Shown: positions 1-64,000 of the stretch, in pieces | Position numbering within the stretch: position 1 is the first letter of the stretch | Layout: the number at the start of each line of letters is the position of its first letter | Assembly: GCA_001805445.1 (NCBI GenBank) | Contig: MHGF01000028.1 | Coordinates: forward strand, 9,651 to 73,650 | Reading direction: 5' to 3' | Origin: Omnitrophica WOR_2 bacterium GWF2_43_52 | GTDB lineage: Bacteria > Omnitrophota > Gorgyraeia > Gygaellales > UBA12090 | DNA length: 64,000 nt | The notes under the pieces: generated by a model | The model's database searches: none | What the model saw: only the letters and a program-made list of their open reading frames with translations | Told to the model about the DNA's origin: nothing | Made by a program: the position numbers and the translations under genes

Positions 1-100
1 GCGCTCCGCCGACTTATCGTCGGCTACGCTGAGCACCCCCCAATCGTGGGGAAAATTTTTCCCCACACCCCTTTTAGTACACCGTCACACTAGTAAAAAC
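1..100. repeat. Y-family structured repeat, copy 1 (truncated by window edge)
   Basis: Shares a block with copies at 37858-38048 and 49085-49300 (gcgctc..ccgcc-hairpin-ggcgg..ctgagcaccccccaa..cgtgggg..ccccacaccc). Hairpin stems differ between copies but pairing is preserved. Confidence 0.6.
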
Positions 101-222
101 TAATTTAACGGTGTAATAGTTACATTGTATCGGTAATTTCAAGATAATCATCTACCATGTTCAAATCACAGTGTGTGCCGGTAGACGGGTTATCTCTTCA
201 ATTACCTCTCCTTATCCTTAGT

Positions 223-1914
223 TTACTGCGCTGCCGTAACCCTCACCACTTCATCGACAGTCGTTATCCCCTTTTCTGCCTTTAGCAATGCTTCCTGGCG
301 CAGGGTTTTCATCCCGGAATTACGTACCGCGTATTCCTGAATCTGCTCACTGGTTGCGCCTTTAACAACCATCTCTCGTATTATATCATCAATCATCAAA
401 ATTTCCAGTATTGCTTGTCTGCCATAATAGCCCGTATGCGCGCACGACGGACAACCTTCGCCTCTAAAAAATTGCAGATCAGGATTTAACCCAAGGTTCA
501 AAAGCAATGCGTTAGGGGGATTATCCGGTTTTTTACAGCGGCTGCAGATAACCCGCATTAAACGCTGGGCAGAGCTCATAATAACGCTTGAAGCCACTAA
601 AAAAGGTTCTAGCCCCATATCAATCAATCTCGTTATCGCCTGAGCCGCGTTATTGGTGTGCAGCGTAGACATTACAAACTGCCCGGTAAGCGCGGCCTTG
701 ATGGCGATATCAGCGGTTTCAGAATCCCGGATCTCGCCAATCAAAATAACATCGGGGCTTTGCCGCAGAATAGACCGCAGCCCCGCGGCAAAATTCATAC
801 CGATATCTGATTTTACCGGTATCTGGCTAATTCCTTCTAACTGATATTCTACAGGATCCTCAATGGTAATAATATTCCTTTCCGGGGTATTCAGTAAACT
901 TAATACCGAATAAAGGCTGGTAGATTTCCCGCTTCCCGTGGGTCCGGTAACCACAATCATTCCATAGGGCCGCGCGATTGCCTCTTTCAAAAGCGCTAAT
1001 GAGCCTGGAGAAAAACCTAAAGAGTCTAACCCTACTACTAATGATGCCCTATCCAGCACGCGCAGCACCAAGGTCTGGCCAAAACTGGTAGGAAGCAGAG
1101 AAACCCTGAAGTCAACCTCCTTATTTAAAAATTTAATTTTAAATCTTCCGTCTTGAGGGAGGCGCGCCTCGGTAATATCTAAACCGGAAATAATTTTTAT
1201 CCTGGCAGTAATGGCGTTTTCGCTTTTTTTAGGAATAGTAAAGGCATCAATAAGCTCTCCGTCAATGCGGAAACGCACCCTCAGATTATTTTCCTGAGGC
1301 TCGACATGAATATCCGATGCCCTTCGTTTAAGCGCTTCCGCAAGCATCAGATTAACGATCTTAACCACAGGGACAGCATCGCCCTGCTCCTTACTATTAT
1401 CCAATTCAAGCGTATCTTCTCCCAAAACGGTAGATGGGCTTTCCACAGATTCTTCTTGCGTAACCACAGATTCCTCTTTTTTATGGCTATAGACATTCTG
1501 AATCGCGTGCAAAATATCTTTTTCCAAGGCAAGCACGGGATCAATCCTATACCCGGTAATTATCCGTAAATCATCGAGCGCGAATATATTGAGAGGATCA
1601 AACATGGCAACGGTTAAGGTATCCCCAATACGTGAAACAGGCACCGCGGTATATTGACTGGCTAAACGCTCAGGAACAATGTCCGCAAGCGAACGATCGA
1701 TACGGTAATGAGACAGGTTTAAGGTAGGCAAATAAAGCGACTCTGATAAAGCGCTGATAAGTTTTGATTCCTCCACAAATCCTTCTTTAAGCAGTACTTC
1801 CCGTAAAGGAAGGCCTTTCTTTCTTTGAATTTCAATTGCTTCTTGCAATCGTTCCTTAGAAAGTATTTTCTGTTTTATCAACAGTTCTATAAGCTTTTCC
1901 TTAAATAATGCCAT
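223..1914 (-). CDS. Type II secretion / type IV pilus assembly ATPase (GspE/PilB family), paralog 1
   Basis: 563 aa. N-terminal T2SSE_N-like domain, Walker A 'GPTGSGKST', Asp/His boxes, C-terminal tetracysteine motif 'CSRC...CPSC'. Confidence 0.9.
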   Translation of the reverse strand: MALFKEKLIELLIKQKILSKERLQEAIEIQRKKGLPLREVLLKEGFVEESKLISALSESLYLPTLNLSHYRIDRSLADIVPERLASQYTAVPVSRIGDTLTVAMFDPLNIFALDDLRIITGYRIDPVLALEKDILHAIQNVYSHKKEESVVTQEESVESPSTVLGEDTLELDNSKEQGDAVPVVKIVNLMLAEALKRRASDIHVEPQENNLRVRFRIDGELIDAFTIPKKSENAITARIKIISGLDITEARLPQDGRFKIKFLNKEVDFRVSLLPTSFGQTLVLRVLDRASLVVGLDSLGFSPGSLALLKEAIARPYGMIVVTGPTGSGKSTSLYSVLSLLNTPERNIITIEDPVEYQLEGISQIPVKSDIGMNFAAGLRSILRQSPDVILIGEIRDSETADIAIKAALTGQFVMSTLHTNNAAQAITRLIDMGLEPFLVASSVIMSSAQRLMRVICSRCKKPDNPPNALLLNLGLNPDLQFFRGEGCPSCAHTGYYGRQAILEILMIDDIIREMVVKGATSEQIQEYAVRNSGMKTLRQEALLKAEKGITTVDEVVRVTAAQ

Positions 1915-1970
1915 TGCACACCTTCAATAACGGCGGTATCGTATCATTCCAATAGAGCTAGCCATACAAA

Positions 1971-3683
1971 TTACTCATCACTGGCAGTAACCCGGATAAT
2001 TTCCTCAAGCGAAGTAACGCCGTTTAAGGCCTTCGCAATCCCATCTTCCCGCAGCGTCTGCATTCCCTCAAGGCGCGCTTGCTGTTTTATCGTGTGTTCC
2101 TGCGCCCTCTCAAGAATAAGCTCCTTTATCCTTGGGCTTACCACAAGCACTTCCGCGACTACTGCTCTTCCTTTATATCCTGTATGATAACACTTTGGAC
2201 AGCCCTTAGGCCTAAAAAAAGTATATCCTTTCTTCTGGGGTGGAAATTTTAATCGAGCAACGATATCATCCTTGAGTATATACTGTTCCTTACACGCCGG
2301 ACAGAGAATCCTCGCCAGCCTCTGGGCTACGATACAGCTAACCGCGGAAGTAATCAAAAATGGCTCAACCCCCATATTGACCAGGCGTACAACCGCACCG
2401 CTGGCACTGGTGGTATGAATGGTAGAAAGCACCAAATGGCCGGTAAGGGCGGCTTTAACCGCAATATCGGCGGTTTCCGAATCGCGGATTTCCCCAACCA
2501 TAATCACATTAGGGTCCTGCCTGAGTATTGAACGCAGCGCTAAAGCAAAGCTCAAGCCGATTTCAGATTGGATATTGACTTGATTGATACCCGGAATCTG
2601 AAATTCTACAGGGTCTTCTACTGTAATAATATTTATTTTTGGTTTGTCTACAAGCTTTAATACCGAATATAAGGTAGTGGTTTTTCCCGCGCCTGTCGGC
2701 CCACAGGTTAAAATCATCCCATAAGGCCTGAAGGCGCATTTTTTCAGGTCTAGAAGAGCCTTTTCCTGAAACCCTAAAGTATCAATGTCTAAGTTAACCC
2801 TGGTTTTATCCAGAATGCGCAATGCTACCTTCTCCCCAAAACTTGTCGGCAAGACCGAAACGCGAAAATCAACCTCCCTCGCCGCGAATTTCATCGTAAA
2901 CCTTCCGTCTTGGGGAAGCCTGTGCTCTGAGATATCCAAGCCTGAAATAACCTTGATACGCGAAATAACCAAAGGGCTCATGCTGGTAGCACAATCAGGT
3001 TGTTCCTTAAGCATTCCGTCAATACGGAAACGTATCCTCAATCTTCTTTCCTGAGGCTCAATCAAAACATCCGAAACCTTAAGGTTCACCGCTTGTTCTA
3101 CCATCTTATTGATAAATGAAACAATGGGCGCTTCTTTAATAAGCCTCCCAAGCTCGTCAAGGGGAAGCTCAAATCCCTTCTCCTCCTGAATCAATTCTAT
3201 ATTTTCTGCCGATATCCCCTGAAGTAAGCCTTCAATTTCAGTTTTAGCGCTCTGCCCATAATATTGCTCAATAGCTTGAAGTACCCGGCGCGAATCCGCG
3301 ATAATAGGATTAATCTGATAACCGGTAAGCGTCTTTACATCATCGAGGGCGAGAATATTAAGGGGGTCAACCATAGCCAACGTCAGGGTATTGGCAAATC
3401 TTGAAATTGGCATAATCTGATACTGCCTGCAGATATTCGGGGGAATAAGGCTCAGGACTTCAGCGTCAATCGTAAAACGGGTCAAGTCAATGCTTGGCTT
3501 AGAAAATACCTTCGACATGGCGATAAGAAGTTTATCCGCGTCGATGAGTTTTTCCTTTACCAGGATATCACTTAAACTCCCCCCTTTGTCCTTCTGGATT
3601 TCTAATGCCTGCTTGAGGCTCTCCTGGGAAATAAGCTTACTTTCGGTGAGTGTTTGAATAATCCGCTCTTTGAGGGAAGGCAT
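1971..3683 (-). CDS. Type II secretion / type IV pilus assembly ATPase (GspE/PilB family), paralog 2
   Basis: 570 aa. Walker A 'GPTGAGKTT', tetracysteine 'CPAC...CPKC'. Tandem with paralog 1. Confidence 0.9.
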   Translation of the reverse strand: MPSLKERIIQTLTESKLISQESLKQALEIQKDKGGSLSDILVKEKLIDADKLLIAMSKVFSKPSIDLTRFTIDAEVLSLIPPNICRQYQIMPISRFANTLTLAMVDPLNILALDDVKTLTGYQINPIIADSRRVLQAIEQYYGQSAKTEIEGLLQGISAENIELIQEEKGFELPLDELGRLIKEAPIVSFINKMVEQAVNLKVSDVLIEPQERRLRIRFRIDGMLKEQPDCATSMSPLVISRIKVISGLDISEHRLPQDGRFTMKFAAREVDFRVSVLPTSFGEKVALRILDKTRVNLDIDTLGFQEKALLDLKKCAFRPYGMILTCGPTGAGKTTTLYSVLKLVDKPKINIITVEDPVEFQIPGINQVNIQSEIGLSFALALRSILRQDPNVIMVGEIRDSETADIAVKAALTGHLVLSTIHTTSASGAVVRLVNMGVEPFLITSAVSCIVAQRLARILCPACKEQYILKDDIVARLKFPPQKKGYTFFRPKGCPKCYHTGYKGRAVVAEVLVVSPRIKELILERAQEHTIKQQARLEGMQTLREDGIAKALNGVTSLEEIIRVTASDE

Positions 3684-3690
3684 ACTATGT

Positions 3691-3790
3691 AAAGGTTGCG
3701 TAAGGTTACGTGAGGTTGCGTAAAGTTACGTGAGGTTGCGTGAAGAAGTTACATAAGGTTACAAAGGCACCGTTACGAAACCTCACGCAA
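3691..3790. repeat. 10-bp-phased direct repeat array (aggttRcgtR x about 6) plus one inverted copy (cctcacgcaac)
   Basis: Read directly from the sequence: aggttgcgtaaggttacgtgaggttgcgtaaagttacgtgaggttgcgtgaagaagttac...cgttacgaaacctcacgcaac. Lies between the MshEN gene stop and the gspE-2 start. Confidence 0.7.
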
Positions 3791-3797
3791 CATTTCA

Positions 3798-4253
3798 CTA
3801 CTGGTTCTTGGTTTCTTTATAGTACTTTTCAATTGACTTACGGATATCAGAGGATGTAGAAACAAATGCCTGCACACTACAGTTTAACAGCGTTTCTATA
3901 TCTTCAATTGCCTGGGTGTTTAAAGGGTTGCTCATGGCTATGGTAAGATTATTCGCTATTTTATCGATGGGTATCAAACAATACTGCTGAGCTACGCGCT
4001 CGGGAATCAGTTTAATTAAATCCTGGTCAATTTCATAATTGGCTAAGGGAAGAAACGCAAACCCATATTGCGCGGTAAGCATCTTCGCGATATCTTCTTC
4101 GGTAGTAAACTTCAACTGGACTAATACTTCGCCGATCAAGCCTCCTTTATCATTCTGAAGCTCTAAAGCCTCGTCAAGCTGCGCTTGGGTAATAATACCC
4201 GCGTCCACAAGCAGTTCGCCTAATTTTTTATTAATATTCTTTTGGGGAAGCAT
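3798..4253 (-). CDS. Stand-alone MshEN (T2SSE_N) domain protein, predicted c-di-GMP receptor
   Basis: 151 aa. 'KLGELLVDAGIITQAQLDEALELQ' matches the MshEN c-di-GMP-binding motif RLGxx(L/V)(L/V)xxG(L/I)(L/I)xxxxLxxxLxxQ at every position except K for R. A second, looser copy follows. Confidence 0.75.
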   Translation of the reverse strand: MLPQKNINKKLGELLVDAGIITQAQLDEALELQNDKGGLIGEVLVQLKFTTEEDIAKMLTAQYGFAFLPLANYEIDQDLIKLIPERVAQQYCLIPIDKIANNLTIAMSNPLNTQAIEDIETLLNCSVQAFVSTSSDIRKSIEKYYKETKNQ

Positions 4254-4271
4254 CGTGTTTCTATTGTATCA

Positions 4272-5645
4272 TTACGTTTTGACCGTATCCAATGCCTTCT
4301 GCGCTGAAAGTATTAATTCCTGCGCCGTTACCCCGTCAAGCGGATTCTCCGCGACCACGGCAGATATGCTAAAGTTTCTTTGCGGATCAGGCTCTTTCTT
4401 GAAAAAACGCTCTACCTCCTGCTCCATTTCTTCAGCTATTTTCTGGGCCTGGCGCTTATTTTTTTCAGGGAAAATAACGGCAAATTGATAATCCGCGAAC
4501 CTTCCTATACGCTCATCACCGATGAAAAGATTGCCCATGCACGCCGCTGTTTTTTTCAGTATCGCCTCAGCGGCAATTAAGCCGTGGGCTTTCTGATATT
4601 CCATGAAGTTATTTATTTTTGCCAACACCAACGCGCAAGGCCGCTGGTAAAGAATTGCCCGTTTTATTTCCTCGTCAAGCCGGCTGCGGATATAATACTC
4701 GTTATAAAGGCCGGTAAGCATATCCTTGATTTCCAGTTTTTCAAGGCGTTCAACCATACAGTTATTCTCAATAGCAATCGCCATTTGCTTGCCGAATATG
4801 CTTAAGAGTTCAATGTCGTCAGCACTGTAGGTAAAGTCTAAAAGGGCGTTGCCGATTCCCAATAAGGCAACAGGCTTCTGATAAGAGAATATGGGAACGC
4901 CCAAGAAATGCTTAATCTCAAATCCGGCCAGGAACTTTTGGAAAGAATGTTTCTGATTCTTACTGTCGATAACTGTAGGTATATCTTTTTCCAGCATCTG
5001 AATTAAGCACATATTATGCTCTGAAAAGGTTGCCTTAAGCTTTGCTTCATGGGTTAGCCCCCACTGCGCCTTGAGGCTAAAAATACCTTCCTCTAAATAC
5101 AAAATAAATACCACGGAAGAATGCGCTAAATCCTTCACCTTTTCAACGCAAAGCGTTAAAACTGAATCGATCTCCCCTCCTTGAGCGACAACATCGGAAA
5201 TATGCAGGAGTGCCGAAATAAAATGTACCCGCTTCTGGATTTCTGAATTTATCTGGGCGGTTTTAGAGCCGTAATTCTTTAACTCGTCCATATTGAGCCT
5301 TATCTTTTGTGTAAGCTGATTAAGCGCCTGCCCAAGCTGGCCGATTTCATCTTCACCTTTAATATCAATGTGCTTCGGCACGCCTTGCTCTGCAATCAAG
5401 GTGGCTTCCCTGCTCAGTTTTACTACAGGGTCAAAAATCTGTTTGAGAATCGTGGCCCCGAGAATGACCAAGCCGAGCATTATCGCGATGACAATAACAA
5501 AATTCGACTTGATGCCAAAGCCTAGAAGAAAACTTGGAAAAATATAATTAAAGCAGATGAGGATAGGAATAACCGACATAAGGCATACAGCGATTATCAG
5601 CTTATACTTTATGCCTCGTGAAGATAAAGAACTGCTCTTAGCCAT
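4272..5645 (-). CDS. Membrane HAMP-GAF-GGDEF-domain protein with degenerate GGDEF motif (predicted non-catalytic)
   Basis: 457 aa. Two N-terminal TM segments, HAMP-like region, GAF-like middle, C-terminal 'DMLTGLYNEYY...GRFADYQF' instead of RxGGDEF. Confidence 0.75.
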   Translation of the reverse strand: MAKSSSLSSRGIKYKLIIAVCLMSVIPILICFNYIFPSFLLGFGIKSNFVIVIAIMLGLVILGATILKQIFDPVVKLSREATLIAEQGVPKHIDIKGEDEIGQLGQALNQLTQKIRLNMDELKNYGSKTAQINSEIQKRVHFISALLHISDVVAQGGEIDSVLTLCVEKVKDLAHSSVVFILYLEEGIFSLKAQWGLTHEAKLKATFSEHNMCLIQMLEKDIPTVIDSKNQKHSFQKFLAGFEIKHFLGVPIFSYQKPVALLGIGNALLDFTYSADDIELLSIFGKQMAIAIENNCMVERLEKLEIKDMLTGLYNEYYIRSRLDEEIKRAILYQRPCALVLAKINNFMEYQKAHGLIAAEAILKKTAACMGNLFIGDERIGRFADYQFAVIFPEKNKRQAQKIAEEMEQEVERFFKKEPDPQRNFSISAVVAENPLDGVTAQELILSAQKALDTVKT

Positions 5646-5686
5646 GGGATCCTCCTTTAGTTATCACTGAAAAAGCGTCTTTTAAA

Positions 5687-5776
5687 CACGAATTCCCACG
5701 AATTACACACTAATCATCACGAATACAGCGACGAAGTAATTCGTGTGTATTTGTGTGTAATTTGTGCCTATTCGTG
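5687..5776. promoter_or_regulatory. Dyad-symmetric candidate operator with repeated CACGAAT / ATTCGTG half-sites
   Basis: CACGAAT at 5687, 5697 and 5718; ATTCGTG at 5739 and 5770. Larger inverted repeat ccacgaattacacac / gtgtgtaatttgtg. Sits immediately upstream of the 4272-5645 gene start. Confidence 0.5.
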
Positions 5777-5894
5777 CAAAATAAAGGTTTTTCAGCAGTA
5801 ACTCCTTTAGAAACCTTAAGGGACATACGCACCCTTACCAGCCTCACCTATATGGTGGAATATACTATAACGCTATTGCTCCTACCCGTCAAGC

Positions 5895-7619
5895 TTAAGC
5901 TGTCAAAACAATATGCTGCCAGGGCAAAACCGTATCTTCTGATAGCGCCTGACAATACGATTCCATCGGCCTCTGGCATTCTTCAAAAGCCTTGCGCCAG
6001 GTATTAAACTTAAAATGTTCCGTCCACCCATCAAGCATACAGCCATCCTGATAGGCTTTTAACAAAACCTTTCCTAACCTCCTGTTGCCGCGGGATACTA
6101 CCGCTTCTAAAAGGCTCGTTTCTAAGGCATGAAAATCAAGCCGTACCGCCTTTGGCAGGCATTGAGCTTTCTTTCGTAAATAGTTCCGCTTTTCACGCAG
6201 CACATCTAAAGAATCCATGGCAACGCGTTCAAAAGCAGTATGCGGCTTGGGCACAAAAAATGATATACTCGCGTGCACCTGCCCAAGGTAAGGGGTATAT
6301 TCCTTTCTTAAAAACGATACCTGCCGGGCCAAAGCAATGAGCGCGTCTAAATCGTCATAGGTCTCATCGGGTAAACCCAGCATAAAGTATAATTTTATTG
6401 ACTGCCAACCTGCCTTATATGCCGCTCGGATTGCCGCGTAAAATTCTTCAATATCAAAATTTTTATTTATTGCCTGCCTCATTCTTTCTGAGCCGGCCTC
6501 CGGAGCGAACGTAAGGGTGGTTTTTCGCACCCTTGATAGATACTCCGTTACATTGCCAAGATATGACTTTGGCCTTAAAGAAGGCAGGGATATCGCCACT
6601 GCCTGCTCTTGCATTCTTTCACGCAGGCCGTCAAGGACTTGCCTTAAGAAAGGATACTCGCTGGTAGATAAACTTAAGAATGAAATTTCTTCGTATCCGG
6701 AGGATCGAAGTATGTTCTCTGTAATTTCAATGATTTTCTCTGGCGAGCGTATTCTAAGCTTCTGATAGACAACTCTTGCCTGGCAAAAGCTGCAGTGGTG
6801 AGGACACCCGCGCATGAGCTCAATCGCCGCCCGGTCATGGACGATTTGAATATACGGCACAAGCCATTTTTGAGGATAATACGCGTTATTGAGATCCTCT
6901 ACAATGCGCTTTGTAATTCTCTGCGGCACGCCAGGATACAAGGGTAAAAATTTCTTAACCGCCCCCTCCTCATCATAGTCTACATCATAAAAAGAAGGGA
7001 TATACACCCCTCGCACAGCTGCTATTTTCTTGAGGATATCCTCTTTTGTGATTTGTGATTTGTGATTTGCGATTTGCGATTTATATATCTCAACTATTTC
7101 TAAAAGTGCCTCCTCTGCCTCTCCAATAAAAAAGATATCTATAAAATCCGCCAATGGTTCCGGATTCGTCACGCAAGGGCCTCCCGCGATAACTAAAGGA
7201 AACGCCAATGAACGATCTTTTGACAAAAGCGGTATCCCTGCCAGATCAAGCACCGCCAAAACATTGGTATAGGCTAACTCATAATTAAGGCAAAAGCCAA
7301 GAAAATCAAACTCGCTTAAAGGAATTTTTGATTCTAAAGAAAAAAGGGGAAGCTTCTTTTCTTTTAACAGCCCCTGCATATCTACGTCTGGCAAAAAAGC
7401 TCTTTCACACGCTATCCCAGGCTCTTCATTGAGCAACCCATAGAGTATCCGCAAACCCATATTACTCATCCCGATTTCATATAAATCAGGAAAACAAAGC
7501 GCGAAAGTCACTTCTTGCGCGTCAAAATCTTTCTTGACGGCATTCCATTCGTTCCCCACATACCTTCCCGGTTTTCTTACTTGTAAAAGTATATCCTCTA
7601 TCGCTACCACTCTTTTCAT
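5895..7619 (-). CDS. B12-binding-domain radical SAM protein (TIGR03960-like, uncharacterized family)
   Basis: 574 aa. 'RKPGRYVGNEWN' N-terminal signature, CxxxCxxC 'CPHHCSFC'. Located next to rodA/mrdA/mre genes, as is typical for this family. Confidence 0.8.
   Translation of the reverse strand: MKRVVAIEDILLQVRKPGRYVGNEWNAVKKDFDAQEVTFALCFPDLYEIGMSNMGLRILYGLLNEEPGIACERAFLPDVDMQGLLKEKKLPLFSLESKIPLSEFDFLGFCLNYELAYTNVLAVLDLAGIPLLSKDRSLAFPLVIAGGPCVTNPEPLADFIDIFFIGEAEEALLEIVEIYKSQIANHKSQITKEDILKKIAAVRGVYIPSFYDVDYDEEGAVKKFLPLYPGVPQRITKRIVEDLNNAYYPQKWLVPYIQIVHDRAAIELMRGCPHHCSFCQARVVYQKLRIRSPEKIIEITENILRSSGYEEISFLSLSTSEYPFLRQVLDGLRERMQEQAVAISLPSLRPKSYLGNVTEYLSRVRKTTLTFAPEAGSERMRQAINKNFDIEEFYAAIRAAYKAGWQSIKLYFMLGLPDETYDDLDALIALARQVSFLRKEYTPYLGQVHASISFFVPKPHTAFERVAMDSLDVLREKRNYLRKKAQCLPKAVRLDFHALETSLLEAVVSRGNRRLGKVLLKAYQDGCMLDGWTEHFKFNTWRKAFEECQRPMESYCQALSEDTVLPWQHIVLTA
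7045..7079. repeat. Heptanucleotide tandem repeat (tttgtga x3, tttgcga x2) inside the radical SAM CDS
   Basis: Read directly from the sequence. Encodes 'KSQIANHKSQITK' in the protein. Confidence 0.85.
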
Positions 7620-7666
7620 TTTCTTAGAAAACCTTCTCTCCTAACCTTCAGGAATCCCTGAAAAGC

Positions 7667-8779
7667 TCAGCCCCTTGCATTGATATTCTGCACTATTCCC
7701 AGGCATAAAAAATTTACCAGCATATTCGAACCGCCATAGCTCATTAACGGAAGCGGAACACCTACAACAGGAGAAATACCCAACGTCATTGAAATATTGA
7801 TATACACCTGAATAGCCAGCATAAGGCCAATGCCAAAAGCGAATAATTTCCCGAAATTATCGTTTGCCTTCTGGGCAATTCGAAAAGATTCGAAGATAAG
7901 AACTCCATAAAGCCCTAAGAGAAAAAGCGAGCCCAGGAAACCGGTCTCTTCAGAAAAAATGCCAAAAATGAAATCAGTATGTGACTCTGGCAAAAAGTTC
8001 AACTGCCCTTGAGTCCCTGAAAGCCACCCCTTACCAAAAATCCTTCCCGAACCTATGGCTATCTTCGATTGAATAATGGTATAGCCCGCGCCCAGAGGGT
8101 CAGAATTAGGATTAAGAAAAACAAGGATTCTGTCCTTTTGGTAGTCGCGTAAGCAATGCCATAAAAAAGGGCTCAAGGCGCTACCTACCACTAAAATTAA
8201 AAGAATATAGCGCATTTTTACTCCCGAATAATACGCCATCCCTAAGAAGATAAACATAAGTAAAAGCGCTGTCCCCAAATCAGGCTGCTTTACGATAAGC
8301 CCAAAGGGGACTAAAATGATCAGAAAAGGATACACAATGCCCCGTAAAAAAGAAAGGCTGCCAATATTAAGCCGTATCTGATTGACGGCCTTTCTGCTGT
8401 AATAATGGCTTAAAACAAGAATAATCGCGATTTTGGCAAATTCCGAAGGTTGAAAGTTAAACCACCAGATCTTTATCCAACGCTGCGCGCCCAAACGCGC
8501 CGCTCCCGCCACTAAAACAAAAGACAATAATACAATGATAACCACATAAAACGGATAAATAACCGCAAGAAGCCCACGGAAAGGAATCCTGCTAAAAATA
8601 ATGAAGACTATCCACCCTAAAACAGCCCAGACTAATTGGCGAAAGAATACGGAACTTGTATCAAACGCATGCTTAGGATAGATCTCGCTGTAGAGCATCA
8701 GTAAGCTAAGGCTGACAATGACGAAGACTGCGATAGCAATCGCATGAGCCCTTATATTCATCGGTAGATAATGACGCAT
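7667..8779 (-). CDS. rodA: Rod shape-determining protein RodA (SEDS family)
   Basis: 370 aa polytopic membrane protein of the FtsW/RodA family. Directly downstream of PBP2. Confidence 0.9.
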   Translation of the reverse strand: MRHYLPMNIRAHAIAIAVFVIVSLSLLMLYSEIYPKHAFDTSSVFFRQLVWAVLGWIVFIIFSRIPFRGLLAVIYPFYVVIIVLLSFVLVAGAARLGAQRWIKIWWFNFQPSEFAKIAIILVLSHYYSRKAVNQIRLNIGSLSFLRGIVYPFLIILVPFGLIVKQPDLGTALLLMFIFLGMAYYSGVKMRYILLILVVGSALSPFLWHCLRDYQKDRILVFLNPNSDPLGAGYTIIQSKIAIGSGRIFGKGWLSGTQGQLNFLPESHTDFIFGIFSEETGFLGSLFLLGLYGVLIFESFRIAQKANDNFGKLFAFGIGLMLAIQVYINISMTLGISPVVGVPLPLMSYGGSNMLVNFLCLGIVQNINARG

Positions 8780-8812
8780 GAGATAACGATATGTTCCCTG
8801 GGTTGAACGCCT

Positions 8813-10516
8813 TTACAGCAGGTTCTCTTCCTTCATTTTATTAAAAACCTGATGTGCCAGGATTACGCAATTGATACTGGGGCCTGTATTTTCCAGAAAA
8901 AAACAAAAGGCAAACCTCGGCTTATCATACGGAAGGAAACCCGCAAACCAGCCGTGAGAGAGCTTCGTGTGCACCTGCGCGGTACCAGTCTTTCCGGCTA
9001 CCCGAAGATCCCCCCATCCGATATTGGCGGTTCCGGTCTCGGCATTCACTACATTTTTTAATCCTTCTATCACTGTCTTGAGGGTAGCGGGATCTAAGGT
9101 GAGCATAGCCGCCTCCGGAGGAATTATTTCCTGATCCGCGATTTTACGCACTACAAACGGCTTTATGTATTTCCCGCCGCTTGCGATTATCCCCATGAGC
9201 CGTGCCGCCTGAAGAGGGGTTACCAACACATCCCCTTGCCCAATGCCGAAATTAGCGGTATCGCCGTCATACCACTTTCGCAATTTCATCCTCCGGCTTA
9301 CTACCGAAGGGATATATCCCGATACTTCATGCAACAAATCGATACCCGTAGGCTTGCTTAAGCCAAATTTCAACGCGTATTCGGTTAAAGAATCCGGCCC
9401 CAGCAATAAGGCTAGGTGGTAAAAATAGACATTACAGGAATGTGTCAAGGCTTCAACCAAATTCTGGGAACCATGGGTACTCCAGCACTTGAATTCCTTT
9501 GCCCCTACCAAAAGTTTCCCCGGGCAAAAATACCTTTTATCAGGAGTTATTTTCCTCTTCTCTAAAGCCGCAATCGCTACGATAGCCTTAAATACCGAAC
9601 CGACTGGATACAGGCCAGATAATGCCCTGTTCATGAGAGGGCTATCGGGAGAACGTAAAATGCCGCTCACATATTCGGCTTGATCGGAATCGGTAAAAGC
9701 CCCGGGATAAAACCCGGGGGAACTTACCAAAGCAATAATCTTCCCGGTATCAACCTCCATAATCACTGCTGCCCCTTTTCTTCCCGCGAAGGCATCCTCA
9801 ATAATCCTTTGTATCTTTATGTCAAGGGTTACAGAAACATCCCTTCCTTCAAGAGGCTCCCTGAACCCCAAAACCTTTTGCACCCTACCCCGGTGATCCA
9901 CCTGTATCTGCGTTCCGCCTCCTATCGCTCTTAAGTCATGCTCCAGATACTCCTCCAGTCCCCCAAAGCCAACGATATCGCGCATTTTATATCCATAGTC
10001 CTTAAGCTTGGTAATTCGCCAGGTATCTATCTTGGCTACATAGCCCAGGAGATGGCTTGCGGCATCATGATAGGGATAGTAGCGCTTAGGGATGATCTGA
10101 ACGATGACTCCGGGAAGCTCAAATTTATTTTCTTCTATAAGAAAAGCTGTCTTTTTATCCACATCTTTCGCCACAACTATGGGGACAAATGAAGAAATAA
10201 AATCTTTTTTTATGGCTTTTGTTATTTTTGAGGTAGGCGTGCTTAATAGTACGGCTAATTTCGAAAGCGTTCCCGCATTCTGCCTGAATTCCTGCGGCAA
10301 GACACTAATGGCATATGAAATTCGATTGTCGACGATCAGCTCATTATGGCGATCCAAAATTTTACCTCTGACTCCCTCATGGGGAAGCAACCTGATACAA
10401 TTCTTATTGCTCACATAATAATAGAAGTTCCCCTGTATAATTTGAAAATAAAAAAGCCTGCCGATTAAAATAATAAAGAGTATCCCCGCGAGAATCCTGA
10501 CGTTACCTATACGCAT
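8813..10516 (-). CDS. mrdA: Penicillin-binding protein 2 (peptidoglycan D,D-transpeptidase MrdA)
   Basis: SxxK 'SVFK', 'SCN', 'KTGTA' motifs. ORF track start at 10573 overlaps mreD by 70 nt. Internal Met at 10516 is more likely. Confidence 0.85.
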   Translation of the reverse strand: MRIGNVRILAGILFIILIGRLFYFQIIQGNFYYYVSNKNCIRLLPHEGVRGKILDRHNELIVDNRISYAISVLPQEFRQNAGTLSKLAVLLSTPTSKITKAIKKDFISSFVPIVVAKDVDKKTAFLIEENKFELPGVIVQIIPKRYYPYHDAASHLLGYVAKIDTWRITKLKDYGYKMRDIVGFGGLEEYLEHDLRAIGGGTQIQVDHRGRVQKVLGFREPLEGRDVSVTLDIKIQRIIEDAFAGRKGAAVIMEVDTGKIIALVSSPGFYPGAFTDSDQAEYVSGILRSPDSPLMNRALSGLYPVGSVFKAIVAIAALEKRKITPDKRYFCPGKLLVGAKEFKCWSTHGSQNLVEALTHSCNVYFYHLALLLGPDSLTEYALKFGLSKPTGIDLLHEVSGYIPSVVSRRMKLRKWYDGDTANFGIGQGDVLVTPLQAARLMGIIASGGKYIKPFVVRKIADQEIIPPEAAMLTLDPATLKTVIEGLKNVVNAETGTANIGWGDLRVAGKTGTAQVHTKLSHGWFAGFLPYDKPRFAFCFFLENTGPSINCVILAHQVFNKMKEENLL

Positions 10517-11018
10517 GAAAAGGCGTGTGTTTTGCACATGGTAGTTCCAGGCGATGATACAACGCGCCGACAAGGGGTAAAAAAAGGCAATTTAAAATCG
10601 CTTCGATACAGCCGATAAAGATAAACGGCTTTTTATACATAATACTCAAGACTCCATAATTCCACACGGTAACTGCGGCTACCGCCAGGAATTGCACCCA
10701 TTTCCTATCTTTATACACGTAGCGAAACACTCCATACATCATTGCCCCATTACAGGCAAAACCAAGAGTGCTCATCCCAAAAAAAGATACGCTAAAAAAA
10801 TCTTTTAACAAACCGCAGAGAAGGCTAAAAACAATCATTTCTGAAAACACCGGCATACGCATCGCCATAATAAGCGTTGAGAGTAAAAGAAAATCAGGCG
10901 CTATTGGCAAGCCCCAGAGCGAGGGAACAACGCTTACCTGCAGAAGGCATACTCCTATGGCCAGGCCAACAAGCTTTCCATACGCACGATATTTTTTATC
11001 CGGGGAATAAAAAACCAT
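10503..11018 (-). CDS. mreD: Rod shape-determining protein MreD
   Basis: 171 aa polytopic membrane protein between mreC and mrdA. Confidence 0.75.
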   Translation of the reverse strand: MVFYSPDKKYRAYGKLVGLAIGVCLLQVSVVPSLWGLPIAPDFLLLSTLIMAMRMPVFSEMIVFSLLCGLLKDFFSVSFFGMSTLGFACNGAMMYGVFRYVYKDRKWVQFLAVAAVTVWNYGVLSIMYKKPFIFIGCIEAILNCLFLPLVGALYHRLELPCAKHTPFHAYR

Positions 11019-11024
11019 GGGCTC

Positions 11025-11792
11025 TTATTGCGTGATGATTAACACTTCTTCCACCTGCTTTAAATCGACAAAAGGTTTCACGGTTGCATACTTACCTAAT
11101 CCGTGAGACTCTTCCTGAACCATTGCAACGCTGCCCAGAGGAATAGCAGATGGGTAATTCCTGGTAAGCCCTGAGGTAACCACAATGTCCCCTACGGCTA
11201 TATCGCTATCCTTCTCAAGATATCGCATGACTATCCCGCCTAAAAGAGTTCCGCTGGCCAGCCCTTCACTCTGGCTTCGCTGCAAAGACGCGCTTACAGC
11301 GCTATTGGCATCGTTAAGTAACATCACTTTCGCGGCATGCGCCCACACCTCTACCACCCTGCCTGCCAAACCAGCCTCTGTAATTACCACATTCCCGGAT
11401 TTTACTCCCTGCTTAAAGCCTTTGTCAATCACTACCCCCCTTGACCAATTACCGCTATCCCTGGCAATTACTCGTGCTGCTATAGTAACAAACGGCGCCT
11501 GTTTCTTAAAAGAAAGAAGCCTGTTAAGGCGGTCATTCTCCGCGGCAAGCTCGTTTACCGTAATACTATTGGCGATCAGGCTTGCGATTTGTTTTTTTAG
11601 CTGCCGGTTCTCATTCTGAATAAATTTATACCCAACCATAGCCTTCGTATCAGCGATAAAGCTCGAAACAATTTTTGAAGGGAATAAGAGAACGTTGAGA
11701 ATGAGTGGTTTGAGGTAAGAAATTGAAAGGATCAATAAGGCAATAAAAATAGTGCCTGTGAAAAACGCCTTATAGGGCTTGCGGTTAAACAC
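11025..11792 (-). CDS. mreC: Rod shape-determining protein MreC
   Basis: 255 aa. N-terminal TM, coiled coil, C-terminal beta-rich domains. Sits between mreB and mreD. Confidence 0.85.
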   Translation of the reverse strand: MFNRKPYKAFFTGTIFIALLILSISYLKPLILNVLLFPSKIVSSFIADTKAMVGYKFIQNENRQLKKQIASLIANSITVNELAAENDRLNRLLSFKKQAPFVTIAARVIARDSGNWSRGVVIDKGFKQGVKSGNVVITEAGLAGRVVEVWAHAAKVMLLNDANSAVSASLQRSQSEGLASGTLLGGIVMRYLEKDSDIAVGDIVVTSGLTRNYPSAIPLGSVAMVQEESHGLGKYATVKPFVDLKQVEEVLIITQ

Positions 11793-11992
11793 ATTAACCC
11801 GGATTTTGTATTAGGTTTTGAGGAAAATGGCCTAAATCTTTGTCAGAACAAGGCTTGCGAGCAAAAGTACCACAGCCGTACTCGGTGCAGTACGGCGAGG
11901 ACACTTTTGCGAGTAAAACGCAGTTATGGCAAAGAGTTAGAGACATTTTACCAAAATCCTAATGCAAATTCCGGGTTAAGAAGGATAGCCTG

Positions 11993-13069
11993 TTATTGCT
12001 GGATTCTGGTAGGAACGGTGAGCCTCTTTAAGTAACTCTCTTCATCTAAAACCTTACCTGTGCCCCTAGCAACTGCGGTTAAAGGGTCGTCAGCAATATG
12101 CACGGGCAAGCCTGTTTCTTCAGAAAGTAGTTTATCGAGGCCTCGTAACAACGAGCCTCCCCCTGCCATCATAATTCCATGCTCAATTAAGTCTGCTGCT
12201 AATTCGGGAGGAGTCCGCTCTAAAACTATTTTAGTAGATTCCACTATCGCCCGCACGGGTTCGCGAAGCGCGTCGCGAATTTCCTCGGAAGTTATGGTAA
12301 TGGCTTTAGGAAGCCCCGCGACCAAATCCCTGCCTCTGACGTCAAGGCTCAACTCTTCATCAAGAGGATAGGCTGAACCAATTTTAATTTTAATATCTTC
12401 CGCGGTGCGTTCACCAATCATTAAATTATACGCCTTCTTGAGGTACTCTATAACCGCCTGGTCCATCTCATCGCCTCCGATACGGATTGAGCGTGAAAAA
12501 ACAATCCCCCCCAGCGAAAGAACCGCGATTTCTGTGGTTCCTCCTCCGATATCGATAATCATATTGCCCACGGGCTCCTGGATTGGCAGGCCAACCCCAA
12601 TAGCCGCGGCCTTCGGCTCCTCAATTAACACAATAGAGCCCGCGCCCGCGCGTTCCGCGGATTCCCTGACAGCCCTTTTTTCCACTTCGGTAATACCTGA
12701 AGGGATAGCAATAACGATACGCGGACGAGCCAATTTTCTATAATGCTGTGCCTTTTCAATAAAATGACGCAACATGGCCTCGGTAATCTCAAAATCCGCG
12801 ATAACTCCGTCTTTCATCGGGCGAATTGCCACGATATCCCCGGGAGTCCTTCCCAACATACGCTTGGCTTCAAGGCCTACCTTCATAACCCTGTTGGTTC
12901 CTTTTTCGACGGCGACAACTGAAGGCTCACACAAGACAATGCCTTCACCTTTTACATACACTAAGGTAGTTGCAGTGCCCAAATCGATCCCCATATCATT
13001 AGAAAAAAGCCCCAAGATATAGTTAATGCCCCGGCGTAAGGTATCCCACAATTTTCTTATTTTTCTCAT
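11993..13069 (-). CDS. mreB: Rod shape-determining protein MreB (actin homolog)
   Basis: '[17 protein letters not shown]' N-terminus, phosphate and adenosine motifs. True start may be an internal codon near 12994-13030. Confidence 0.95.
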
Positions 13070-13080
13070 GGATTACATCG

Positions 13081-13869
13081 CTACCCTGTTTTACGAATTA
13101 CCATATCGTCTTCTTTTATCTGCCGAATACTCTCTTTTGAAACCGGTGTAGCAACTGACATAGTATCTTTAACCTCTTCGACCTTCAGTTCGCAAATCTT
13201 CTTACTGTTACGGAATACTTCTAACATATCAGAAACACTGATATTATCCTTCTGTCCAAGGTTTACCACCACAAAATCATATTCCTTATTAACCGCAAGC
13301 ACCTTCCCTTGCCCAGGGGCTGCATTTTTCTGGCCGGAAGCTTCTGAAGGGGTTACCACGATTTTCTCTAACTGCAGGTCCTGTGCCTTTGCTCTTAATT
13401 CCTCGGGGGCTGAAGGAGCTGCCGCATGGGATTTTTCAAGGGCGGTCAACTTTTCCTGGATGCCGCTAAGAGTTTCCTTGGTAGTTTTTAATTCTGCTTC
13501 CAGGCCTGCTTTCGTTGTTTTTAAAGACGCCAACTCTTTTTTCGCGCTTTCGGCCTGTGAGAATGCGTCCTGTTTCGATTTTTGCTCTGATTCAAGCTCG
13601 CTTTGAACCGAGGTAAGAGTTGATTGAAGTTCTTTAAGCTTTGCCTGCTGCTGATCTCTTTGCGCCTGTAAATCTTCCATCTTAGCGCGTAAATCCGTAA
13701 CCTGCTTATCTAATTCGCGTTTTTTTGTTTCTAATTGGCTCACCTGCTCGGTTAACTGCTGGTTCGTTGCTTTTTCCTCCTGTAGCTTCATAAAACAAAA
13801 CGCCGCAAGCGCGCTAACCGCAAGCAAAAAAATAAATAAAATAATGACCGGAGCCTTTCCTTTAGCCAT
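13081..13869 (-). CDS. Membrane-anchored coiled-coil protein with small C-terminal beta domain (function unknown)
   Basis: 262 aa. N-terminal TM, about 150 aa Q/E/K/L-rich coiled coil, C-terminal 'VLAVNKEYDFVVVNLG...' globular domain. Directly upstream of mreB. Confidence 0.6.
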   Translation of the reverse strand: MAKGKAPVIILFIFLLAVSALAAFCFMKLQEEKATNQQLTEQVSQLETKKRELDKQVTDLRAKMEDLQAQRDQQQAKLKELQSTLTSVQSELESEQKSKQDAFSQAESAKKELASLKTTKAGLEAELKTTKETLSGIQEKLTALEKSHAAAPSAPEELRAKAQDLQLEKIVVTPSEASGQKNAAPGQGKVLAVNKEYDFVVVNLGQKDNISVSDMLEVFRNSKKICELKVEEVKDTMSVATPVSKESIRQIKEDDMVIRKTG

Positions 13870-14037
13870 AGATACCTCCCTTATTATAAGCTTTTACTTT
13901 TTCTGCCTGACCAGAGCAGTTTTGGGCAGCTTCTTTTACACCTTTAACCTCAATTATAACAATGAGTTTAACAAATGCAAGCATTTTTTTATCTATGCCT
14001 AAGCCTAAGTAACTTAAAAAGCCTTACGGATCTCCGC

Positions 14038-14928
14038 TTAACTGTAAAAATCACTAAATTCTTCAGGCACCTTGGTAGAAAAAACAAGGAACTTTTTAGT
14101 CACAGGATGGAGGAAACCTAATTCTTTGGCATGAAGGGCAAGCCTGCTCAAAGCAGGAAGTTTGCCATACTTTGTATCGCCGACTATAGGATGGCCGATA
14201 TGCGCAAGATGCACTCTCAACTGATGTGTCCTGCCTGTTTCCGGAGTGAGCTCAACAACGCTAACTTCAGGTAAACGTTTTATAACTTTATAGCGTGTGA
14301 TTGCGTATTTACTGGAATCCGAAAAACGTACTGCTAAACGCCGAAAATCCCTTACATGCCTGCCGATAGGAAAATCAATAATCCCTTCATCTAATTCCAA
14401 ACAACCATGCACCACGGCGACATACTTTCTCGAAATAGTATGTTTTGCGAACTGCTGCACCAGGCTCAAGTGGGCCGCGTTAGTCTTGGCAACTACCATA
14501 ACCCCTGAAGTCTCTTTATCTAAACGATGGACAATCCCGGGACGAACGGGATTAATCGAAGAAAGGCACTGAGTATGCTTCAATAACGCGTTCACCAAGG
14601 TTCCGTCTTTGTTGCCAGCACCCGGATGCACCACAAGGCCTGAAGGCTTATTAATAACCAAAACAGCCTCATCTTCATAGAGTATTGTAAAAGGAATATC
14701 TTCGGGCACTATCTGGAATGGGGCTTGCCCAGGTACAACCACATGGACCATATCGCCTCTCTTAACCTTATAATGAGGCTTTAGAGAACATTGGTTAACC
14801 GTTACAGCCTCCTGCGTAATAACCCGCTGTATAAACGAACGGGAATATTCTTTGCCAAGCTTTTGCGCTAAAAATACATCTAAACGCTTGTCTGAGTCTT
14901 CTTCTGAAACCGTAAAATCATATACCAT
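14038..14928 (-). CDS. rluD: 23S rRNA pseudouridine synthase, RluA/RluD family
   Basis: S4 domain plus 'HRLDKETSGVMVVAKT' catalytic motif. Confidence 0.9.
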   Translation of the reverse strand: MVYDFTVSEEDSDKRLDVFLAQKLGKEYSRSFIQRVITQEAVTVNQCSLKPHYKVKRGDMVHVVVPGQAPFQIVPEDIPFTILYEDEAVLVINKPSGLVVHPGAGNKDGTLVNALLKHTQCLSSINPVRPGIVHRLDKETSGVMVVAKTNAAHLSLVQQFAKHTISRKYVAVVHGCLELDEGIIDFPIGRHVRDFRRLAVRFSDSSKYAITRYKVIKRLPEVSVVELTPETGRTHQLRVHLAHIGHPIVGDTKYGKLPALSRLALHAKELGFLHPVTKKFLVFSTKVPEEFSDFYS

Positions 14929-15629
14929 ACTATTCCTGCGCCAAAAAAAATTGCTGCGCTCAACACCTGGAATACCGTTAATCCGTAAAAGTTACGAGGA
15001 GAATCCCCACGGAAGTATTCCTCTATGAAACGTTCCAAAGAAGCGCATAAAAGATAGGCAACCACAATGAAGCCATCTCGATGCGGCCTGTCTTGCAAGA
15101 GCCGTAAAATGACAAAAATAGCCAACAGGCCAAGAACAGAAAGTAACTGCGAAGGGATAAGCACCTCATTATGCACAGGGAAATACACTCCCCATGAAGC
15201 AACCCTGCCGTAACAACAGCCGTTAAGAAAACATCCTATTCTGCCAATGGCATGGCCTAATGCCACAAAAGGCACAACCATATCCGCGGTTTTAAAAAAT
15301 GGTTTTTTCTTCAATTTCAAATATACGCTGGCGCTTATCAAGCCGCCGAAAAACCCTCCGTACCAGACTAACCCCCCATGCCAAAGCATAAAAATTTCCT
15401 GCGGGTTATCCAGAAAAAAGTCAAAATTAAGGATACTATAGAAGAGGCGCCCGCCAAGAATACCTCCTACTAAAATTACAAAAGCAAAATTCCAAAAAAA
15501 CTCTTTATCATAGTGTAAAAGGCGGGCATAGCGGGAAAGCAAAAAGGCGGAAACCAAAAAAGCCGCCGCCACCATTAAACCATAACTATAGATTTGGATA
15601 AAACCAAATTTAAAAATAACAGGGAACAT
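14880..15629 (-). CDS. lgt: Prolipoprotein diacylglyceryl transferase
   Basis: 249 aa. Lgt signature 'GGRLFYS', polytopic. Confidence 0.85.
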   Translation of the reverse strand: MFPVIFKFGFIQIYSYGLMVAAAFLVSAFLLSRYARLLHYDKEFFWNFAFVILVGGILGGRLFYSILNFDFFLDNPQEIFMLWHGGLVWYGGFFGGLISASVYLKLKKKPFFKTADMVVPFVALGHAIGRIGCFLNGCCYGRVASWGVYFPVHNEVLIPSQLLSVLGLLAIFVILRLLQDRPHRDGFIVVAYLLCASLERFIEEYFRGDSPRNFYGLTVFQVLSAAIFFGAGIVWYMILRFQKKTQTSV

Positions 15630-15695
15630 TTGCCTCTATTAGATAATGGGCAGGTGGATTTATTTGGTATACTCAATAATTTTTGTCACAGCGCG

Positions 15696-16157
15696 CTAGG
15701 AGCTCTGATGACGTGGGGACTTTTTCCAGACGAGATACGCTACCATCATTATCCCTATAGTAATAGCGCTGTCAGCGATGTTGAAGACCGGCCAGATACG
15801 AAAATCAAGGAAATCCACAATATATCCATATCTTAAGCGGTCTAACAGATTACCGCAGGCACCGCCTAAAAGCAAACTCAAGGCAATTCCTTTCGCGAGA
15901 CAATTCCGTGTGTGGCCAACCATAAGCTCACGCGTGATAAAGGCGATAATAAATAAAGATACCACAACAAAAAAGATACTATAGCCTTTCAATAATCCAA
16001 ACGCTATGCCTGTGTTATGGACAAGGGTAATATGAAAAATATTTCTGAGAACAGGAAGTGACTGGCCTACAAGAAGGTTTCGGGAAATATATGCCTTACT
16101 TATCTGGTCAAGGATAATGATACAGAGGCTAATAAACCACAACAAAAAGCCATGCAT
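15696..16157 (-). CDS. lspA: Lipoprotein signal peptidase II
   Basis: 153 aa. 'FNIADSAITIG' motif. Conserved ileS-lspA linkage. Confidence 0.9.
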   Translation of the reverse strand: MHGFLLWFISLCIIILDQISKAYISRNLLVGQSLPVLRNIFHITLVHNTGIAFGLLKGYSIFFVVVSLFIIAFITRELMVGHTRNCLAKGIALSLLLGGACGNLLDRLRYGYIVDFLDFRIWPVFNIADSAITIGIMMVAYLVWKKSPRHQSS

Positions 16158-16189
16158 AGCCTATGAGGGGCGGCCCTGAAGTAATAAGG

Positions 16190-16573
16190 CTATCGGTTTT
16201 TTTCTTCTATACTCTGGCATTTAAGGCAGCATCGGGCAAAAGGTAAGGCCTTAAGGCGCACCTTGGCAATAGGCTTTTTGCACTGCTCGCAGGCGCCATA
16301 GGTGCCTTCGTCGATTCTCTTCAAGGCGTCATTAATCTGCAGCAAAACATTTCTGTCATTAGAAGCCAGGCTCAAAGAAAATTCCCGATCGTAGGCATCA
16401 GTTGCGACATCTGCAGGATGTAAGGTATAGCCTGACATATCGCCTGCGGCTTCTTTCTGCGACTTTTTGAGCGCGTCCTCAGAGATATGTTTTACATCCT
16501 CAGTAATTCTTTCCTTGATCTTTAACAAACTCTCCCGATACCACCGTGCTTCTTTTTTAAGCATTTTTGCCAT
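16190..16573 (-). CDS. DksA/TraR-family C4 zinc-finger protein
   Basis: 127 aa. C-terminal 'CEQCKKPI...CCLKC'. Sits between ileS and lspA. Confidence 0.75.
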   Translation of the reverse strand: MAKMLKKEARWYRESLLKIKERITEDVKHISEDALKKSQKEAAGDMSGYTLHPADVATDAYDREFSLSLASNDRNVLLQINDALKRIDEGTYGACEQCKKPIAKVRLKALPFARCCLKCQSIEEKNR

Positions 16574-16638
16574 TCTGTTAATTCCTCCTTAACCCATACA
16601 CTAGGGGATGAGCTGTGTCTGTCTGACATAACCGCAGA

Positions 16639-19383
16639 TTAGCCCGTTAATGCCCTAACGCATTTAGAGCATATCTGCGGGTACTGCGTATTTTCTCCTG
16701 TATCCTGGGAATAATTCCAACAGCGAGAGCACTTTGTGCCTTTTGCTTTAAGTACGCGGATAAAAGGCTCTTGGGCATCTTCTAATGAAACTGCCGAAAC
16801 AATAAATACCTCAGGCAAACTGTAAAGCAATTCTTTTAAATAACTGTTTTCCTTGGTGATGCCAATGGCCAATGAGGCCTCAAGAGAACTCCCTATCTCC
16901 GCGCTTACTCTTTTCTCCTCAACCGCCTTTAACACCTTATTTCTAAATTGAAGGAGATTATACCATTTATTTTGTAATTCGTCATCAATATATTTACTCT
17001 TCTTTTCAGGCCATCGGGCGCAATGCACGCTTTTTTCCTTATCCTCAACCGCCACGTGGCGCCATATTTCTTCCGCGGTAAAAGGTACTATCGGCGCGAT
17101 TATCTTTACGAGGATGACAAGGATATCATGCATTACCGTCTGGGCTGAACGCCGCTCTAACCCGTCCTTTTTAAAGGTATACATTCTATCCTTTATAATA
17201 TCCAAATAAAAATTGGACATCTGCACAATACAGAACTGGTATATTTCCTGGTAAACCTTATAGAACTCAAATGCCTCATAATATTTAGTAACCTTTTCTA
17301 AGAGGCTATAGGCACAGGAAAGGATATAACGGTCTACCTCAAGCATCTGGGTATACTCGATGGCATCTTTCTCCGGGGAAAAATCTGAAAGGTTGCCCAG
17401 TAAAAATCGTACGGTATTGCGGATCTTACGGTAGGCATCGCTAAGCCGGGATAAAATATCCTTGGAGATACGCACATCCTCGCTGTAATTGCTAGAAGCT
17501 GTCCAAAGCCTTAAGATATCCGCTCCGTATTCCCTGATGACCTCTTCGGGAGAAACCACGTTTCCCATAGACTTTGACATCTTTTTCCCCTCTCCGTCAA
17601 CAACAAAGCCATGCGTAAGCACTGCCTTAAAAGGAGACTTGCCTTCTATCGCCATAGAGGCAATCAAAGATGCCTGAAACCATCCCCGGTGCTGGTCCGA
17701 GCCTTCCACATATAACGATGCCGGAAACGCAAGCTGCGTATCCGCCATGAGCACTGCCCTATGGCTTACTCCTGAATCAAACCAAACATCTAAAATATCC
17801 TCACCGCGCCTGAAGGCCGTATTTTTACAATGGGGACACATAAACTTTTCCGGAATGAATACCGCGGCATCCTCCTTAAACCATGCCTGCGTACCTTCGG
17901 ATAAAACTCTTTGCGCGAAATTCGCAATCACCCCGGCATCGAGGATTTCTTCATTGCACTGCGTACAATGCAACGCGGGAATCGGCACTCCCCAGTACCG
18001 TTGACGTGAAAGGCACCAATCAGGGCGCAGCTCGACCATTGCCTTAATTCTTCCTCTGCCGGACTCAGGGATAAAACAGATATCCTTTTCAATTGCCTTA
18101 ACAATCGCCTTTCGTAACTCCTTATGCTCAAGCCCTAAAAACCACTGTTTCGTTGCCCTGAAGAGCACAGGGCTTTTGCAACGCCAGCAATGCGGGTACG
18201 AATGCTGCTTCTGTCCGTAGAATAAAAGGCACTTTAGCCCCTCCAGTTTTTCTATAATCGCCTTGTTTGCGCTAAAGACATGCAAGCCGGAAAAATCTTT
18301 TACCGTTTGATCAAACTTCCCCTGTTTATCAACAGGCATAAGAATATCCAATCCGTAGCGCAGGCCTGCGACATAATCTTCCATACCATGGCCCGGAGCG
18401 ATATGCACTAAGCCCGTTCCTTCATCCTGAGACACATAATCGGCAAGAATCACCTTTCTGGTAATGGTATCTTCTAAAAACGGGTGCTGGTACAGGACAC
18501 CTTCTAATTCCCTGCCAGAAATCGTTTTTAGGCACGTGCTATCATTTTCAGATAATTCCATATCCTTAAGGGCATTACGCAATAAATTTTTCGCGATAAC
18601 TAGATTCCCCTTGCCTGTTTCAACAACAACGTACTGCACGTTACAATGGGCGGCTACTGCCACATTGGCATACAATGTCCAAGGAGTCGTGGTCCAAATT
18701 ACCAAAGAAGAATCCTTGGGGAACAGAGAACCGTCAATAATCTTAAATTTCACATAAATTGAAGGAGAGGCTTTATCTTCATACTCAACCTCGGCTTCAG
18801 CCAAGGCAGTTTCACAGGTTGAGCACCAGTTTACCGGTTTTAGCCCTCGGCAGATAAATCCATTCCGCACCAATTCCCCTAATGCCCGAACAATTTCATA
18901 CTCATAGCGCTTATCCAAAGTCAGGTAAGGATTATTCCAATCACCGAAAATTCCCAGGCGCATAAATTCTTCTTTCTGAATAGTGACAAAGCGCATGGCA
19001 TAGGCATATGCTTTCTTCCTAAATTCAATCTGTGAAATCTGCTCTTTGGTTATCTTCAATTCTTTGAATAACTGATGCTCAACCGGAAGGCCATGGCAAT
19101 CCCACCCAGGCACATAGGGAGCATCGAAACCCTGCATCGTCTTACAACGCACAATCATATCTTTGAGTATCTTGTTTAAGGCATGGCCGATATGAATACT
19201 GCCATTGGCATAAGGAGGGCCGTCATGAAGAATATACTTTGGTTTACCGCTATATTTTTTGCGGATTTCTCCGTAGATATCCTCTTCCTGCCAAAATCGT
19301 AATGTCTTTGGCTCGTTTAAAGGCAAACCCGCCTTCATCGGGAAATCAGTTGAAGGAAGATTAAGGGTTGTTTTATAGTCCAT
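16639..19383 (-). CDS. ileS: Isoleucine--tRNA ligase
   Basis: 914 aa. 'HIGHALNK' and 'KMSKSMGN' class I motifs, C-terminal zinc-binding cysteines. Confidence 0.97.
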   Translation of the reverse strand: MDYKTTLNLPSTDFPMKAGLPLNEPKTLRFWQEEDIYGEIRKKYSGKPKYILHDGPPYANGSIHIGHALNKILKDMIVRCKTMQGFDAPYVPGWDCHGLPVEHQLFKELKITKEQISQIEFRKKAYAYAMRFVTIQKEEFMRLGIFGDWNNPYLTLDKRYEYEIVRALGELVRNGFICRGLKPVNWCSTCETALAEAEVEYEDKASPSIYVKFKIIDGSLFPKDSSLVIWTTTPWTLYANVAVAAHCNVQYVVVETGKGNLVIAKNLLRNALKDMELSENDSTCLKTISGRELEGVLYQHPFLEDTITRKVILADYVSQDEGTGLVHIAPGHGMEDYVAGLRYGLDILMPVDKQGKFDQTVKDFSGLHVFSANKAIIEKLEGLKCLLFYGQKQHSYPHCWRCKSPVLFRATKQWFLGLEHKELRKAIVKAIEKDICFIPESGRGRIKAMVELRPDWCLSRQRYWGVPIPALHCTQCNEEILDAGVIANFAQRVLSEGTQAWFKEDAAVFIPEKFMCPHCKNTAFRRGEDILDVWFDSGVSHRAVLMADTQLAFPASLYVEGSDQHRGWFQASLIASMAIEGKSPFKAVLTHGFVVDGEGKKMSKSMGNVVSPEEVIREYGADILRLWTASSNYSEDVRISKDILSRLSDAYRKIRNTVRFLLGNLSDFSPEKDAIEYTQMLEVDRYILSCAYSLLEKVTKYYEAFEFYKVYQEIYQFCIVQMSNFYLDIIKDRMYTFKKDGLERRSAQTVMHDILVILVKIIAPIVPFTAEEIWRHVAVEDKEKSVHCARWPEKKSKYIDDELQNKWYNLLQFRNKVLKAVEEKRVSAEIGSSLEASLAIGITKENSYLKELLYSLPEVFIVSAVSLEDAQEPFIRVLKAKGTKCSRCWNYSQDTGENTQYPQICSKCVRALTG

Positions 19384-19384
19384 G

Positions 19385-19420
19385 TATCAGCTCTCTGCTA
19401 TCAGCCATCAGCCATCAGCT
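19385..19420. repeat. Heptanucleotide repeat (atcagcY x3-4) in the ileS 5' leader
   Basis: gtatcagctctctgctatcagccatcagccatcagct sits immediately 5' of the ileS start codon. Confidence 0.8.
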
Positions 19421-19432
19421 GAAAGCCAAACG

Positions 19433-20296
19433 TTACGCTTTTATATATTTTCCTATAATAATCTTCAAATCTTCTTTGACCTGTTTTGGGATTAGTTTTC
19501 TATCAGTTACAATTGCATCCTTAAGCGCGCTGGCGCAGCCGCATGTTTTTCGGCCACCTAAAAGAGGAATTAATGTTTTGATAATATTTTTCGCGTTATG
19601 GGTATTTTTGTTTAAATTGGCAATAACCATCTCCAGGGTTACGGCTTCTTCTGACTGATACCAACAATCGTAATCGGTAACCGCGGCCAGGGTGCAATAA
19701 CAGACCTCCATCTCTCTGGCCAGCTTTGCCTCCGCCATATTCGTCATCCCGATAATATCCATTCCCCAGCTGCGATAAAGCCTTGATTCGGCTTTTGTAG
19801 AAAAAGCAGGGCCTTCCATATTCAGATATGTCCCGCCCAAATGCACTCGTGCTGTAGTTTTCGCCGTCGCTTCATAGACCGCTTTCGCCAGCTCGCTGCA
19901 GACAGGCTCCGCGAAACTTATATGGGCAACAATTCCCTTTTCAAAGAAAGTCATGCCGCGCGCCTGATTCGTGCGGTCAACAAACTGGTCGGGAATCACG
20001 AAATCTAAAGGCCTCAGCTCCTCTCTCAGCGATCCACAGGCCGATACAGAGATAAGTGTATCTACTCCTAACTTCTTCATGCCGTAAAGATTAGCGCGAT
20101 AATTAATCTCTGAAGGGCTAATCCTGTGGCCGAGGCCATGGCGAGGCAAAAAAACCACCTGTCTGCCGCCTAAAGTGCCGGTAATATATTTATCAGAAGG
20201 CCTGCCAAAAGGTGTCGTAAGCGATACCCTTTTCACAGCCCTTATTCCCTCAATAGCATATAAACCGCTTCCTCCAATAATTCCGATTTTTCCCAT
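19433..20296 (-). CDS. mtnP: S-methyl-5'-thioadenosine phosphorylase / purine nucleoside phosphorylase family
   Basis: 287 aa. 'GIIGGSGLY' N-terminus, PNP/MTAP fold motifs. Confidence 0.85.
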   Translation of the reverse strand: MGKIGIIGGSGLYAIEGIRAVKRVSLTTPFGRPSDKYITGTLGGRQVVFLPRHGLGHRISPSEINYRANLYGMKKLGVDTLISVSACGSLREELRPLDFVIPDQFVDRTNQARGMTFFEKGIVAHISFAEPVCSELAKAVYEATAKTTARVHLGGTYLNMEGPAFSTKAESRLYRSWGMDIIGMTNMAEAKLAREMEVCYCTLAAVTDYDCWYQSEEAVTLEMVIANLNKNTHNAKNIIKTLIPLLGGRKTCGCASALKDAIVTDRKLIPKQVKEDLKIIIGKYIKA

Positions 20297-20300
20297 TTTT

Positions 20301-21131
20301 CTACTCCTCTTGAGACAGCTCTTTCGCTCGTTTTGAAGCTGCCTTAACCGCTTCCACGAGAGACCCTGTCCTGTGAAGGGCTTCTAAACCCGCCTCGGTA
20401 GTCCCTCCTTTTGAAGTAATTTGTTTTTTCGCTTCAGAAGGAGATATTTTTGCTTTTTCAAAATAAAGATTACTTCCTGTCCCCGTGCCTACGGCTAAAA
20501 ATTCCGCATCCTGCTGGCTAAAGTTAACACTGATAGCCGCATCCGTTAATTCGGTGTTAAAATCCTTGAGGAATTTATCTGGATTTCTCTTATATTCCTG
20601 GTTGCGGGATTCAATCCTATCAAAATAATACCCAGGGCCGCTTCCGGAAACCGCGGTTGCGGCATTCATCAAGCTTTCATCTATAATCAGGCTCTTTCCC
20701 ACATACTCAAAGAGCTTTTTGGCAAAAGCCAAATCTTCATCTAAGGCAAACTTTCCTTTACACAGGCAGGTGAGCCCTTTGCCAATCTTAGCCGGCATAT
20801 TCGGCATTGCCCTGATAACTCTTACCTTCCCTAATCGTTTTTCAATATGTCCGGTACGTATCCCTGCGGCAATAGAAATAAATACTTTGCCGGAAACGGC
20901 ATTCCTTATTTCGCTTATGGTAGTATCGGAATCCTGGGGTTTTACGGCTATGATAACAGTATCAACGTTATTGACTAAAGCGATAGTGTTATCGGCAATA
21001 ACGACTCCCCGCGCGCCTTCAAGCTTACGATTATCCTTATCAAATATCCAAAGCTGATAATAGGCTTTTAATTGCTCGGCAAGAGCAGAGCCCATATTCC
21101 CAAAACCGATAATCCCAAGGGTAGGTTTCAT
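20301..21131 (-). CDS. proC: Pyrroline-5-carboxylate reductase
   Basis: 276 aa. N-terminal Rossmann 'GIIGFGNMG'. Confidence 0.85.
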   Translation of the reverse strand: MKPTLGIIGFGNMGSALAEQLKAYYQLWIFDKDNRKLEGARGVVIADNTIALVNNVDTVIIAVKPQDSDTTISEIRNAVSGKVFISIAAGIRTGHIEKRLGKVRVIRAMPNMPAKIGKGLTCLCKGKFALDEDLAFAKKLFEYVGKSLIIDESLMNAATAVSGSGPGYYFDRIESRNQEYKRNPDKFLKDFNTELTDAAISVNFSQQDAEFLAVGTGTGSNLYFEKAKISPSEAKKQITSKGGTTEAGLEALHRTGSLVEAVKAASKRAKELSQEE

Positions 21132-21805
21132 CCTTCGAAAAGAGCCCTTCCTAAACGCACCATGGTCGCTCCCTCTAAAATCGCAGCCTCAAAATCACCG
21201 GACATCCCCATAGAAAGGATCGAGAGTTTATGGACACTTTTCTGGGAAAGACTATCTCGCAGCTGCCTCAGATCCCTAAAATAGGGGCGTACCTTTTGAG
21301 GGGTATCTACCATAGGAGCAATAGCCATCAGTCCGTTCACGCTTACATTTTTGAGCATTTCTATTTCCTTTAGTGCCTCTCCCACCGCTTGCGGAGCAAA
21401 GCCATACTTAGTTTCCTCAGCCGAGATATTAACCTGAATCAACACCTCTTGTATTTTTTGTATCTTTGACGCCTCCTTATCAATCTCAGACGCCAGATGT
21501 ACACTGTCTACCGAATGAATCAAATCAAACATTTTTACGCAATCGTCTACTTTATTGGTCTGAAGATGGCCTATCATATGCCAGCGCAGCCTCATGAGGT
21601 GGTGGCACTGGGCATAGTGTTGCCTGGCTTCCTGAATTTTATTTTCCCCTATATCTGTTACGCCGGCCTGAGTTACTTCCTGGACTTCTTCTATACTACG
21701 GCCTTTGGTGACCGCAATCAGCGTAATCTCCCGAGGCTGTCTTTGGGCTCTGACACAAGCAAGCCGTATTTTTTCTTGCACCATGGCTACTTTTTGCCGT
21801 ATCAT
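21128..21805 (-). CDS. yggS: YggS-family pyridoxal-phosphate homeostasis protein
   Basis: 225 aa. Alanine-racemase-N-like fold, 'VTKGRS' region. Confidence 0.85.
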   Translation of the reverse strand: MIRQKVAMVQEKIRLACVRAQRQPREITLIAVTKGRSIEEVQEVTQAGVTDIGENKIQEARQHYAQCHHLMRLRWHMIGHLQTNKVDDCVKMFDLIHSVDSVHLASEIDKEASKIQKIQEVLIQVNISAEETKYGFAPQAVGEALKEIEMLKNVSVNGLMAIAPMVDTPQKVRPYFRDLRQLRDSLSQKSVHKLSILSMGMSGDFEAAILEGATMVRLGRALFEG

Positions 21806-21879
21806 GGTAGTGCTCCGTCAAATTAATCCTTATAGATTAACGGCACAGTAGTACACCGTGACATAAATTTCTGTTATCT

Positions 21880-22046
21880 AGGGCGGAGGTCCTGTCAAGG
21901 TTATGTCTTCGCGGGGACGTTCGGCCTGCTCCTGCGGCAGGCCTCACTCGGCGTAAATTTCTGCGCTCCCCGCCGTTGGCGGGGAGACCAAGCCGCAGGA
22001 ATTTCCGTACGCCCCGCTCACACATAACCTTGCCACCCCCGCTTTC
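21880..22046. repeat. X-family structured repeat, copy A (about 165 bp, terminal inverted repeats caaggttatg/cataaccttg)
   Basis: Near-identical to the reverse complement of 49325-49490. Differences lie in hairpin stems and are compensatory (ccccgccgttggcgggg versus ccgcctgcggcgg). Confidence 0.8.
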
Positions 22047-22220
22047 AAGATAAAACGCGATAGCATGAATTTATGTCATAACGCAGTAGTATATGAGTGT
22101 TTATGCGGCTGTTAACACCAAGGAAAAATTGAAGCCGCCTAAACACGCAATAAATTATAGCTTCTTTTGCGTTTTTTACAAGCACTTTTGGTAATAGCAA
22201 GTAATGCGCCACTGAACGAG

Positions 22221-22250
22221 AAAAATGGGTGGCCCCGCCGCAGGCGGGGA
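22221..22250 (-). terminator. Intrinsic terminator after the REC gene
   Basis: Minus-strand hairpin ccccgcctgcggcgggg followed by a T-tract, downstream of the 22320 stop. Confidence 0.5.
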
Positions 22251-22319
22251 CAGGCCTTCAGCCCCGATAACTGGCCGGCTACCAAAGCAAGTCTCCCCAA
22301 AACTTCAAAAGCCAACCGG

Positions 22320-22694
22320 TTAAAGCAAGGATTGTATTGCTTCAAGCAATAGCGCGGGAGGAGAATCCTTTAAAATAAATTTATCTGCGAGGCGGGCATA
22401 AAGAGAATGTTGGTATTTATGGTACGCGGTATAAATAATCACTTTGCTCTTTGGCTTTAAGCATTTTAGGCAATCAAAGACTTCGATACCGTCTTTCTCA
22501 GGCATCATCAAATCCAGCACTATAATATTCGGCTCGCTCTTTTTTAAATAAATTAAGAGCTCATAGCCGTCTTTTACCGTATCAACAGCATATTTATGTT
22601 CCATGAGAATATCCTTTAATGTCTGGCGGATATGCTCATTATCATCCACAACGACTATACGTACCTGTTTTTCAGGATTAAGCTCTTCTTTCAT
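22320..22694 (-). CDS. Stand-alone response regulator receiver (CheY-like)
   Basis: 124 aa REC domain ('VVDDNEHIR...LDLMMP..DG'). Confidence 0.85.
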   Translation of the reverse strand: MKEELNPEKQVRIVVVDDNEHIRQTLKDILMEHKYAVDTVKDGYELLIYLKKSEPNIIVLDLMMPEKDGIEVFDCLKCLKPKSKVIIYTAYHKYQHSLYARLADKFILKDSPPALLLEAIQSLL

Positions 22695-24267
22695 CGCGCT
22701 CTTTCATTGTTTTTAGAAACACCTCAACGATCTCCGGGTCAAATTGGGTTCCAGAGCCCTCCTCGATAATCTTCAAAGCCTCTTTCTTTGTACAGGCCTT
22801 GCGATAGGACCTGTCAGAAATGAGGGCCTGATAGACATCAGCGATAGCAATAATCCGTGCCCCTAAAGGAATTTCTTTGCCTTTAAGCCCCGAGGTATAT
22901 CCGAAGCCGTCAAAACGCTCGTGATGGTAAAGAATCATCGGAACTATCTCTTTTAAGAAATGGATATTCCTGACTATCTCTGCCCCGATCTGCGGGTGGC
23001 GCTTTATCTTTTCCCTTTCCTTTTCGGTAAGGCTGCTTCTTTTGTGCAAGATCTTATCCTGAATTCCGATTTTTCCTAAATCATGGAGTATGGCAGCATG
23101 CTGCAGCATGTCTATCTCTTCTGAAGAAAGATGCAAGTCTTTCCCAATCTCGGTCGCGATTGAAACCATGCTTTCGGAATGTTTCCCGGTATAATAATCC
23201 TTGACTTCGACCGCCTTGGCAAAAGCAAAAATAGACTCCAAAAGCATCTGATTAGTCCGGTCTTCCATCTTTAATAACTTCTTTTTTAATTTCTCAACAT
23301 TTTCCTTGCCTCCGTCTTTAAGGATATCTTTGACTTCCTTAGCGGATATGCTTTGATAAGGGATGAGCACATTACCGCCTTTATCCTTTGCTTCATGCAA
23401 CGCCTTATCTATCGCATCAAGAAGTTCGGAAGGAGTCTCTATGCCGTTTTCAGGGTAACTTGCCACCCCCATGCTTATTCGTAATTTTAAAGACTTGCCC
23501 TTAGGGTCAAAAACATACTCTTTTAACATCTCCAGAAGACGCTCGCCAACAATAACCGCTCCTTCTTTATAGGTATCCGGCATGAGAATGATAAATTCCT
23601 CTCCGCCGTAACGGATTGCCACATCATTAACGCGCATATTGTTTTTCAGATAATCGGCAAATTCTCTCAGGATCTCATCTCCATACTGGTGGCCATAAAC
23701 TTCATTAATAGACTTAAAATAATCCACATCCAACATTATCACCGAAAGAGGCAGGATGTAGCGTTTTGCCCTTTTAAATTCAGAGACTAATCTCTCAATT
23801 AAATACCGGTAGTTATACAATCCGGTCAGGGGATCCTTGAGGCTTAACTCTTTAAGGCGGTCTACGAGGCGCCTATTTTCCAGGGTAAGCGCCTGTGTCT
23901 TCAATGCCTTCGCTAAAGTGATCTTCAGCTCTTCCACATTTAAAGGTTTCTGCAGATATCCAAAGGCCCCTTCTCTCATGGCACTCAGAGTACTTTCTAA
24001 GGACGCAAAAGCGGTGAAAATAATCACCATAGTATCCTCATTGGCTTTTTTTATGGCTTTTAATAAATCCAGGCCTGTACCTTCATCAAGCCTTAAGTCA
24101 ATGAGTGCCGCGTGAAAGAATTTCTTGGCAATACTTTTCTTTGCTAAGGCCGCGCTTGAGGCGGTCGTTACTGCATAGCCCTCTTCCGTTAAGATATCGC
24201 CAAGGGTCTCAAGTATCTGTGTTGTATCATCTACAATAAGTAGAGCAATGTCTTTTTCCATAATCAC
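22678..24267 (-). CDS. Response regulator with REC, GGDEF and HD-GYP domains
   Basis: 529 aa. REC N-terminus, 'RYGGEEF' active-site GGDEF, C-terminal HD domain with 'HHERFDGFGYTSGL' (GYP variant GYT). Confidence 0.85.
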   Translation of the reverse strand: MIMEKDIALLIVDDTTQILETLGDILTEEGYAVTTASSAALAKKSIAKKFFHAALIDLRLDEGTGLDLLKAIKKANEDTMVIIFTAFASLESTLSAMREGAFGYLQKPLNVEELKITLAKALKTQALTLENRRLVDRLKELSLKDPLTGLYNYRYLIERLVSEFKRAKRYILPLSVIMLDVDYFKSINEVYGHQYGDEILREFADYLKNNMRVNDVAIRYGGEEFIILMPDTYKEGAVIVGERLLEMLKEYVFDPKGKSLKLRISMGVASYPENGIETPSELLDAIDKALHEAKDKGGNVLIPYQSISAKEVKDILKDGGKENVEKLKKKLLKMEDRTNQMLLESIFAFAKAVEVKDYYTGKHSESMVSIATEIGKDLHLSSEEIDMLQHAAILHDLGKIGIQDKILHKRSSLTEKEREKIKRHPQIGAEIVRNIHFLKEIVPMILYHHERFDGFGYTSGLKGKEIPLGARIIAIADVYQALISDRSYRKACTKKEALKIIEEGSGTQFDPEIVEVFLKTMKERDERRA

Positions 24268-24286
24268 AAAACCCTTTTCTCCAATT

Positions 24287-26134
24287 TCATGCTCCCGCGT
24301 TTTTATCTACAGGCAGCATAATGGTTACGGCCGCCCCTTTGCCATATTCACTTTCCATCGTAATCTCTCCTCTATGGCCTTTGAGAATAATCTTCGCGGT
24401 GGCTAACCCTAAACCTGTACCCCTTGCCTTGGTGGAAAAGAACGGCTCAAAAATCCTCTTTTTGTCTTCATCCTTAACACCTTTTCCGCTATCACTAAAA
24501 GTAATAATAACATACTTATCGTTTTTTGTCACCTCTATTAGAATTTTCCCATGGCCGTTCATTGACTGAACGGCATTTACAATGATATTGGTAAAGACCG
24601 TGCTCATCTGCACAGGATCGGCTTCTATCAAAGGTAAGCCTTCCGCGGGCATAATAACTTCTATCCCCTCAGGGATAAGCACCCTTTTGATACTTGCTTC
24701 CAGTAATTCCTTAAGTTCGAACATTTGTAAGTCAGGCTGCTTATTCCGGGAAAAAGTCAGGATATTTTCAATAATCCTTTCGGTTCCCACCACCTGCTCA
24801 TCCAATATACTCAAGTGGCGCTGGATCTTCTCATCCTTATCCTGTATCTTCATTTTAAGAAAATACACCGCGTTCCTTATAACCGCAAGCTGATTTCTGA
24901 ATTCATGGGCTATAATTCCCGCCATCCTCCCGATACCGGCAAGCCGCTCCGCGAGCGCAAGCTGCTCTTGGGTATGGATATAGCCGCTGATATCTTCGAA
25001 AATCTCTAAGATTGCCTTCCTGCCATGATAGAGCATACCGGTATGGATAATAAGATAGGTCTTATCGCCGAGCACCCCTTTCACTTCAATTTCTTTCACC
25101 TCGCCAATTTCAACCCCATTTTTTAAAGGACAGTTAACACAGCGCTGCTTATCATCTTTGTAAAGAAGGTAGCATTTTTTCCCTAGGACATTCTCGCCAA
25201 AGGCTTTTTGCATCTTTTCATTCATATACAGTATATCGCCTTCCTCATCAACGATATCTATGCCAAAGGGAATCGTCCTAAGAAGCGCCTCGTCAAATTC
25301 ATGCATACTACGCAACTGCTTTTCCAGCGCGTTAGCCTCTTGAATCTTTAGATGCAAGAGCTTATTTGTCTCTTGCAGCTGGGCCTCATTATACTGGAGT
25401 ATCTGGGTCTTTTGCTGGATACGCTTAAGCATAGGGTTAAAAAGAAATACCCCGGTCATAAAAAGAATACCCGCGGTAATAAGAAACACCCATCCTTCCA
25501 AGGCCTTAAGCCGGCGTATCTTGGCCTCACTTTCTGCCTGATACTGCCAGACCGCCCTATCTAAAGAACGCGGCAGGTTTCCTTCTGCCGCGCTCACAAC
25601 GTATTGGATATTGGGATCTTGAAGGCTCATCTGAGTATCGCTTAAGGTAAGGGATATCCTTGCTTTTATCAAATACTCGCGTACCTGAGCGTCTACGTTG
25701 AGAGGTTCAGAAAAATAGATATCCTTGGCTTCCCGCGAGAGTGCCCCGCGGCGTTTTAAAGGCGTAGTATCGCTTATCAAATCATGATGCGAACTCTCCA
25801 TAAGGCTAATTGCCTTGCTTAATTCTTTTCTCAGCCTTTCTCTCTCTTGGCTGTCCTCTGTTATTGCCAGCGTTAGCGTAAGAAAGGCGATACGCTGAGA
25901 AAACATTCTCTGCCTGCCGCTGGTATTGATAAGAGCCGCGCTGCCTTCGTTTGACTTAATATTTTCTCTCAGGATCACATAATTGGCCAAAGCAAGCGCC
26001 GCCAAAATACCCAATACGCAAAGATACAAAAAAGTAAACCCCGTTAAAAATGACGGAGCTTTTACCCCGCCGTTTATGGCGGGGCTTTTTAACGGCGTAA
26101 AGGAAAATACTGGCGCGGCCTTTGTTTTTTTCAT
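24287..26134 (-). CDS. Sensor histidine kinase with periplasmic PilJ/NarX-type domain and PAS-like region
   Basis: 615 aa. Two TM segments flank a domain with 'SGRQRMFSQR'. H-box 'HEFRNQL', HATPase G-boxes 'GTGLGLA'. Confidence 0.85.
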   Translation of the reverse strand: MKKTKAAPVFSFTPLKSPAINGGVKAPSFLTGFTFLYLCVLGILAALALANYVILRENIKSNEGSAALINTSGRQRMFSQRIAFLTLTLAITEDSQERERLRKELSKAISLMESSHHDLISDTTPLKRRGALSREAKDIYFSEPLNVDAQVREYLIKARISLTLSDTQMSLQDPNIQYVVSAAEGNLPRSLDRAVWQYQAESEAKIRRLKALEGWVFLITAGILFMTGVFLFNPMLKRIQQKTQILQYNEAQLQETNKLLHLKIQEANALEKQLRSMHEFDEALLRTIPFGIDIVDEEGDILYMNEKMQKAFGENVLGKKCYLLYKDDKQRCVNCPLKNGVEIGEVKEIEVKGVLGDKTYLIIHTGMLYHGRKAILEIFEDISGYIHTQEQLALAERLAGIGRMAGIIAHEFRNQLAVIRNAVYFLKMKIQDKDEKIQRHLSILDEQVVGTERIIENILTFSRNKQPDLQMFELKELLEASIKRVLIPEGIEVIMPAEGLPLIEADPVQMSTVFTNIIVNAVQSMNGHGKILIEVTKNDKYVIITFSDSGKGVKDEDKKRIFEPFFSTKARGTGLGLATAKIILKGHRGEITMESEYGKGAAVTIMLPVDKNAGA

Positions 26135-26150
26135 AGCTTTACCACGATCA

Positions 26151-26666
26151 TCATCTGAGCCATCCGCAGAAGGCTAAGGCGCAGAGCGTCTTTGCATCGA
26201 TAATTTTACCTTGGGTAAAAAGCCTGCGAACCTGTTGCCTGGTGACACTATATGTTTCTATCACTTCATCTTCTTCGGGACAAGCTCTCCCTACTTTTGT
26301 AAGGCCTTCCGCCTTATAGAGGGTTATTTTCTCTGTTGAATATCCCGGAACAGGGAAAATTTCACCCAAGCGGGTAAATTTTTTAGCCGTATATCCGGTT
26401 TCTTCCACAATCTCACGTTGAGCGCACAGAAGCGGTGATTCCTTATGCCTGCGTGTACCCGCGGGCAATTCGTAAAGATACGCGCCCACAACCGGCCTGA
26501 ATTGTTTTAAAAGAAGTATCCGCGAACTTGAGATAAAAGCCGCGATAAGCGCTGCTCCCGGATGCTTAATGATTTCTATCTCGGAGGTAACCTTGTTTGG
26601 CAGCAAAAACTTCTCGCGAAAAAGACAAAGCAGTTTTCCTTTATAAAGCACGCCTGTTTTTGCCAT
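26151..26666 (-). CDS. NUDIX hydrolase (ADP-ribose pyrophosphatase-like)
   Basis: 171 aa. Nudix box 'REIVEETGYT'. Confidence 0.8.
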   Translation of the reverse strand: MAKTGVLYKGKLLCLFREKFLLPNKVTSEIEIIKHPGAALIAAFISSSRILLLKQFRPVVGAYLYELPAGTRRHKESPLLCAQREIVEETGYTAKKFTRLGEIFPVPGYSTEKITLYKAEGLTKVGRACPEEDEVIETYSVTRQQVRRLFTQGKIIDAKTLCALAFCGWLR

Positions 26667-26707
26667 ACGATATCTTGTTTATACGTCCTTAACAAACGGC
26701 CAGCGGC

Positions 26708-27928
26708 TTAGAAATATTCATGGTACAGTTCTTTAACCTTTTGGATTATCTTCTGATACATATTTCCGTAGGAGGAAAGTTTAAAGAGGTTTATCTGGGG
26801 ATGAGAGAGAACGGCATATTTCACTAAGCCGATACCAGCGCTATAACTAAGGTCACCAGCAGAAACATCTTCTATTGTGGCGATATGCGTTGGGGCTCCC
26901 AACGCGTGTTCAAGGCTTTCTATGAACCCTTCTAAAAGCGCTTCTTTCCCGTTTACTACCACGCCCGCGGGAAATTCAAATGCCCCGCGGTATGACACGA
27001 AGGATTCTTTTATTTGGGTAAAAAACTCCTGGAGCCGGTTCTCGATAATAGAGGCAATAGCCTTACGCTTAATAGGACGATATCCTTGCTCTTTTTTTAT
27101 CAACACCTCCTGCTCCGGGCTCACATGAGATGCCAAAGCGCATCCGTGGGAAGCCTTTACTTCTTCAGCTAACGCCTGAGGCAGTTTTAGCTCCGCGGCA
27201 ATCGCCTCAGTAATGTGGCGCGAACCAAAATTAAAAGACTCATATCCACGCAGTATTCCATCCTTGAAAATAAGCATTTGGCTCATGTCAAAGCCGATAT
27301 CAAGAAGACAACATCCCTTTTTTTTTGCTTCATCCGATACTACCGCTAAACTCGTGGCTACACCCGATGCCACGACAGCCCTGATTTTATAGCCCGCGCG
27401 GTCAACCGCGGAAACTATATTTTGGATATCTCTGCTTAAGGCGGTAACCAGGAGCAGATCCGCTCCAAGCTTATGGCCATAGAGCCCCGCGGGCTCAAGG
27501 ACCCTATTCTGATTATCTATGGTATATTCTTGAGGCGCCTGATACAAAATCTGTTCTTCTATGGTAAACCCGAGGCTGTAGGCCTGCTGATTAACCTTTG
27601 CCACATCGCCTGAAGTAATAATCTTATTGGCGCGCTCTGAAAGAGGTATTGTGCAAAGAGAATGCGTTGCTTTTATCTGCTGGCTGTGCATGGCTACATA
27701 AAAAGATTTAATTCTCACTCCCGTTGCGGCAGACAATGCTTCCATCACTGCCGCCACGCAATCACTTAAGGCACCTACATCCGTTACCCTTCCCTGCGTA
27801 ACACCCGCGGATACTCCAGACCGGCATTGAATCTTAATTATTTTTCCGGCCTTGTTTACCACTGCCATAACAGCCGTTAGAGTGCCGGCTGAAATATCTA
27901 ACGCATGATATACTGTACCTTTTCCCAT
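26708..27928 (-). CDS. ftsA: Cell division protein FtsA
   Basis: 406 aa actin-like ATPase. 'LLDIGFDMSQMLIFKDG' and 'GSRHITEAIA' motifs. Position after ftsQ. Confidence 0.85.
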   Translation of the reverse strand: MGKGTVYHALDISAGTLTAVMAVVNKAGKIIKIQCRSGVSAGVTQGRVTDVGALSDCVAAVMEALSAATGVRIKSFYVAMHSQQIKATHSLCTIPLSERANKIITSGDVAKVNQQAYSLGFTIEEQILYQAPQEYTIDNQNRVLEPAGLYGHKLGADLLLVTALSRDIQNIVSAVDRAGYKIRAVVASGVATSLAVVSDEAKKKGCCLLDIGFDMSQMLIFKDGILRGYESFNFGSRHITEAIAAELKLPQALAEEVKASHGCALASHVSPEQEVLIKKEQGYRPIKRKAIASIIENRLQEFFTQIKESFVSYRGAFEFPAGVVVNGKEALLEGFIESLEHALGAPTHIATIEDVSAGDLSYSAGIGLVKYAVLSHPQINLFKLSSYGNMYQKIIQKVKELYHEYF

Positions 27929-27968
27929 TATTCCCCTTTTTTACTTAAACCCGGATTTTGCAGTGGCC

Positions 27969-28811
27969 TCACAATCCCTTATCCTTCTTCTCTAAGACTA
28001 CTGGTGAAAAGGTATTCGTGAGGTCAATATATGCAATCCCTGCCAAAGAGCCTTTCCCTTCTTTTCTGGCATTCCCTGATGCTTTTCTTTTTTCTAAAAG
28101 CAGGCCCAGCACAGCAATGGTCTCGACAGGTTTATCGGGATCAAACCTTACCTCAATCTGAGCCTTGGAGAAGTTATCTTTTGACAAATCATCAGGCAGC
28201 GTATTTTCAGCGATAAAGAATGAACTGGTTTTTTGCTTGGCGAGGTTTATCCTGATGATAGTGTAGTCTTTTAAAGAATGCATCCTGTTTTTTTCCTGAA
28301 TGAGAACAAGTATCTTTTTTGCCTCTTCAAGGGCATAATACTTCGCGTTTGCCTGCTGAAACTTATGCTCGAGCCCCTGGATAACCGGCAATCCCTCATA
28401 AGCAATGTCCGATGCCCCAGCCATGAGCATCCCTGACTCATCCACACAATGATAACGCAAAAACTTCACTTGCGCGATCGCGATACGCCTCTTTAAGGTA
28501 AACCGAAGTTCACCGGGAAGCCTGCGCTCCAGCCTGACGCATTCACTATCCCCTGTTTCCTGTTCGACCTGGTTCTTAAGACGGCCTAAATCTACGGAGA
28601 AAATGTTCCTGCCGAAAAGCCTTCGCGCGAAACTCCTATAGGCGCTTTCGTTTACTCCTACAATAGTAACCTTATTGATGTTAAAATACGCGTAACGGTT
28701 GAAAAAGCTTTTAAGCATGAGAAAAAAAAGAAAAATGCTTACGGCAACGAGCGAAAACACAACGATTATTTTCCCCGGGACATTGATTGTTTTATTTTTT
28801 CTTTTTGGCAT
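27969..28811 (-). CDS. ftsQ: Cell division protein FtsQ/DivIB
   Basis: 280 aa. N-terminal TM, POTRA-like region. Position between ddl and ftsA. Confidence 0.75.
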   Translation of the reverse strand: MPKRKNKTINVPGKIIVVFSLVAVSIFLFFLMLKSFFNRYAYFNINKVTIVGVNESAYRSFARRLFGRNIFSVDLGRLKNQVEQETGDSECVRLERRLPGELRFTLKRRIAIAQVKFLRYHCVDESGMLMAGASDIAYEGLPVIQGLEHKFQQANAKYYALEEAKKILVLIQEKNRMHSLKDYTIIRINLAKQKTSSFFIAENTLPDDLSKDNFSKAQIEVRFDPDKPVETIAVLGLLLEKRKASGNARKEGKGSLAGIAYIDLTNTFSPVVLEKKDKGL

Positions 28812-28841
28812 AGTATTTAAACCGTGTTAGCTCTCTTATCT

Positions 28842-29849
28842 CTATAAGGATGGTATGGCCGCGTTTTGATTTTCCTGTTGAAGCGTTACCTTGCGCGCGT
28901 TTATTTTAACCTGGTCGGCCCTGCCGGATAAAGCAGCCTCAGATATCCTCACAATAAGCTCAGGGAAAGGAATCCCTTTATACAGCGCGGCCTTAGGAAG
29001 CAGGCTTGTGGCGGTAAATCCCGGGATGGTATTTACCTCAAGAATAAAAGGTGTATTATCATGACGCAAAATAATATCTACCCGAGAAAAGAAAGAACAT
29101 CCGAGCGCCTCATGCGCCGCGTACGCGGCCTCCTTAACTACCCGCATAAGCTCTAAAGATAATGCCGCGGGCACACAGTACTCAGTCTGGCCTGGCTCAT
29201 ACTTGGCCCTATAATCAAAAAAACGGCGCTTCGGCTTTATTTCAATTGCCTCTAAAGGAGAATCTTCAAATATGCCCACGGTCAATTCTCTGCCCGCGAT
29301 ATATTCCTCAACGATTACTTTTCTATCGTAGCGGAACGCCTCATCTATCGCGCCTTTTAATTGTGTTTGATTTTCAACAATTGAAAGCCCGATACTTGAA
29401 CCTCCGCCGGCAGGTTTAACAACCAAAGGAAACGTTAACACGCTTTTGCTATTTTTACGATTTTTCTCTATACTGTAATACCTCGGGCAGAGTAACCCCG
29501 CGTCCTGAAAAATTTTTCTTGAGGCAATTTTATCCATTGCCAGAGCGCTTGCCCGCGGCCCGGAACCAGTATAAGGAATACCTATTTCCTCTAAAATAGA
29601 CTGTATCTTCCCATCTTCGCCAAAACTACCATGGAGCGCCAAGAATGCGAGGCCGATATCATAGGAAAGCAGTAAATCCCGCGCATACTGTTTATCAGCT
29701 TTCTTAATATCAATCTCTAGTGCCTCACTACCTCGGGATTTGAGCGCGGCCGCTACTGCTTTGCCTGATTTCAGGGAAACATCCCGCTCTGACGAAACCC
29801 CTCCCATAACCACACCAATACGGATGCCTTCCATCATCTTTGCCTCCAT
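28842..29849 (-). CDS. ddl: D-alanine--D-alanine ligase
   Basis: 335 aa ATP-grasp with Ddl motifs. Confidence 0.9.
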   Translation of the reverse strand: MEAKMMEGIRIGVVMGGVSSERDVSLKSGKAVAAALKSRGSEALEIDIKKADKQYARDLLLSYDIGLAFLALHGSFGEDGKIQSILEEIGIPYTGSGPRASALAMDKIASRKIFQDAGLLCPRYYSIEKNRKNSKSVLTFPLVVKPAGGGSSIGLSIVENQTQLKGAIDEAFRYDRKVIVEEYIAGRELTVGIFEDSPLEAIEIKPKRRFFDYRAKYEPGQTEYCVPAALSLELMRVVKEAAYAAHEALGCSFFSRVDIILRHDNTPFILEVNTIPGFTATSLLPKAALYKGIPFPELIVRISEAALSGRADQVKINARKVTLQQENQNAAIPSL

Positions 29850-29898
29850 CGTACAGAGTATTTTGTTGACGTTTTAAATTTTTTTACGGAAAAACTCC

Positions 29899-30783
29899 CT
29901 ATACAATCTGTATTTCAGCCTCTAAGGTAAGGTTAAATTTCTTCCTTACCTGGGTTTTCATAAGCTTCATTAAAGTTAGGATATCTTTGGCCTCGGCATT
30001 ACCGCGGTTAATGATAAAATTCGCGTGTTTGGTGCTGATCATCGCGTCTCCAATGTGCTTTCCCTTCAGGCCGCATAAATCAATAAGTTTTCCGCTTGAC
30101 TGCCCGCTGCTATTCTTAAAAATACATCCGGCGGAAAATCCATCCAAGCCTTGAGTTTCTTTGCGGTGGTTAAGGAATTTCCGCATCTTGATCTTAATAT
30201 TCTCCTTTCTTTTCTTAAACAGCCTGAACCGGGCACTGACAATGATATATTTTTTAAGATTAGAATAACGGTAGCCGAATTCCAAATCATGGCGGTGCAA
30301 TGTTTTTATGAGCCCGTTGTGTGTCATTACCTCAAGCTCATGGACAAAAGGGCCTATTTCCAGACGCTCAGGCCATCCGACCCCGGCATTAAGCATGACT
30401 GCCCCTCCCACACTTGCCGGTATCCCGCTTAAGAATTCTAATCCTCCCAAACCATGGTCATAAGCGGCCTTCAGCAAGGAAGAAACCCTCACCCCAGCAC
30501 CGGCAACGATATCGTTATCTTCGGCACTACATGCCTTAAAATCTCCCGCGCCTAAGTGGAGTGCCAAGGGAAGGCTTTTTTTGGTAATCAACAGTTTCGA
30601 ACCGCATCCAATCACAAGCCAGGTTAGCTTGCGGGCCTTTATTTTTTTAACCAGGAGCGCTAAGGATTGCCTGTTGAAAGGCTCAATCCATAGTCTTGCC
30701 ACAGGGCCTAGTCGCAGTGTGGTATGCCTGGCTAACGGCTCGTCAAAAAGTATTCTGGCGTTTAAACCGCTGTACCAACTCAT
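29899..30783 (-). CDS. murB: UDP-N-acetylenolpyruvoylglucosamine reductase
   Basis: 294 aa FAD-binding MurB. Confidence 0.85.
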   Translation of the reverse strand: MSWYSGLNARILFDEPLARHTTLRLGPVARLWIEPFNRQSLALLVKKIKARKLTWLVIGCGSKLLITKKSLPLALHLGAGDFKACSAEDNDIVAGAGVRVSSLLKAAYDHGLGGLEFLSGIPASVGGAVMLNAGVGWPERLEIGPFVHELEVMTHNGLIKTLHRHDLEFGYRYSNLKKYIIVSARFRLFKKRKENIKIKMRKFLNHRKETQGLDGFSAGCIFKNSSGQSSGKLIDLCGLKGKHIGDAMISTKHANFIINRGNAEAKDILTLMKLMKTQVRKKFNLTLEAEIQIV

Positions 30784-32188
30784 CGCTTACTTTTCCGATA
30801 TCCCCCGCGCCCAAGGTAAGAATGACATCTGCCTTTTGAGCAATCCGCAGGATATAATCAATAATGTGTTCTTTCTTAAGGTAGACTACGTCTAAATCTG
30901 TAAACCGCTCTTTTATCGCATGGGCAAGCGCTTCTGAAGATACGCCAGAGAGAGGGCGCTCAGAAGCAGCATATATATCGGTAAGTATGAGGCAATCGGC
31001 CGACTGGAAACAGCCGGTAAATTCTTCCATTAGGAATTTAGTCCGGCTATAGCGATGAGGCTGAAAGATAACGATAATCCGCTTATGCGCGATATTCTTT
31101 GCCGCTTCAATAGTGGCCTTAATCTCGCTGGGGTGATGTCCATAATCATCGATTATCTTTATGCCGTTACTATCATATTTGAGCTCGAACCTGCGCTCGG
31201 TGCCTTTAAACGCGGCTAAGCCTGCCTCGATATTTTCCAAGCTAATGCCTAAGTGCCTGCCCAAGGCAATGACGGCTAAGGCATTTGAAACATTATGTTT
31301 CCCGGATAACGCGATGGTAGCTTTCCCCAAAGCTTCCCCTTTATAACAATACGTAAAGCTAGACGAAAAATCATTCAGGTGTATCTCGCGCGCTGAGAAA
31401 TCGTTATCCGGCAATAGCCCAAAATAAGCTATCTGCTTTTGGTAGCCTTGAGTAATCTGGCGTAGTGCCGGGTCATCACCACAGCACAAAAGCCAGCCCG
31501 CGCTTTTAATATGCGCGATAAAATTCGTATAGGCGTTGAGAATATCCTGCCAGCTATGATAAAAATCCAAATGCTCCTTATCAATGTTGGTAACAATAGC
31601 ATAGGTAGGCCGATAATAGAGAAACGTACCGTCGGATTCATCGGCCTCGGCAACAAAATAATCGCTTTTTCCCACACAACAGTTATCATCAAGATTCCGT
31701 AAAATGCCTCCGATGGCAACCGTAGGGCAAAAACCGCAATGCATAAGCAGATGGCTTGCCAGCGCGGTAGTAGTGGTTTTCCCGTGCGCGCCGCTGACGG
31801 CAATACAAATCTTATCCTGCATCAAGCCCGCAAGCGCCTGGGCCCTTCTCATAATAAAAAGCCCTTTTGCTTTTGCCGCTACTAATTCAGGATTATCTTC
31901 GGTAATAGCTGAAGAATACACCACCGTTTCCGCGTTGCCAAGATGCAGAGCGTCGTGGCCCTTAAAGATAACTATCCCTTCTTGCGATAATTTCCTCGTA
32001 AGAGCGCTCTCCTTCAAATCTGAGCCGCTTATGCGATAGCCCTGCTTTATTAAAATCGAAGCAATACCGCTCATTCCGATCCCGCCGATACCGATAAAAT
32101 GAACACGCTTACCTTCAAATTTTGGTTTTTCGGAAGGCTCTGCTTGATTCGCGCACTTGTATGCTCGATGAGTATCTCTTGCCAACAC
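30743..32188 (-). CDS. murC: UDP-N-acetylmuramate--L-alanine ligase
   Basis: 481 aa Mur ligase. 'GTNGKTTTT'-type P-loop ('HGKTTTTAL'). Confidence 0.9.
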   Translation of the reverse strand: MLARDTHRAYKCANQAEPSEKPKFEGKRVHFIGIGGIGMSGIASILIKQGYRISGSDLKESALTRKLSQEGIVIFKGHDALHLGNAETVVYSSAITEDNPELVAAKAKGLFIMRRAQALAGLMQDKICIAVSGAHGKTTTTALASHLLMHCGFCPTVAIGGILRNLDDNCCVGKSDYFVAEADESDGTFLYYRPTYAIVTNIDKEHLDFYHSWQDILNAYTNFIAHIKSAGWLLCCGDDPALRQITQGYQKQIAYFGLLPDNDFSAREIHLNDFSSSFTYCYKGEALGKATIALSGKHNVSNALAVIALGRHLGISLENIEAGLAAFKGTERRFELKYDSNGIKIIDDYGHHPSEIKATIEAAKNIAHKRIIVIFQPHRYSRTKFLMEEFTGCFQSADCLILTDIYAASERPLSGVSSEALAHAIKERFTDLDVVYLKKEHIIDYILRIAQKADVILTLGAGDIGKVSDELVQRFKRQNTF

Positions 32189-32200
32189 GCTCGACCTTTC

Positions 32201-33094
32201 TTATTCCTTTACATACCTAAGCCAGCCTTTGTCTAATTCTTCAAGATTTTTAAAAACTCTATATGATTCTTCTATTGCCTGATCAAAGTTCTTGCGCTCC
32301 TTCAAGGCTTTACACAACCGTACAAAATTATCTCTACCGAATTTGGTAATCAAATACTCGACCACGCTGATTGCCTCTGTATAGTAAAGGTCAACAACTT
32401 CTGTATCTTTAACAAACATGATATTGATTTCTGAAAGCTTAGTGAGCGGAATAAGCTTTCTTTCTTCTATTGCCTTGAGGAGTTTCTTTTTAATGTCCTT
32501 TCTCCTGAATTTTTCCTGGTACATCGCGACCCCCTCATCGAGCCAAATGGGGGCATTGTTCTGGATGCCGATAAACTCCCTGAAAATAATATGCCCTAAT
32601 TCATGGGGAAGCAACGATTGGAAGAACCCCTGAGCCCAGGGATAAGTCTCGATTGCCTTTTCATGATAAGAGGCAACCCCTCCGCTCCATGAAGGCTTGC
32701 CGGTCTTTTCCTGATAATCCTCGGCATTATTATAAATATAAATCTTTGCCCGGTTATCCCAACGCCAAAAGTTGTAACGGGTAAATCCTAATTCCTCTGC
32801 AATGCTTTTGTAATATTCCTCCGCGTTTTCAACAGTTTTCCGGACAAAATCTTCCTTAACCTCTTTATAGTATACGATAAAATGCTCGCTTTTCTGTGTA
32901 TTCCACTTTTCATCGTCACCGGCAAATAAAAAGCGCTGGCCCGAGAATAAAAGAAATACCGCAAAAAGAATGCGTGTTGTCATTCCAGAGCATGTACGCG
33001 TTTTCTCCTCCATGATTACCTTATGCGTAGACATTGTATCAAGATAAAAATCTGACTGCGAGCCTCGCCAATCGTGCCGCGCCATCGCTAACAC
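32201..33094 (-). CDS. Membrane-anchored putative gluzincin metallopeptidase (HExxH...E) inserted in the dcw cluster
   Basis: 297 aa. N-terminal TM or signal. 'HELGHIIF' plus a downstream 'WLDEGVAMYQE' third-ligand Glu. Confidence 0.6.
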   Translation of the reverse strand: MLAMARHDWRGSQSDFYLDTMSTHKVIMEEKTRTCSGMTTRILFAVFLLFSGQRFLFAGDDEKWNTQKSEHFIVYYKEVKEDFVRKTVENAEEYYKSIAEELGFTRYNFWRWDNRAKIYIYNNAEDYQEKTGKPSWSGGVASYHEKAIETYPWAQGFFQSLLPHELGHIIFREFIGIQNNAPIWLDEGVAMYQEKFRRKDIKKKLLKAIEERKLIPLTKLSEINIMFVKDTEVVDLYYTEAISVVEYLITKFGRDNFVRLCKALKERKNFDQAIEESYRVFKNLEELDKGWLRYVKE

Positions 33095-34160
33095 AAAATG
33101 TCCGAATATTTTTTTCTAGCGCCTGGCGTTCCGCCGCTGAATCCATCAGGCCGCGGATAGTTTCGCTTAACCTAACAGCAGTAAGCTCATGTTCTTCGAT
33201 TACCACGGCTGCATTGTGCTTGGCTAACACAGAGGCGTTCTCCCGCTGATGGCCGCCGGCATAAGGATACGGGATCACTATCGCTGCCTTTCCATAATAA
33301 GCAAGCTCAGCGATTGTTCCAGCGCCCGCGCGGCAGACTACCACATCGGCTGCGCTATAGGCCCATTGCATCTGGGGTAAAAAATCAAAAAGGCGATGTT
33401 TAATTGTAGTATAGCGGGAACTTTTTTGCAAGCCTAAATAATCACGCCTTCCCGCGATATGAATAGCTTGCACCTCTCTTTGAGAGTCTAACAAAGAGAG
33501 CGCCTGGCTAAATTCATTGTTTATTCGATGCGACCCCTGACTGCCGCCAAGGGCCATAATGGTAAATCTGTCCTCCAAGTTAAAAAACCCGAGCGCCTCT
33601 TTCCTGTTTTTTGGCGTTAACGAAGCCCGTAAGGGGTTTCCCGTAAAAACACACCGGGGGCTAATTTTTTCTGACTCCTTAAAGCTTACGGCGATCGCGT
33701 CCGCGAAAGGGCTTAACCATTTATTTGCTTTCCCTAAGGATACGTTCTGTTCATGGAGTAGTATATGTTTCTTCAATAACGCCGCCTCAAGAAGTATAGG
33801 AAAACTCACATAAGAGCCAAAACCTATAACGACATCCGGCCTGAACTTTTCAATAATAAAAAATGACTCTATAAAAGATTTTATAAAACCGTATACTGCC
33901 TGCAATAATTTTTTAAGCGGCCCGCTAAAAGGGCGGATAGAAATCAGGTAGCACTGATACGGGGCAATGTTACTTTCTATTCCGTTGCGCCGCGAGGAAA
34001 CAAAGGCAATCGTGCACAAAGGGTACTGCCGCGCGATACACTCGGCAAATGAAAGCGCCGGATAAAGATGCCCCGCGCTAGCCCCCGCGGCAATAAGGAT
34101 ACGCCATGCTCCGGCAGTCTTTGATGCGCTCTCTGAAGATAACGAATGCTCAGGGCTCAT
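33039..34160 (-). CDS. murG: UDP-N-acetylglucosamine--N-acetylmuramyl-(pentapeptide) pyrophosphoryl-undecaprenol N-acetylglucosamine transferase
   Basis: 373 aa GT28 family. Confidence 0.9.
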   Translation of the reverse strand: MSPEHSLSSESASKTAGAWRILIAAGASAGHLYPALSFAECIARQYPLCTIAFVSSRRNGIESNIAPYQCYLISIRPFSGPLKKLLQAVYGFIKSFIESFFIIEKFRPDVVIGFGSYVSFPILLEAALLKKHILLHEQNVSLGKANKWLSPFADAIAVSFKESEKISPRCVFTGNPLRASLTPKNRKEALGFFNLEDRFTIMALGGSQGSHRINNEFSQALSLLDSQREVQAIHIAGRRDYLGLQKSSRYTTIKHRLFDFLPQMQWAYSAADVVVCRAGAGTIAELAYYGKAAIVIPYPYAGGHQRENASVLAKHNAAVVIEEHELTAVRLSETIRGLMDSAAERQALEKNIRTFCVSDGAARLARLAVRFLS

Positions 34161-35251
34161 GGATTCTCGCCAAACCGTGCCACGTTAAGCAAAAGGCCCA
34201 CGCCAATCATATCAAAAATTAACGATGAGCCGCCATAACTGATAAAAGGTAATGGCAGCCCTTTTGTAGGAAAGACGCCGGCACTTACCCCGATATTAAT
34301 CACCGCTTTAAGAGAAATTAAAGAAACAATACCCAAACTCAAAAAGGCCCCGAAGGCATCAGAGGCGTATTTAATAATTTTACAGCTGTAAACAAAAAAA
34401 AGAATGAATAAACAAACAACAAACACCGCCGCTATAAATCCCAGTTCTTCCCCGATAATGGAAAAAATAAAATCCGTATGCGCCGCGGGCAGATAGGACA
34501 ACTTCTGAATACTTTTACCTAAACCTTTGCCGAACCAGCCTCCTGAACCCAAAGCAACCTGTGACTGAATAAGCTGAAAACCTGAACCCAAGGGGTCTGC
34601 CCAGGGATTTAAAAATGCCATAATCCTCTGCCGGCGGTACGGAACGCTGAAAACTAACAGGTAAAGAAACGGCACAGCCGCGATAAAAATGTAGAAAAGA
34701 TACCTAAGCTTTGCCCCCGCGGCAAAAAGCATAAGAGCCACAACCATACCCAAAGCCACAACCGTCCCTAAATCCGGCTGTATAAGAATTAAAATACTCA
34801 CCACCCCTAAAACTATTATTGCCGGTAAGAATCCGCTGCTAAAACGCTCCATCCTGCTTACGCCTTTTTTCGATAAGAAGGCAGCCACATACGTAATCAC
34901 CGCTAAATTCGCGAATTCAGAGGGCTGAAAACCAAACCCCCAGATACGAAACCACCGTTTTGCCCCTGAAATCTCCCTGCTTATTCCCGGCACATGTAAA
35001 AGCACCAATAATAATAAAGCGCACAAGACTAAGATTTTCGAGTACTTGGCAAGAACACGATAATCCATCGCCATAACCAAAAATGAGAAAAAGATACCCA
35101 CGGTAATAAAGATCAGCTGTTTTTTAAGAAAATACGCGCTATCTTTATATTTTTCCCAGCTATAAATAGCAGTTGAGCTGTAAATCATGACTACGCCTAT
35201 AGCAAGTAAAGTCAGCACAATCATTACGAGGGAAATTCTTATATGGCGCAT
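34157..35251 (-). CDS. ftsW: Cell division protein FtsW (SEDS peptidoglycan polymerase)
   Basis: 364 aa SEDS family. Position murD-ftsW-murG. Confidence 0.9.
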   Translation of the reverse strand: MRHIRISLVMIVLTLLAIGVVMIYSSTAIYSWEKYKDSAYFLKKQLIFITVGIFFSFLVMAMDYRVLAKYSKILVLCALLLLVLLHVPGISREISGAKRWFRIWGFGFQPSEFANLAVITYVAAFLSKKGVSRMERFSSGFLPAIIVLGVVSILILIQPDLGTVVALGMVVALMLFAAGAKLRYLFYIFIAAVPFLYLLVFSVPYRRQRIMAFLNPWADPLGSGFQLIQSQVALGSGGWFGKGLGKSIQKLSYLPAAHTDFIFSIIGEELGFIAAVFVVCLFILFFVYSCKIIKYASDAFGAFLSLGIVSLISLKAVINIGVSAGVFPTKGLPLPFISYGGSSLIFDMIGVGLLLNVARFGENP

Positions 35252-35320
35252 ATCAGTGAGCGGGTAAACGGGTTCGCGGGTGAACGGGTTAACTCATAAA
35301 CCCGCTCACCGGCTCACTCG

Positions 35321-36604
35321 CTAACCGGTTAACCTATTTACTATCTCCTTAAACACCTTTCCCCTATGTTCATAGTTTTCAAACATATCGAAACTCGCGC
35401 ACATGGGAGAAAGCAAGACACAATCCCCTGGTTGGGCATTACTAAAACTAACCTTAACCGCCTCCTCAAGGCTTGAGACTTCTGTAATAGGTAAAACACC
35501 GTTAAGTGCCGCGCGTATTTTATCTTTAGCCTCTCCAAACAAAACAAGGAGCTTTACCTTGAGCTTCATTACACTAGCAATCTGGCGGTAATCGCTTTTT
35601 TTATCCCGCCCTCCGGCAATCAAAAAAGCCGGTTTATGGATAGTATGCAATGCCCATACAGTAGAATCAACATTCGTTGCCTTTGAATCATTGATAAAAT
35701 CTATTTCGTTAATGGTACGGACTACTTCCATACGATGCTCAACGCCCTTGAAGTTACAAAACACTTCATCACTCACAGCATCGGGGATAGCAAAAATAGT
35801 GGCAACCGCCTTTACCGCAAGGTGATTGGGATTCAGATTGCTTTCTCCACTCTTTAGGTGGTTGTGCATACTGAAAAAAACCGTCTTTGCCCTGGTTTCC
35901 TGTGACAATACCCTGAGTGATGGATCATCGTAATTAAGTACCGTAAAGTCATGCTCATCCTGATTCATGAAAATTCGTTTTTTTGCCTGAAAGTATTCCC
36001 GCATATCTTTGTAACGGTCAAGATGATCGGGAGTCAGATTTAAAATCACCGATACGCGAGGTTTAAAATTACGAATGGTTTCTAATTGAAAAGAACTTAC
36101 CTCCAGTGAAACAAAATCATCTTTGGTAAGGTTCAAAACCTCTTGCGAAAACGGCCTACCGATATTGCCTAAGGCTAACGCCTTCTTCCCGGATGCCTCT
36201 AACACCTTAGCCATCAGGGTAGTAACCGTGGTCTTGCCGTTTGTCCCGGTAACGGCAATGACGGTTGCCGGGCACAACGACCATGCCAGCTCTATCTCGC
36301 TTATAACAGGAATACGCAATGTATCAGCCCACCGTAAGGCCTCTGAGGTATTACTCACCCCGGGGCTTACTACCAGCAAATCCTTGTTACGGATAAAATC
36401 TAAAGTATGCCCTCCGATTTCTACGATAAAACCCTTCCTTCGCAAATCCTCGGCACTTGCCTTTATCTTTTCCTGCGAGCCGCTGTCGCTAAGGAATACC
36501 TCGGCCCCTGCCTCTCTAAGCAAATGCCCGGCCGCAATTCCGCTTCGCGCCATGCCAACTACCACAACTTTTTTATTTTTGTAACTTAGCCCTTTCTCCA
36601 TCAT
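35321..36604 (-). CDS. murD: UDP-N-acetylmuramoylalanine--D-glutamate ligase
   Basis: 427 aa Mur ligase. 'GTNGKTTVT'. Confidence 0.9.
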   Translation of the reverse strand: MMEKGLSYKNKKVVVVGMARSGIAAGHLLREAGAEVFLSDSGSQEKIKASAEDLRRKGFIVEIGGHTLDFIRNKDLLVVSPGVSNTSEALRWADTLRIPVISEIELAWSLCPATVIAVTGTNGKTTVTTLMAKVLEASGKKALALGNIGRPFSQEVLNLTKDDFVSLEVSSFQLETIRNFKPRVSVILNLTPDHLDRYKDMREYFQAKKRIFMNQDEHDFTVLNYDDPSLRVLSQETRAKTVFFSMHNHLKSGESNLNPNHLAVKAVATIFAIPDAVSDEVFCNFKGVEHRMEVVRTINEIDFINDSKATNVDSTVWALHTIHKPAFLIAGGRDKKSDYRQIASVMKLKVKLLVLFGEAKDKIRAALNGVLPITEVSSLEEAVKVSFSNAQPGDCVLLSPMCASFDMFENYEHRGKVFKEIVNRLTG

Positions 36605-36650
36605 ACTCTCTACTCTCTACTCTCTACTCTCTACTCTCTACTCTCTACTT
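36603..36650. repeat. Heptanucleotide tandem repeat (ctctact x about 7) in the murD-mraY intergenic region
   Basis: Read directly from the sequence. Coordinates plus or minus 2. Confidence 0.85.
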
Positions 36651-36651
36651 T

Positions 36652-37746
36652 TTACCGTATTTTTAACGTTGCTAAGGTAAGCACCGCCAAGATTATCCCC
36701 ACTATCCAGAAGCGCACAATTACTTTACTTTCCGGGCAACCTAAGACCTGAAAATGATGGTGTAAAGGAGCAACTTTAAATATCCGCTTTCCTTTTCGCA
36801 GCCGAAACGACCCGACCTGTAAAATTACCGATAATGCCTCAACAACAAAGATTCCACCGACAACAACCAAAAGAAGTTCTTTTTTAATAAAAACCGCTAT
36901 AGTCCCGATAGCCCCTCCTAATGCCAAAGAGCCTATATCGCCCATAAAGACGCTTGCCGGAAAACAATTAAACCATAAAAACCCCAAACCCGCTCCTAAA
37001 ATACTCGCGCAAAAAACAGTCAATTCCCCTGAGCCGGGAATAAAAGGAATCAACAAATATTTACTAAAAACAAGATGGCCAGAGACATAACTTAAAATAG
37101 TATAGGTCAATGTCACCATAATGGTAGAACCAATAGCCAGGCCATCCAACCCATCCGTAAGATTAACGGCGTTGGAACAACCCACAACCACGACCATAAC
37201 AAAAAAGATATAAAACAATCCCAGATTAAGCATACTTTCTTTTAAAAAAGGGACATCAATGTGCGGCCCAAGATTTTTGTCATAATAGGCAAAGAGGCCA
37301 ACACCTAATCCTATCAACGCCTGGGGGATGAATTTCTCCGTAATACTAAGGCCCTTGGAACGTTTTTTGGTAAGTTTGATATAATCATCGCGAAACCCTA
37401 TCCAGCTAAAGCATAGAGTTACGACAAGAGTAAGAAGGATATAGCGATTCTGTAAATCCGCCCAGAGCAAAACCGAGAGCACAATACTTAACAAAATAAG
37501 GATCCCGCCCATGGTGGGAGTACCGGCCTTTGAGCTATGCAGCTGATATAAATCCAGGCACTCCTCAGCGCTGCGTAAGTGCTGGCCTATCTTTAACTGG
37601 GCGAGCTTACGAATCAGCCAGGGCCCAAAAATAATGCTGATAAGAAAAGCCGTCGTAGCGGCTAAGACGGCTCTGAAGGTGATATACTTAAAAATGTTAA
37701 AAAAAGAATGGAACTCTCTGAGAGGATAAAGGAGATGAAAAAGCAT
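36652..37746 (-). CDS. mraY: Phospho-N-acetylmuramoyl-pentapeptide transferase
   Basis: 364 aa polytopic. MraY motifs. Confidence 0.92.
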   Translation of the reverse strand: MLFHLLYPLREFHSFFNIFKYITFRAVLAATTAFLISIIFGPWLIRKLAQLKIGQHLRSAEECLDLYQLHSSKAGTPTMGGILILLSIVLSVLLWADLQNRYILLTLVVTLCFSWIGFRDDYIKLTKKRSKGLSITEKFIPQALIGLGVGLFAYYDKNLGPHIDVPFLKESMLNLGLFYIFFVMVVVVGCSNAVNLTDGLDGLAIGSTIMVTLTYTILSYVSGHLVFSKYLLIPFIPGSGELTVFCASILGAGLGFLWFNCFPASVFMGDIGSLALGGAIGTIAVFIKKELLLVVVGGIFVVEALSVILQVGSFRLRKGKRIFKVAPLHHHFQVLGCPESKVIVRFWIVGIILAVLTLATLKIR

Positions 37747-37857
37747 AGCTTACAATAACAGAGAGTACAGCATCAAACGCTGGAGCTCCGCATAGAAATA
37801 AAGTAGCGTTGAGAATTTAAGCATACTGCCGAACGACGGTTATCGCACATGCACATA

Positions 37858-38048
37858 CATATAGTGCTCCGTTAACTTAATTCTTACTGGTATAGCGAAA
37901 GTTAACTCCGCACTTCCGCTAGGGGGGCAAGCCCCCCTTCGGCGCTCTCCGCCTACGGCGGATCGCTGAGCACCCCCCAAACGTGAGGGACGGTCTCCCC
38001 CACACCCCCTTACTGCGTTATGACATCAAAAATTAATATTACAACGCA
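37858..38048. repeat. Y-family structured repeat, copy 2, inside the dcw cluster (murF-mraY spacer)
   Basis: tagtgctccgttaa box, hairpins with covariation relative to copy 3, ctgagcaccccccaaacgtg core. Confidence 0.8.
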
Positions 38049-38078
38049 GTAGACACTATAAAGCCTTACAGATTATGA

Positions 38079-39479
38079 TTATATCAAAAGATCCTCAAGC
38101 TTCATTGCCCGCGAACCTTTAAGCAAAATGGTATCATTCTTTTTTGCTATCGCGGAAATGATAGTTCGTGCCTGCTCTAGGGATGAACATCGAAAAATAG
38201 ACCGCGGATTAAACCCGCAGGTTTGGGCGGCATCACATGCGCCTTGGCTTAAAGGCCCTATGCCCACAATGACATTGACGTTTGTTTTACTAAGGGCTTC
38301 CCCCATTTGCTGATGGAACAGCTCCGCGCGATTACCTAATTCCATCATATCAGCCATGACCATGATTTTTCTTCCTGATGCCGGCAAATGATGAAACGCG
38401 TCGAGCGCGCAGCGAAACGATGCCGGATTAGCGTTATAGGCATCATCAATAATCGTCATTCCTTTTACTTTCTTCATCTGGAAGCGCGCCTTAGGAAACG
38501 CGAAATCCTGGAATCCTTTTATAATATCGTAGGCATCGACGCTAAAAAGCCTGGCTACGGTATACGCGGCCAAGGCGTTATAAATATTGACCCTAGAAAC
38601 AGTAGTAAGGGAACAAGGATAACGTTTGACGTAAAACGAAATCTTTTTTTTGCCGCGGCGCACTCTTTGTGCCATGATATCCGCTTTATGATGTATACCA
38701 AAGGTGAAAAAAGTTACGTCGCCAGGAAGCCCCGAAGGCCTTTCTCTAAGTAAAGGATCGTCACCATTGAGTATGGCTATACGCGGCCAGGCCAATTCTT
38801 CGACTAAATCCCACTTCTCTTTTAAAACTCCCCCTTCATCGCCGAAGAACTCCAAATGTGCCGGGCCAATATTCGTAATAACCCCCACACTCGGCGCGGC
38901 AATCCTTGCCAGCTCGCGGATTTCACCGAAATGATTCGTCCCCAATTCTAAAACCGCCATTTCATGATGATGCCGCAGGTTAAGCAAAGTTAAAGACAGG
39001 CCGATACTATTATTCTGGGTACCTTCATTCTTTAAGACCTTGTATTTTGAGCTTAAAAGCCGGGAAATCATTTCCTTTGTTGTGGTTTTCCCATTAGAAC
39101 CGGTAATACCGATAACCGGAATGGCAAAACGCTTACGATGATAATACGCCAAATCACTTAACGCTCCTAGGGTGTTGCCTACCGCGATAAGGCTATGAGG
39201 GATTGTGCTGCCAAGGAGAATAACATTGTAGCGAGAAAAAATAATACATGAGGCGCCTTTCGCGATTGCTTCGGGAATAAAGTCATGGCCGTCAAAACGC
39301 TCTCCCTTAATACAGATGAAAATGTCGCCCTTCTTAAGGGTGCGGGAATCTATGGAAATTCCCGTAAAGAGTTCATCGGGCTCACCGATGATTAAGGCTC
39401 CACCTGTTGCCTCTATTACTTCACCGGCAGTAAAAAAGTGAGCTGGCATTTTTTCTCCTGGTATTCTATGTCGAACCAT
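38079..39479 (-). CDS. murF: UDP-N-acetylmuramoyl-tripeptide--D-alanyl-D-alanine ligase
   Basis: 466 aa Mur ligase. 'GSNGKTTTK'. Confidence 0.9.
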   Translation of the reverse strand: MVRHRIPGEKMPAHFFTAGEVIEATGGALIIGEPDELFTGISIDSRTLKKGDIFICIKGERFDGHDFIPEAIAKGASCIIFSRYNVILLGSTIPHSLIAVGNTLGALSDLAYYHRKRFAIPVIGITGSNGKTTTKEMISRLLSSKYKVLKNEGTQNNSIGLSLTLLNLRHHHEMAVLELGTNHFGEIRELARIAAPSVGVITNIGPAHLEFFGDEGGVLKEKWDLVEELAWPRIAILNGDDPLLRERPSGLPGDVTFFTFGIHHKADIMAQRVRRGKKKISFYVKRYPCSLTTVSRVNIYNALAAYTVARLFSVDAYDIIKGFQDFAFPKARFQMKKVKGMTIIDDAYNANPASFRCALDAFHHLPASGRKIMVMADMMELGNRAELFHQQMGEALSKTNVNVIVGIGPLSQGACDAAQTCGFNPRSIFRCSSLEQARTIISAIAKKNDTILLKGSRAMKLEDLLI

Positions 39480-40944
39480 GGCTGCCTAAGGCCCGCAGGC
39501 ATTCTTGCGCTACTATTATATCATCAAATGCGACTTTTTTGTCCTTAAATATTTGGTAATTTTCATGGCCTTTGCCGGCAATTAAAATCGTATCGTTACT
39601 ACCGGCTTTCCTAAGAGCTTCGTAGATAGCCTCTCTGCGGTCTAGAATTATTGTATACCTCTTAGTTGCGATTCCTGAAGCTATGGCTTCGGCTATATCT
39701 TTGGGCTCTTCGCTTCGCGGATTATCGGAGGTAATAATAATAGTATCCGCGTACCTTTCGGCGGCGCTTCCCATAAGCGGCCTTTTCAAGCGGTCACGAT
39801 CCCCTCCGCAGCCAAAGACAACAATAAGCTTACCGCCTGACAATTGCCGTAAAATCCGCAAAACATTTTCCAAGGCATCAGGGGTATGGGCATAATCAAC
39901 AAAAATATTTCTGTCGGCAGAACACACCTTTTCTAATCTTCCTTTTACGCCGCTAAAGGCTGTCACGGCCTTTGCGATATCTTCTAAGCCGATGCCTTGC
40001 GTTAAGCTAAAGGCAACGCTTGCTAAGATATTGGAAATATTGTGCCTGCCGATAAGCCTGGTGCTCAAGGTTACTTCGTGTTCCTTGCTGCGCAGGCGAA
40101 ACTCACTACCGTCTAAGCTCAGTTTTATATCGGTAGCCCTGAGATCCGCGTCGGAATCTATGGCAAAGCTCACAACAGGCGCCTGTGTCATACCCACAAG
40201 CCTCCTGCCATACGGGCAATCTAAATTCAGCAGTGCGTACGCGTCTTTTGAGAGCGCGGTAAATAGTTTTGCTTTTGCCAAAAAGTAATTTTCCAAATGA
40301 ATATGGTAATCCAAATGATCCTGGGTCAGGTTCGTAAATATACCCGCCGTAAAATCAATGGCTTCAACCCTTTTTTGATCCAAGCCATGGGAAGAAACCT
40401 CCATAACGCAATAGTGGCAGCCCGCGTCAATCATCTGTTGTAAAAGCGACTGCACCTCTATGGCGCCCGGGGTAGTGTTAAGCGCGGGAATCAGCGTATC
40501 CTTAACAATAGAGCCTATAGTCCCCAGTATACCGGCAGAGAAATGGGCTTCCCTCAGAATGCTCCTGATAAGATACGTTATGGTAGTCTTTCCGTTAGTG
40601 CCGGTAACCCCCACAACCTTAATCCTGCCTGAAGGATGGCCGAAAAATTCATCGGCCGCTACCGCTAAGGCATACCGAGTATCGGGAAAGGTGATAAACG
40701 GCATTTCTGCTGAAACAGGAGAGGGTGTATGGAGCGGCGCGATAATGCATACCGCGCCTTTTATTACTGCCTCCGCGACGAATTCACTTCCTTTTGCTTT
40801 TGCCCCATCAATAGCCACAAACAAGGCTCCCGGCCTTACCGCTTTTGAATCACTGCAAATGGAAACAATATCCCTATCGAAGCCACAAGAACTGAATCGC
40901 TTATTGTCTATTCTTTTCAGTAATTGAGAAAGTTTCATGGCCAT
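39466..40944 (-). CDS. murE: UDP-N-acetylmuramoyl-L-alanyl-D-glutamate--2,6-diaminopimelate ligase
   Basis: 492 aa. 'GTNGKTTITY'. Confidence 0.9.
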   Translation of the reverse strand: MAMKLSQLLKRIDNKRFSSCGFDRDIVSICSDSKAVRPGALFVAIDGAKAKGSEFVAEAVIKGAVCIIAPLHTPSPVSAEMPFITFPDTRYALAVAADEFFGHPSGRIKVVGVTGTNGKTTITYLIRSILREAHFSAGILGTIGSIVKDTLIPALNTTPGAIEVQSLLQQMIDAGCHYCVMEVSSHGLDQKRVEAIDFTAGIFTNLTQDHLDYHIHLENYFLAKAKLFTALSKDAYALLNLDCPYGRRLVGMTQAPVVSFAIDSDADLRATDIKLSLDGSEFRLRSKEHEVTLSTRLIGRHNISNILASVAFSLTQGIGLEDIAKAVTAFSGVKGRLEKVCSADRNIFVDYAHTPDALENVLRILRQLSGGKLIVVFGCGGDRDRLKRPLMGSAAERYADTIIITSDNPRSEEPKDIAEAIASGIATKRYTIILDRREAIYEALRKAGSNDTILIAGKGHENYQIFKDKKVAFDDIIVAQECLRALGSHGST

Positions 40945-42613
40945 CTCTTTGCAATTTCAAATAATTAACTACATCCTGGCTGATACGCTTAAATACCGGC
41001 GCGGCCACCACTCCTCCAAAATAATAAGGACGAGGCTCATCTAAAGTCACGACAACCGCAATCAAAGGATCATCCGCAGGGGCAAAACCGATAAAAGAGG
41101 CAATATACTTACTATGCGAATATGTTCCATTTGGCTCTATTTTCTGGGCAGTGCCTGTCTTGCCCGCTACCTTAAAATCAGAAACCCTGGCTAATTTCCC
41201 CGTGCCTTCCTCGGTAGCAAGCACCAAGATATCTTTCATGCGCCGCGCGGTAGCAGGAGAAATCACCCTGCGCACTTCCTGCGGCTTATATTCATCAATG
41301 ACTTCACCGCTATCGTATCGAATCGACTTAACGATAAACGGCTTCATCAATACTCCTCCGTTTGCGATAACCGATATGGCGCAGGCAAGCTGCAAAGCGG
41401 TAACCCCAACCTCATGTCCTATAGGTACGGCGCCGATAGAAGTCTTCGACCATGTTTTTGGGGCCTTTAACACACCGGAGATTTCACCCGGCATGTATAT
41501 CCCCGTACTTTTTCCAAAACCAAAGGCAGCCGCGTATTTATAAATGATATCCGCCCCCAAACCTTGGGCAATTTTGGTAGTGCCGATATTGCTTGATTCC
41601 GCGATGACATGGCTAAAGGTAAGCCAGCCATGAGGCTGATGGTCATGGAGGATATGGTTTGCCACTTTATAGGAACCGTTTTCGCAAAAGAAACGGTCTG
41701 ACTCTTTGAATGTACCTTCCTCTAAGGCTGCTGAAGCAGTCACTATTTTAAAAACAGAACCCGGCTCAAACATATCGGCGACAGCCCTGTTTCTGCGCGC
41801 GTCAAGATTCGCGTTCTGGGGGCTATTGGGGTCATACGTCGGGCGGTTGGCCATAGCGAGGATTTCGCCGGTTTTAGGATCCATAACGATTACCGACGCG
41901 CCTTTTGCGCGGAATTTCCTATACGCTATATCCAATTCTCTTTCCGTGACAAATTGGATAAACTCATCAATCGTCAGCACTATTTCCTGGCCGTTTTTTG
42001 GCATCAGCATATCCTTCCAAAGAAGCTGATTCTGCCGGGCATCCCGTAAAACTTGAGCCCACCCGCTTGTACCTTTGAGATACGAATCATAAAACATCTC
42101 TAATCCTTCCAAGCCGGTATTATCTATCCCTACAAAACCGATTTCATGGACAGCAAGACTTTTATTTGGATAACAACGCCTGCTTTCTCTAACAAACCCA
42201 ATTCCGTCAAGTTTAAGCTTTTTGATTTTCTCAACCTGATCAAAAGGCAATTTACGCGCAATCCATACAAAGGCTTTATCACGATAGAGCCGGCTTTTCA
42301 AATAGGCGTAATCAAGCCCTACAATTTCTTTTATTTTTTTTATCGTTGTTTCTTTGTCTTTGATGTTCCGCGCGGAGGCATAGAGTGAATCGCAGGGCAG
42401 ATTAAAAGCCTGGGGTTTGAGATTACGGTCATAGAATGCCCCCCGCAGAGGCTCTAATTCTATAAGAAGATTATGCTGCTGATTGGCAATCGCGGAAAGG
42501 TAGCGTGATTTAAAAAATTGGATATAGGCGAGGCGGCTAAGGCATAACGTGAAGAGAAGGAAGAAAAATAGAATCGTCGCGCGTAAACGACGATGGCTGA
42601 TGCTAATGTGCAC
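40901..42613 (-). CDS. ftsI: Peptidoglycan D,D-transpeptidase FtsI (PBP3)
   Basis: 570 aa. 'SVFK', 'SSN', 'KTGTA'. Confidence 0.9.
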   Translation of the reverse strand: MHISISHRRLRATILFFFLLFTLCLSRLAYIQFFKSRYLSAIANQQHNLLIELEPLRGAFYDRNLKPQAFNLPCDSLYASARNIKDKETTIKKIKEIVGLDYAYLKSRLYRDKAFVWIARKLPFDQVEKIKKLKLDGIGFVRESRRCYPNKSLAVHEIGFVGIDNTGLEGLEMFYDSYLKGTSGWAQVLRDARQNQLLWKDMLMPKNGQEIVLTIDEFIQFVTERELDIAYRKFRAKGASVIVMDPKTGEILAMANRPTYDPNSPQNANLDARRNRAVADMFEPGSVFKIVTASAALEEGTFKESDRFFCENGSYKVANHILHDHQPHGWLTFSHVIAESSNIGTTKIAQGLGADIIYKYAAAFGFGKSTGIYMPGEISGVLKAPKTWSKTSIGAVPIGHEVGVTALQLACAISVIANGGVLMKPFIVKSIRYDSGEVIDEYKPQEVRRVISPATARRMKDILVLATEEGTGKLARVSDFKVAGKTGTAQKIEPNGTYSHSKYIASFIGFAPADDPLIAVVVTLDEPRPYYFGGVVAAPVFKRISQDVVNYLKLQRDGHETFSITEKNRQ

Positions 42614-42679
42614 TGAAGGTCTCTATACTGACTCCATCTCTTTCTAAAAACGAAAGGTGGAGATAATAAGTTAAAGCCT

Positions 42680-43123
42680 TTATTTATGGGTGATGTCCTG
42701 GGCTTGGGCCTGATTATTTACCATTGTTTTGAGAAACGACACAGGCCAGACATCCTGTATTCTTGAAAAACTTAAGAAGACATTATTATTAGTCGCGCTC
42801 TCACGTATCTCTGAGGGCCCTCGACGCGCGTAAGCAGTGCCGCCACTCTCTTCTTTTGGCGCTCCTAACGATAATATGCGCGATTCTTTCGGCACTTCAA
42901 AAGAAGTTCCTTCATTAAAGAGCTTATTGCCTAGATACGATGATGATTTTAAGATAGAAAGATTATAGCGTAAATAATGGTTCCTATCAAGCACTTCTTT
43001 GTAGATAGTGCTCGCGCGGCTTCCCTGATAGGCAAGTTTAATAATTTCAACCTGCTGCCAGGTATAGCCTAGGCATAGAAAAATCCCAAAGCACAAACCG
43101 ATACTAAAATGTTTAAGTTTCAT
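42680..43123 (-). CDS. ftsL: FtsL-like small bitopic cell division protein
   Basis: 147 aa. Single N-terminal TM. Position between rsmH and ftsI. Confidence 0.6.
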   Translation of the reverse strand: MKLKHFSIGLCFGIFLCLGYTWQQVEIIKLAYQGSRASTIYKEVLDRNHYLRYNLSILKSSSYLGNKLFNEGTSFEVPKESRILSLGAPKEESGGTAYARRGPSEIRESATNNNVFLSFSRIQDVWPVSFLKTMVNNQAQAQDITHK

Positions 43124-44064
43124 ATTTTGCAGGATATCCTCATTTTTGCGCTGCGGGAGCGGGGGTTATCAGCTATCTCCTGCTCCGTTGGTTCAAGTGG
43201 TTTTTTCGTAACTATCGTATAGAGTTGGTTTGCCGCGTTTTCCCGGAAATTATGTTTTACGATCCTGTCTTCCAGGGAATGGAAAGAAATCACACACACA
43301 TACGCGCCTTTGCGTAAAAGTTCTGGAAGCTTTGCCAATGATTCTTCCAACGCCTCTAATTCCCTATTGACCGCGATTCGCAGCGCCTGAAAGGTCCGCG
43401 TCGCGGGATGTATCCTCTGACGGCGCGTAACACCATGAGGCATTGCCCTAAGAACGGCATCTTTCAATTGGCCTGTGGTTGATAGAGGGCTTTGATTTCT
43501 CTGCCTGATTAAATGTCTTGCTATCCTGCTATGCCAACGCTCCTCTCCAAATGCCCAAAGGATATCGGAAATTTCTTTTTCCGTTAAATTATTGACAAGG
43601 TCATATGCCAGGATTTGGCTGGTCCTATCCATGCGCATATCAAGCGGCGCGTCATAGCGAAAGCTAAAGCCCCGTTCTTGTGAATCCAACTGATAGCTTG
43701 ATATCCCTAAATCAAAAAGAATACCGTCAATCTTTTTTATCCTGAGTTCTGCCAGCACCTTATCAATGTTACGAAAATCAGCATGCACGAGGCTTACCCT
43801 ATCGTGAAAGTCCTTGAGACGCTCTTTCGTCAGGGCTAAAGAATCTTCATCACGGTCAATACCGATCAACCTTCCATCAGGAGCTATTTCTTTCAGAATT
43901 TTCTGGGCGTGCGCGCCTGTGCCTATGGTCGCGTCAACGATGGTTAATCCGGCTCGTAAATGCAAAGCCTCTACCACTTCTTTGGACATAACCGGCTTAT
44001 GCTCAATCGCTGCCACTTCAATTTCTCCTATCATTGTGCCTGTCCTCTCTTCAATGGGAATCAT
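43120..44064 (-). CDS. rsmH: 16S rRNA (cytosine1402-N4)-methyltransferase
   Basis: 314 aa MraW family. Confidence 0.92.
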   Translation of the reverse strand: MIPIEERTGTMIGEIEVAAIEHKPVMSKEVVEALHLRAGLTIVDATIGTGAHAQKILKEIAPDGRLIGIDRDEDSLALTKERLKDFHDRVSLVHADFRNIDKVLAELRIKKIDGILFDLGISSYQLDSQERGFSFRYDAPLDMRMDRTSQILAYDLVNNLTEKEISDILWAFGEERWHSRIARHLIRQRNQSPLSTTGQLKDAVLRAMPHGVTRRQRIHPATRTFQALRIAVNRELEALEESLAKLPELLRKGAYVCVISFHSLEDRIVKHNFRENAANQLYTIVTKKPLEPTEQEIADNPRSRSAKMRISCKI

Positions 44065-44083
44065 TCTTTTTTCTTATAAAACC

Positions 44084-44545
44084 TTATTCAACAGCCTTTC
44101 CTGAAACGGATTCATCCAGAAGATTCTGCGCGATTTCCTCAAAGGTCGCGCTTGAGTTCTGATAAAATTCCTGCCATATCGTCTTTGCCCAAATTTCAAT
44201 GCGATTTGAAACCCCTACGACCACCACATCTTTTTTTATATCGGCATAATCCTTTAAATACTGCTGAATGATAATTCTTCCCTGGCGGTCAGGGATTACT
44301 TCAATTGCTCCGGAAAAATACAAGCGGTTAAAAGTCCGCGCCTGCTGCTTAGTAAAAGAGATATTTTTCAACTTACTCTCCTGGCTTCTCCACTCCTCTT
44401 CGCTAAACATAAAAAGGCATTTATCAAGCCCGCGCGTAATAAAAAATTTCTCTATAAAATGGGCTTTCGCGGCTTCTCTGAATTTTGATGGCATAATAAG
44501 CCTTCCCTTGCGGTCTATGCTATGCTGATATTCACCATAAAACAT
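44084..44545 (-). CDS. mraZ: Transcriptional regulator MraZ
   Basis: 153 aa tandem MraZ/SpoVT-AbrB domains. Confidence 0.9.
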   Translation of the reverse strand: MFYGEYQHSIDRKGRLIMPSKFREAAKAHFIEKFFITRGLDKCLFMFSEEEWRSQESKLKNISFTKQQARTFNRLYFSGAIEVIPDRQGRIIIQQYLKDYADIKKDVVVVGVSNRIEIWAKTIWQEFYQNSSATFEEIAQNLLDESVSGKAVE

Positions 44546-44800
44546 TTTATTCCACTTTCCTCCACTTCAAACCACTCTATGGGAAAGTATACTCAAAATT
44601 ATGGTATTGTCAAGGTAAAAATGCGATAAATTTAATAACTACTATGGGTAGTGGCAATTGTAGCGATGAGGCTAGAAGCGTAGTAGGAAATAAAAAAGTG
44701 AGGAAATCTTCAAAAGGGAATCGTTAATGGGGGAGGTAAGATTTATTCATTTCTTAGGCAAGTCTTAGGCAAGGGCACAATTCTTATTTTAGCATTTCTT

Positions 44801-44898
44801 GTTTCAATCCACGTGCCCGCGCGGGGCGCGACGAGGCAGAGCGCACCATTAGTCCTGGCCGTTCCCATCTCAATATAACGGTTCATCCCCACGTGCGT
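44801..44898 (-). CRISPR. Orphan mini CRISPR-like locus: one intact type I-C-like repeat, 34-nt spacer, degenerate second repeat
   Basis: gtttcaatccacgtgcccgcgcggggcgcgac is the reverse complement of the GTCGCGCCCCGCGCGGGCGCGTGGATTGAAAC family, with a palindromic core. A 34-nt unique segment follows, then atctcaatataacg, which keeps only the terminal portion. No cas genes are in the window. Confidence 0.45.
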
Positions 44899-44934
44899 GG
44901 GTAACATGTATTTCGGAATCAGAAAAATTATTTC

Positions 44935-45843
44935 TTAGCTTGAGAGATACTGCAGGGCTTTTTGCTGGTCTTTCTTAATTTGTAAACGCAGGGCTTCGCT
45001 TGAGGAGAATTTTTTTTCGTCGCGGATTTTGCGGATAAAGTTAATCTCTATATCTTCACCATAAATTTCTTTCGAGAAAGCACACATATGCACTTCCACA
45101 GTTTTGTTCTCGTCACTGCTTCCAAAGGTCGGCCTATAACCTATATTACAGACACCTTTATAAACTTTACACTTATACATAACTTTTACAGCATACACTC
45201 CTTCCTGCGGCAGGACTTCATGATGGGGATTAATATTGGCGGTAGGATAACCGAGTATTCTTCCCCGCTGTTTACCCCGAATGACGGTACCTAATACCGA
45301 GACATCGCGGCCAAGCAGTTTCTTTGCCTGAGAGAGCTTGCCAGTTCTAATCAAATCCCGGATATGCCGGGAACTTGCTTTTTGTCCTGAAATGTGCAGC
45401 TCCTTAATCCCAACACCCTTAAACCCATAATCCTCTCCCAGTGAAGCTAAAAGAGCGGCATCACCCTGGGCTCTATAGCCAAATCGAAATTGGCTGCCGA
45501 CAAAGACAGCCTGTGGATGAAACCGCTTAACGAGAATATCTTTGACAAATGATTCCGCGGGCATTGCCGCGAACCTTGTATTAAACGTAATCACTACACA
45601 GTAATCAATACCCATGGCTTCAATAAGCCTAAGCCGGTGCTTCAGTGAAATAAGGTAGGGCTCGCCTTTTGGATGAGGATCAAAGGTAATACACACAGCG
45701 CTCGCATGAAGCTTTTTCGCGGCCGCGGCCGCCTTGTTAATCAAATACCGATGGCCCCTATGCAGCCCGTCGAATACCCCGATAACGACTACCGTATTAT
45801 GTAATTCCCGGCTAAGGTTAGAAAGCCCGAATGTCGTCTTCAT
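44935..45843 (-). CDS. ribF: Bifunctional riboflavin kinase / FMN adenylyltransferase
   Basis: 302 aa. FAD synthetase N-domain plus flavokinase C-domain. Confidence 0.9.
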   Translation of the reverse strand: MKTTFGLSNLSRELHNTVVVIGVFDGLHRGHRYLINKAAAAAKKLHASAVCITFDPHPKGEPYLISLKHRLRLIEAMGIDYCVVITFNTRFAAMPAESFVKDILVKRFHPQAVFVGSQFRFGYRAQGDAALLASLGEDYGFKGVGIKELHISGQKASSRHIRDLIRTGKLSQAKKLLGRDVSVLGTVIRGKQRGRILGYPTANINPHHEVLPQEGVYAVKVMYKCKVYKGVCNIGYRPTFGSSDENKTVEVHMCAFSKEIYGEDIEINFIRKIRDEKKFSSSEALRLQIKKDQQKALQYLSS

Positions 45844-46480
45844 TGAAACTATCCACAGTTTTTGCCTGGCTTATCATATACGGGCCGATGGCAACCCGGC
45901 GTATACGTGAAATATGGCCGGCGGAATTAAGGCGGCTGGCAATGTCTTCACCTAAACTTCGGATATACGTGCCTTTGGAACATTTCACCTCAAACTCTAT
46001 TTCCGGTAAAGAAAACCTTAGCAGCCTCAACCAGGAGAGAAAAATTATTCTTTTTTTTCTTTCGACAGTAATGCCTTTACGCGCCAGTTTGTATAAAGGT
46101 TTTCCCTTATGCTTAATGGCCGAAACCATGGGAGGGATTTGCTCACTCTCTCCTTCAAGGGATTTGAAAACCGATACAACAGCAGGCTCACGCAATCCCT
46201 CATAGGATGCCTGCGCGATGACTTTCCCCTGGGAATCGCCCGTATCGGTTGCAAAACCCAGAGTAAGCGTCGCGATATACTCTTTATCAAAGCTGGTAAA
46301 ACGGCTGCATTCTTTGGTAGCAGCCCCTACCAAAATAATAAGCAGCCCTGTCGCCAGAGGGTCCAATGTCCCGGCATGGCCAACCTTACGAATGGCTAAC
46401 TTCTTGCGTACAATGTCAACGACATCGTGTGAAGTCAACCCTTGAGGCTTATCGATTAAAAGTAAACCGGCCTTATGCAT
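45818..46480 (-). CDS. truB: tRNA pseudouridine(55) synthase (short form)
   Basis: 220 aa. 'GHAGTLDP' catalytic Asp motif. Confidence 0.85.
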   Translation of the reverse strand: MHKAGLLLIDKPQGLTSHDVVDIVRKKLAIRKVGHAGTLDPLATGLLIILVGAATKECSRFTSFDKEYIATLTLGFATDTGDSQGKVIAQASYEGLREPAVVSVFKSLEGESEQIPPMVSAIKHKGKPLYKLARKGITVERKKRIIFLSWLRLLRFSLPEIEFEVKCSKGTYIRSLGEDIASRLNSAGHISRIRRVAIGPYMISQAKTVDSFNEDDIRAF

Positions 46481-47447
46481 AGCGCCTCATTAACTCTTTC
46501 GCGCGCTTAATAATACTGCCTTTGACTGCCTCAAAATCACCCTCAAGCGTAGCGCCGCTGGCGTTTCTATGGCCGCCGCCGCCAAAGCGCGAAGCCAAAT
46601 AATTGCAATCAAAATTATTCTGCGAACGGAAGTTAATACGTATCTGATCCTTTTTCCCCCTTACCTCTTTAAATACCATTGCCAGTTCAATGCCTTTAAT
46701 CGAGCGCAAGAGGCTTAAGGCTACTTCCGCCAAATCTATCTCCGGATAAATATGGTTAAGAATTTTCCTGGAAATAGTGGCCCAGACGATTTTCCCCGAC
46801 GGGTCTTTTTCGATCGAAGACACTATACTGCCTAATAATTTAATATCTTCAAACGGATTATTTTCAAAAAGCTTATTGTAGACTGTTGCCGGATTAATGT
46901 TTACAGCCAGCAACTTAGCAGCAATACGGTGGCACGACGCGCTCGCGTTACTATAACGGAAATTTCCGGTATCAACAACAATACCCGCATATAACGAGAG
47001 CGCCATATCGCTATCCAAAGCCACCTTAAGCTTTCGGCAAAGCTCATAGACCATTTCGCAGGTGCAACATGCTTTGACATCAACCCAATTCACTTTCGCA
47101 AACTTTGTATTCGAAATATGGTGGTCGATATTAAGGCTTTGGCACTTGGCTTTCATTACTTGCTGCACCTTGCCCACGCGCGAAATCTCAGCGCAATCAA
47201 GAAATACCGCGCAATCAAAATCTCTTATTTTCTTGGATACAGCCTGTACCGTGTTACTTCCAGGCAAGAATACGCATTCAGGGGGGACCTTACTCTCATT
47301 GACAATAAAACCTTCCTTCCCAAGCTTTCTTAGCATCGACAAAAATGCCAACTCAGCGCCTAAGCCATCTGCCTCAGGATTTATATGCGTGGTTATTAAA
47401 AAAACCTTATTTCTTCGAATTGCCTCGGCTACTTTGTTTAAGCTCAT
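46473..47447 (-). CDS. nrnA: DHH/DHHA1 phosphoesterase (NrnA-like oligoribonuclease/pAp phosphatase)
   Basis: 324 aa. 'DHH' and 'GGGH' motifs. Confidence 0.8.
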   Translation of the reverse strand: MSLNKVAEAIRRNKVFLITTHINPEADGLGAELAFLSMLRKLGKEGFIVNESKVPPECVFLPGSNTVQAVSKKIRDFDCAVFLDCAEISRVGKVQQVMKAKCQSLNIDHHISNTKFAKVNWVDVKACCTCEMVYELCRKLKVALDSDMALSLYAGIVVDTGNFRYSNASASCHRIAAKLLAVNINPATVYNKLFENNPFEDIKLLGSIVSSIEKDPSGKIVWATISRKILNHIYPEIDLAEVALSLLRSIKGIELAMVFKEVRGKKDQIRINFRSQNNFDCNYLASRFGGGGHRNASGATLEGDFEAVKGSIIKRAKELMRRYA

Positions 47448-47778
47448 CTTTAATCCTTTCTATCTTTGAGGCGATATCAATGCTATACTCAACCGAATTA
47501 TCCAGCTTAAAGATTATCTCGGGAGTAAGGCGCAGTTTTAGCTTTTGCCCGATAAGATGGCGTATCAACCCTTTGGCAGACTCAAGCGCGTCCTGAGCCT
47601 TCCGCTTCTGCAAGTCAGTGCCCATGATACTAATATAAATCTTGGCAAGCTGTAAATCCCTGGTTACTTCAACTCTCATGACGGTAACAAACCCCAGGCG
47701 GGGATCGCTTAATTCTGTCTGAAGGATACTGCCAACTTCTCTTTTTATCTCTTGCGCTACTTTTTCAATCCTGCTCAT
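47407..47778 (-). CDS. rbfA: Ribosome-binding factor A
   Basis: 123 aa KH-like RbfA. Confidence 0.85.
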   Translation of the reverse strand: MSRIEKVAQEIKREVGSILQTELSDPRLGFVTVMRVEVTRDLQLAKIYISIMGTDLQKRKAQDALESAKGLIRHLIGQKLKLRLTPEIIFKLDNSVEYSIDIASKIERIKDELKQSSRGNSKK

Positions 47779-49081
47779 CTCTACACTCCTGTTTTTGATG
47801 CTGCCACTTTAAGGCTTTATGCTTTACATAATTGATTTCTTCTTCTTTTGTCCTAAACTTTCCATCCAGTTTCGCGTAAAAAAGCTCTCTCAGGATTTCC
47901 TTAAACCGCGGGCCGGGCGCCATGCCCAAGGCCTTGAGTTCCTCGCCATTAAGATGTATCTGTATTCCCTTATGAAAAAACAAAAAATCCGTAATCTTGT
48001 TTCTTATTTTCTGTTGGCGCGCCTTGAGGTACACAAGTAAAATTACTTCATCGGGGACTACTCCCAATACCCTGTAAATTTCGCTGGCACTCTTTGCTTT
48101 CTTGAGCCTCGCCAAGATCCTTTGCGATTCCTTTTTAAACAGCACAGCGGCATTGGTTTCATGTTTCCTAAAAGCAAACTCGGAGAGCACCCTCTGCAGG
48201 GTATGCGGCTCTAAGTCTTTCAAAAGAATGATTAAATAAAGAACCCACGGCTCTACTTTATGCCTATGGGGAAACTCTTTGATAAAACACTCATAAAGCT
48301 CTCTGATTTTTTTAAACAAAGGATAGCTCTTGGATGAGACTTTAAGCTGTGGATGGATAAATTCAAACCCGTAAAGTTGGTTGATTCTTCGCAGGCAGCC
48401 TACGACAGTATGCTCCTTTAAAATAAGGATAAGCTCGTCGCGAAGGCGGTGCTTATGCACCTTTTCAAGCATCGCGCGCGAGGCTGCCTCACGGAAAAGC
48501 CCCCGCGTTTGTTTTTCCATGGAAAAACCGAAACGCTGTTCAAAGCGGATGGCGCGCAGCATTCGCGTAGGGTCGTCAATAAAGCTTGCCGCGTGTAAAA
48601 CCTTAATCACCTTCTTTTGCAAATCCTGCCTGCCGCCGAAATAATCGACGAGTTTTCCGAAGCTATTTTCTGAAATATCAACGGCCATGGCATTAATGGT
48701 AAAATCCCGGCGCGCGACATCATCGTGTATAGTCCCCGGGCTTACCTTGGGCAGGCTCCCCGGGCATTCATAAAATTCTTTACGAGCGCTGGCAATGTCT
48801 ATTTTTACTTTGTCATGAGTAATCAGGGTCGCGGTTCCAAAACGCTTGTGCGTAACAAAATCTACTCCCATCTTTTTGCTAAGCTCCCTAGCAAACAGGA
48901 TTCCATCGCCTTCAACTACAATATCCAAATCATAATCCTCAACCCCAAGGAGTAAATCCCGGACAAAGCCTCCCACCACGTACGCCGGATACCCCAACTC
49001 CTTCGCCAGGTTGCCAATAAACCTGAGGCGCTCCAAAACCTCTTGAGGCTGTGTATTTAATTTTTTGGTTACATTATCCAT
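47765..49081 (-). CDS. cca: CCA tRNA nucleotidyltransferase / poly(A) polymerase family protein
   Basis: 438 aa. 'GGFVRDLLLG...DYDLD' Pol-beta head domain. Confidence 0.85.
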   Translation of the reverse strand: MDNVTKKLNTQPQEVLERLRFIGNLAKELGYPAYVVGGFVRDLLLGVEDYDLDIVVEGDGILFARELSKKMGVDFVTHKRFGTATLITHDKVKIDIASARKEFYECPGSLPKVSPGTIHDDVARRDFTINAMAVDISENSFGKLVDYFGGRQDLQKKVIKVLHAASFIDDPTRMLRAIRFEQRFGFSMEKQTRGLFREAASRAMLEKVHKHRLRDELILILKEHTVVGCLRRINQLYGFEFIHPQLKVSSKSYPLFKKIRELYECFIKEFPHRHKVEPWVLYLIILLKDLEPHTLQRVLSEFAFRKHETNAAVLFKKESQRILARLKKAKSASEIYRVLGVVPDEVILLVYLKARQQKIRNKITDFLFFHKGIQIHLNGEELKALGMAPGPRFKEILRELFYAKLDGKFRTKEEEINYVKHKALKWQHQKQECRDEQD

Positions 49082-49084
49082 TAT

Positions 49085-49300
49085 TTTCTAGTGCTCCGTC
49101 AAATCAATTCTTATGAGTAAGCGAAATTTGACTCCGCACTTCCCTGCCTCGCCTTGCTCGGCAAGGCTGGCGCTATGACCCGCCAGCGGCGGGACTGAGC
49201 ACCCCCCAAAGCGTGGATGACGGTCTCCCCCACTCCCACTTTAGTGCACTGATAATCATTAAGAACTAAGTTTACAGTGCACTAGTGCTTCGTGACATAA
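49085..49300. repeat. Y-family structured repeat, copy 3
   Basis: tagtgctccgtcaaat...atttgactccgcacttcc plus hairpins plus ctgagcaccccccaaagcgtg...ctcccccactccc plus terminal hairpin agtgcactg/cagtgcact. Confidence 0.8.
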
Positions 49301-49321
49301 ATTTTTGCTATCTGCAACACT

Positions 49322-49493
49322 TCACTTGCCAGCGGGGGTGGCAAGGTTGTGTTTGAGCGGGGCGTACGGAAATTTTCGCGGCTTGGACTCCGCCGCAGGC
49401 GGAGCGCGGAAATTTACGCCGAGTGAGGTCTGCCGCAGGAGCAGGCCGAACGTCCCCGCGAAAACATAACCTTGACAGGACCTCCGCCCTATA
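49322..49493. repeat. X-family structured repeat, copy B (inverted relative to copy A with respect to the shared flank)
   Basis: Both copies follow the motif cgtgacataaattt..tatct. A is forward and B is its reverse complement. TIRs ggcaaggttgtg / cataaccttgacagg. Confidence 0.8.
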
Positions 49494-49581
49494 TTCAAAC
49501 ATGATAGCGCAATGTCAGAATCTAATGTCACAGCGCACTAGTATCCCTTATACACTTTACACTTACACACTTACACACTTT

Positions 49582-50493
49582 TTAAGGCCGGGGATGAAAC
49601 GTTTTATGTATTGTCTTAAGCCTGTTTTTGTCAATATGCGTGTAAATCTGTGTCGTAGAAATATCCGCATGGCCAAGCATCTCCTGGACGCTGCGTAAAT
49701 CCGCCCCCCCCTCCAGAAGATGGGTCGCGAAAGAATGGCGAAGCGTATGAGGCCTGATATCCTTTTTTATTTTTGCCTTACCCGCGTAATGTTTAATCAA
49801 TTTCCAAAAAGACTGACGAGAGATACGTTTTCCTAAACGGCTTAAAAATAAAATTTGGTCTGACGGCTGCTTCACCAACTTCGGGCGGGATTTCTCTAAA
49901 TAGAGCTTAATGGCATGCACAGCCTCTTTCCCCAAAGGGATAATCCTTTCTTTTGAGCCTTTGCCGATACAGCGTAAAAAACCTACATCGAGATTGACGT
50001 CGGTAACCTTAAGGGTTACGGCTTCAGAAACACGTACCCCTGTCGCGTACATAAGCTCTACAATAGCTTTATCCCTTAGGCCTTTGACAGAAGAAGTATC
50101 AACGGCCTTTAATAATAACTCTACCTCTGGCAAGGTCAAGGCATCGGGTATCCTCTTCCATAATTTAGGAGACTCAAGAAGGCTTGAGGGATCGGCCGCG
50201 AGAATGCGTTCTCGCACTAAAAAGCGGTAAAAAACCTTGATGGCAACTAAATTCCTGGCAATTGATGTGGGAGAAAGGCCTTTATCCTTAAGCGAAAACA
50301 TAAAATCGCTGATATTCTTTCTTGAGCTTGAGGATAATATGGCAATCTTCGCGCTATCAAGGTATGTGGAATATTTCTGAAGATCACGACGATACGAAAC
50401 AATGGTATTCTTGCTCAGCGCCCTTTCAACCGATAAATAATTCAGGAAACTATCAATAGACTGCTGCATAGTAATCACCGGCTCACGCCGCAA
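49582..50493 (-). CDS. xerD: Tyrosine site-specific recombinase XerC/XerD family
   Basis: 303 aa. 'HTLRHSFATHLL' and 'LGHADISTTQIYTHI' catalytic motifs. The likely true start is Met at about 50469. Confidence 0.9.
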   Translation of the reverse strand: MRREPVITMQQSIDSFLNYLSVERALSKNTIVSYRRDLQKYSTYLDSAKIAILSSSSRKNISDFMFSLKDKGLSPTSIARNLVAIKVFYRFLVRERILAADPSSLLESPKLWKRIPDALTLPEVELLLKAVDTSSVKGLRDKAIVELMYATGVRVSEAVTLKVTDVNLDVGFLRCIGKGSKERIIPLGKEAVHAIKLYLEKSRPKLVKQPSDQILFLSRLGKRISRQSFWKLIKHYAGKAKIKKDIRPHTLRHSFATHLLEGGADLRSVQEMLGHADISTTQIYTHIDKNRLKTIHKTFHPRP

Positions 50494-51119
50494 CTGCCGC
50501 CTTCAGAATGCGTTAAAAAGGGATTGGCCTTTCGTTCTTTCCCTATCGTAGAGTGAGGGCCGTGCCCGGGATAAATAATTGTCGCATCGGGCAAAACCAA
50601 TAATTTCTCACGGATGGATTTTATGAGCTGTTCATGGGAAGCTCCGGGAAAATCAGTCCTTCCCACGCTTCCGGCAAACAAGGTATCGCCGGTAAAGACA
50701 ATGGCATCGCAGGCAAAACATATTCCTCCCGGGGTATGCCCCGGAGTAAAAAGAACCTTCAAGATTATCTCATCAAGGATTATTGTATCAGAATCCTGAA
50801 CGGGCTTTATCTGGCCATCAACCTTAAAAGGATGGCTTAAAAAACTGGAAAGATTTTTATCGGGATTTTTTAAAAGTTCAACGTCTAACGCGTGAACATA
50901 CACAGGAAGATTAAATTCATTATCGGCCTGAATATGGTCAATATGGCCATGGGTATGCGCGATTATTTTAGCGGTGAGCTTCTTCTTTTGGAGAAATGCC
51001 TTTATCTTGGGGCAATCATCGCCGGGATCTATCAAGATAGCATTATGTGTGGCGTCACTTGAAACGATATAGCAATTCTCCTGAATTTCGCCTACGCAAA
51101 GAGTATCAACACGCATCAC
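50475..51119 (-). CDS. MBL-fold metallo-hydrolase
   Basis: 214 aa. 'HTHGHIDH' metal motif. Confidence 0.85.
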   Translation of the reverse strand: MMRVDTLCVGEIQENCYIVSSDATHNAILIDPGDDCPKIKAFLQKKKLTAKIIAHTHGHIDHIQADNEFNLPVYVHALDVELLKNPDKNLSSFLSHPFKVDGQIKPVQDSDTIILDEIILKVLFTPGHTPGGICFACDAIVFTGDTLFAGSVGRTDFPGASHEQLIKSIREKLLVLPDATIIYPGHGPHSTIGKERKANPFLTHSEGGSCGVSR

Positions 51120-51643
51120 AATAAATCCTTTCTAATCTTTAGAAAGGAAAAATTACGGCTGAGCCTTGATTTAATTCTCTCAACCTTGAGCCTGAGATAT
51201 TCATAATCAGGGCCGTTCAGGCGGCCCGCGAAGACAATCTCCTTGACTGTCTTAAATTCAGCAACAAGCGGCTCCATGGCCTTTGCCTTTTGCTCAGATA
51301 AGAGCGACTGCATTTTCAGGAGATTATCCAAGGCTTCATAAGCGCATTCCTTCTGTTTTTTGGCGTTATCATTTTCATTGAGATGAAGCAATGCTTCGTC
51401 TGACCATGTCTGCCAAAAAAGATAATAATCCATGTAAAGCTGTTCTTTGGAAACACTCGTTTCTGGATAAACCTGAGGCTCAATGATAGGCTCTTCCCTT
51501 TTAATCTCTTTTGGCTTTCGGGTAAACTTACGCACAAAAGCCTCGCAGCCGGTTAAAGTAGTAAGGAGTAAGCAGAGAGTAGAAAGTAAAATTATTCTGG
51601 TAACCTGTGACCTGTGACCTGTGACCTGTGACCTGCGACTCAT
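51116..51643 (-). CDS. Predicted lipoprotein (lipobox LTGC) of unknown function
   Basis: 175 aa. Signal plus 'LTGCEA'. N-terminus encoded by a heptamer tandem repeat. Confidence 0.7.
   Translation of the reverse strand: MSRRSQVTGHRSQVTRIILLSTLCLLLTTLTGCEAFVRKFTRKPKEIKREEPIIEPQVYPETSVSKEQLYMDYYLFWQTWSDEALLHLNENDNAKKQKECAYEALDNLLKMQSLLSEQKAKAMEPLVAEFKTVKEIVFAGRLNGPDYEYLRLKVERIKSRLSRNFSFLKIRKDLL
51604..51638. repeat. Heptanucleotide tandem repeat (cctgtga x4, cctgcga x1) at the 5' end of the lipoprotein CDS
   Basis: Read directly from the sequence. Encodes 'SQVTGHRSQVT' between the start codon and the signal peptide. Confidence 0.9.
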
Positions 51644-51697
51644 TGTATCATCTCCTTTCCCGCCTTACATTTAAAATAGCGCGGGATCCCGCCTTCC

Positions 51698-54434
<2,737 letters not shown>

Positions 54435-54508
54435 TTAATAGTCTATAGCCTATGGTCGATGGTCAATAGCCTCCATGCTATCACCTATCAGAATGACAGT
54501 CATCGGGC

Positions 54509-54790
54509 CTAAAACCTTACTTGAAAGCTGTTGAATTCACCAGAGGCATCCTGCCATTGGATAGCACTATCCTTGAGATAACGAGAAAATTCCTGTTTAA
54601 TCTTTTCCAGAAATTCCTTTATCGCAGCCTCTTGACCCTCAGCAACCAACTGAACCCTACCGTCAGAAAGATTTTTCACCCATCCGTTAATACCCATCTT
54701 AATAGCAAAACTCTCCGCGGTAAAACGAAACCCCACACCCTGGACCTTCCCCGAATAAAAGGCTTCTACGCGCTTACGCATACTTATCAC
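54509..54790 (-). CDS. acyP: Acylphosphatase
   Basis: 93 aa. 'VQGVGFRF' signature. Confidence 0.85.
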
Positions 54791-55113
54791 TTCTTAAAGA
54801 CAAAAAATACCGCGCCAATCATCATGAGGAATCCCACAATATAATTCCACTTGAGCCCTTCCTTAAGATACACGACAGAAAAAACAGAGAAGACAATAAG
54901 GGTAATTACTTCTTGAATGGTTTTTAACTGAGCCGCGGAAAACTGGTAATGTCCTATGCGGTTAGCCGGCACCTGAAAGCAATATTCCACAGAGGCAATG
55001 AGCCAGCTTACCAGAATCACCATCCAAAGCGGAGAATTTTTATATTTCAAATGCCCATACCAGGCAATCGTCATAAAGATGTTTGAGATACTTAGGAGGA
55101 TGATTGTTTTCAT
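54787..55113 (-). CDS. Small DMT-superfamily membrane protein (DUF486-like)
   Basis: 108 aa. 3-4 TM segments. Confidence 0.6.
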
Positions 55114-55186
55114 ATCGATTTCATCTCAATGCCTGGCACTAAATGGCGTTTTGCCTGCCGTCAGGGTGCCAGACATCGGTTTGTAT

Positions 55187-56656
55187 TTATGCGCTCCTTG
55201 AGATGAGTGTGTCCTTAAGCAGCTTGCTCTGCCTCTCAAATGCCTGGCGAGGGTTACGCTGGTCCTTCATCAGGCAAATTTCCTGAGTAATGAGCCGGGC
55301 GATGTGCAGCTCATAGGTGTCCCGCCTCTGCGCCTCTTTTTGATACAATGGATGGTCGCGGTTTATATAAATAATCGTGCCTTCGGTAAAACATTCCGGG
55401 CCTTCAGGGGTAAAATGATCTATCGCGCAGCTTACCCCCTGCTGGCCTATTTTTAGTTTTTTGATCACCGCGGTATTGGTCAACCTCTTTACCGAGGGGG
55501 CTTTCTTGCGTTTCTTCTTAGGCTTTACTTCAGCTTCCGCCTTTTCTTCCTTTTTCTCGAGTTCTGCCCTTGATGAAGGGATATAGCCCGGTTGTCCGCT
55601 CGCGGAAATGCCTTCCCCTATCGGAATCAACCCTTCAGGGCAAAAGTCCGGGTTAAGTAAAAGGGCGTGTTTAATCTTATCCAACACCTCGCCCAGAGAC
55701 TTCCGGGAGCGGCGATTTTCCTTCTGATCAGAAAGCTCTTCAATAACCGGCTTCGCCCGGTTTATCACCGTTTCCATTACCTCTAAAAATTTCTTATACT
55801 GCGGCGTATCGCGGATAAAACCGCTTCTGTCGCTGGTGATAGGCAGAAAATCCGCGTTTACCTCACCCCGTATCCGGGCAATATTCTTGACCAACTTATC
55901 CAAGTCGAAAAAATCCCTGGCTACGGTTACCTGTTTCACCTTACATTCAATGCCTGCCTCAGAGATATCCTGCTCCAATGAGGAACTGATAACTATCTCG
56001 CCATAGATTACGCCATATTCTGTCCCTTCCAAAAAAGGAATCTTATGGCCGGGAATAAACCTGGCGCTTATTTTATGATTATTGAGGTACACCGCGAAAT
56101 CAGGAGCCTTTATCGGAACAGCTTCTATAAGCCGCCTTTCCACATCCGCGAAATCAAATCTTTTCGTCAAGCCTTTCAAAATTACCTTAGTGCCGTCTTT
56201 AAGCCTATGGTCAACCTCTTCAACCTCAAGGGGAATATGCCATTTATCTTTAGACTTTGCCCATTCAGATTTATCAAAGATAACCTTCGCCTGAAAATCG
56301 CCTTTTTTGGTCCAAACCTCAAAATGCGAACAGGCGGACAAAGAAGCAAATTTTCCAATGCCAAACTCGCCAATCCTCTCCCTGCCAAACCTCGGGGACT
56401 TGGGATTGTTTTTCTTAAAGGAAGAGCCGATATTAAAATACTGTTTTAGGCCGCTAATATCCATTCCCACACCATCGTCTTCCACCGCTATCACATCCTC
56501 TTGTAGCGTTACCTTGACTTCCGCGGCGTCAGCATCATAGGCATTATTCACCAATTCCCGGATAAGCTCAATAGACTCGCCATAAAGCCTCTCGCCAATA
56601 GTCACGATATGGCTTTTATCAACGGTAACCTCAATAGTATTTAACGGCTCTTGCAT
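55187..56656 (-). CDS. GHKL-superfamily ATPase (HATPase_c_3 / MORC-like N-domain) with uncharacterized C-terminal region
   Basis: 489 aa. Bergerat-fold motifs N-box 'ELVNNAYDA', G1 'EDDGVGMD', G2 'GEFGIGKFAS'. Lysine-rich linker. Start is 1 nt after the upstream NTase stop. Confidence 0.75.
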   Translation of the reverse strand: MQEPLNTIEVTVDKSHIVTIGERLYGESIELIRELVNNAYDADAAEVKVTLQEDVIAVEDDGVGMDISGLKQYFNIGSSFKKNNPKSPRFGRERIGEFGIGKFASLSACSHFEVWTKKGDFQAKVIFDKSEWAKSKDKWHIPLEVEEVDHRLKDGTKVILKGLTKRFDFADVERRLIEAVPIKAPDFAVYLNNHKISARFIPGHKIPFLEGTEYGVIYGEIVISSSLEQDISEAGIECKVKQVTVARDFFDLDKLVKNIARIRGEVNADFLPITSDRSGFIRDTPQYKKFLEVMETVINRAKPVIEELSDQKENRRSRKSLGEVLDKIKHALLLNPDFCPEGLIPIGEGISASGQPGYIPSSRAELEKKEEKAEAEVKPKKKRKKAPSVKRLTNTAVIKKLKIGQQGVSCAIDHFTPEGPECFTEGTIIYINRDHPLYQKEAQRRDTYELHIARLITQEICLMKDQRNPRQAFERQSKLLKDTLISRSA

Positions 56657-56657
56657 T

Positions 56658-57194
56658 TTATAACGAAAGCCTTCTTTTAAGAGAATGCGGTATACGCTTA
56701 GCTAACACTTTCCTTGTTTCCAATAGGCGCAGGATATCCGCCAAATCCTTCTGGCGTTTGCTTGGCCTGCGGCTTTCATCCAGCGCAGCCCAAATCTTTC
56801 CTTGTAATACATCTTCAATAGCGGCCACAGGAAGGGCATAGCCTAAGACATCCTTATTTTTAGCTCTTTTGATAAAATCCTGATATCTAGAATCGGTCTG
56901 GATTTGAATACGCAGGTCAGAAAAAGGGCTGGATATATTTACACTGTGAGGATACTCTTTGACTTTATATTTCTTAACGAATATCTCTTGCAATTCTTTA
57001 ATTTGTTGCGCCACAACCACCACATCCAAGTCCAGGCTTACTACCGGCTCCGCGTAGGCATTTACTCCTAAACCACCTATTATACAAAAGGGAATCTTTT
57101 TTTTCTTAAGCAAAACCACAAATTCCTGCAACAAATCCGTTTTTCCCTTAGTAACTTCCCTAAAGAATTCTTTTTTAGTCATAGTTAATTGCAA
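56658..57194 (-). CDS. Minimal Pol-beta-superfamily nucleotidyltransferase (MNT/AbiEii-like motif)
   Basis: 178 aa. 'IGGLGVNAYAEPVVSLDLDVVV' (G[GS]...DxD NTase motif). C-terminal 'KRQKDLADILRLL' helix. Lower GC than its neighbours. Confidence 0.6.
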   Translation of the reverse strand: MQLTMTKKEFFREVTKGKTDLLQEFVVLLKKKKIPFCIIGGLGVNAYAEPVVSLDLDVVVVAQQIKELQEIFVKKYKVKEYPHSVNISSPFSDLRIQIQTDSRYQDFIKRAKNKDVLGYALPVAAIEDVLQGKIWAALDESRRPSKRQKDLADILRLLETRKVLAKRIPHSLKRRLSL

Positions 57195-57435
57195 TTATAT
57201 ACTGTTACCCGCACCTCATTTTCAAATTATCCAAGCGTTGAACCAATCCAATCACCGACAAAATGGGTTAAGCTTATAACTACAAGGGCGATAATCGAAA
57301 GAGTGATTCATTTATTCAAGGCCTCAGGTATATTGTAAATGTATATTTCACTTATCGAGAGAGAGGGGCGTTTTAGAAGCTATCTATCAACTTCTAAAGT
57401 TGAGGTCTAACCACTCTGCTCCATCTTTCATTAGC

Positions 57436-57717
57436 CTAAAGAAAGCTTTTAAAGATTGCATATAACAATACCACTACCACTACAATTAAAAAAGCAGTCT
57501 TAATCACTCGAATAATCTCATATTCAAAATATCGATTTTGCCATGTTTTCATGGGGTCAGGAACTTGCTGTGTAGAATAGTCTATAATATCCTTTACAGA
57601 ATTGAAAGTAGGGTTGCCATTTTCGTCCTCGCCTATATAGGCGTGTACTTGCTTTTCTATTCTCATAAAGACCAAAAAGATAACAAATAAAAATAACCAT
57701 ATTAAATTACATCTCAT
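57436..57717 (-). CDS. Small two-TM membrane protein (hypothetical)
   Basis: 93 aa. TM at both ends with a soluble loop between. Sits between tRNA-Pro and the NTase gene. Confidence 0.5.
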   Translation of the reverse strand: MRCNLIWLFLFVIFLVFMRIEKQVHAYIGEDENGNPTFNSVKDIIDYSTQQVPDPMKTWQNRYFEYEIIRVIKTAFLIVVVVVLLYAIFKSFL

Positions 57718-57787
57718 GATTATTCTCCTTCACAAGATTCGCAAAACGCTTAACGAACCTCAAACTTCAAAGTAGAGATATAGGAAT

Positions 57788-57862
57788 TCATGAAAGTCGG
57801 GGAGGGCGGATTTGAACCGCCGGCCTTGTCGTCCCGAACGACACGCTCTAGCCAAGCTGAGC
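57788..57862 (-). tRNA. tRNA-Pro (anticodon CGG)
   Basis: 75 nt. Perfect 7-bp acceptor stem (CGGGGAG/CTCCCCG), D, anticodon (TGTCG/CGACA, loop TTCGGGA) and T arms (GGCGG/CCGCC, TTCAAAT). Discriminator A. CCA is not encoded. Confidence 0.9.
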
Positions 57863-57966
57863 CACTCCCCGGTCTGCTTCGCTCTACAACTTCTAAGAAA
57901 TTATGGCATGAGCTTCGCAGACCTTCTTGCTGCGAAGCCATACTCTTACAGATGGGCGGCTTCCCG

Positions 57967-58335
57967 TTAAAGGAAATATCTGGATACCCCAAATCCCAGA
58001 AACACCAAGCCTATTCCTAAGATATTGCTAAGGGCAATATTTAATACCGCCGAGAAATTTTCTCCGCTGCGCAATAAATGGAAATTTTCCAAGCTATAGG
58101 CGGAAAAAGTAGTAAAACCTCCCAAAACCCCGGTAAAGATGAACGCCTTCCAATTAGGATGAAAAACCGCCTTTTCGGATATCCCCCAAAACAGGCCGAT
58201 TAGAAAAGATCCGCTCAGGTTAACCAGCAATGTTCCCAGGGGAAAATTAGCGCCGGCCTTGGAAAAAGCCCCAGATACGCCATACCTCAATAAAGAGCCT
58301 ATTGCTCCTCCCCCTAAAACTAATAAAAACCTCAT
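57967..58335 (-). CDS. crcB: Fluoride ion channel CrcB/FluC
   Basis: 122 aa, four TM segments, CrcB family. Confidence 0.85.
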   Translation of the reverse strand: MRFLLVLGGGAIGSLLRYGVSGAFSKAGANFPLGTLLVNLSGSFLIGLFWGISEKAVFHPNWKAFIFTGVLGGFTTFSAYSLENFHLLRSGENFSAVLNIALSNILGIGLVFLGFGVSRYFL

Positions 58336-58405
58336 TTATACCTTTCTTATATCCCGCATGAAAAAGTAGTATAACAAAAAACCTGTCGATTAGCAATAAC
58401 TGATG

Positions 58406-58993
58406 TCAACTTGCGATGCGGGGATTATTATACTTAGCCAGGATGTCCGTTTCAATATTCACTTCAGAAGACGGGCCTTTAAAACTCAAGGTGGTATTCT
58501 GGAGAGTATGGGGAATAACATACACTGTAAAGGCATTGGAATGCTTGTTTACCACGGTCAGGCTTATTCCGTCTATGGCCACAGAGCCCTTTGGAACAAT
58601 AAATTTCAAAAATTCCGATTTAAGAGTTATTTCAAAGCAGAGATTGCCGCTTTTATGGCTCTTAGCGCGGATAAGCCCAAGGCAGTCTATATGCCCGGTA
58701 ACAAAATGGCCGCAGAGCCTGTCTCCCACCTTCAAGGAACGCTCTACATTTACTTTTTCACCAACACTAGCCTTGCCTAAATTGGTAAGTTTCGCGGTTT
58801 CTTCTAATAGTTCAAAACTCAAAACACTGCCGGCTTTTTTTACGACTGTTAAACACACTCCATTAACAGCAATACTATCACCAACTTTCGTGTCTTGCGC
58901 GGCTTTATCAGTTTGGATAGATAAGATAAGCAAACTTCCTTTACGAAGCGCGCTTTTAACCTGTCCTAATTCTTCAATTATTCCGGTAAACAT
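58406..58993 (-). CDS. ribE: Riboflavin synthase (alpha subunit)
   Basis: 195 aa. 'MFTGIIEELG' lumazine-binding repeats. Confidence 0.9.
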   Translation of the reverse strand: MFTGIIEELGQVKSALRKGSLLILSIQTDKAAQDTKVGDSIAVNGVCLTVVKKAGSVLSFELLEETAKLTNLGKASVGEKVNVERSLKVGDRLCGHFVTGHIDCLGLIRAKSHKSGNLCFEITLKSEFLKFIVPKGSVAIDGISLTVVNKHSNAFTVYVIPHTLQNTTLSFKGPSSEVNIETDILAKYNNPRIAS

Positions 58994-59035
58994 TTACACT
59001 CTGTTTTGGGCAGGCACAAGGCCTGCCCCTACAAT

Positions 59036-60142
59036 TCAATACTCCTTAACCGTTCCTTCCACCAGAAAATCCTCACCGATTCTTGAGAGCTTTACTTCTT
59101 TTAACTTGACCGCTTTATCTACCCGCAAGGCTCCCTTACCCATGACTGAGCCTATAGAATCCTTGCCGCCGATAATCTTGGGAGCGATAAAAAATAAAAC
59201 CTTATCCACCAAATTGTAATCAAACAAAGAGCCTATTAAAGTCCCTCCGCCTTCAACTAAAATATTGGTTATTCCTAAGCGGGCTAATTTCTTAAATAAA
59301 TCATAGAGGTTTACCTGCCCATTATTCTCTCGAATTTCTAAAATCTTTGCCTTCGTCGCTAACAAATTCCTGTTCTCTGTTTCCTGGCCCAGGGCTTGCG
59401 TAAGGGTAGCAATGATGACCGGATCAGGCTTCTGGAACAGATTAGCTCTAGCGCTCATGCTGAGGCGGCTATCAGCGATAATCCTGGTTATCGGCTTCTT
59501 GGGATATCCAGATACCAAAAAAGGGTCATCACGAATTACCGTATTGATCCCCACCATTATCCCATCGTAAAAACGGCGTAAATTATGAGCAACAACTCTT
59601 GCTTTATCTGAAGTAATCCACTTTGAATCCCCATTTTTTGTGGCAATTTTACCATCCAAAGACTGCCCTGTCTTTACCGTGATATAAGGTATTTTCTTAG
59701 TGATATATTTGATAAATGGCTGATTTATCTTTCGCGCCTCATCTTCGCAAAAACCAACTTCAACTTTTATGCCATGCTCTTGCAGTAGTTTTATCCCTTT
59801 ACCGTTATTTAAGGGATTTGGGTCAACCATAGCCACTACGGCCTTTTGTATCCCTGCATCCACTATCTTATCAACGCAAGGAGGAGTCCTCCCGTAATGA
59901 GCGCAAGGCTCTAAGGTAACGTAAAGAATGGCGCCTTTTGCCTTATAGCCAGCGTCGTTAATAGCCTCAACCTCAGCATGAGGCAAGCCGGCTTTTTTAT
60001 GATACCCTTTCCCCACGATCTTCTCATCCTTGACTACCAGCGCGCCAACGAGTGGATTAGGAAACGTTTGGCCTTTGGCCTTTAACGCCAAAGAAAGCGC
60101 CTGACGCATAAAACTCTCGTGGAAATTCATATTAATTTTCAT
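59036..60142 (-). CDS. ribD: Bifunctional diaminohydroxyphosphoribosylaminopyrimidine deaminase / 5-amino-6-(5-phosphoribosylamino)uracil reductase
   Basis: 368 aa. CMP/dCMP deaminase zinc motif 'HAEVEA...PCAHYGRTPPC' plus reductase domain. Confidence 0.9.
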   Translation of the reverse strand: MKINMNFHESFMRQALSLALKAKGQTFPNPLVGALVVKDEKIVGKGYHKKAGLPHAEVEAINDAGYKAKGAILYVTLEPCAHYGRTPPCVDKIVDAGIQKAVVAMVDPNPLNNGKGIKLLQEHGIKVEVGFCEDEARKINQPFIKYITKKIPYITVKTGQSLDGKIATKNGDSKWITSDKARVVAHNLRRFYDGIMVGINTVIRDDPFLVSGYPKKPITRIIADSRLSMSARANLFQKPDPVIIATLTQALGQETENRNLLATKAKILEIRENNGQVNLYDLFKKLARLGITNILVEGGGTLIGSLFDYNLVDKVLFFIAPKIIGGKDSIGSVMGKGALRVDKAVKLKEVKLSRIGEDFLVEGTVKEY

Positions 60143-60956
60143 TCATTACCCTTTTGCGGGCATCTTTAAGGGCATCAATCAATTCACTGCTCACCTCAAT
60201 CATTCCAATGGTAACATCAGGTTTTAGTTCTCCGTGATAATCAGAGCCGCCGGTAACCACTAAGTTGTTATCCTGGGCTATCTTCAGATAGGTGGCAATC
60301 TGCGCAGGAGTATGTTCCGGATATAACACTTCTAGGCCCATAAGGCCGTCTTTAATGAAATCAAAAATCATATCCTGAAAAGGAAGGCAATACGGATGCG
60401 CCAACACAGGGACTCCGTGTGCCTTACGAATTAATGCTATCACCTCTTGCGGGCTAAGCCTGAAATGAGAAACATAGGCAGGCCCTCCATCTCTGATATA
60501 CTTATTAAATGCCTCCTGAACGCTGGATACAAAGCCTTTGCGCGATAGCATCCGCGCCAGGTGGAGCCTTCCCACGCAGTTATGCCCCGCGAATTTCGCT
60601 ATTTCTTCAACAGCTATCGGCATCCCTAAAGCGGTCAGCTTCTCACACATTTCGCGCATCCGCGATACACGGACATCACAAATATCATTTAGTTTTTCCT
60701 GAAACCACGGCTGGGAATAATCAATACAATACCCCAATATATGCACTTCCGTATTATTATAATCCGCGGTCAATTCTATTCCCGGAATGATTTCAATATC
60801 TGAAACAGGCAACGCTGGTAAATACGCGGCAACCGAATCATGGTCAGTAATACTGATGCATCGCAGGTGCGCTTCCTTGGCTAAGGCGATAAGTTCTGAA
60901 AGGCTCTGTGTCCCGTCAGAAAACGAGGTATGAAGGTGCAGGTCGGCATATTTCAT
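60132..60956 (-). CDS. PHP-domain metal-dependent phosphoesterase embedded in the rib operon
   Basis: 274 aa. 'HLHTSFSDG' PHP motif and further His/Asp metal ligands. Confidence 0.8.
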   Translation of the reverse strand: MKYADLHLHTSFSDGTQSLSELIALAKEAHLRCISITDHDSVAAYLPALPVSDIEIIPGIELTADYNNTEVHILGYCIDYSQPWFQEKLNDICDVRVSRMREMCEKLTALGMPIAVEEIAKFAGHNCVGRLHLARMLSRKGFVSSVQEAFNKYIRDGGPAYVSHFRLSPQEVIALIRKAHGVPVLAHPYCLPFQDMIFDFIKDGLMGLEVLYPEHTPAQIATYLKIAQDNNLVVTGGSDYHGELKPDVTIGMIEVSSELIDALKDARKRVMNEN

Positions 60957-61367
60957 TTAGGTTTTACCGCAATCGGCTTTGATGCGGTCGAGGATACCAT
61001 TGACAAACTTACCCGACTCATCCCCTGAATACTTTTTGGCTAAGTCTACCGCCTCATTAATAGAAACCTTAGCGGGGATATCTTTCACATACAACAATTC
61101 GAAGCTCCCTAACCGCAACACATTCCTGTCAACTACGGCCATACGCCCTAATACCCAATGCTCGGCAAAAGAGGATATCTTCTTGTCTATTTCCGCTAAA
61201 TGCTGTATGGCGCCTAAGACAATATCCTGCGTAAAATCCTTAACCTCCTGATTTTCCTCCTTCTGGCTTTGCCAGAAGGATTCCAAATCAGTGAGCATAA
61301 CTTTCTCAATATCATACTTATAAAGCAACTGTAAGGCGTATTCTCTGGCCTTGGTACGTTTACGCAT
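60957..61367 (-). CDS. nusB: Transcription antitermination factor NusB
   Basis: 136 aa NusB fold. ribH-nusB linkage. Confidence 0.9.
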   Translation of the reverse strand: MRKRTKAREYALQLLYKYDIEKVMLTDLESFWQSQKEENQEVKDFTQDIVLGAIQHLAEIDKKISSFAEHWVLGRMAVVDRNVLRLGSFELLYVKDIPAKVSINEAVDLAKKYSGDESGKFVNGILDRIKADCGKT

Positions 61368-61412
61368 TTCTCCTCGCTTCGCTCGGGTCTGTTTTTTTCG
61401 TTCTCTAACGTA

Positions 61413-61880
61413 TTATTTTATTTGCTGGATAAGGTTTGCCATCTCTATAGCGGTAGTCGCTGCGTCTTTTCCTTTATTTCCGTCTTTCGTGCCCGCGCGT
61501 TCAATCGCCTGCTCAATGGTATCCGCGGTAATCACACCAAAGATAACGGGGACACCCGTGTCTAACGAGACATGCGCGATGCCTTTTGAGACTTCAGAGG
61601 CAATATAATCAAAATGTGGCGTTGCTCCGCGGATTACGGTGCCCAAACAAATCACCGCGTCAAAGCGCTTAGACTTGGCTAACTTTTGCGCTGCCAGGGG
61701 AAGCTCAAATGCCCCAGGGACAAGAACAACCTGTAATTCATTCTTATCTACACCGTGGCGGATAAGCGTATCCACGCATCCGTCAATAAGCTGCTTGGTA
61801 ATAAAATCATTAAACCGGCTGGCTACAATACCAAAGCTTTTCCCCTTTGCAATCAATTGTCCTTCGATAGTCTTTACCAT
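61413..61880 (-). CDS. ribH: 6,7-dimethyl-8-ribityllumazine synthase
   Basis: 155 aa lumazine synthase. Confidence 0.92.
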
Positions 61881-61923
61881 TTTTATTTCCCTCCCTATTT
61901 CGTATACAAATGCCTATTTCAAT

Positions 61924-63156
61924 TTATGCCTCAGTCAATAAATGCCCTAGTTTTTCCTTCTTGGTCCTTAAATATTTTTTATTCACTTTTGTCGGTTTCA
62001 TTTGAAGGCCGACCCGCTCAGTTATTTCCAATCCATAGCCCTCCAAGCCGATAATTTTACGCGGATTATTGGTAAGCAGGCGTATCCGCTGTATCCCTAA
62101 ATCAACCAGAATCTGCGCCCCAATGCCGTAATCGCGTAAATCCGCCGAGAATCCCAACGCCTCATTTGCCTCAACGGTATCCATGCCTTTATCTTGCAGA
62201 GCGTAGGCATGGACCTTATTGGCTAAGCCTATGCCCCGGCCTTCTTGATTCATATAGATAATTACTCCTTTGCCTTCATCTTGGATCAAGCGCATAGCTT
62301 TCTTAAGCTGCTGGCCGCAATCACAACGCAAAGAAGAAAAAATATCTCCTGTCAGGCAGGAAGAATGCACCCTTACCAGAGTCGGCTTATCTTTCTCAAA
62401 ATCTCCCATCGCTAAAGCCAAATGGTGTGATTGGTCAATAAGTGACTGGTATAATACTAAGGTAAATTCACCAAAAGCCGTAGGTAATTTTGTCTCTTCG
62501 AGCCTTTTGATTAAAAGCTCTTTTCTTCTTCTATACTCAATAAGAGCGGCAATGGTACAAATTTTAAGCTTATGGGTTTTAGCGAACGCCAGCAACTCCG
62601 GAGTCCTGGCCATAGTGCCGTCATCATTCATAATCTCACAAATGACACCCGCAGGATACATTCCCGCAAGGCGCGCCAAATCCACCGCGGCCTCAGTATG
62701 TCCTGCCCTTACCAGCACCCCTCCTTCTTTTGAAGCCAAGGGAAAAATATGGCCCGGGCGAACTAAATCCTGCGGCCTGGATTTTTTATCAATCAATACC
62801 TTCATGGTATGCGCCCTGTCAGAAGCAGAAATACCGGTAGTAACGCCACTGCGCGCGTCAACGGAAATTCGCCAGGCGGTCTGGAACTTATCCTCATAGC
62901 CTTTGGCTGCCTCATGGGGAAGAAAATTAATCATCGGATGTAACCCGAGTGCCTCAAGGCGCTCATGAGTCATAGGCACGCAAATAAGCCCCCTGCCAAA
63001 CTTAGCCATAAAATTTATCTTTTCCTTCGTAGCAGCCGCGGCCGCCATCAGCAAATCGCCTTCATTCTCACGGCTTTCATCATCAATAACAATAACCATC
63101 TTGCCGGCTTTTATATCACAAATTATTTCTTCAATCGCGTTAAATTGTCCGCTCAT
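61924..63156 (-). CDS. ribBA: Bifunctional 3,4-dihydroxy-2-butanone-4-phosphate synthase / GTP cyclohydrolase II
   Basis: DHBP synthase N-domain plus GCHII C-domain (CxxC...C zinc site). The ORF track extends to 63171 through a TTG inside the terminator U-tract. ATG at 63156 ('[10 protein letters not shown]') is the likely start. Confidence 0.9.
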
Positions 63157-63159
63157 AAT

Positions 63160-63192
63160 AAAAAACCCCAAAGGTATACTTCGGGGTTATGG
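63160..63192 (-). terminator. Riboswitch expression-platform intrinsic terminator
   Basis: Minus-strand aaccccgaagtatacctttggggtttttt immediately 5' of the ribBA start. Confidence 0.75.
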
Positions 63193-63261
63193 TATTTGTA
63201 TTCTAACGTAACGTATCAGAGCAATCGTATACTACAAATACTCGGTTCTTTGCGCGTTTTT

Positions 63262-63463
63262 ATCTTCTCCCATCTAGACTTTCGCCAAAACCACTATGGT
63301 GGTTTGGCGTGCGCCTCTGCGCTAGCCCAAACTAATCTGATAGTTTGGCATGCGCCTTCTACGCAACTATCGGCACTGGACTTACACCAGTTCATGCCCT
63401 ATTTCTACTGGAGCTCGCGGGCTTTACCGCCGGTCGGGAATTGCACCCTGCCCCGAAGATTAA
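63262..63463 (-). promoter_or_regulatory. FMN riboswitch (RFN element) controlling the rib operon
   Basis: Minus strand reads cttcggggcagggtgcaattcccgaccggcggtaaagcccgcgagc ... gaaagtctagatgggagaag. These are the conserved 5' and 3' RFN cores. The variable region is unusually long, with two similar hairpins. Confidence 0.85.
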
Positions 63464-63563
63464 ATATATTCTACAATGAAATTTCACATTGTCAAGCCTT
63501 TTGTATTCGGATATAATGGCACTATCGCATCTTTAAATTAATTTTATATGTTAACGGAGCACT

Positions 63564-64000
63564 ATGCTGGCTGAAGTAAAACTCGTAAAACTACTGGAGC
63601 AAAAAAAGCTAACCCTGGGTATCGCGGAATCCTGCTCGGGGGGATTGCTTTCTAACCGCATCACCAATATCCCTGGCAGTTCTACAGTATTCCTCTTAGG
63701 AACCATAACCTACGCTAACGAATCAAAAAGCAAGATTCTTCAGGTGCCTGCGCAACTCATGAAAACCAAAGGCTCGGTTTCAGTTCACACAGCCAAAGCT
63801 ATGGCACTCGGCATCCGTAAGTTATCAGGCGCTTCTTTCGGCGTAAGCATAACCGGTATCGCCGGCCCTGCAGGAGGGACAAAAGACAAACCCATAGGCA
63901 CAGTCTTTATAGGAATTTCTTCGGACAAAAAAACTTTTGCTTCTCAATTCAATTTTTCAGGAAACCGTTTAGAAATAAAAAGAAAGTCAACAAGTAAAGC
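63564..64000 (+). CDS. CinA-family protein, C-terminal domain type (nicotinamide-nucleotide amidohydrolase PncC-like); partial, runs off the window
   Basis: 'LTLGIAESCSGGLLS...GIAGPAGG' CinA C-domain motifs. Preceded by acggagcactATG. This is the only plus-strand gene. Confidence 0.75.
   Translation, partial: MLAEVKLVKLLEQKKLTLGIAESCSGGLLSNRITNIPGSSTVFLLGTITYANESKSKILQVPAQLMKTKGSVSVHTAKAMALGIRKLSGASFGVSITGIAGPAGGTKDKPIGTVFIGISSDKKTFASQFNFSGNRLEIKRKSTSK

What the first reader, a model, noticed from the sequence alone, without database searches (positions are those of the whole stretch)
223..5645. Split c-di-GMP-sensing module: stand-alone MshEN domain with a near-perfect receptor motif, next to two GspE/PilB ATPases whose own N-terminal motifs are degenerate, plus a catalytically dead GGDEF protein
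The 151-aa ORF at 3798-4253 matches the published 24-residue MshEN c-di-GMP-binding motif (RLGxxLVxxGIIxxxxLxxxLxxQ) at every position but one. In both full-length ATPases the aligned segment has lost both conserved glycines (EKLIELLIKQKIL and ERIIQTLTESKLI). The gene immediately upstream encodes a membrane HAMP-GAF protein whose GGDEF motif is RFADYQF, so it is predicted to be non-catalytic and may act as a receptor or scaffold. This suggests c-di-GMP input is delivered in trans by a detached MshEN domain to paralogous secretion/pilus motors. I do not recognise this arrangement as a described system. No pilin, platform (GspF/PilC) or secretin genes are visible here. The window ends just past gspE-1, so they may lie beyond it.
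Basis: partly seen in the sequence, partly recalled or inferred. Interest (0 to 1): 0.65.

Follow-up and report, generated by a model that had tools for sequence, protein, structure and literature searches.

The report
Detached c-di-GMP sensor beside pilus motors
In this Omnitrophota genome, and in at least 80 related species, the part of a pilus-assembly motor that normally senses the signal molecule c-di-GMP is a separate small gene next to two motor genes that have lost the sensing site. This arrangement of a known control system has not been described and has not been tested at the bench.

Summary
On the minus strand lie a TM-HAMP-GAF-GGDEF protein with a dead signature (4272-5645), a 151-aa complete MshEN domain (3798-4253) and two PilB-type ATPases (1971-3683, 223-1914).

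The small protein keeps the residues that bind c-di-GMP. Both ATPases carry G11I and G40R/S, changes that abolish or cripple binding in V. cholerae MshE.

The small gene is real, not a frameshift fragment. The order GGDEF*-MshEN-PilB_B-PilB_A-(REC-HD-GYP)-PilC recurs in all 80 Omnitrophota species examined, including Ca. Velamenicoccus archaeovorus. Both binding glycines are kept in 80/80 stand-alone proteins and in 0/59 and at most 1/71 of the ATPases.

A syntenic metagenomic contig encodes the stand-alone-like domain fused to a PilB_B-like ATPase.

PilC lies just beyond the window. Pilins and PilM follow in relatives, so this is a type IVa pilus cluster, not a type II secretion system.

The best reading is a split (MshEN)2-PilB: a detached c-di-GMP receptor serving pilus extension motors. 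The dead GGDEF protein is at most a scaffold, because it lacks an I-site.

This is a new variant of a known kind. Ligand binding and protein contacts are untested.

The parts
4272..5645 (-). GGDEF*: a 457-aa membrane protein with two N-terminal TM helices, HAMP, GAF and a degenerate GGDEF domain. The signature is ADYQF, there is no RxxD I-site, and the guanine-binding Asn and the metal-binding Asp are replaced.
   Evidence: Pfam HAMP/GAF/GGDEF. RFADYQF at residues 382-388. Orthologs carry 31 different pentapeptides, 0/73 canonical, and RxxD in only 3/73. The gap to the next gene is 18 nt here, with a median of 11.5 nt across 76 loci.
3798..4253 (-). Stand-alone MshEN protein (151 aa). It has an N-terminal four-helix c-di-GMP-binding subdomain (two 24-residue motifs with a 5-residue spacer, NDKGG) and a C-terminal T2SSE_N1 subdomain. 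It is the predicted c-di-GMP receptor of the cluster.
   Evidence: PF05157 and NF053729 at 64.5 bits. Ungapped alignment to VcMshE 5HTL and to PilF GSPII domains. The AlphaFold model has pLDDT 86.6; its best PDB match is 5HTL with TM 0.75-0.81. G11, G40 and Q61 are invariant in 80/80 orthologs.
3684..3797 (-). Intergenic spacer between the MshEN gene and PilB_B. It holds two exact tandem copies of CGCAACCTCACGTAAC and an inverted copy. It may be an mRNA stem-loop. It is specific to this species.
   Evidence: Sequence. 3 matches against 0.01 expected. RNA fold -34.7 kcal/mol, z = -3.7. The core 9-mer AACCTCACG occurs three times only in L001-L006, the same organism, and at most once, at unrelated positions, in 7 other loci.
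1971..3683 (-). PilB_B: a 570-aa type IV pilus assembly ATPase. It has a degenerate MshEN N-domain (G11I, G18K, G40S, G47K, Q61V) and an intact catalytic core.
   Evidence: T2SSE 455 bits. TIGR02538 gives 632 bits, below the 675.65 cutoff. Walker A, the catalytic EDPxE, Walker B, the His box and the four Zn cysteines are conserved in 71 orthologs. It has no match to the relaxed c-di-GMP motif, nor do any of the 71 orthologs.
223..1914 (-). PilB_A: a 563-aa paralogous type IV pilus assembly ATPase, 45% identical to PilB_B. It has a degenerate MshEN N-domain (G11I, G18K, R38P, G40R, Q61S) and an intact catalytic core.
   Evidence: T2SSE 433 bits; TIGR02538 634 bits. Paralogy. Catalytic motifs are conserved in 59 orthologs. 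0/59 match the relaxed motif. In other assemblies of the same organism it is followed directly by PilC (L003, L006).

Best explanation
The four genes are the regulatory and motor end of a type IVa pilus cluster that is conserved across Omnitrophota. The 151-aa protein is a complete MshEN domain. It works as the detached c-di-GMP-sensing N-terminal module of the pilus extension motor, in effect a split (MshEN)2-PilB.

**Proposed mechanism**
- The small protein binds one c-di-GMP in its four-helix bundle.
- Through its T2SSE_N1 subdomain, or by pairing with the ATPases' own non-binding MshEN domains, it associates with PilB_B and possibly PilB_A.
- This makes pilus extension depend on c-di-GMP.
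- The membrane HAMP-GAF-GGDEF* protein, whose gene is tightly coupled to the MshEN gene, is a non-catalytic partner that localises the small protein or conditions it on another signal.
- In most relatives a REC-HD-GYP phosphodiesterase in the same cluster sets the local c-di-GMP level.

**Shown**
- The gene is real and conserved.
- The fold and the binding residues are present in the small protein.
- The binding residues are absent from both ATPases.
- Synteny is conserved.
- A fused form exists.

**Inferred**
- c-di-GMP binding.
- The physical partners.
- The direction of the effect.
For: 1. **Fold and site.** NF053729 gives 64.5 bits against a cutoff of 38. The model has pLDDT 86.6 and best matches the MshE-c-di-GMP structure 5HTL. 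G11, G40 and Q61 are kept in 80/80 orthologs, Q32 in 77/80, and the Leu/Ile triads are conserved.
2. **The non-Arg first positions are not defects.** K10 and L39 are the same residues as K167 and L196 of T. thermophilus PilF GSPII-B, which binds c-di-GMP at 6 nM. Changing them to Arg lowers its affinity (PMC11731258).
3. **Both ATPases carry disabling substitutions.** In VcMshE, G11L gives no detectable binding, G40I reduces binding 72-fold and Q61A 12-fold (supplement of PMC5013675). Gly at position 11 occurs in 0/59 PilB_A and 0/71 PilB_B orthologs. Gly at position 40 occurs in 0/59 and 1/71. None matches even a core version of the published relaxed motif.
4. **Synteny.** GGDEF*>MshEN>PilB_B>PilB_A>(REC-HD-GYP)>PilC is found in all 80 best species loci, including Ca. 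V. archaeovorus LiM. Intergenic gaps are short. Relatives at 38-41% identity still sit directly upstream of PilB genes with degenerate motifs.
5. **Fused form.** P0136 (765 aa) consists of three parts: a domain 41% identical to the stand-alone protein (133 bits, against 76 bits to the PilB N-domains), a degenerate MshEN, and an ATPase closest to PilB_B (52%). It is followed by a PilB_A-like gene (48%) and PilC.
6. **Other c-di-GMP genes.** The REC-HD-GYP gene in the cluster has intact HD and GYP motifs in about 50 relatives. The window itself encodes a REC-GGDEF(GGEEF, RxxD)-HD-GYP protein next to a PilJ-type histidine kinase.
7. **Pilus context.** Pilins and PilM follow PilC in L064 and L042.
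Against: - No binding or interaction data exist.
- A good motif is not sufficient. PilF GSPII-A stays a non-binder even after the consensus is restored, because of an N-cap helix and inter-subdomain contacts (PMC12002112).
- In this organism motif II has G47K and T at position 12. Most orthologs have Q, which is outside the published [RKPN] set, at position 1 of motif I.
- This lineage has lost the in-cluster REC-HD-GYP gene and has the most degraded GGDEF signature. The module could therefore be relaxing here.
- The fused protein comes from one unclassified contig. Its first domain has L10T and a 4-residue insertion.
- Gene adjacency alone cannot distinguish an activator from an inhibitor.
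Confidence: 0.6

Rival explanations
1. c-di-GMP-gated decoy or selector. The small protein does not activate the motors. Its T2SSE_N1 subdomain competes with the ATPases' own N1 domains for the docking site on the platform (PilM/PilC). c-di-GMP would then block extension, or decide which of the two PilB paralogs engages.
For: - The C-terminal subdomain is the N1 fold that binds GspL in T2SS structures 2BH1 and 4PHT, which appear among the fold matches.
- It is highly conserved, with an invariant AMSNPLN block.
- Both paralogs are catalytically intact in all orthologs, so something has to arbitrate between them.
- In A. baylyi two extension ATPases contribute independently, and small inhibitor proteins of PilB are known, such as CpiA and PlzR.
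Against: - A syntenic form exists in which the domain is covalently attached to PilB_B. This fits a cis-like accessory domain better than a competitor.
- In characterised MshEN ATPases c-di-GMP promotes extension.
Confidence: 0.15
2. Nucleotide-independent structural subunit. The small protein is simply a detached extra N-terminal tier of the PilB_B hexamer, produced by gene fission. It no longer responds to c-di-GMP.
For: - Motif conformity does not guarantee binding.
- Arg is missing at both motif-first positions.
- Multi-MshEN PilBs include non-binding domains, such as PilF GSPII-A.
Against: - All ligand-contacting positions are conserved in 80 of 80 species, while the same positions drift freely in both ATPase N-domains. 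This is hard to explain without selection for the ligand site.
- K and L at the first positions match the 6 nM binder GSPII-B.
- c-di-GMP turnover genes lie in the cluster.
Confidence: 0.1
3. The real partner is GGDEF*, not the motors. The membrane HAMP-GAF-GGDEF* protein and the MshEN protein form a two-protein c-di-GMP sensor whose output lies elsewhere, for example cell-envelope growth, given the upstream mreBCD-pbp2-rodA genes. Adjacency to pilB would be incidental.
For: - The tightest gene coupling is GGDEF*>MshEN, with a median gap of 11.5 nt and overlapping stop and start codons in several loci.
- The whole block sits directly downstream of rodA in 80 loci.
Against: - In the most distant relatives the GGDEF* gene is missing (L087) or reduced to a GAF-only protein (L088), while MshEN>PilB adjacency persists.
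- The fused form joins the domain to PilB_B, not to GGDEF*.
Confidence: 0.07
4. Artefact: 3798-4253 is a frameshifted or truncated remnant of a third ATPase gene.
For: The protein resembles PilB N-termini, with 30-33% identity to the neighbouring ATPases.
Against: - The protein has the same length (146-152 aa) and a conserved stop in 80 species and in thousands of database entries.
- Only 114 nt separate it from a complete PilB gene that has its own N-domain.
- No ATPase-like ORF fragments are present.
Confidence: 0.01

Closest known systems
MshE-type ATPases (V. cholerae MshE, M. xanthus PilB, C. perfringens PilB2): MshEN fused to the T2SSE ATPase, sensing c-di-GMP in cis
   Same: The receptor domain is the same: two 24-residue motifs, a four-helix bundle and an N1 subdomain. 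The motor class is the same and so is the pilus context.
   Different: Here the ligand-competent MshEN is a separate polypeptide. The MshEN domains that remain on the two ATPases have lost G11 and G40.
Multi-MshEN PilBs, e.g. T. thermophilus PilF ((MshEN)3-T2SSE; GSPII-A does not bind, GSPII-B binds at 6 nM, GSPII-C at about 460 nM)
   Same: Binding and non-binding MshEN domains both serve one motor. The stand-alone protein has K and L at the motif-first positions, as GSPII-B does. A fused (MshEN)2-PilB_B-like protein exists in a syntenic locus (P0136).
   Different: The sensing domain is encoded by its own gene, and this is conserved across a phylum. It is accompanied by a second PilB paralog and a dead GGDEF protein.
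FimX-PilZ-PilB (Xanthomonas citri) and FimX-PilB (P. aeruginosa)
   Same: A PilB whose own N-domain cannot bind c-di-GMP receives the signal from a separate receptor protein. A degenerate GGDEF domain is part of the module. The X. citri PilB N-domain (7LKM/7LKO) is a structural match of the model.
   Different: The receptor here is an MshEN domain, not a degenerate EAL domain. No PilZ or EAL is in the cluster. The GGDEF* protein is membrane-bound with HAMP and GAF.
P. aeruginosa PA3740 (MshEN_N + divergent T2SSE_N1; a small non-ATPase c-di-GMP binder linked to swarming)
   Same: An MshEN protein without an ATPase domain, listed in Wang et al. 2016 Supplementary Table 4.
   Different: PA3740 has a highly diverged N1 subdomain, and the sources read here do not place it next to pilB genes. 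The Omnitrophota protein has a canonical N1 and fixed synteny with two PilBs.
PelD (TM-GAF-degenerate GGDEF c-di-GMP receptor)
   Same: The GGDEF* protein shares the overall architecture: a membrane anchor, GAF and an inactive GGDEF domain.
   Different: PelD binds c-di-GMP at an RxxD I-site (from my own knowledge). The protein here lacks one: IGDE in the window and (S/T)E(I/V)D in most orthologs. It also has a HAMP domain.
Acinetobacter baylyi PilB/TfpB
   Same: Two distinct extension-type ATPases serve one pilus system.
   Different: TfpB is not the same paralog: NF053534 scores 422-424 bits against a cutoff of 850. The two Omnitrophota genes are adjacent and 45% identical.

Membership tests
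MshEN c-di-GMP receptor domain (Wang et al. 2016) | Two-subdomain fold: a four-helix MshEN_N bundle plus T2SSE_N1 | tested here: met
   PF05157 72 bits and NF053729 64.5 bits. AlphaFold model pLDDT 86.6; best PDB hit 5HTL with TM 0.75-0.81.
MshEN c-di-GMP receptor domain (Wang et al. 2016) | Two tandem 24-residue motifs separated by 5 residues, with Gly at motif position 3 in both (G11, G40) | tested here: met
   Residues 10-33 and 39-62 with spacer NDKGG. G12 and G41 are present and invariant in 80/80 orthologs.
MshEN c-di-GMP receptor domain (Wang et al. 2016) | Hydrophobic triads (L10/L54/L58 and L39/L25/L29) and terminal Gln (Q32, Q61) | tested here: met
   L11, L26, L30, I40, I55, L59, Q33 and Q62 are all conserved in at least 74/80 orthologs.
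MshEN c-di-GMP receptor domain (Wang et al. 2016) | Arg (relaxed motif: R/K/P/N) at motif position 1 | tested here: inconclusive
   Motif I has K here but Q in 63/80 orthologs. Motif II has L in 80/80. K and L are the residues of the 6 nM binder PilF GSPII-B, so this is probably not disabling.
MshEN c-di-GMP receptor domain (Wang et al. 2016) | Measured binding of c-di-GMP | not testable with these tools
   Needs ITC, DRaCALA or DSF on purified protein.
c-di-GMP-binding MshEN, applied to the N-domains of PilB_A and PilB_B | Gly at motif position 3 of both motifs, and a match to the published relaxed motif | tested here: not met
   PilB_A has G11I and G40R; PilB_B has G11I and G40S. 0/59 and 0/71 orthologs match the relaxed or core motif. 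In MshE, G11L abolishes binding and G40I reduces it 72-fold.
Type IVa pilus assembly ATPase PilB (TIGR02538) | Score above the curated equivalog cutoff | tested here: not met
   634.2 and 632.2 bits against a cutoff of 675.65. These are still the best-scoring models, ahead of GspE at 574 and 571 bits against 630.
Type IVa pilus assembly ATPase PilB (TIGR02538) | Walker A, catalytic Glu (EDPxE), Walker B (GEIRD), His box and tetracysteine Zn site | tested here: met
   All are present in both proteins and conserved in 59 and 71 orthologs.
Type IVa pilus assembly ATPase PilB (TIGR02538) | Encoded with PilC, pilins and PilM | tested here: met
   PilC (T2SSF) directly follows in L003 and L006, which are the same organism. 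N_methyl pilins and PilM follow in L064 and L042.
Diguanylate cyclase (GGDEF domain enzyme) | GG(D/E)EF active-site signature | tested here: not met
   ADYQF in the window; 0/73 orthologs are canonical.
Diguanylate cyclase (GGDEF domain enzyme) | Metal-binding Asp and guanine-binding Asn/Asp upstream of the signature | tested here: not met
   By register with the canonical DxD...ND...GD pattern (positions from my own knowledge of PleD), the window has K343/N345, Q351 and E360. Orthologs vary at these positions.
Degenerate-GGDEF c-di-GMP receptors (PelD / PopA type) | RxxD I-site five residues upstream of the signature | tested here: not met
   IGDE in the window. RxxD occurs in only 3/73 orthologs: L046, L064 and L073.
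FimX-PilZ-PilB regulatory complex | A c-di-GMP-binding degenerate EAL domain and a PilZ adaptor | tested here: not met
   No EAL or PilZ domain is found in the four proteins or in the conserved cluster.

The most novel reading that the evidence does not exclude
The detached MshEN protein is a new class of PilB cofactor: a diffusible c-di-GMP-loaded subunit held at the membrane by the dead-GGDEF HAMP-GAF protein. It decides which of two catalytically active PilB paralogs docks on the PilC/PilM platform. In these ultra-small, probably predatory or parasitic bacteria, one pilus machine could then switch between two modes of operation, for example attachment versus another pilus function, in response to a locally controlled c-di-GMP pool.
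Probability: 0.2. Interest if true: 0.7.

Novelty: new variant of a known kind. Interest (0 to 1): 0.52.

Why it matters
Type IVa pili are nearly universal in Omnitrophota, are expressed by the one cultivated member, and are thought to mediate attachment to hosts or prey (PMC10066038). None of the Omnitrophota papers I could search says how they are regulated.

This cluster gives a concrete, phylum-wide candidate: a c-di-GMP module made of a detached receptor, a dead cyclase-like membrane protein and, in most species, an HD-GYP phosphodiesterase.

For the c-di-GMP field it offers a natural experiment. The MshEN domain is separated from its motor, so one can ask directly what the domain does to PilB. 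The 2024 PilB review calls the role of this domain in extension poorly understood (PMC11656802).

It also adds a third route, besides cis-MshEN and FimX/PilZ, by which the signal could reach a PilB that cannot bind it.

Tried and rejected
- **Frameshift or pseudogene.** I looked for ATPase remnants between 3684 and 3797 and compared gene lengths in 80 species. Rejected.
- **c-di-GMP riboswitch or other known RNA in the cluster.** The Rfam gathering scan of the whole window found only an FMN riboswitch and a tRNA, both far away.
- **Promoters and terminators in 1-8000.** Counts were not above shuffled expectation: 19 against 15.0 +/- 4.0 and 9 against 7.8 +/- 3.1. The only suggestive site is a 10/12 promoter-like match at 5892-5864 in the gap between the radical SAM gene and GGDEF*. 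No terminator-like site lies between the four genes.
- **GGDEF* as a c-di-GMP receptor through an I-site, or as a PelD relative.** The I-site is absent. The best PDB sequence matches are ordinary GGDEF domains, including that of FimX. This shows generic GGDEF similarity only.
- **Recent duplication of a neighbouring PilB N-terminus.** The stand-alone protein is only 30-33% identical to either N-domain, so the split is ancient.
- **Stand-alone homologs outside Omnitrophota.** Every named member I looked up was Omnitrophota. However, the 50%-identity representative library carries no taxonomy, so a wider distribution cannot be excluded.
- **Complex prediction.** Modelling the small protein with PilB, GGDEF* or PilM was not possible, because only monomer prediction is offered.


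Full report
**What is there**

All genes in the first 13 kb of the window are on the minus strand. In the direction of transcription they are:
- mreB-mreC-mreD-pbp2-rodA
- a TIGR03960 radical SAM gene (5895-7619)
- a 457-aa protein (4272-5645)
- a 151-aa protein (3798-4253)
- a 570-aa protein (1971-3683, here PilB_B)
- a 563-aa protein (223-1914, here PilB_A)

Pfam and NCBIfam give HAMP + GAF + GGDEF for the 457-aa protein, MshEN only for the 151-aa protein, and MshEN + T2SSE for the other two. The window belongs to an Omnitrophota bacterium. The identical 151-aa protein is encoded on MHHL01000040.1 and DMEX01000154.1, and all named relatives are Candidatus Omnitrophota.

**Check of the observation**

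Motif I of the 151-aa protein (KLGELLVDAGIITQAQLDEALELQ, residues 10-33) differs from the published 24-residue motif only by R to K at position 1. It is the only match in the window to the relaxed motif of Wang et al. 2016; shuffled ORFs give 0.11 matches.

The receptor site needs two such motifs. Motif II (residues 39-62) is less perfect here, with R38L, G47K and T at position 12. It keeps G40, the hydrophobic residues and Q61.

In ungapped register with V. cholerae MshE (5HTL), the two ATPases carry these changes:
- PilB_A: G11I, G18K, R38P, G40R, Q61S
- PilB_B: G11I, G18K, R38S, G40S, G47K, Q61V

In MshE, G11L abolishes detectable binding, G40I lowers it 72-fold and Q61A 12-fold (supplement of PMC5013675). 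The GGDEF signature of the 457-aa protein reads ADYQF within RFADYQF at residues 382-388.

**The small gene is real**

- It has 3673 relatives in the 90%-clustered database. The best 120 are 131-153 aa or 204-221 aa long; the longer ones carry an extra MshEN_N copy.
- A scan of one genome per species found at least 529 relatives. The 80 best are all from genomes labelled Omnitrophota or loosely labelled MAGs.
- In all 80 loci the gene is 146-168 aa by longest ORF.
- An AlphaFold model built on 24 homologs has mean pLDDT 86.6. Its best PDB match is the MshE-c-di-GMP complex (TM 0.75-0.81), followed by the PilF GSPII domains and the X. citri PilB N-domain.
- Only 114 nt separate its stop from the start of PilB_B, which has its own N-domain.

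The frameshift reading is excluded.

**Conserved division of labour**

I called ORFs in the 80 loci, assigned them by phmmer to the window proteins, and aligned each group.

| Position | Stand-alone protein | PilB_A | PilB_B |
|---|---|---|---|
| G11 | G in 80/80 | G in 0/59 (I, V, T) | G in 0/71 (T, I) |
| G40 | G in 80/80 | G in 0/59 (R, K) | G in 1/71 (S in 68) |
| Q61 | Q in 80/80 | Q in 35/59 | G in 58/71 |
| Q32 | Q in 77/80 | Q in 55/59 | Q in 71/71 |
| G18 | G in 67/80 | G in 10/59 | G in 1/71 |
| G47 | G in 72/80 (the window's K is the minority state) | G in 43/59 | G in 5/71 |

With the published relaxed motif, ignoring position 1, 74/80 stand-alone proteins have at least one match and 56/80 have two. 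With a core version, 78/80 have two matches. None of the 130 ATPase orthologs has any match.

Position 1 is Q in most stand-alone orthologs and K here. Position 1 of motif II is L in all 80. T. thermophilus PilF GSPII-B, which binds c-di-GMP at 6 nM, has exactly K and L at these positions, and Arg substitutions weaken it (PMC11731258). Both ATPases keep Walker A, EDPxE, Walker B, the His box and the four Zn cysteines in every ortholog, so both are active motors. They are 45% identical to each other.

**Context**

- The order rodA > rSAM > GGDEF* > MshEN > PilB_B > PilB_A is present in every locus long enough to show it, including Ca. Velamenicoccus archaeovorus LiM (L064).
- PilC follows. In other assemblies of the window's organism it starts about 300 nt after PilB_A, just beyond coordinate 1, and is followed by uvrD (L003, L006).
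- In about 49 of about 58 loci that reach PilC, a REC-HD-GYP gene lies between PilB_A and PilC. Its HDxGK, HHE and GxGYP motifs are intact in 51-53 of 54.
- That gene is missing from this position in the window's lineage (L003, L006, L007, L010).
- N-methyl pilins and PilM follow PilC in L064 and L042. This is therefore a type IVa pilus cluster. NCBIfam ranks PilB above GspE for both ATPases, although both fall below the equivalog cutoff.
- Median intergenic gaps are 11.5 nt (GGDEF* to MshEN), 49 nt (MshEN to PilB_B) and 12 nt (PilB_B to PilB_A).
- Stand-alone homologs at only 38-41% identity, also Omnitrophota, still sit directly upstream of PilB genes with degenerate motifs. There the GGDEF* gene is absent (L087) or reduced to a GAF-only membrane protein followed by a PilT-like ATPase (L088).

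The MshEN-PilB link is thus the oldest one.

**A fused form**

Among 50%-identity representatives, many proteins carry two or more MshEN domains ahead of a T2SSE core. One of them, P0136 (765 aa), has three parts:
- a first domain most similar to the stand-alone protein (41% identity; 133 bits against 76 bits to the PilB N-domains)
- a second MshEN domain most similar to the PilB N-domains, with G11I, G18N and G40L
- an ATPase closest to PilB_B (52% against 46%)

On its contig (L090, GC 62.5%, taxon unknown) it is followed by a PilB_A-like gene (48% against 43%) and PilC. So the pair 'stand-alone MshEN + PilB_B' corresponds to a single (MshEN)2-T2SSE protein in a syntenic locus.

Its first domain keeps all four glycines and both glutamines, but has L10T and a 4-residue insertion. 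I use it as evidence of architecture, not of binding.

**The GGDEF protein**

- No ortholog has GG[DE]EF. There are 31 different pentapeptides; GDDEF and GDNEF are the commonest. The window's ADYQF is among the most degraded.
- The I-site position reads (S/T)E(I/V)D. It is RxxD in only 3 of 73, one of them V. archaeovorus.
- The positions that align with the guanine-binding Asn and the metal-binding Asp are also replaced. This alignment is my own, based on the canonical GGDEF pattern.

The protein is therefore a conserved pseudo-enzyme. A receptor role through the usual site is unlikely. A scaffold or sensory role, through HAMP and GAF, is plausible given the tight gene coupling, but it is inference.

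**Can the organism make the signal?**

The window encodes a REC-GGDEF-HD-GYP protein (22678-24267) with GGEEF and a canonical RxxD (RVND-x5-GGEEF) and an HD-GYP domain that reads GYT. It lies next to a histidine kinase with a PilJ-type sensor domain (24287-26134) and a single REC protein (22320-22694). Its link to the pilus cluster is only a guess.

**Mechanism**

The best-supported reading is a split multi-MshEN PilB. The small protein binds c-di-GMP and acts on the motor as a detachable N-terminal module, most likely of PilB_B.

Precedents:
- cis-acting MshEN in MshE and M. xanthus PilB
- mixed binding and non-binding GSPII domains in PilF
- trans delivery of the signal to a non-binding PilB N-domain by FimX-PilZ (7LKM)

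Whether it activates, inhibits or selects between the two paralogs cannot be decided from sequence.

Caveats:
- Motif conformity is not sufficient for binding, as PilF GSPII-A shows.
- The window's lineage has lost the in-cluster HD-GYP and has the weakest motif II and GGDEF signature, so the module may be relaxing here.

**Novelty**

- Wang et al. list many MshEN architectures, including PA3740 and (MshEN_N)2 proteins, but not this one.
- The 2024 review of PilB cofactors lists PilZ, FimX, CpiA and others, but no MshEN-only protein.
- Omnitrophota papers report near-universal T4aP clusters without mentioning c-di-GMP.
- A search for 'MshEN' since 2021 found no such study.

The library is incomplete, so this is 'not found', not 'does not exist'. 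I rate it a new variant of a known kind. It is of moderate interest, raised by the phylum-wide conservation and by the natural separation of sensor and motor.

Noticed in passing
window 22320-26134 (minus strand): A three-gene signalling unit: a histidine kinase with a PilJ-type N-terminal sensor domain, PAS, HisKA and HATPase (24287-26134); a REC-GGDEF-HD-GYP protein with intact GGEEF, a canonical RxxD I-site and an HD-GYP domain reading GYT (22678-24267); and a single-domain REC protein (22320-22694). It is a likely source and sink of c-di-GMP in this organism.
   Followed up: partly
L064 14211-15383; same position in about 49 other loci: In most related Omnitrophota a REC-HD-GYP phosphodiesterase gene with intact HD and GYP motifs lies between PilB_A and PilC. 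It is absent from that position in the window's lineage (L003, L006, L007, L010).
   Followed up: partly
window 3684-3797: The spacer between the MshEN gene and PilB_B holds two exact tandem copies of CGCAACCTCACGTAAC 20 nt apart, a partial third copy, and an inverted copy upstream. The predicted RNA structure has z = -3.7. Apart from the window itself, three copies of the core 9-mer occur only in L001-L006, other assemblies of the same organism. Function unknown.
   Followed up: partly
P0072, P0083, P0088, P0090, P0092, P0097 (212-221 aa): A subfamily of the stand-alone protein carries an additional complete MshEN_N four-helix module at the N-terminus, giving (MshEN_N)2-N1. These could bind two c-di-GMP molecules. 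Their gene context was not examined.
   Followed up: no
P0166 (454 aa, JGI metagenome): An MshEN domain 45% identical to the window protein is fused to a DnaA-like AAA+ module, and the source annotates it as DnaA. If real, it would link c-di-GMP to replication initiation.
   Followed up: no
L088 6817-7884, L089 2319-3386, L078: In some deeper-branching relatives a PilT-like ATPase of 355-361 aa (T2SSE only, no MshEN) sits between the GAF or GGDEF* gene and the stand-alone MshEN gene. In L088 the upstream protein is GAF-only, without a GGDEF domain.
   Followed up: no
L030 (CAYPRG010000019.1): PilB_B and PilB_A appear as one 1173-aa ORF. This is either a real fusion of the two paralogs or an assembly or sequencing error.
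   Followed up: no
window 5895-13069 and all 80 loci: The pilus and c-di-GMP block always lies directly downstream of mreB-mreC-mreD-pbp2-rodA and a TIGR03960 B12-binding radical SAM gene. It is unclear whether this linkage to the cell-shape genes has a functional meaning.
   Followed up: no
window 63350-63464 and 57797-57871 (minus strand): An FMN riboswitch (73.1 bits; gathering threshold 66.2) and one tRNA gene. These are the only Rfam matches in the window.
   Followed up: no
L064 (V. archaeovorus), L046, L073: Three GGDEF* orthologs, unlike the other 70, have an RxxD (REID) at the I-site position together with very degraded signatures (EDGVF, EEGVF, TENGF). In these lineages the dead GGDEF domain might bind c-di-GMP itself.
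   Followed up: no

What the first reader, a model, noticed from the sequence alone, without database searches (positions are those of the whole stretch)
22320..26666. ftsZ is missing from its canonical slot; a NUDIX hydrolase and a c-di-GMP two-component module occupy it
The dcw cluster is complete and syntenic from mraZ to ftsQ-ftsA. After ftsA the expected ftsZ is absent. In its place are NUDIX, a histidine kinase (PilJ-type periplasmic sensor), a REC-GGDEF-HD-GYP regulator (GGDEF intact as RYGGEEF, HD-GYP present as HD...GYT) and a stand-alone REC. The usual post-ftsZ genes yggS and proC follow. FtsA, FtsQ, FtsL, FtsI and FtsW are all present, so FtsZ is presumably encoded elsewhere or replaced. 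Either way, c-di-GMP turnover is wired into the division operon here.
Basis: partly seen in the sequence, partly recalled or inferred. Interest (0 to 1): 0.55.

Follow-up and report, generated by a model that had tools for sequence, protein, structure and literature searches.

The report
FtsZ-less division cluster with c-di-GMP cassette
This window comes from an Omnitrophota bacterium, a phylum already reported to lack the division protein FtsZ, and the four genes after ftsA are a signalling cassette common in that phylum that one family carries at this spot, not a replacement for FtsZ.

Summary
On the minus strand the dcw cluster runs mraZ to ftsQ-ftsA. Next come a NUDIX hydrolase, a PilJ-PAS histidine kinase, a REC-GGDEF-HD-GYP regulator and a single REC, then yggS-proC. 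No ftsZ or relic of it lies anywhere in the 64 kb.

The window is Omnitrophota, genus GWF2-43-52, family UBA12090. The same gene order recurs in at least six independent assemblies, so it is not a chimeric join.

None of 80 Omnitrophota species loci has ftsZ within 10 kb of ftsA. Two non-Omnitrophota controls have it directly after ftsA. In 31 species ftsA directly abuts yggS or proC. So ftsZ is absent across the sampled phylum, and the absence does not depend on the cassette. Published surveys already report that the phylum lacks ftsZ.

The four-gene block sits after ftsA only in the window species and five related species. The regulator belongs to a strongly conserved Omnitrophota family. 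At six other loci it again sits beside kinases and single RECs, never beside ftsA.

Tight gene spacing suggests co-transcription with ftsA. A role in division is unproven. Retention of a bona fide FtsA without FtsZ is the most interesting aspect.

The parts
28842..44545 (-). dcw cluster from mraZ to ddl: mraZ, rsmH, FtsL-like ORF, ftsI, murE, murF, mraY, murD, ftsW, murG, Peptidase_MA_2, murC, murB, ddl
   Evidence: Pfam hits. The FtsL-like ORF 42680-43123 has no family hit. It is assigned from its position and from a transmembrane segment followed by a helical region.
27969..28811 (-). ftsQ (divergent)
   Evidence: Only a weak Pfam FtsQ_DivIB_C hit (E=0.091). A profile of 40 Omnitrophota orthologues (alignment A2) matches FtsQ chains in the PDB at E=6.5e-9.
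26708..27928 (-). ftsA, last canonical dcw gene; no ftsZ follows it
   Evidence: Pfam SHS2_FTSA and FtsA. NCBIfam TIGR01174, 218 bits, above its cut-off. Aligns with E. coli-type FtsA structures over residues 10-376. The C-terminal tail is nearly invariant across 21 homologues.
26151..26666 (-). NUDIX hydrolase, ADP-sugar pyrophosphatase-like, 41 bp after ftsA
   Evidence: Pfam NUDIX. The Nudix box GtrrhkE-x7-REIVEETGY is intact. NudE and YffH models hit below their cut-offs. Present in L008-L010 but not detected in L007 or L011.
24287..26134 (-). Sensor histidine kinase: two transmembrane segments flanking a PilJ-type periplasmic domain, then a PAS domain with a CX12CX2C motif, HisKA and HATPase_c
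   Evidence: Pfam hits. H-box HEFRN and the N, G1, F and G2 boxes can be read in the translation.
22678..24267 (-). Response regulator REC-GGDEF-HD-GYP (the gene callers used by the look-up of encoding contigs start it at ATG 24261, giving 527 aa)
   Evidence: Pfam hits. Translation shows the phospho-acceptor Asp, I-site RVND, RYGGEEF, HD, HHE and DGFGYT. These residues are invariant in 37 homologues (alignment A3). Closest solved structures are Leptospira DgcR and PleD for REC-GGDEF, and V-cGAP3 and PmGH for HD-GYP.
22320..22694 (-). Single-domain response regulator (CheY-like), overlapping the preceding gene by 17 bp
   Evidence: Pfam Response_reg. The DD, D, T and K residues are present. 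67-71% identical in L008-L011.
21806..22319 (-). Intergenic gap between REC and yggS. It holds a GC hairpin at 22233-22249 followed by a T run (possible operon end), a promoter-like TTGTAA-16-TATAAT at 22154-22181, and a long-hairpin repeat of about 250 bp at 21837-22090
   Evidence: Sequence read. Promoter scan. A second copy of the repeat lies at 49271-49494. Fold energy z-score -7.4. No Rfam match. In related species the gap is only 52-92 bp.
19433..21805 (-). yggS, proC and a purine/uridine phosphorylase-family gene. In many other Omnitrophota these directly abut ftsA
   Evidence: Pfam. TIGR00044. Synteny.

Best explanation
This is the 3' end of the division and cell-wall (dcw) operon of an Omnitrophota bacterium (genus GWF2-43-52, family UBA12090).

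The phylum has lost ftsZ but kept ftsA, ftsQ, ftsI, ftsW and the mur genes. In many members the loss left ftsA directly next to yggS-proC.

In family UBA12090 a signalling unit sits at that junction. It consists of a sensor histidine kinase, a REC-GGDEF-HD-GYP regulator and a single-domain REC, with a NUDIX hydrolase gene in front of it. The regulator family is widespread in Omnitrophota.

Proposed mechanism (inferred):
- The kinase senses a periplasmic signal through its PilJ-type domain, or a cytoplasmic signal through its Cys-bearing PAS domain.
- It phosphorylates the regulator's REC domain, shifting the balance between c-di-GMP synthesis (GGDEF) and hydrolysis (HD-GYP).
- The single REC acts as a competing phosphate sink or an allosteric partner.
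- The block is transcribed with ftsA.

Shown here: gene content, intact catalytic motifs, synteny, and absence of ftsZ from this locus across the sampled phylum.
Inferred: co-transcription, phosphotransfer partners, enzyme activities.
Not shown: any effect on division.
For: ftsZ is absent at this locus:
- Nothing in the window.
- None of 80 Omnitrophota species loci has ftsZ within 10 kb of ftsA. No relic appears even at low stringency, where the best hit has E=1.2.
- Positive controls: the non-Omnitrophota ftsA loci L095 and L096 have ftsZ directly after ftsA (Pfam Tubulin and FtsZ_C; tblastn E about 1e-92).

Literature:
- The Seymour 2023 supplement states that Omnitrophota lack ftsZ apart from one archaeal-like occurrence. 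It lists this species with a 97%-complete MAG.
- Pende 2021 found 4 of 5 Omnitrophica proteomes without FtsZ, 3 of which have FtsA.

The region is not an artefact: the same order occurs in at least six independent assemblies and in related species with short gaps.

The block is lineage-restricted:
- 31 species loci have ftsA followed directly by yggS or proC.
- Only L007-L011 and the window species have the block.

The cassette is conserved elsewhere in the phylum:
- 1567 homologues of the regulator at E<=1e-60; the 120 best listed share 54-100% identity and the same architecture.
- Six other contexts were examined, none near ftsA. Each has kinases or single RECs next to the regulator.

Catalytic residues are intact and invariant.

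The genes are tightly packed: gaps of 41, 16 and 19 bp and a 17-bp overlap here; a 14-bp overlap to 28-bp gap after ftsA in relatives.
Against: - I could not search the whole genome of this organism for ftsZ. Genome-wide absence rests on published marker and HMM surveys, which could miss a very divergent homologue. The same Seymour supplement also reports ftsY as missing, which suggests threshold-dependent calls.
- One 2025 survey groups Omnitrophota with phyla that have a conserved dcw cluster and does not flag ftsZ loss. Rivas-Marin 2016 and the 2017 Rivas-Marin & Devos review list Omnitrophica among FtsZ-bearing groups on the basis of the single genome OLB16.
- Co-transcription is inferred from spacing only. 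Promoter-like and terminator-like matches in the region are not above the shuffled expectation.
- The HD-GYP motif reads GYT. Its best solved match is a cGAMP-specific enzyme, so the substrate is not certain.
Confidence: 0.8

Rival explanations
1. ftsZ has only moved: it is encoded elsewhere in this genome, and division is a normal Z-ring process.
For: Only 64 kb of a genome of about 2.5 Mb was examined directly. The 2017 Rivas-Marin & Devos review counts Omnitrophica among FtsZ-bearing PVC groups. One genome labelled Omnitrophica (OLB16) has FtsZ next to FtsA. Retention of FtsA, whose best-known role is to tether FtsZ, would be easiest to explain this way.
Against: The Seymour 2023 supplement covers 421 genomes and finds a single ftsZ, 89% identical to an archaeal protein and judged to be contamination or a recent transfer. 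This species has a 97%-complete MAG. Pende 2021 found no FtsZ in 4 of 5 Omnitrophica proteomes. About 1.4 Mb of Omnitrophota DNA around ftsA contains no ftsZ.
Confidence: 0.05
2. The c-di-GMP cassette is functionally part of the division machinery. It controls, or compensates for, FtsZ-less division in this family, in the manner of the DivK-PleD cell-cycle module of Caulobacter.
For: The block has been kept directly behind ftsA in six species whose FtsA proteins are only about 50% identical. Gaps are very short or the genes overlap. The regulator and single REC are 67-71% identical across these species, more conserved than FtsA at 49-53%. A single REC paired with a REC-GGDEF regulator resembles divK-pleD (own knowledge).
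Against: - Most Omnitrophota lack anything between ftsA and yggS.
- The same regulator family sits in unrelated contexts elsewhere: next to a Ser/Thr-kinase hybrid, rpsU, or efflux genes.
- The junction after ftsA also holds unrelated inserts in other species, such as an ECF sigma and anti-sigma pair or other kinases.
- The window also encodes MshEN-domain pilus or secretion ATPases next to another GGDEF protein. These are a more conventional c-di-GMP output.
Confidence: 0.12
3. The region is an assembly artefact or chimeric join, and ftsZ was lost at a contig junction.
For: The REC|yggS gap holds a repeated hairpin element. Two contigs (L003, L004) diverge inside it, and L006 has an indel there.
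Against: At least six assemblies from different projects give the same order. Related species keep REC followed by yggS with gaps of 52-92 bp and no repeat. ftsA to NUDIX is a 41-bp junction with no repeat. Base composition is uniform across the region.
Confidence: 0.01

Closest known systems
FtsZ-less division clusters of other PVC bacteria (Chlamydiota, Planctomycetota)
   Same: Same superphylum. ftsZ is absent while ftsQ, ftsI, ftsW and the peptidoglycan synthesis genes remain. mreB, mreC, mreD, pbp2 and rodA are also present nearby.
   Different: Those phyla also lack FtsA (Pende 2021; iScience 2025). Here a full-length FtsA that passes its model cut-off is retained, and the dcw cluster is intact and collinear rather than fragmented.
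Caulobacter DivJ/PleC-DivK-PleD module (own knowledge)
   Same: A histidine kinase, a single-domain response regulator and a REC-GGDEF regulator are encoded together. PleD is among the closest solved homologues of the REC-GGDEF part.
   Different: PleD is REC-REC-GGDEF and has no HD-GYP domain. Here the kinase is encoded in the same block. No link to polarity or the cell cycle is shown.
RpfC/RpfG-type two-component systems with an HD-GYP output, and solved HD-GYP enzymes (PmGH 4MCW, V-cGAP3 5Z7C)
   Same: A REC-controlled HD-GYP domain with the full set of HD, H, HHE and D metal ligands.
   Different: Here the HD-GYP domain is fused to an intact GGDEF domain with an I-site. The signature reads GY[T/S] instead of GYP throughout the family.
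Leptospira DgcR (REC-GGDEF, PDB 6ZXM)
   Same: Best solved match over residues 9-302 (E=2.7e-45). It is a phosphorylation-activated diguanylate cyclase with the same layout for that part.
   Different: DgcR has no C-terminal HD-GYP domain and no dcw context.

Membership tests
Canonical dcw cluster (mraZ ... ftsQ-ftsA-ftsZ) | Collinear order mraZ-rsmH-ftsL-ftsI-murE-murF-mraY-murD-ftsW-murG-murC-murB-ddl-ftsQ-ftsA | tested here: met
   There is one extra gene (Peptidase_MA_2) between murG and murC. ftsL is assigned by position only.
Canonical dcw cluster (mraZ ... ftsQ-ftsA-ftsZ) | ftsZ immediately downstream of ftsA | tested here: not met
   No Tubulin or FtsZ_C ORF and no tblastn hit in the window. 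None in 80 Omnitrophota loci. Positive controls L095 and L096 were detected.
FtsZ-less PVC divisome of the Chlamydiota/Planctomycetota type | No ftsZ in the genome | tested here: inconclusive
   Absent from the 64-kb window and from all related loci. Genome-wide absence rests on the literature and not on a search I could run.
FtsZ-less PVC divisome of the Chlamydiota/Planctomycetota type | ftsA lost together with ftsZ | tested here: not met
   FtsA is present and passes TIGR01174. It is conserved in all 80 loci.
FtsA (TIGR01174) | Whole-protein score above the curated cut-off, with the SHS2 (1C) insert | tested here: met
   218.1 bits against a cut-off of 175.85. Pfam SHS2_FTSA at residues 84-162.
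FtsA (TIGR01174) | Binds the FtsZ C-terminal peptide and tethers it to the membrane | not testable with these tools
   No partner FtsZ was found. A conserved C-terminal tail (K397, Y402, Y405, F406) is compatible with a membrane-targeting helix, but this is inference.
GGDEF diguanylate cyclase | GG[D/E]EF active-site motif and RxxD I-site five residues upstream | tested here: met
   RVND-VAIRY-GGEEF. These residues are invariant or nearly invariant in 37 homologues.
HD-GYP phosphodiesterase | HD, H, HHE and D metal-ligand set | tested here: met
   H, HD, H, HHE and D can be read. H393, D394, H446, H447, E448 and D451 are invariant. Pfam HD_5 E=2.2e-40.
HD-GYP phosphodiesterase | GYP signature | tested here: not met
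   The motif reads GYT here. The family consensus is G-Y-S. The Gly and Tyr are invariant, but the Pro is replaced.
Two-component phosphorelay | Kinase H-box with N, G1, F and G2 boxes; receiver Asp, Thr and Lys in both regulators | tested here: met
Two-component phosphorelay | The kinase phosphorylates these two receivers | not testable with these tools
   Supported only by adjacency here and in five related species, and by kinases or single RECs next to the regulator at six other loci.
NUDIX hydrolase, NudE/YffH ADP-sugar subfamily | Nudix box GX5EX7REUXEEXGU | tested here: met
   GTRRHKE-SPLLCAQ-REIVEETGY. Pfam NUDIX 44.4 bits.
NUDIX hydrolase, NudE/YffH ADP-sugar subfamily | Score above the subfamily cut-off | tested here: not met
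   NudE 56 bits against a cut-off of 169. TIGR00052 51.7 bits against 79.55.

The most novel reading that the evidence does not exclude
Omnitrophota divide with an FtsA-centred divisome that needs no FtsZ. FtsA filaments would organise FtsQ, FtsL, FtsI and FtsW directly. In family UBA12090 this machinery would be placed under a c-di-GMP switch co-transcribed with ftsA, which would be a second-messenger checkpoint on a Z-ring-free division apparatus.
Probability: 0.1. Interest if true: 0.75.

Novelty: new member of a known kind. Interest (0 to 1): 0.35.

Why it matters

Omnitrophota are a third, less discussed case. They keep an intact, collinear dcw cluster and a bona fide FtsA but have no ftsZ. 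The ftsA|yggS junction seen in dozens of species looks like a clean excision of ftsZ. FtsA may therefore have a role that does not depend on FtsZ.

The phylum-level absence of ftsZ is already published. The c-di-GMP cassette at this junction is a family-level feature with no demonstrated tie to division. The practical value of this window is as a well-documented example and a source of constructs (FtsA, and the kinase, regulator and single REC), rather than as a discovery.

Tried and rejected
- Looked for an ftsZ relic in the ftsA-NUDIX and REC-yggS gaps and downstream of ftsA in all loci at low stringency. Found nothing.
- Suspected that the 335-350-aa protein following ftsA and a REC gene in deep Omnitrophota lineages was a divergent FtsZ. 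It is QueA, with the RFYSYGDAM motif.
- Asked whether the single REC after ftsA in those deep lineages is orthologous to the window's REC. Identity is only about 30%, which is background for receiver domains.
- Suspected a structured regulatory RNA upstream of yggS. There is no Rfam match, and it turned out to be a repeated hairpin element with a second copy at 49271-49494.
- Considered using a large protein search to find an Omnitrophota FtsZ. Rejected, because the top-ranked hits would follow the query's own taxon and a negative result would say nothing.
- Tried to find the FtsA-FtsZ contact residues in the literature, to test whether the binding site has decayed. The primary paper is not in the searchable library, so this test was dropped.

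Full report
**What is in the sequence**

All genes in the region lie on the minus strand. Pfam and NCBIfam scans give this order:

- mraZ, rsmH, and a 147-aa ORF with a transmembrane segment and a helical region (FtsL by position only)
- ftsI, murE, murF, mraY, murD, ftsW, murG
- a Peptidase_MA_2 gene
- murC, murB, ddl
- a 280-aa ORF, then ftsA (26708-27928)
- NUDIX (26151-26666)
- a histidine kinase (24287-26134) with a PilJ-type periplasmic domain, PAS, HisKA and HATPase_c
- a REC-GGDEF-HD-GYP regulator (22678-24267)
- a single REC (22320-22694)
- a 514-bp gap
- yggS, proC, a phosphorylase-family gene and ileS

The 280-aa ORF has no significant Pfam hit. A profile of 40 orthologues matches solved FtsQ structures at E=6.5e-9. 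FtsA passes the curated TIGR01174 cut-off (218 against 175.85 bits). It aligns with E. coli-type FtsA structures over nearly its full length.

The regulator has the acceptor Asp, an RVND I-site, RYGGEEF, HD, HHE and DGFGYT. The kinase has all its catalytic boxes. The Nudix box is intact. The single REC has its conserved residues.

**No ftsZ in the window**

None of the ORFs scanned has a Tubulin or FtsZ_C domain. I checked the E. coli FtsZ query against the PDB first and it is exact (808 bits over 383 residues). tblastn with it gives nothing better than E=0.33 in the 64 kb, and nothing in the two gaps flanking the block.

**Not an artefact**

The identical FtsA protein lies in the same gene order in at least six independent assemblies. 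These include two NCBI MAGs and ENA groundwater assemblies. FtsA is named in NCBI as from 'Omnitrophica WOR_2 bacterium GWF2_43_52'. The Seymour 2023 supplementary table places that species in GTDB p__Omnitrophota, c__Koll11, o__GIF10, f__UBA12090, g__GWF2-43-52, with a MAG 97% complete and 2.47 Mb long.

Two contigs (L003, L004) diverge downstream of the REC gene, and L006 has an indel there. The break lies inside a repeated hairpin element (see 'The REC|yggS gap' below). Related species keep REC followed by yggS with gaps of 52-92 bp and no repeat. The join is therefore real.

**ftsZ is missing across the sampled phylum**

A scan of species-representative genomes with an FtsA alignment returned 80 loci, nearly all labelled Omnitrophota, with up to 10 kb on each side. 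None has an FtsZ match. At low stringency the best hit in about 1.4 Mb has E=1.2.

As positive controls I used the two most distant FtsA homologues. One is from Latescibacterota; the other is an unnamed metagenome contig. Both have a Tubulin plus FtsZ_C gene directly after ftsA, and my tblastn finds them at E about 1e-92.

The 74 informative loci sort by the gene immediately after ftsA as follows:

| Gene after ftsA | Loci |
|---|---|
| yggS or proC, then PNP-ileS-dksA-lspA-lgt-rluD | 31 |
| NUDIX or kinase block as in the window (L007-L011) | 5 |
| a different kinase (L042) | 1 |
| a single REC (mostly deep lineages, where a small opposite-strand membrane ORF separates it from ftsA and queA follows it) | 12 |
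| assorted other genes, including ECF sigma and anti-sigma pairs and other kinases | 25 |

The simplest reading is that ftsZ was lost from an ancestral ftsA-ftsZ-yggS arrangement. The vacated junction later accepted different inserts in different lineages.

**This is already on record**

- The Seymour et al. [quoted passage not shown] That one sequence is 89% identical to an archaeal protein.
- Pende et al. 2021 list Omnitrophica among the FtsZ-less PVC phyla. Their data table shows no FtsZ in 4 of 5 genomes, with FtsA present in 3 of those 4.
- Rivas-Marin et al. 2016 found FtsZ only in genome OLB16 and left the question open.
- The 2017 Rivas-Marin & Devos review and a 2025 survey still group the phylum with FtsZ-bearing or dcw-conserved phyla.

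I could not search this organism's whole genome myself. Genome-wide absence therefore rests on those surveys.

**What the four genes are**

The regulator is not a foreign oddity. A protein search found 1567 homologues at E<=1e-60. The best 120 share the REC-GGDEF-HD-GYP architecture and a similar length, at 54-100% identity. Where they carry a taxon name, it is almost always Omnitrophota.

In an alignment of 37 of them, the acceptor Asp, I-site, GGEEF, HD and HHE-D-G-x-G-Y positions are invariant or nearly so. The signature reads GY[S/T] rather than GYP.

In six other genomic contexts the regulator is never near ftsA. It always has histidine kinases or single-domain RECs beside it, usually both. 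The sensor domains of the kinases vary. So this is a widespread Omnitrophota signalling unit, and only family UBA12090 carries it at the ftsA|yggS junction. The NUDIX gene accompanies it only in part of that family.

Within the family the regulator and single REC are 67-71% identical to the window's copies. That is more conserved than FtsA (49-53%) or the kinase (49-57%).

**How it most likely works**

The block is packed with gaps of 41, 16 and 19 bp and a 17-bp overlap. In relatives the first gene of the block overlaps ftsA or follows it within 28 bp. This points to co-transcription with the end of the dcw operon.

I infer the following:
- A standard phosphorelay runs from the kinase to the regulator's REC domain.
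- Phosphorylation switches net c-di-GMP synthesis against hydrolysis.
- The single REC is a phosphate sink or allosteric partner, as DivK is for the PleD system (own knowledge).

Nothing here shows that the output acts on division. The window also holds two MshEN-domain pilus or secretion ATPases, a free-standing MshEN protein and a HAMP-GAF-GGDEF protein. MshEN is a c-di-GMP receptor domain (own knowledge), so pili or secretion are a more conventional target.

**The REC|yggS gap**

After the REC stop codon there is a 7-bp GC hairpin followed by a T run. Next comes a promoter-like TTGTAA-16-TATAAT. After that lies a long imperfect hairpin of about 250 bp. It folds at -119.7 kcal/mol with a z-score of -7.4. 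An inverted copy 85-96% identical lies at 49271-49494, and related pieces lie in the murF|mraY gap. It has no Rfam match. It looks like a miniature mobile or repeat element, and it explains the strain-level breakpoints.

**Verdict**

The 'replacement' reading is not supported, and 'encoded elsewhere' is unlikely. Absence of ftsZ is a known phylum trait. The cassette's position is a new but modest, family-level detail. What remains interesting is that a conserved FtsA persists without FtsZ, which the literature has barely discussed.

Noticed in passing
window 21837-22090 and 49271-49494; related pieces at 37862-38029 and 27-74: A long imperfect hairpin repeat of about 250 bp lies in intergenic gaps. 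The two near-full copies are 85-96% identical and in opposite orientation. Fold energy is -119.7 kcal/mol (z-score -7.4), and there is no Rfam match. It looks like a miniature mobile element. Contigs L003 and L004 diverge inside it, and L006 has an indel in it.
   Followed up: partly
window 32201-33094: A Peptidase_MA_2 gene sits inside the dcw cluster between murG and murC. It is present at that position in most of the 80 Omnitrophota loci.
   Followed up: partly
window 223-5645: Two PilB/GspE-type ATPases with MshEN domains, a stand-alone MshEN protein and a HAMP-GAF-GGDEF protein lie in a row. This is a likely c-di-GMP-controlled pilus or secretion module, and a more conventional output for c-di-GMP in this organism than division.
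   Followed up: no
window 7667-21805: The dcw cluster continues on the same strand into yggS-proC-PNP-ileS-dksA-lspA-lgt-rluD, a coiled-coil membrane ORF (13081-13869), then mreB-mreC-mreD-pbp2-rodA. Much of this order is conserved across the phylum, so divisome and elongasome genes lie within 37 kb of each other.
   Followed up: partly
loci L065-L086, about 11200-13000: In deep Omnitrophota lineages ftsA is followed by a conserved membrane ORF of about 120 aa on the other strand (motif IRQWDNRS), then a single REC, then queA.
   Followed up: partly
loci L016 and L029, downstream of ftsA: An ECF-type sigma factor and a putative anti-sigma membrane protein are inserted between ftsA and yggS. 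This is another example of regulatory genes landing at this junction.
   Followed up: no
window 63350-63464 and 57796-57871: An FMN riboswitch (73 bits) and a tRNA-Pro (CGG anticodon).
   Followed up: no
window 25100-25200 (kinase residues about 320-335): The PAS domain of the kinase carries a CX12CX2C motif (KKCYLLYKDDKQRCVNCPLK). This could bind a metal or sense redox state.
   Followed up: no

What the first reader, a model, noticed from the sequence alone, without database searches (positions are those of the whole stretch)
37858..38048. Y-family structured repeat (3 copies in 64 kb) with compensatory base changes; candidate small RNA or REP/BIME-like element, one copy inside the dcw operon
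Copies at 1-100, 37858-38048 and 49085-49300 share conserved single-stranded blocks (actccgcacttcc, ctgagcaccccccaa, ctcccccacaccc) interrupted by hairpins. The hairpin sequences differ between copies but pairing is preserved: TCAAAT/ATTTGA versus TTAACT/AGTTAA, tccgcc/ggcgga versus cccgcc/ggcggg, and ggggggcaagcccccc versus gccttgctcggcaaggc. That pattern indicates selection on structure, either as transcribed RNA or as a DNA hairpin substrate (REP/RAYT-like). Copy 2 splits murF from mraY, which are normally contiguous.
Basis: seen in the sequence. Interest (0 to 1): 0.6.

Follow-up and report, generated by a model that had tools for sequence, protein, structure and literature searches.

The report
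Mobile repeat carrying a folded RNA module
The repeat is a small non-autonomous transposon (a MITE moved by an IS630-type transposase) whose cargo is a strongly conserved, folded, G-rich RNA-like module of unknown function; it sits between genes of operons in several uncultured bacterial phyla.

Summary
A covariance model finds exactly three core copies in the window, all on the minus strand, which is the strand of the genes. The reported compensatory hairpin changes hold up in about 130 further copies from Omnitrophota, NC10 and Planctomycetota MAGs and metagenomes.

The REP/RAYT interpretation is wrong. Each copy has terminal inverted repeats (GTGCnCnGTTAA...) and a TA on each side, usually within CTAG. 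Tandem neighbours share one TA. The ends are 67-89% identical over 18 nt to the ends of a 1.2-kb IS630-family insertion sequence (HTH + DDE_3). That IS lies directly against copies in two metagenome contigs. The element is therefore an IS630-type MITE, like pneumococcal RUP.

Relatives with 79-80% identical MraY have only 7-9 nt between murF and mraY, so copy 2 is an insertion.

The unusual part is the ~95-nt core: three covarying hairpins joined by near-invariant G-rich linkers. It is conserved across different end modules and phyla. It matches only the orphan Rfam motif Clostridiales-2, below threshold (30-47 bits; cut-off 58.6).

In AT-rich loci the copies are oriented with the flanking genes (48 versus 9). 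Many end in GGAGCAC-TA a few bases before a start codon. The core's function is inferred, not shown.

The parts
37864..38049 (-). Y copy c2, whole element body, between murF (38079-39479) and mraY (36652-37746). TA dinucleotides flank it at 38050-38051 and 37862-37863.
   Evidence: Relatives lack it: the murF-mraY gap is 9 nt in L167/L168 and 7 nt in L170.
38013..38049 (-). c2 5' hairpin H1. The outer arm is the left terminal inverted repeat CTGCGTTGTAATATTAAT. It is followed by TA (38011-38012).
37914..38011 (-). c2 conserved core, in order: AAGGGGGUG; P-a 37983-38003; linker GUUUGGGGGGUGCUCA 37967-37982; P-b 37944-37966; GCCGAA; P-c 37922-37937; UAGCGGAA.
   Evidence: CM hit of 103.5 bits. 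Covariation. Sub-threshold Rfam RF02937 hit at 37932-38018 (-), 33.3 bits.
37864..37913 (-). c2 3' hairpin H3', GUGC-GGA-GUUAAC...GUUAAC-GGA-GCAC. The outer arm is the right terminal inverted repeat and carries GGAG.
49091..49282 (-). Y copy c3: H3' 49091-49139, core 49140-49241, H1 about 49242-49282. Flanking TA at 49089-49090 and 49283-49284. Its end GGAGCAC-TA lies 7 nt before the ATG of the CCA/poly(A)-polymerase gene (47765-49081).
1..116 (-). Y copy c1, cut by the window start: core 4-74 and H1 80-116. TA at 78-79 and 117-118. It lies downstream of the T2SS-E ATPase gene (223-1914).
21810..21848 (-). c4, a 39-nt solo hairpin made of the two terminal repeats only (a deletion derivative). 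It is flanked by TA and ends GGAGCAC-TA-CC-ATG at the YggS-like gene (21128-21805).
   Evidence: Another contig that encodes the identical YggS protein (L187) carries a full Y copy ending at the same TA-CC-ATG.
63525..63562 (+). c5, a decayed solo derivative on the plus strand. It ends GTTAACGGAGCAC-TA-TG, where the A of the TA begins the ATG of a plus-strand ORF.
49285..49538 (+). Z2, a sister MITE with the same kind of ends (GTGCTTCGTGACAT...ATGTCACAGCGCAC) but a different GC-rich cargo. It shares one TA with Y c3.
21851..22086 (-). Z1, the second Z copy, inverted relative to Z2. It shares one TA with c4.

Best explanation

Mobility. An IS630-family (DDE_3) transposase moves it in trans. It inserts at TA, preferably within CTAG, which leaves a TA on each side. 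Its two terminal hairpins each consist of a terminal inverted repeat plus an internal complementary copy.

Cargo. The cargo is a ~95-nt G-rich module that folds, on the gene-sense strand, into three hairpins (P-a, P-b, P-c). Near-invariant single-stranded linkers join them: AAGGGGGUG, UUGGGGGGUGCUCA, GCCGAA and UAGCGGAA.

Inferred working model. Copies survive mainly inside operons in the sense orientation, where they are co-transcribed with the flanking genes. In that orientation the untranslated insert is G-rich and tightly folded, which makes it a poor Rho loading site. The antisense transcript would expose C-rich linkers. The 3' terminal repeat supplies GGAG a few bases before the TA, so a gene whose own ribosome-binding site was pushed about 190 nt away can still be translated. 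The GGGGGUG(CUC) linkers mimic a Shine-Dalgarno sequence and may hold 30S subunits nearby.

Shown: the anatomy, covariation, TA flanks, match to the IS630 ends, insertion status, orientation bias and cross-phylum conservation. Inferred: transcription, the ribosome-binding role and avoidance of Rho polarity.
For: Mobility:
- A 1.2-kb IS carries HTH_23/29/32 and DDE_3 ORFs. Its ends are TA|GTGCGTTGTTAAATTAAT...ATTTAACAATGCAC|TA. It abuts a Y copy in L134 and shares one TA with it.
- The same IS family has TA-flanked ends in L171-L176 and L188. L174 again has a Y copy abutting the IS.
- The ends of well-delimited Y copies are 67-89% identical to the IS left end over 18 nt.
- Tandem copies share a single TA: window c3/Z2 and c4/Z1, plus L161, L061 and L134.
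- Minimal derivatives keep only the two terminal repeats (c4, c5).
- Relatives have a 7-9-nt murF-mraY gap.
- A contig that encodes the identical YggS protein carries a different element at the same TA.

Cargo:
- Covariation supports P-a and P-b.
- P-c occurs in independent compensating versions: GGGGGG/CCCCCC, CCUUGC/GCAAGG and GCCCCGAC/GUCGGGGC. Its CCG/CGG extension is replaced by CGAU/AUCG in one copy.
- In P-a and P-b, G.U pairs outnumber A.C mismatches 12 to 2 on the G-rich strand.
- The linkers stay invariant even where the search pattern did not require them.
- Ends and P-b differ between copies of one genome, for example JAUSCZ01: L012, L022, L037, L039 and L047.
- Every copy tested hits Rfam Clostridiales-2 over its full length on the sense strand.

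Context:
- In loci below 50% GC, the upstream gene is co-oriented 26 to 5 and the downstream gene 22 to 4. All five window copies and derivatives are co-oriented with the downstream gene.
- 10 of 22 GGAG-ended copies lie within 12 nt of a long ORF's start codon.
- The core is 42% G and 26% C. Its linkers hold 19 G and 5 C out of 39 bases.
- No promoter-like or terminator-like site on the minus strand falls within copy 2.
Against: - No clean empty-versus-filled pair was obtained for a Y copy, so TA duplication rests on flanks and shared TAs.
- The transposase was not found in the window, and it could not be tied to the source genome.
- No expression data were available.
- Closeness to start codons is partly forced by the very short spacers of these genomes.
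- The GGAG versus non-GGAG difference in start-codon proximity (10/22 versus 4/18) is not significant.
- G.U counts in H1 and H3' do not favour one strand, so those hairpins may matter only as DNA.
- GC-rich (NC10-type) loci show no clear orientation bias, although ORF calling is unreliable there.
- Some lineages have the core without these ends: type iii has other hairpins and type iv has a terminator-like hairpin. The core therefore also exists outside this MITE backbone.
- The sequence-level invariance of the linkers goes beyond what merely being G-rich and folded would require.
Confidence: 0.6

Rival explanations
1. The core is a functional RNA in its own right, such as a self-cleaving ribozyme, a ligand- or protein-binding riboregulator, or a trans-acting sRNA. 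It merely rides on MITEs. The Rfam orphan Clostridiales-2 would be the same RNA in Firmicutes.
For: - Near-invariant unpaired nucleotides sit between covarying helices of variable length, which is typical of catalytic or binding cores.
- The core is conserved across different end modules and phyla.
- Type iv copies end in a terminator-like hairpin, like a discrete sRNA.
- All copies tested give full-length sub-threshold matches to Clostridiales-2.
- G.U pairs outnumber A.C mismatches 12 to 2.
Against: - No known ribozyme or riboswitch model matches, even at E<=10.
- No promoter-like or terminator-like site on the minus strand falls within copy 2; the scan covered only 37600-38200.
- Neighbouring genes are unrelated.
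- The density is high: three full copies in 64 kb.
- No pseudoknot or long-range pair is supported by covariation.
- There are no expression or cleavage data.
Confidence: 0.25
2. It is a plain selfish MITE. The core is neutral filler that looks conserved only because the family spread recently and horizontally. Hairpin 'covariation' would reflect subfamily history, not selection.
For: - MITE RNAs in general fold into long stem-loops (PMC2229807).
- Pneumococcal BOX, RUP and SPRITE repeats were judged parasitic (PMC3049150).
- Many copies lie at contig ends, as expected for a recently amplified repeat.
- The shuffle controls do not correct for relatedness of the sequences.
Against: - Within single genomes, the ends, loops and P-b differ strongly between copies while the linkers, P-a and P-c stay identical.
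- The core is shared by backbones with different terminal repeats (Omnitrophota type versus NC10 type) and by non-MITE contexts.
- Orientation bias is 48 to 9 in AT-rich loci.
- P-c has several independent strand-swapped versions.
Confidence: 0.1
3. It is a REP/BIME-like element handled by a RAYT (IS200/IS605-type HUH) transposase acting on single-stranded DNA hairpins.
For: - The hairpins at both ends resemble each other, and the stems covary.
- G.U counts in the end hairpins are not strand-specific.
Against: - The ends are true inverted repeats flanked by TA and match an IS630/DDE_3 element.
- No Y1/HUH transposase was seen next to any copy in about 1.1 Mb of loci. The neighbours that were seen were one IS630 and one IS1595.
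- At about 190 nt, the element is far larger than a REP.
Confidence: 0.03

Closest known systems
RUP (repeat unit of pneumococcus), an IS630-Spn1-related MITE
   Same: Both are small non-coding intergenic repeats. In both, the terminal inverted repeats resemble those of an IS630-family IS, and insertion is at TA. Both are often found next to IS copies (PMC2229807, PMC3049150). Here the Y copies abut the IS in L134 and L174.
   Different: RUP is 107 bp, confined to mitis-group streptococci, and has no conserved structured cargo. Y is about 190 bp, has a foldback hairpin at each end, and carries a ~95-nt covarying core shared across phyla and across different end modules.
Correia/NEMIS elements of Neisseria and ERIC of enterobacteria
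   Same: They are TA-flanked MITEs co-transcribed with neighbouring genes. Their RNA hairpins affect mRNA processing or stability, and for ERIC the effect depends on orientation (PMC2229807).
   Different: There is no sequence relation. Their effects run through RNase III or RNase E sites in one long stem-loop. Y has a multi-hairpin core with invariant G-rich linkers, and its effect on mRNA is untested.
Rfam RF02937, the Clostridiales-2 RNA motif (a candidate sRNA of unknown function)
   Same: The order of elements is the same: GGGGGUG, then a G/C hairpin, then GG(A)GGGUGCUCAG, then a short hairpin, then CG(U/C)CGAAGGG. All copies tested align over the full model on the sense strand.
   Different: Scores are 30-47 bits against a gathering score of 58.6. 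The Rfam model stops before P-c and has no terminal hairpins. That family is reported from Clostridiales, while this one comes from Omnitrophota, NC10 and Planctomycetota. Whether Clostridiales-2 copies are also MITE-borne could not be checked.
REP/BIME with RAYT transposases
   Same: Both are abundant intergenic palindromic repeats inside operons.
   Different: REPs are 20-40-nt palindromes processed by HUH transposases and lack TA-flanked inverted repeats. Y fails these features.

Membership tests
IS630/Tc1-mariner-type MITE | Terminal inverted repeats at the two ends | tested here: met
   Left and right ends of well-delimited copies are 61-83% identical over 18 nt. Examples are GTGCACCGTTAAGTAAAT / GTGCTCCGTTAACTTAAT, and for c3 GTGCACTGTAAACTTAGT / GTGCTCCGTCAAATCAAT.
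IS630/Tc1-mariner-type MITE | Terminal repeats resemble those of an autonomous IS630-family element (HTH + DDE_3 transposase) | tested here: met
   The L134 IS has DDE_3 (E=3e-24) and HTH_32/23/29 domains. Its ends and those of L171-L176 and L188 read GTGC(T/G/A)(C/T)TGTTAAATTA. Y ends are 67-89% identical to them.
IS630/Tc1-mariner-type MITE | TA target-site duplication | tested here: inconclusive
   TA flanks both ends of all window copies and of the IS copies, usually as C-TA...TA-G. Adjacent elements share one TA. No exact empty site for the same insertion was recovered. The empty murF-mraY junction of L168 reads TTAATTAACAGAGCAC-TA-TG, which itself looks like a remnant of a 3' arm.
IS630/Tc1-mariner-type MITE | Small, non-coding, multicopy and dispersed | tested here: met
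   Elements are about 185-195 bp. P-b lengths differ by non-multiples of 3, so there is no ORF.
IS630/Tc1-mariner-type MITE | Matching transposase present in the same genome | not tested
   Only the 64-kb window of the source genome was available, and it has no such ORF. The IS copies found lie on short metagenome contigs of unknown organism.
REP/BIME-RAYT | Short (20-40 nt) palindromes associated with a Y1/HUH (RAYT) transposase, without TA-flanked inverted repeats | tested here: not met
   The element is about 190 nt with TA-flanked inverted repeats. The only transposases next to copies were one IS630-type and one IS1595-type.
Rfam RF02937 Clostridiales-2 | Covariance-model score at or above the curated gathering score (58.6 bits) | tested here: not met
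   33.3 bits for c2 and 30.6-47.1 bits for eight other copies. No hit at the gathering threshold in the window or in 18 loci.
Rfam RF02937 Clostridiales-2 | Same order of conserved blocks and helices over the whole model | tested here: met
   The alignments cover model positions 1-82 of 82, with both helices and the GGGUGCUCAG and CGAAGGG blocks matched.
Riboswitch or gene-specific cis-regulator | Recurrent association with one gene family or pathway | tested here: not met
   Downstream genes include mraY, CCA/poly(A) polymerase, a YggS-like gene and atpD-like genes, among many others.
Independent sRNA gene | Own promoter and terminator | tested here: inconclusive
   No promoter-like or terminator-like site on the minus strand falls within copy 2. 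A minority subfamily (L057, L069, L048, L067) has a terminator-like hairpin right after the core. No expression data were available.

The most novel reading that the evidence does not exclude
The ~95-nt core is a portable functional RNA module, for example a ribosome-recruiting or anti-polarity intercistronic cassette, or an undescribed ribozyme or aptamer. IS630-type MITEs have spread it through operons of Omnitrophota, NC10 and Planctomycetota. The orphan Rfam motif Clostridiales-2 would be its Firmicute relative. In that reading, a transposon family owes its success to carrying an RNA device that makes insertions inside operons harmless or useful.
Probability: 0.3. Interest if true: 0.7.

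Novelty: new variant of a known kind. Interest (0 to 1): 0.5.

Why it matters
MITEs are usually treated as featureless hairpins. Here the cargo, not the ends, is the most conserved part. It is kept across different transposon backbones and at least three phyla of uncultured bacteria with small, tightly packed genomes, and it sits in the sense orientation between cistrons of essential operons such as dcw and atp.

If the core really preserves downstream expression, through an SD supply, ribosome standby or avoidance of Rho polarity, it would show how a transposon can colonise operons. It would also be a ready-made intercistronic part.

The finding gives the first context for the orphan Rfam motif Clostridiales-2. 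For annotation, it explains the unexpected 332-bp gap between murF and mraY. It also explains assembly breaks in Omnitrophota MAGs, because many copies lie at contig ends.

Tried and rejected
- Rfam at gathering threshold, on the window and 18 loci: only an FMN riboswitch, tRNAs and c-di-GMP riboswitches elsewhere. At E<=10 nothing convincing appeared except Clostridiales-2. A remembered likeness of P-a to HDV ribozyme P4 found no support.
- Literature: no text on Clostridiales-2. The supplement of the paper that described the motif is not held. Nothing was found on Omnitrophota MITEs or on MITE/Rho polarity.
- Scan of viral contigs for the core: 0 hits.
- BLAST of the Clostridiales-2 consensus against plasmids and phages: nothing useful.
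- Protein-coding reading of the core: rejected, because P-b length varies by non-multiples of 3.
- RNAalifold's alternative pairing of the linker G-run with the P-c C-run: rejected, because copies with other P-c sequences keep the linker unchanged.
- GCUCA/UGAGC register for P-b: rejected in favour of G52-C82/C53-G81 plus tandem G.A, which fits all subfamilies and covaries.
- Strand test on the end hairpins by G.U counts: inconsistent (H1 38 versus 79, H3' 46 versus 24).
- GGAG versus non-GGAG 3' arms and distance to the start codon: a trend only.
- Strain-level presence or absence: all same-species contigs carry c2 and c3. Only the yggS site differs (L187).
- Association of the core with the 216-aa ORF or the IS1595 gene in type-iii loci: each looks like a single orthologous locus or a single case, so neither is informative.
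- Search for further IS630 copies in the loci already fetched: only L134.

Full report
**1. What is in the window**

All long ORFs around the finding lie on the minus strand. The dcw cluster runs mraZ ... murE, murF (38079-39479), then a 332-bp gap, then mraY (36652-37746), then murD and onward.

A repeat search added a fourth partial copy at about 21808. It also revealed a second repeat family, Z, at 21876-22090 and 49281-49494.

Read on the minus strand, each full copy has the same plan:
- TA
- hairpin H1 (GUGCACCGUUAA...UUAACGGUGCAC)
- TA
- AAGGGGGUG
- hairpin P-a (GUGGGGG-AGACCGU-CCCCCAC)
- G(N)UUGGGGGGUGCUCA
- hairpin P-b, of variable length
- GCCGAA
- hairpin P-c (GGGGGG-CUUG-CCCCCC)
- UAGCGGAA
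- hairpin H3' (GUGC-GGA-GUUAAC...GUUAAC-GGA-GCAC)
- TA

Both strands fold better than shuffled sequence. The minus strand folds better still: -84.3 kcal/mol (z=-5.2) against -64.6 kcal/mol (z=-3.8).

**2. Is it more than chance, and how many copies are there?**

A genome-collection scan with a 20-base two-block pattern returned 45 loci. About 25 of them are clear homologues:
- Candidatus Omnitrophota MAGs, including five loci in one MAG (JAUSCZ01).
- NC10/Methylomirabilis.
- Planctomycetota MAGs.

The rest, in Streptomyces and others, are chance matches.

Together the two scans give about 130 distinct copies.

A covariance model of the core (93 positions, 22 pairs) was run on the whole window with filters off. 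It finds exactly the three copies, all on the minus strand, at 103.5, 45.8 and 31.2 bits. Nothing else scores below E=0.3. Across 93 sources it finds 96 copies.

The source organism is an Omnitrophica WOR_2 bacterium from Rifle groundwater (GWF2_43_52; related assemblies GCA_001804465.1, GCA_001804385.1 and GCA_003499645.1).

**3. Structure**

The following results come from 43 non-redundant cores (alignment A2).

*P-a.* Three of its eight pairs switch type: G-C to A-U, U-A to C-G, and G-C to A-U.

*P-b.* It has two conserved closing pairs (G-C and C-G, the second changing to U-A in four sequences). Then comes a tandem G.A/A.G. Then comes a stem whose sequence and length vary freely while staying paired.

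*Overall.* 98.2% of cells pair, against 91.8% in column shuffles. There are 68 double-change cells against 18.5 in shuffles (0 of 500 reach the observed value). All slid registers fall to 44-60% paired.

*P-c.* It was fixed by the search pattern in that set. Copies found by other routes show it in independent compensating versions:
- CCUUGC/GCAAGG in window c3.
- GCCCCGAC/GUCGGGGC in L187.
- Its CCG/CGG extension becomes CGAU/AUCG in a second copy in L089.

These variants keep the G-rich linker unchanged. That argues against RNAalifold's alternative pairing of that linker with the P-c C-run.

*Strand.* In P-a and P-b, G.U pairs outnumber A.C mismatches 12 to 2 on the G-rich strand. That points to folding of that strand as a single strand. 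The end hairpins give no consistent strand signal.

*Linkers.* The linkers are nearly invariant even in the set whose search pattern did not include them.

**4. What moves it**

The outermost 18-20 nt of the two ends are inverted repeats of each other. Every copy is bracketed by TA, most often as C-TA...TA-G. Adjacent elements share a single TA: c3 with Z2, c4 with Z1, and tandem copies in L161, L061 and L126.

A search of all fetched loci for such ends 0.6-4 kb apart found one case, L134. There a Y copy is followed, across one shared TA, by a 1.2-kb element encoding a 149-aa HTH_23/29/32 protein and a 207-aa DDE_3 protein. That is the two-ORF layout of IS630-family transposases.

The DDE_3 protein has more than 120 relatives at 83% identity or higher, mostly on ~1.2-kb contigs. 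This is the signature of a multicopy IS. Five further copies of the IS (L171, L174-L176, L188) have ends C-TA-GTGCTCTGTTAAATTAGTTG...TTTAACAGCGTAC-TA-G. In L174 another Y copy abuts the IS across a shared TA.

Ends of well-delimited Y copies are 67-89% identical to the IS left end over 18 nt. For c2 the values are 0.67 and 0.83, and for c3 0.83 and 0.78.

Insertion at TA, ends similar to an IS630-family element, and a habit of lying next to IS copies are what the literature reports for pneumococcal RUP and IS630-Spn1 (PMC2229807, PMC3049150). From my own knowledge, IS630 itself prefers CTAG.

The 39-nt c4 and 38-nt c5 are deletion derivatives that keep little more than the two terminal repeats. 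Z has the same kind of ends and a different GC-rich, hairpin-forming cargo.

REP/RAYT is therefore rejected.

**5. Copy 2 as an insertion, and turnover**

Relatives whose MraY is 80% and 79% identical (L167/L168 and L170) have 9 nt and 7 nt between murF and mraY. A third relative (83% identical, L169) has an unrelated ~265-nt insert at that spot.

The L168 junction reads TTAATTAACAGAGCAC-TA-TG. This closely resembles the 3' arm of H3' (TTAAGTTAACGGAGCAC-TA-TATG). That lineage probably keeps a remnant of an older copy, which now provides the murF stop codon and the bases before the mraY ATG.

All same-species contigs carry c2 and c3. At yggS, a contig encoding the identical protein (L187) carries a full Y copy. 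That copy ends at the very same TA-CC-ATG where the window has Z1 plus the solo hairpin c4.

A clean empty-versus-filled pair for one insertion was not obtained, so the TA duplication remains indirect.

**6. Context**

The downstream genes are unrelated: mraY, a CCA/poly(A) polymerase and a YggS-like gene in the window, and atpD-like and many others elsewhere.

ORF calling is reasonably safe in loci below 50% GC. There the upstream gene is on the element's sense strand 26 times against 5, and the downstream gene 22 times against 4. All five window copies and derivatives are co-oriented with the gene that follows.

A TA target is symmetric, so this bias suggests selection after insertion.

Many copies end GGAGCAC-TA only 0-12 nt before the start codon of a long ORF:
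- 10 of 22 GGAG-ended copies do so.
- Only 4 of 18 copies with other 3' arms do so, a trend that is not significant.

No promoter-like or terminator-like site on the minus strand falls within copy 2.

**7. The core beyond this MITE**

The same core occurs with other ends:
- NC10-type inverted repeats, CTAGTGCCCCTCCAAC.../...GTTGGTGCGGCACTAG.
- A type with a different 5' hairpin, whose 3' arm can also pair with a 3' tail (UUUAUCCGGGG).
- A type in which the core is followed by a terminator-like hairpin, GAAAAUCGGC...GCCGAUUUUCUU.

No Rfam family reaches its gathering score. Every copy tested does align over the whole model of RF02937 (Clostridiales-2 RNA) on the sense strand at 30-47 bits (E=1e-8 to 1e-3; gathering score 58.6). 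The shared blocks are GGGGGUG, P-a, GG(A)GGGUGCUCAG, P-b and CG(U/C)CGAAGGG. I found no text on that motif's function.

**8. Mechanism: shown and inferred**

*Shown:* anatomy, covariation, TA flanks, IS630-like ends, insertion status, orientation bias and cross-backbone conservation.

*Inferred:* the element is co-transcribed with its operon. In the sense orientation the insert is 42% G and 26% C, and its unpaired linkers hold 19 G against 5 C. From established knowledge of Rho, which loads on C-rich, G-poor, unstructured RNA, the sense transcript should escape Rho. The antisense transcript would expose CACCCCCC-type linkers and be polar, which would explain the orientation bias.

The 3' repeat supplies GGAG at Shine-Dalgarno distance from the TA. 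In the common subfamily the opposite arm also reads GGA, which leaves the GGAG in an internal loop rather than fully paired.

The linker GGGGGUGCUC is complementary to the conserved 16S 3' end GAUCACCUCC. The match is eight Watson-Crick pairs, one wobble and one mismatch. This rests on the general bacterial sequence, because the organism's own 16S is not in the window. The Clostridiales-2 consensus has AAGGAGGG at that place. A ribosome-standby role is therefore possible.

The invariance of the linkers goes beyond what these roles strictly need. A more specific RNA function, catalytic or binding, remains open.

**9. Verdict**

It is a new IS630-type MITE family whose distinguishing feature is a conserved, covarying RNA-like cargo related to an orphan Rfam motif. 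I class it as a new variant of a known kind, of moderate interest.

Noticed in passing
window 21851-22086 and 49285-49538: Z is a second MITE family with the same kind of TA-flanked ends (GTGC/GTAC...GTGACAT) but a different ~200-nt GC-rich cargo. Its two copies are 85% identical and inverted relative to each other. An internal hairpin changes with compensation (TCTCCCCGCC/GGCGGGGAG versus ACTCCGCC/GGCGGAG). There is no Rfam match.
   Followed up: partly
window 37747-37861: A 115-nt spacer between the end of Y copy 2 and the mraY ATG has no counterpart in relatives and no repeat elsewhere in the window. It begins with a mini-ORF, ATG TAT GTG CAT GTG CGA TAA, right after GGAGCAC-TA.
   Followed up: no
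L169 2155-2420: A sister species (MraY 83% identical; JAHFFP01) has a different ~265-nt insert between murF and mraY, so this junction is a recurrent insertion spot.
   Followed up: no
L168 2478-2503: The 'empty' murF-mraY junction reads TTAATTAACAGAGCAC-TA-TG. This looks like a leftover 3' arm of a Y-type element that now provides the murF stop codon and the bases before the mraY start.
   Followed up: partly
L037 2918-3142 and L053 6414-6638: Two species have Y copies between the atpG-like and atpD-like genes, at slightly different distances from the ATG. In L053 all four hairpin arms carry the same change (GTGC to GTAC/GTAT). This suggests independent insertions of different subfamilies, or concerted change.
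   Followed up: partly
window 63350-63464 (-) and 57797-57871 (-): An FMN riboswitch (73.1 bits) and a tRNA gene lie here. The solo derivative c5 lies about 60 nt away from the riboswitch, on the other strand.
   Followed up: no
window 36604-36655 and 3693-3742: There is a heptamer tandem repeat (TACTCTC, about 7 units) between mraY and murD. There is also a 10-nt periodic repeat (AGGTTGCGTA/AGGTTACGTG) between two genes.
   Followed up: no
L070 2923-3570; also L135, L141, L154, L092: A conserved 215-aa ORF with no Pfam match lies divergently upstream of the type-iii form of the core in five loci. In L055 an IS1595 transposase sits in that position instead. c-di-GMP riboswitches lie within about 0.5-2.4 kb in L070 and L072.
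   Followed up: partly
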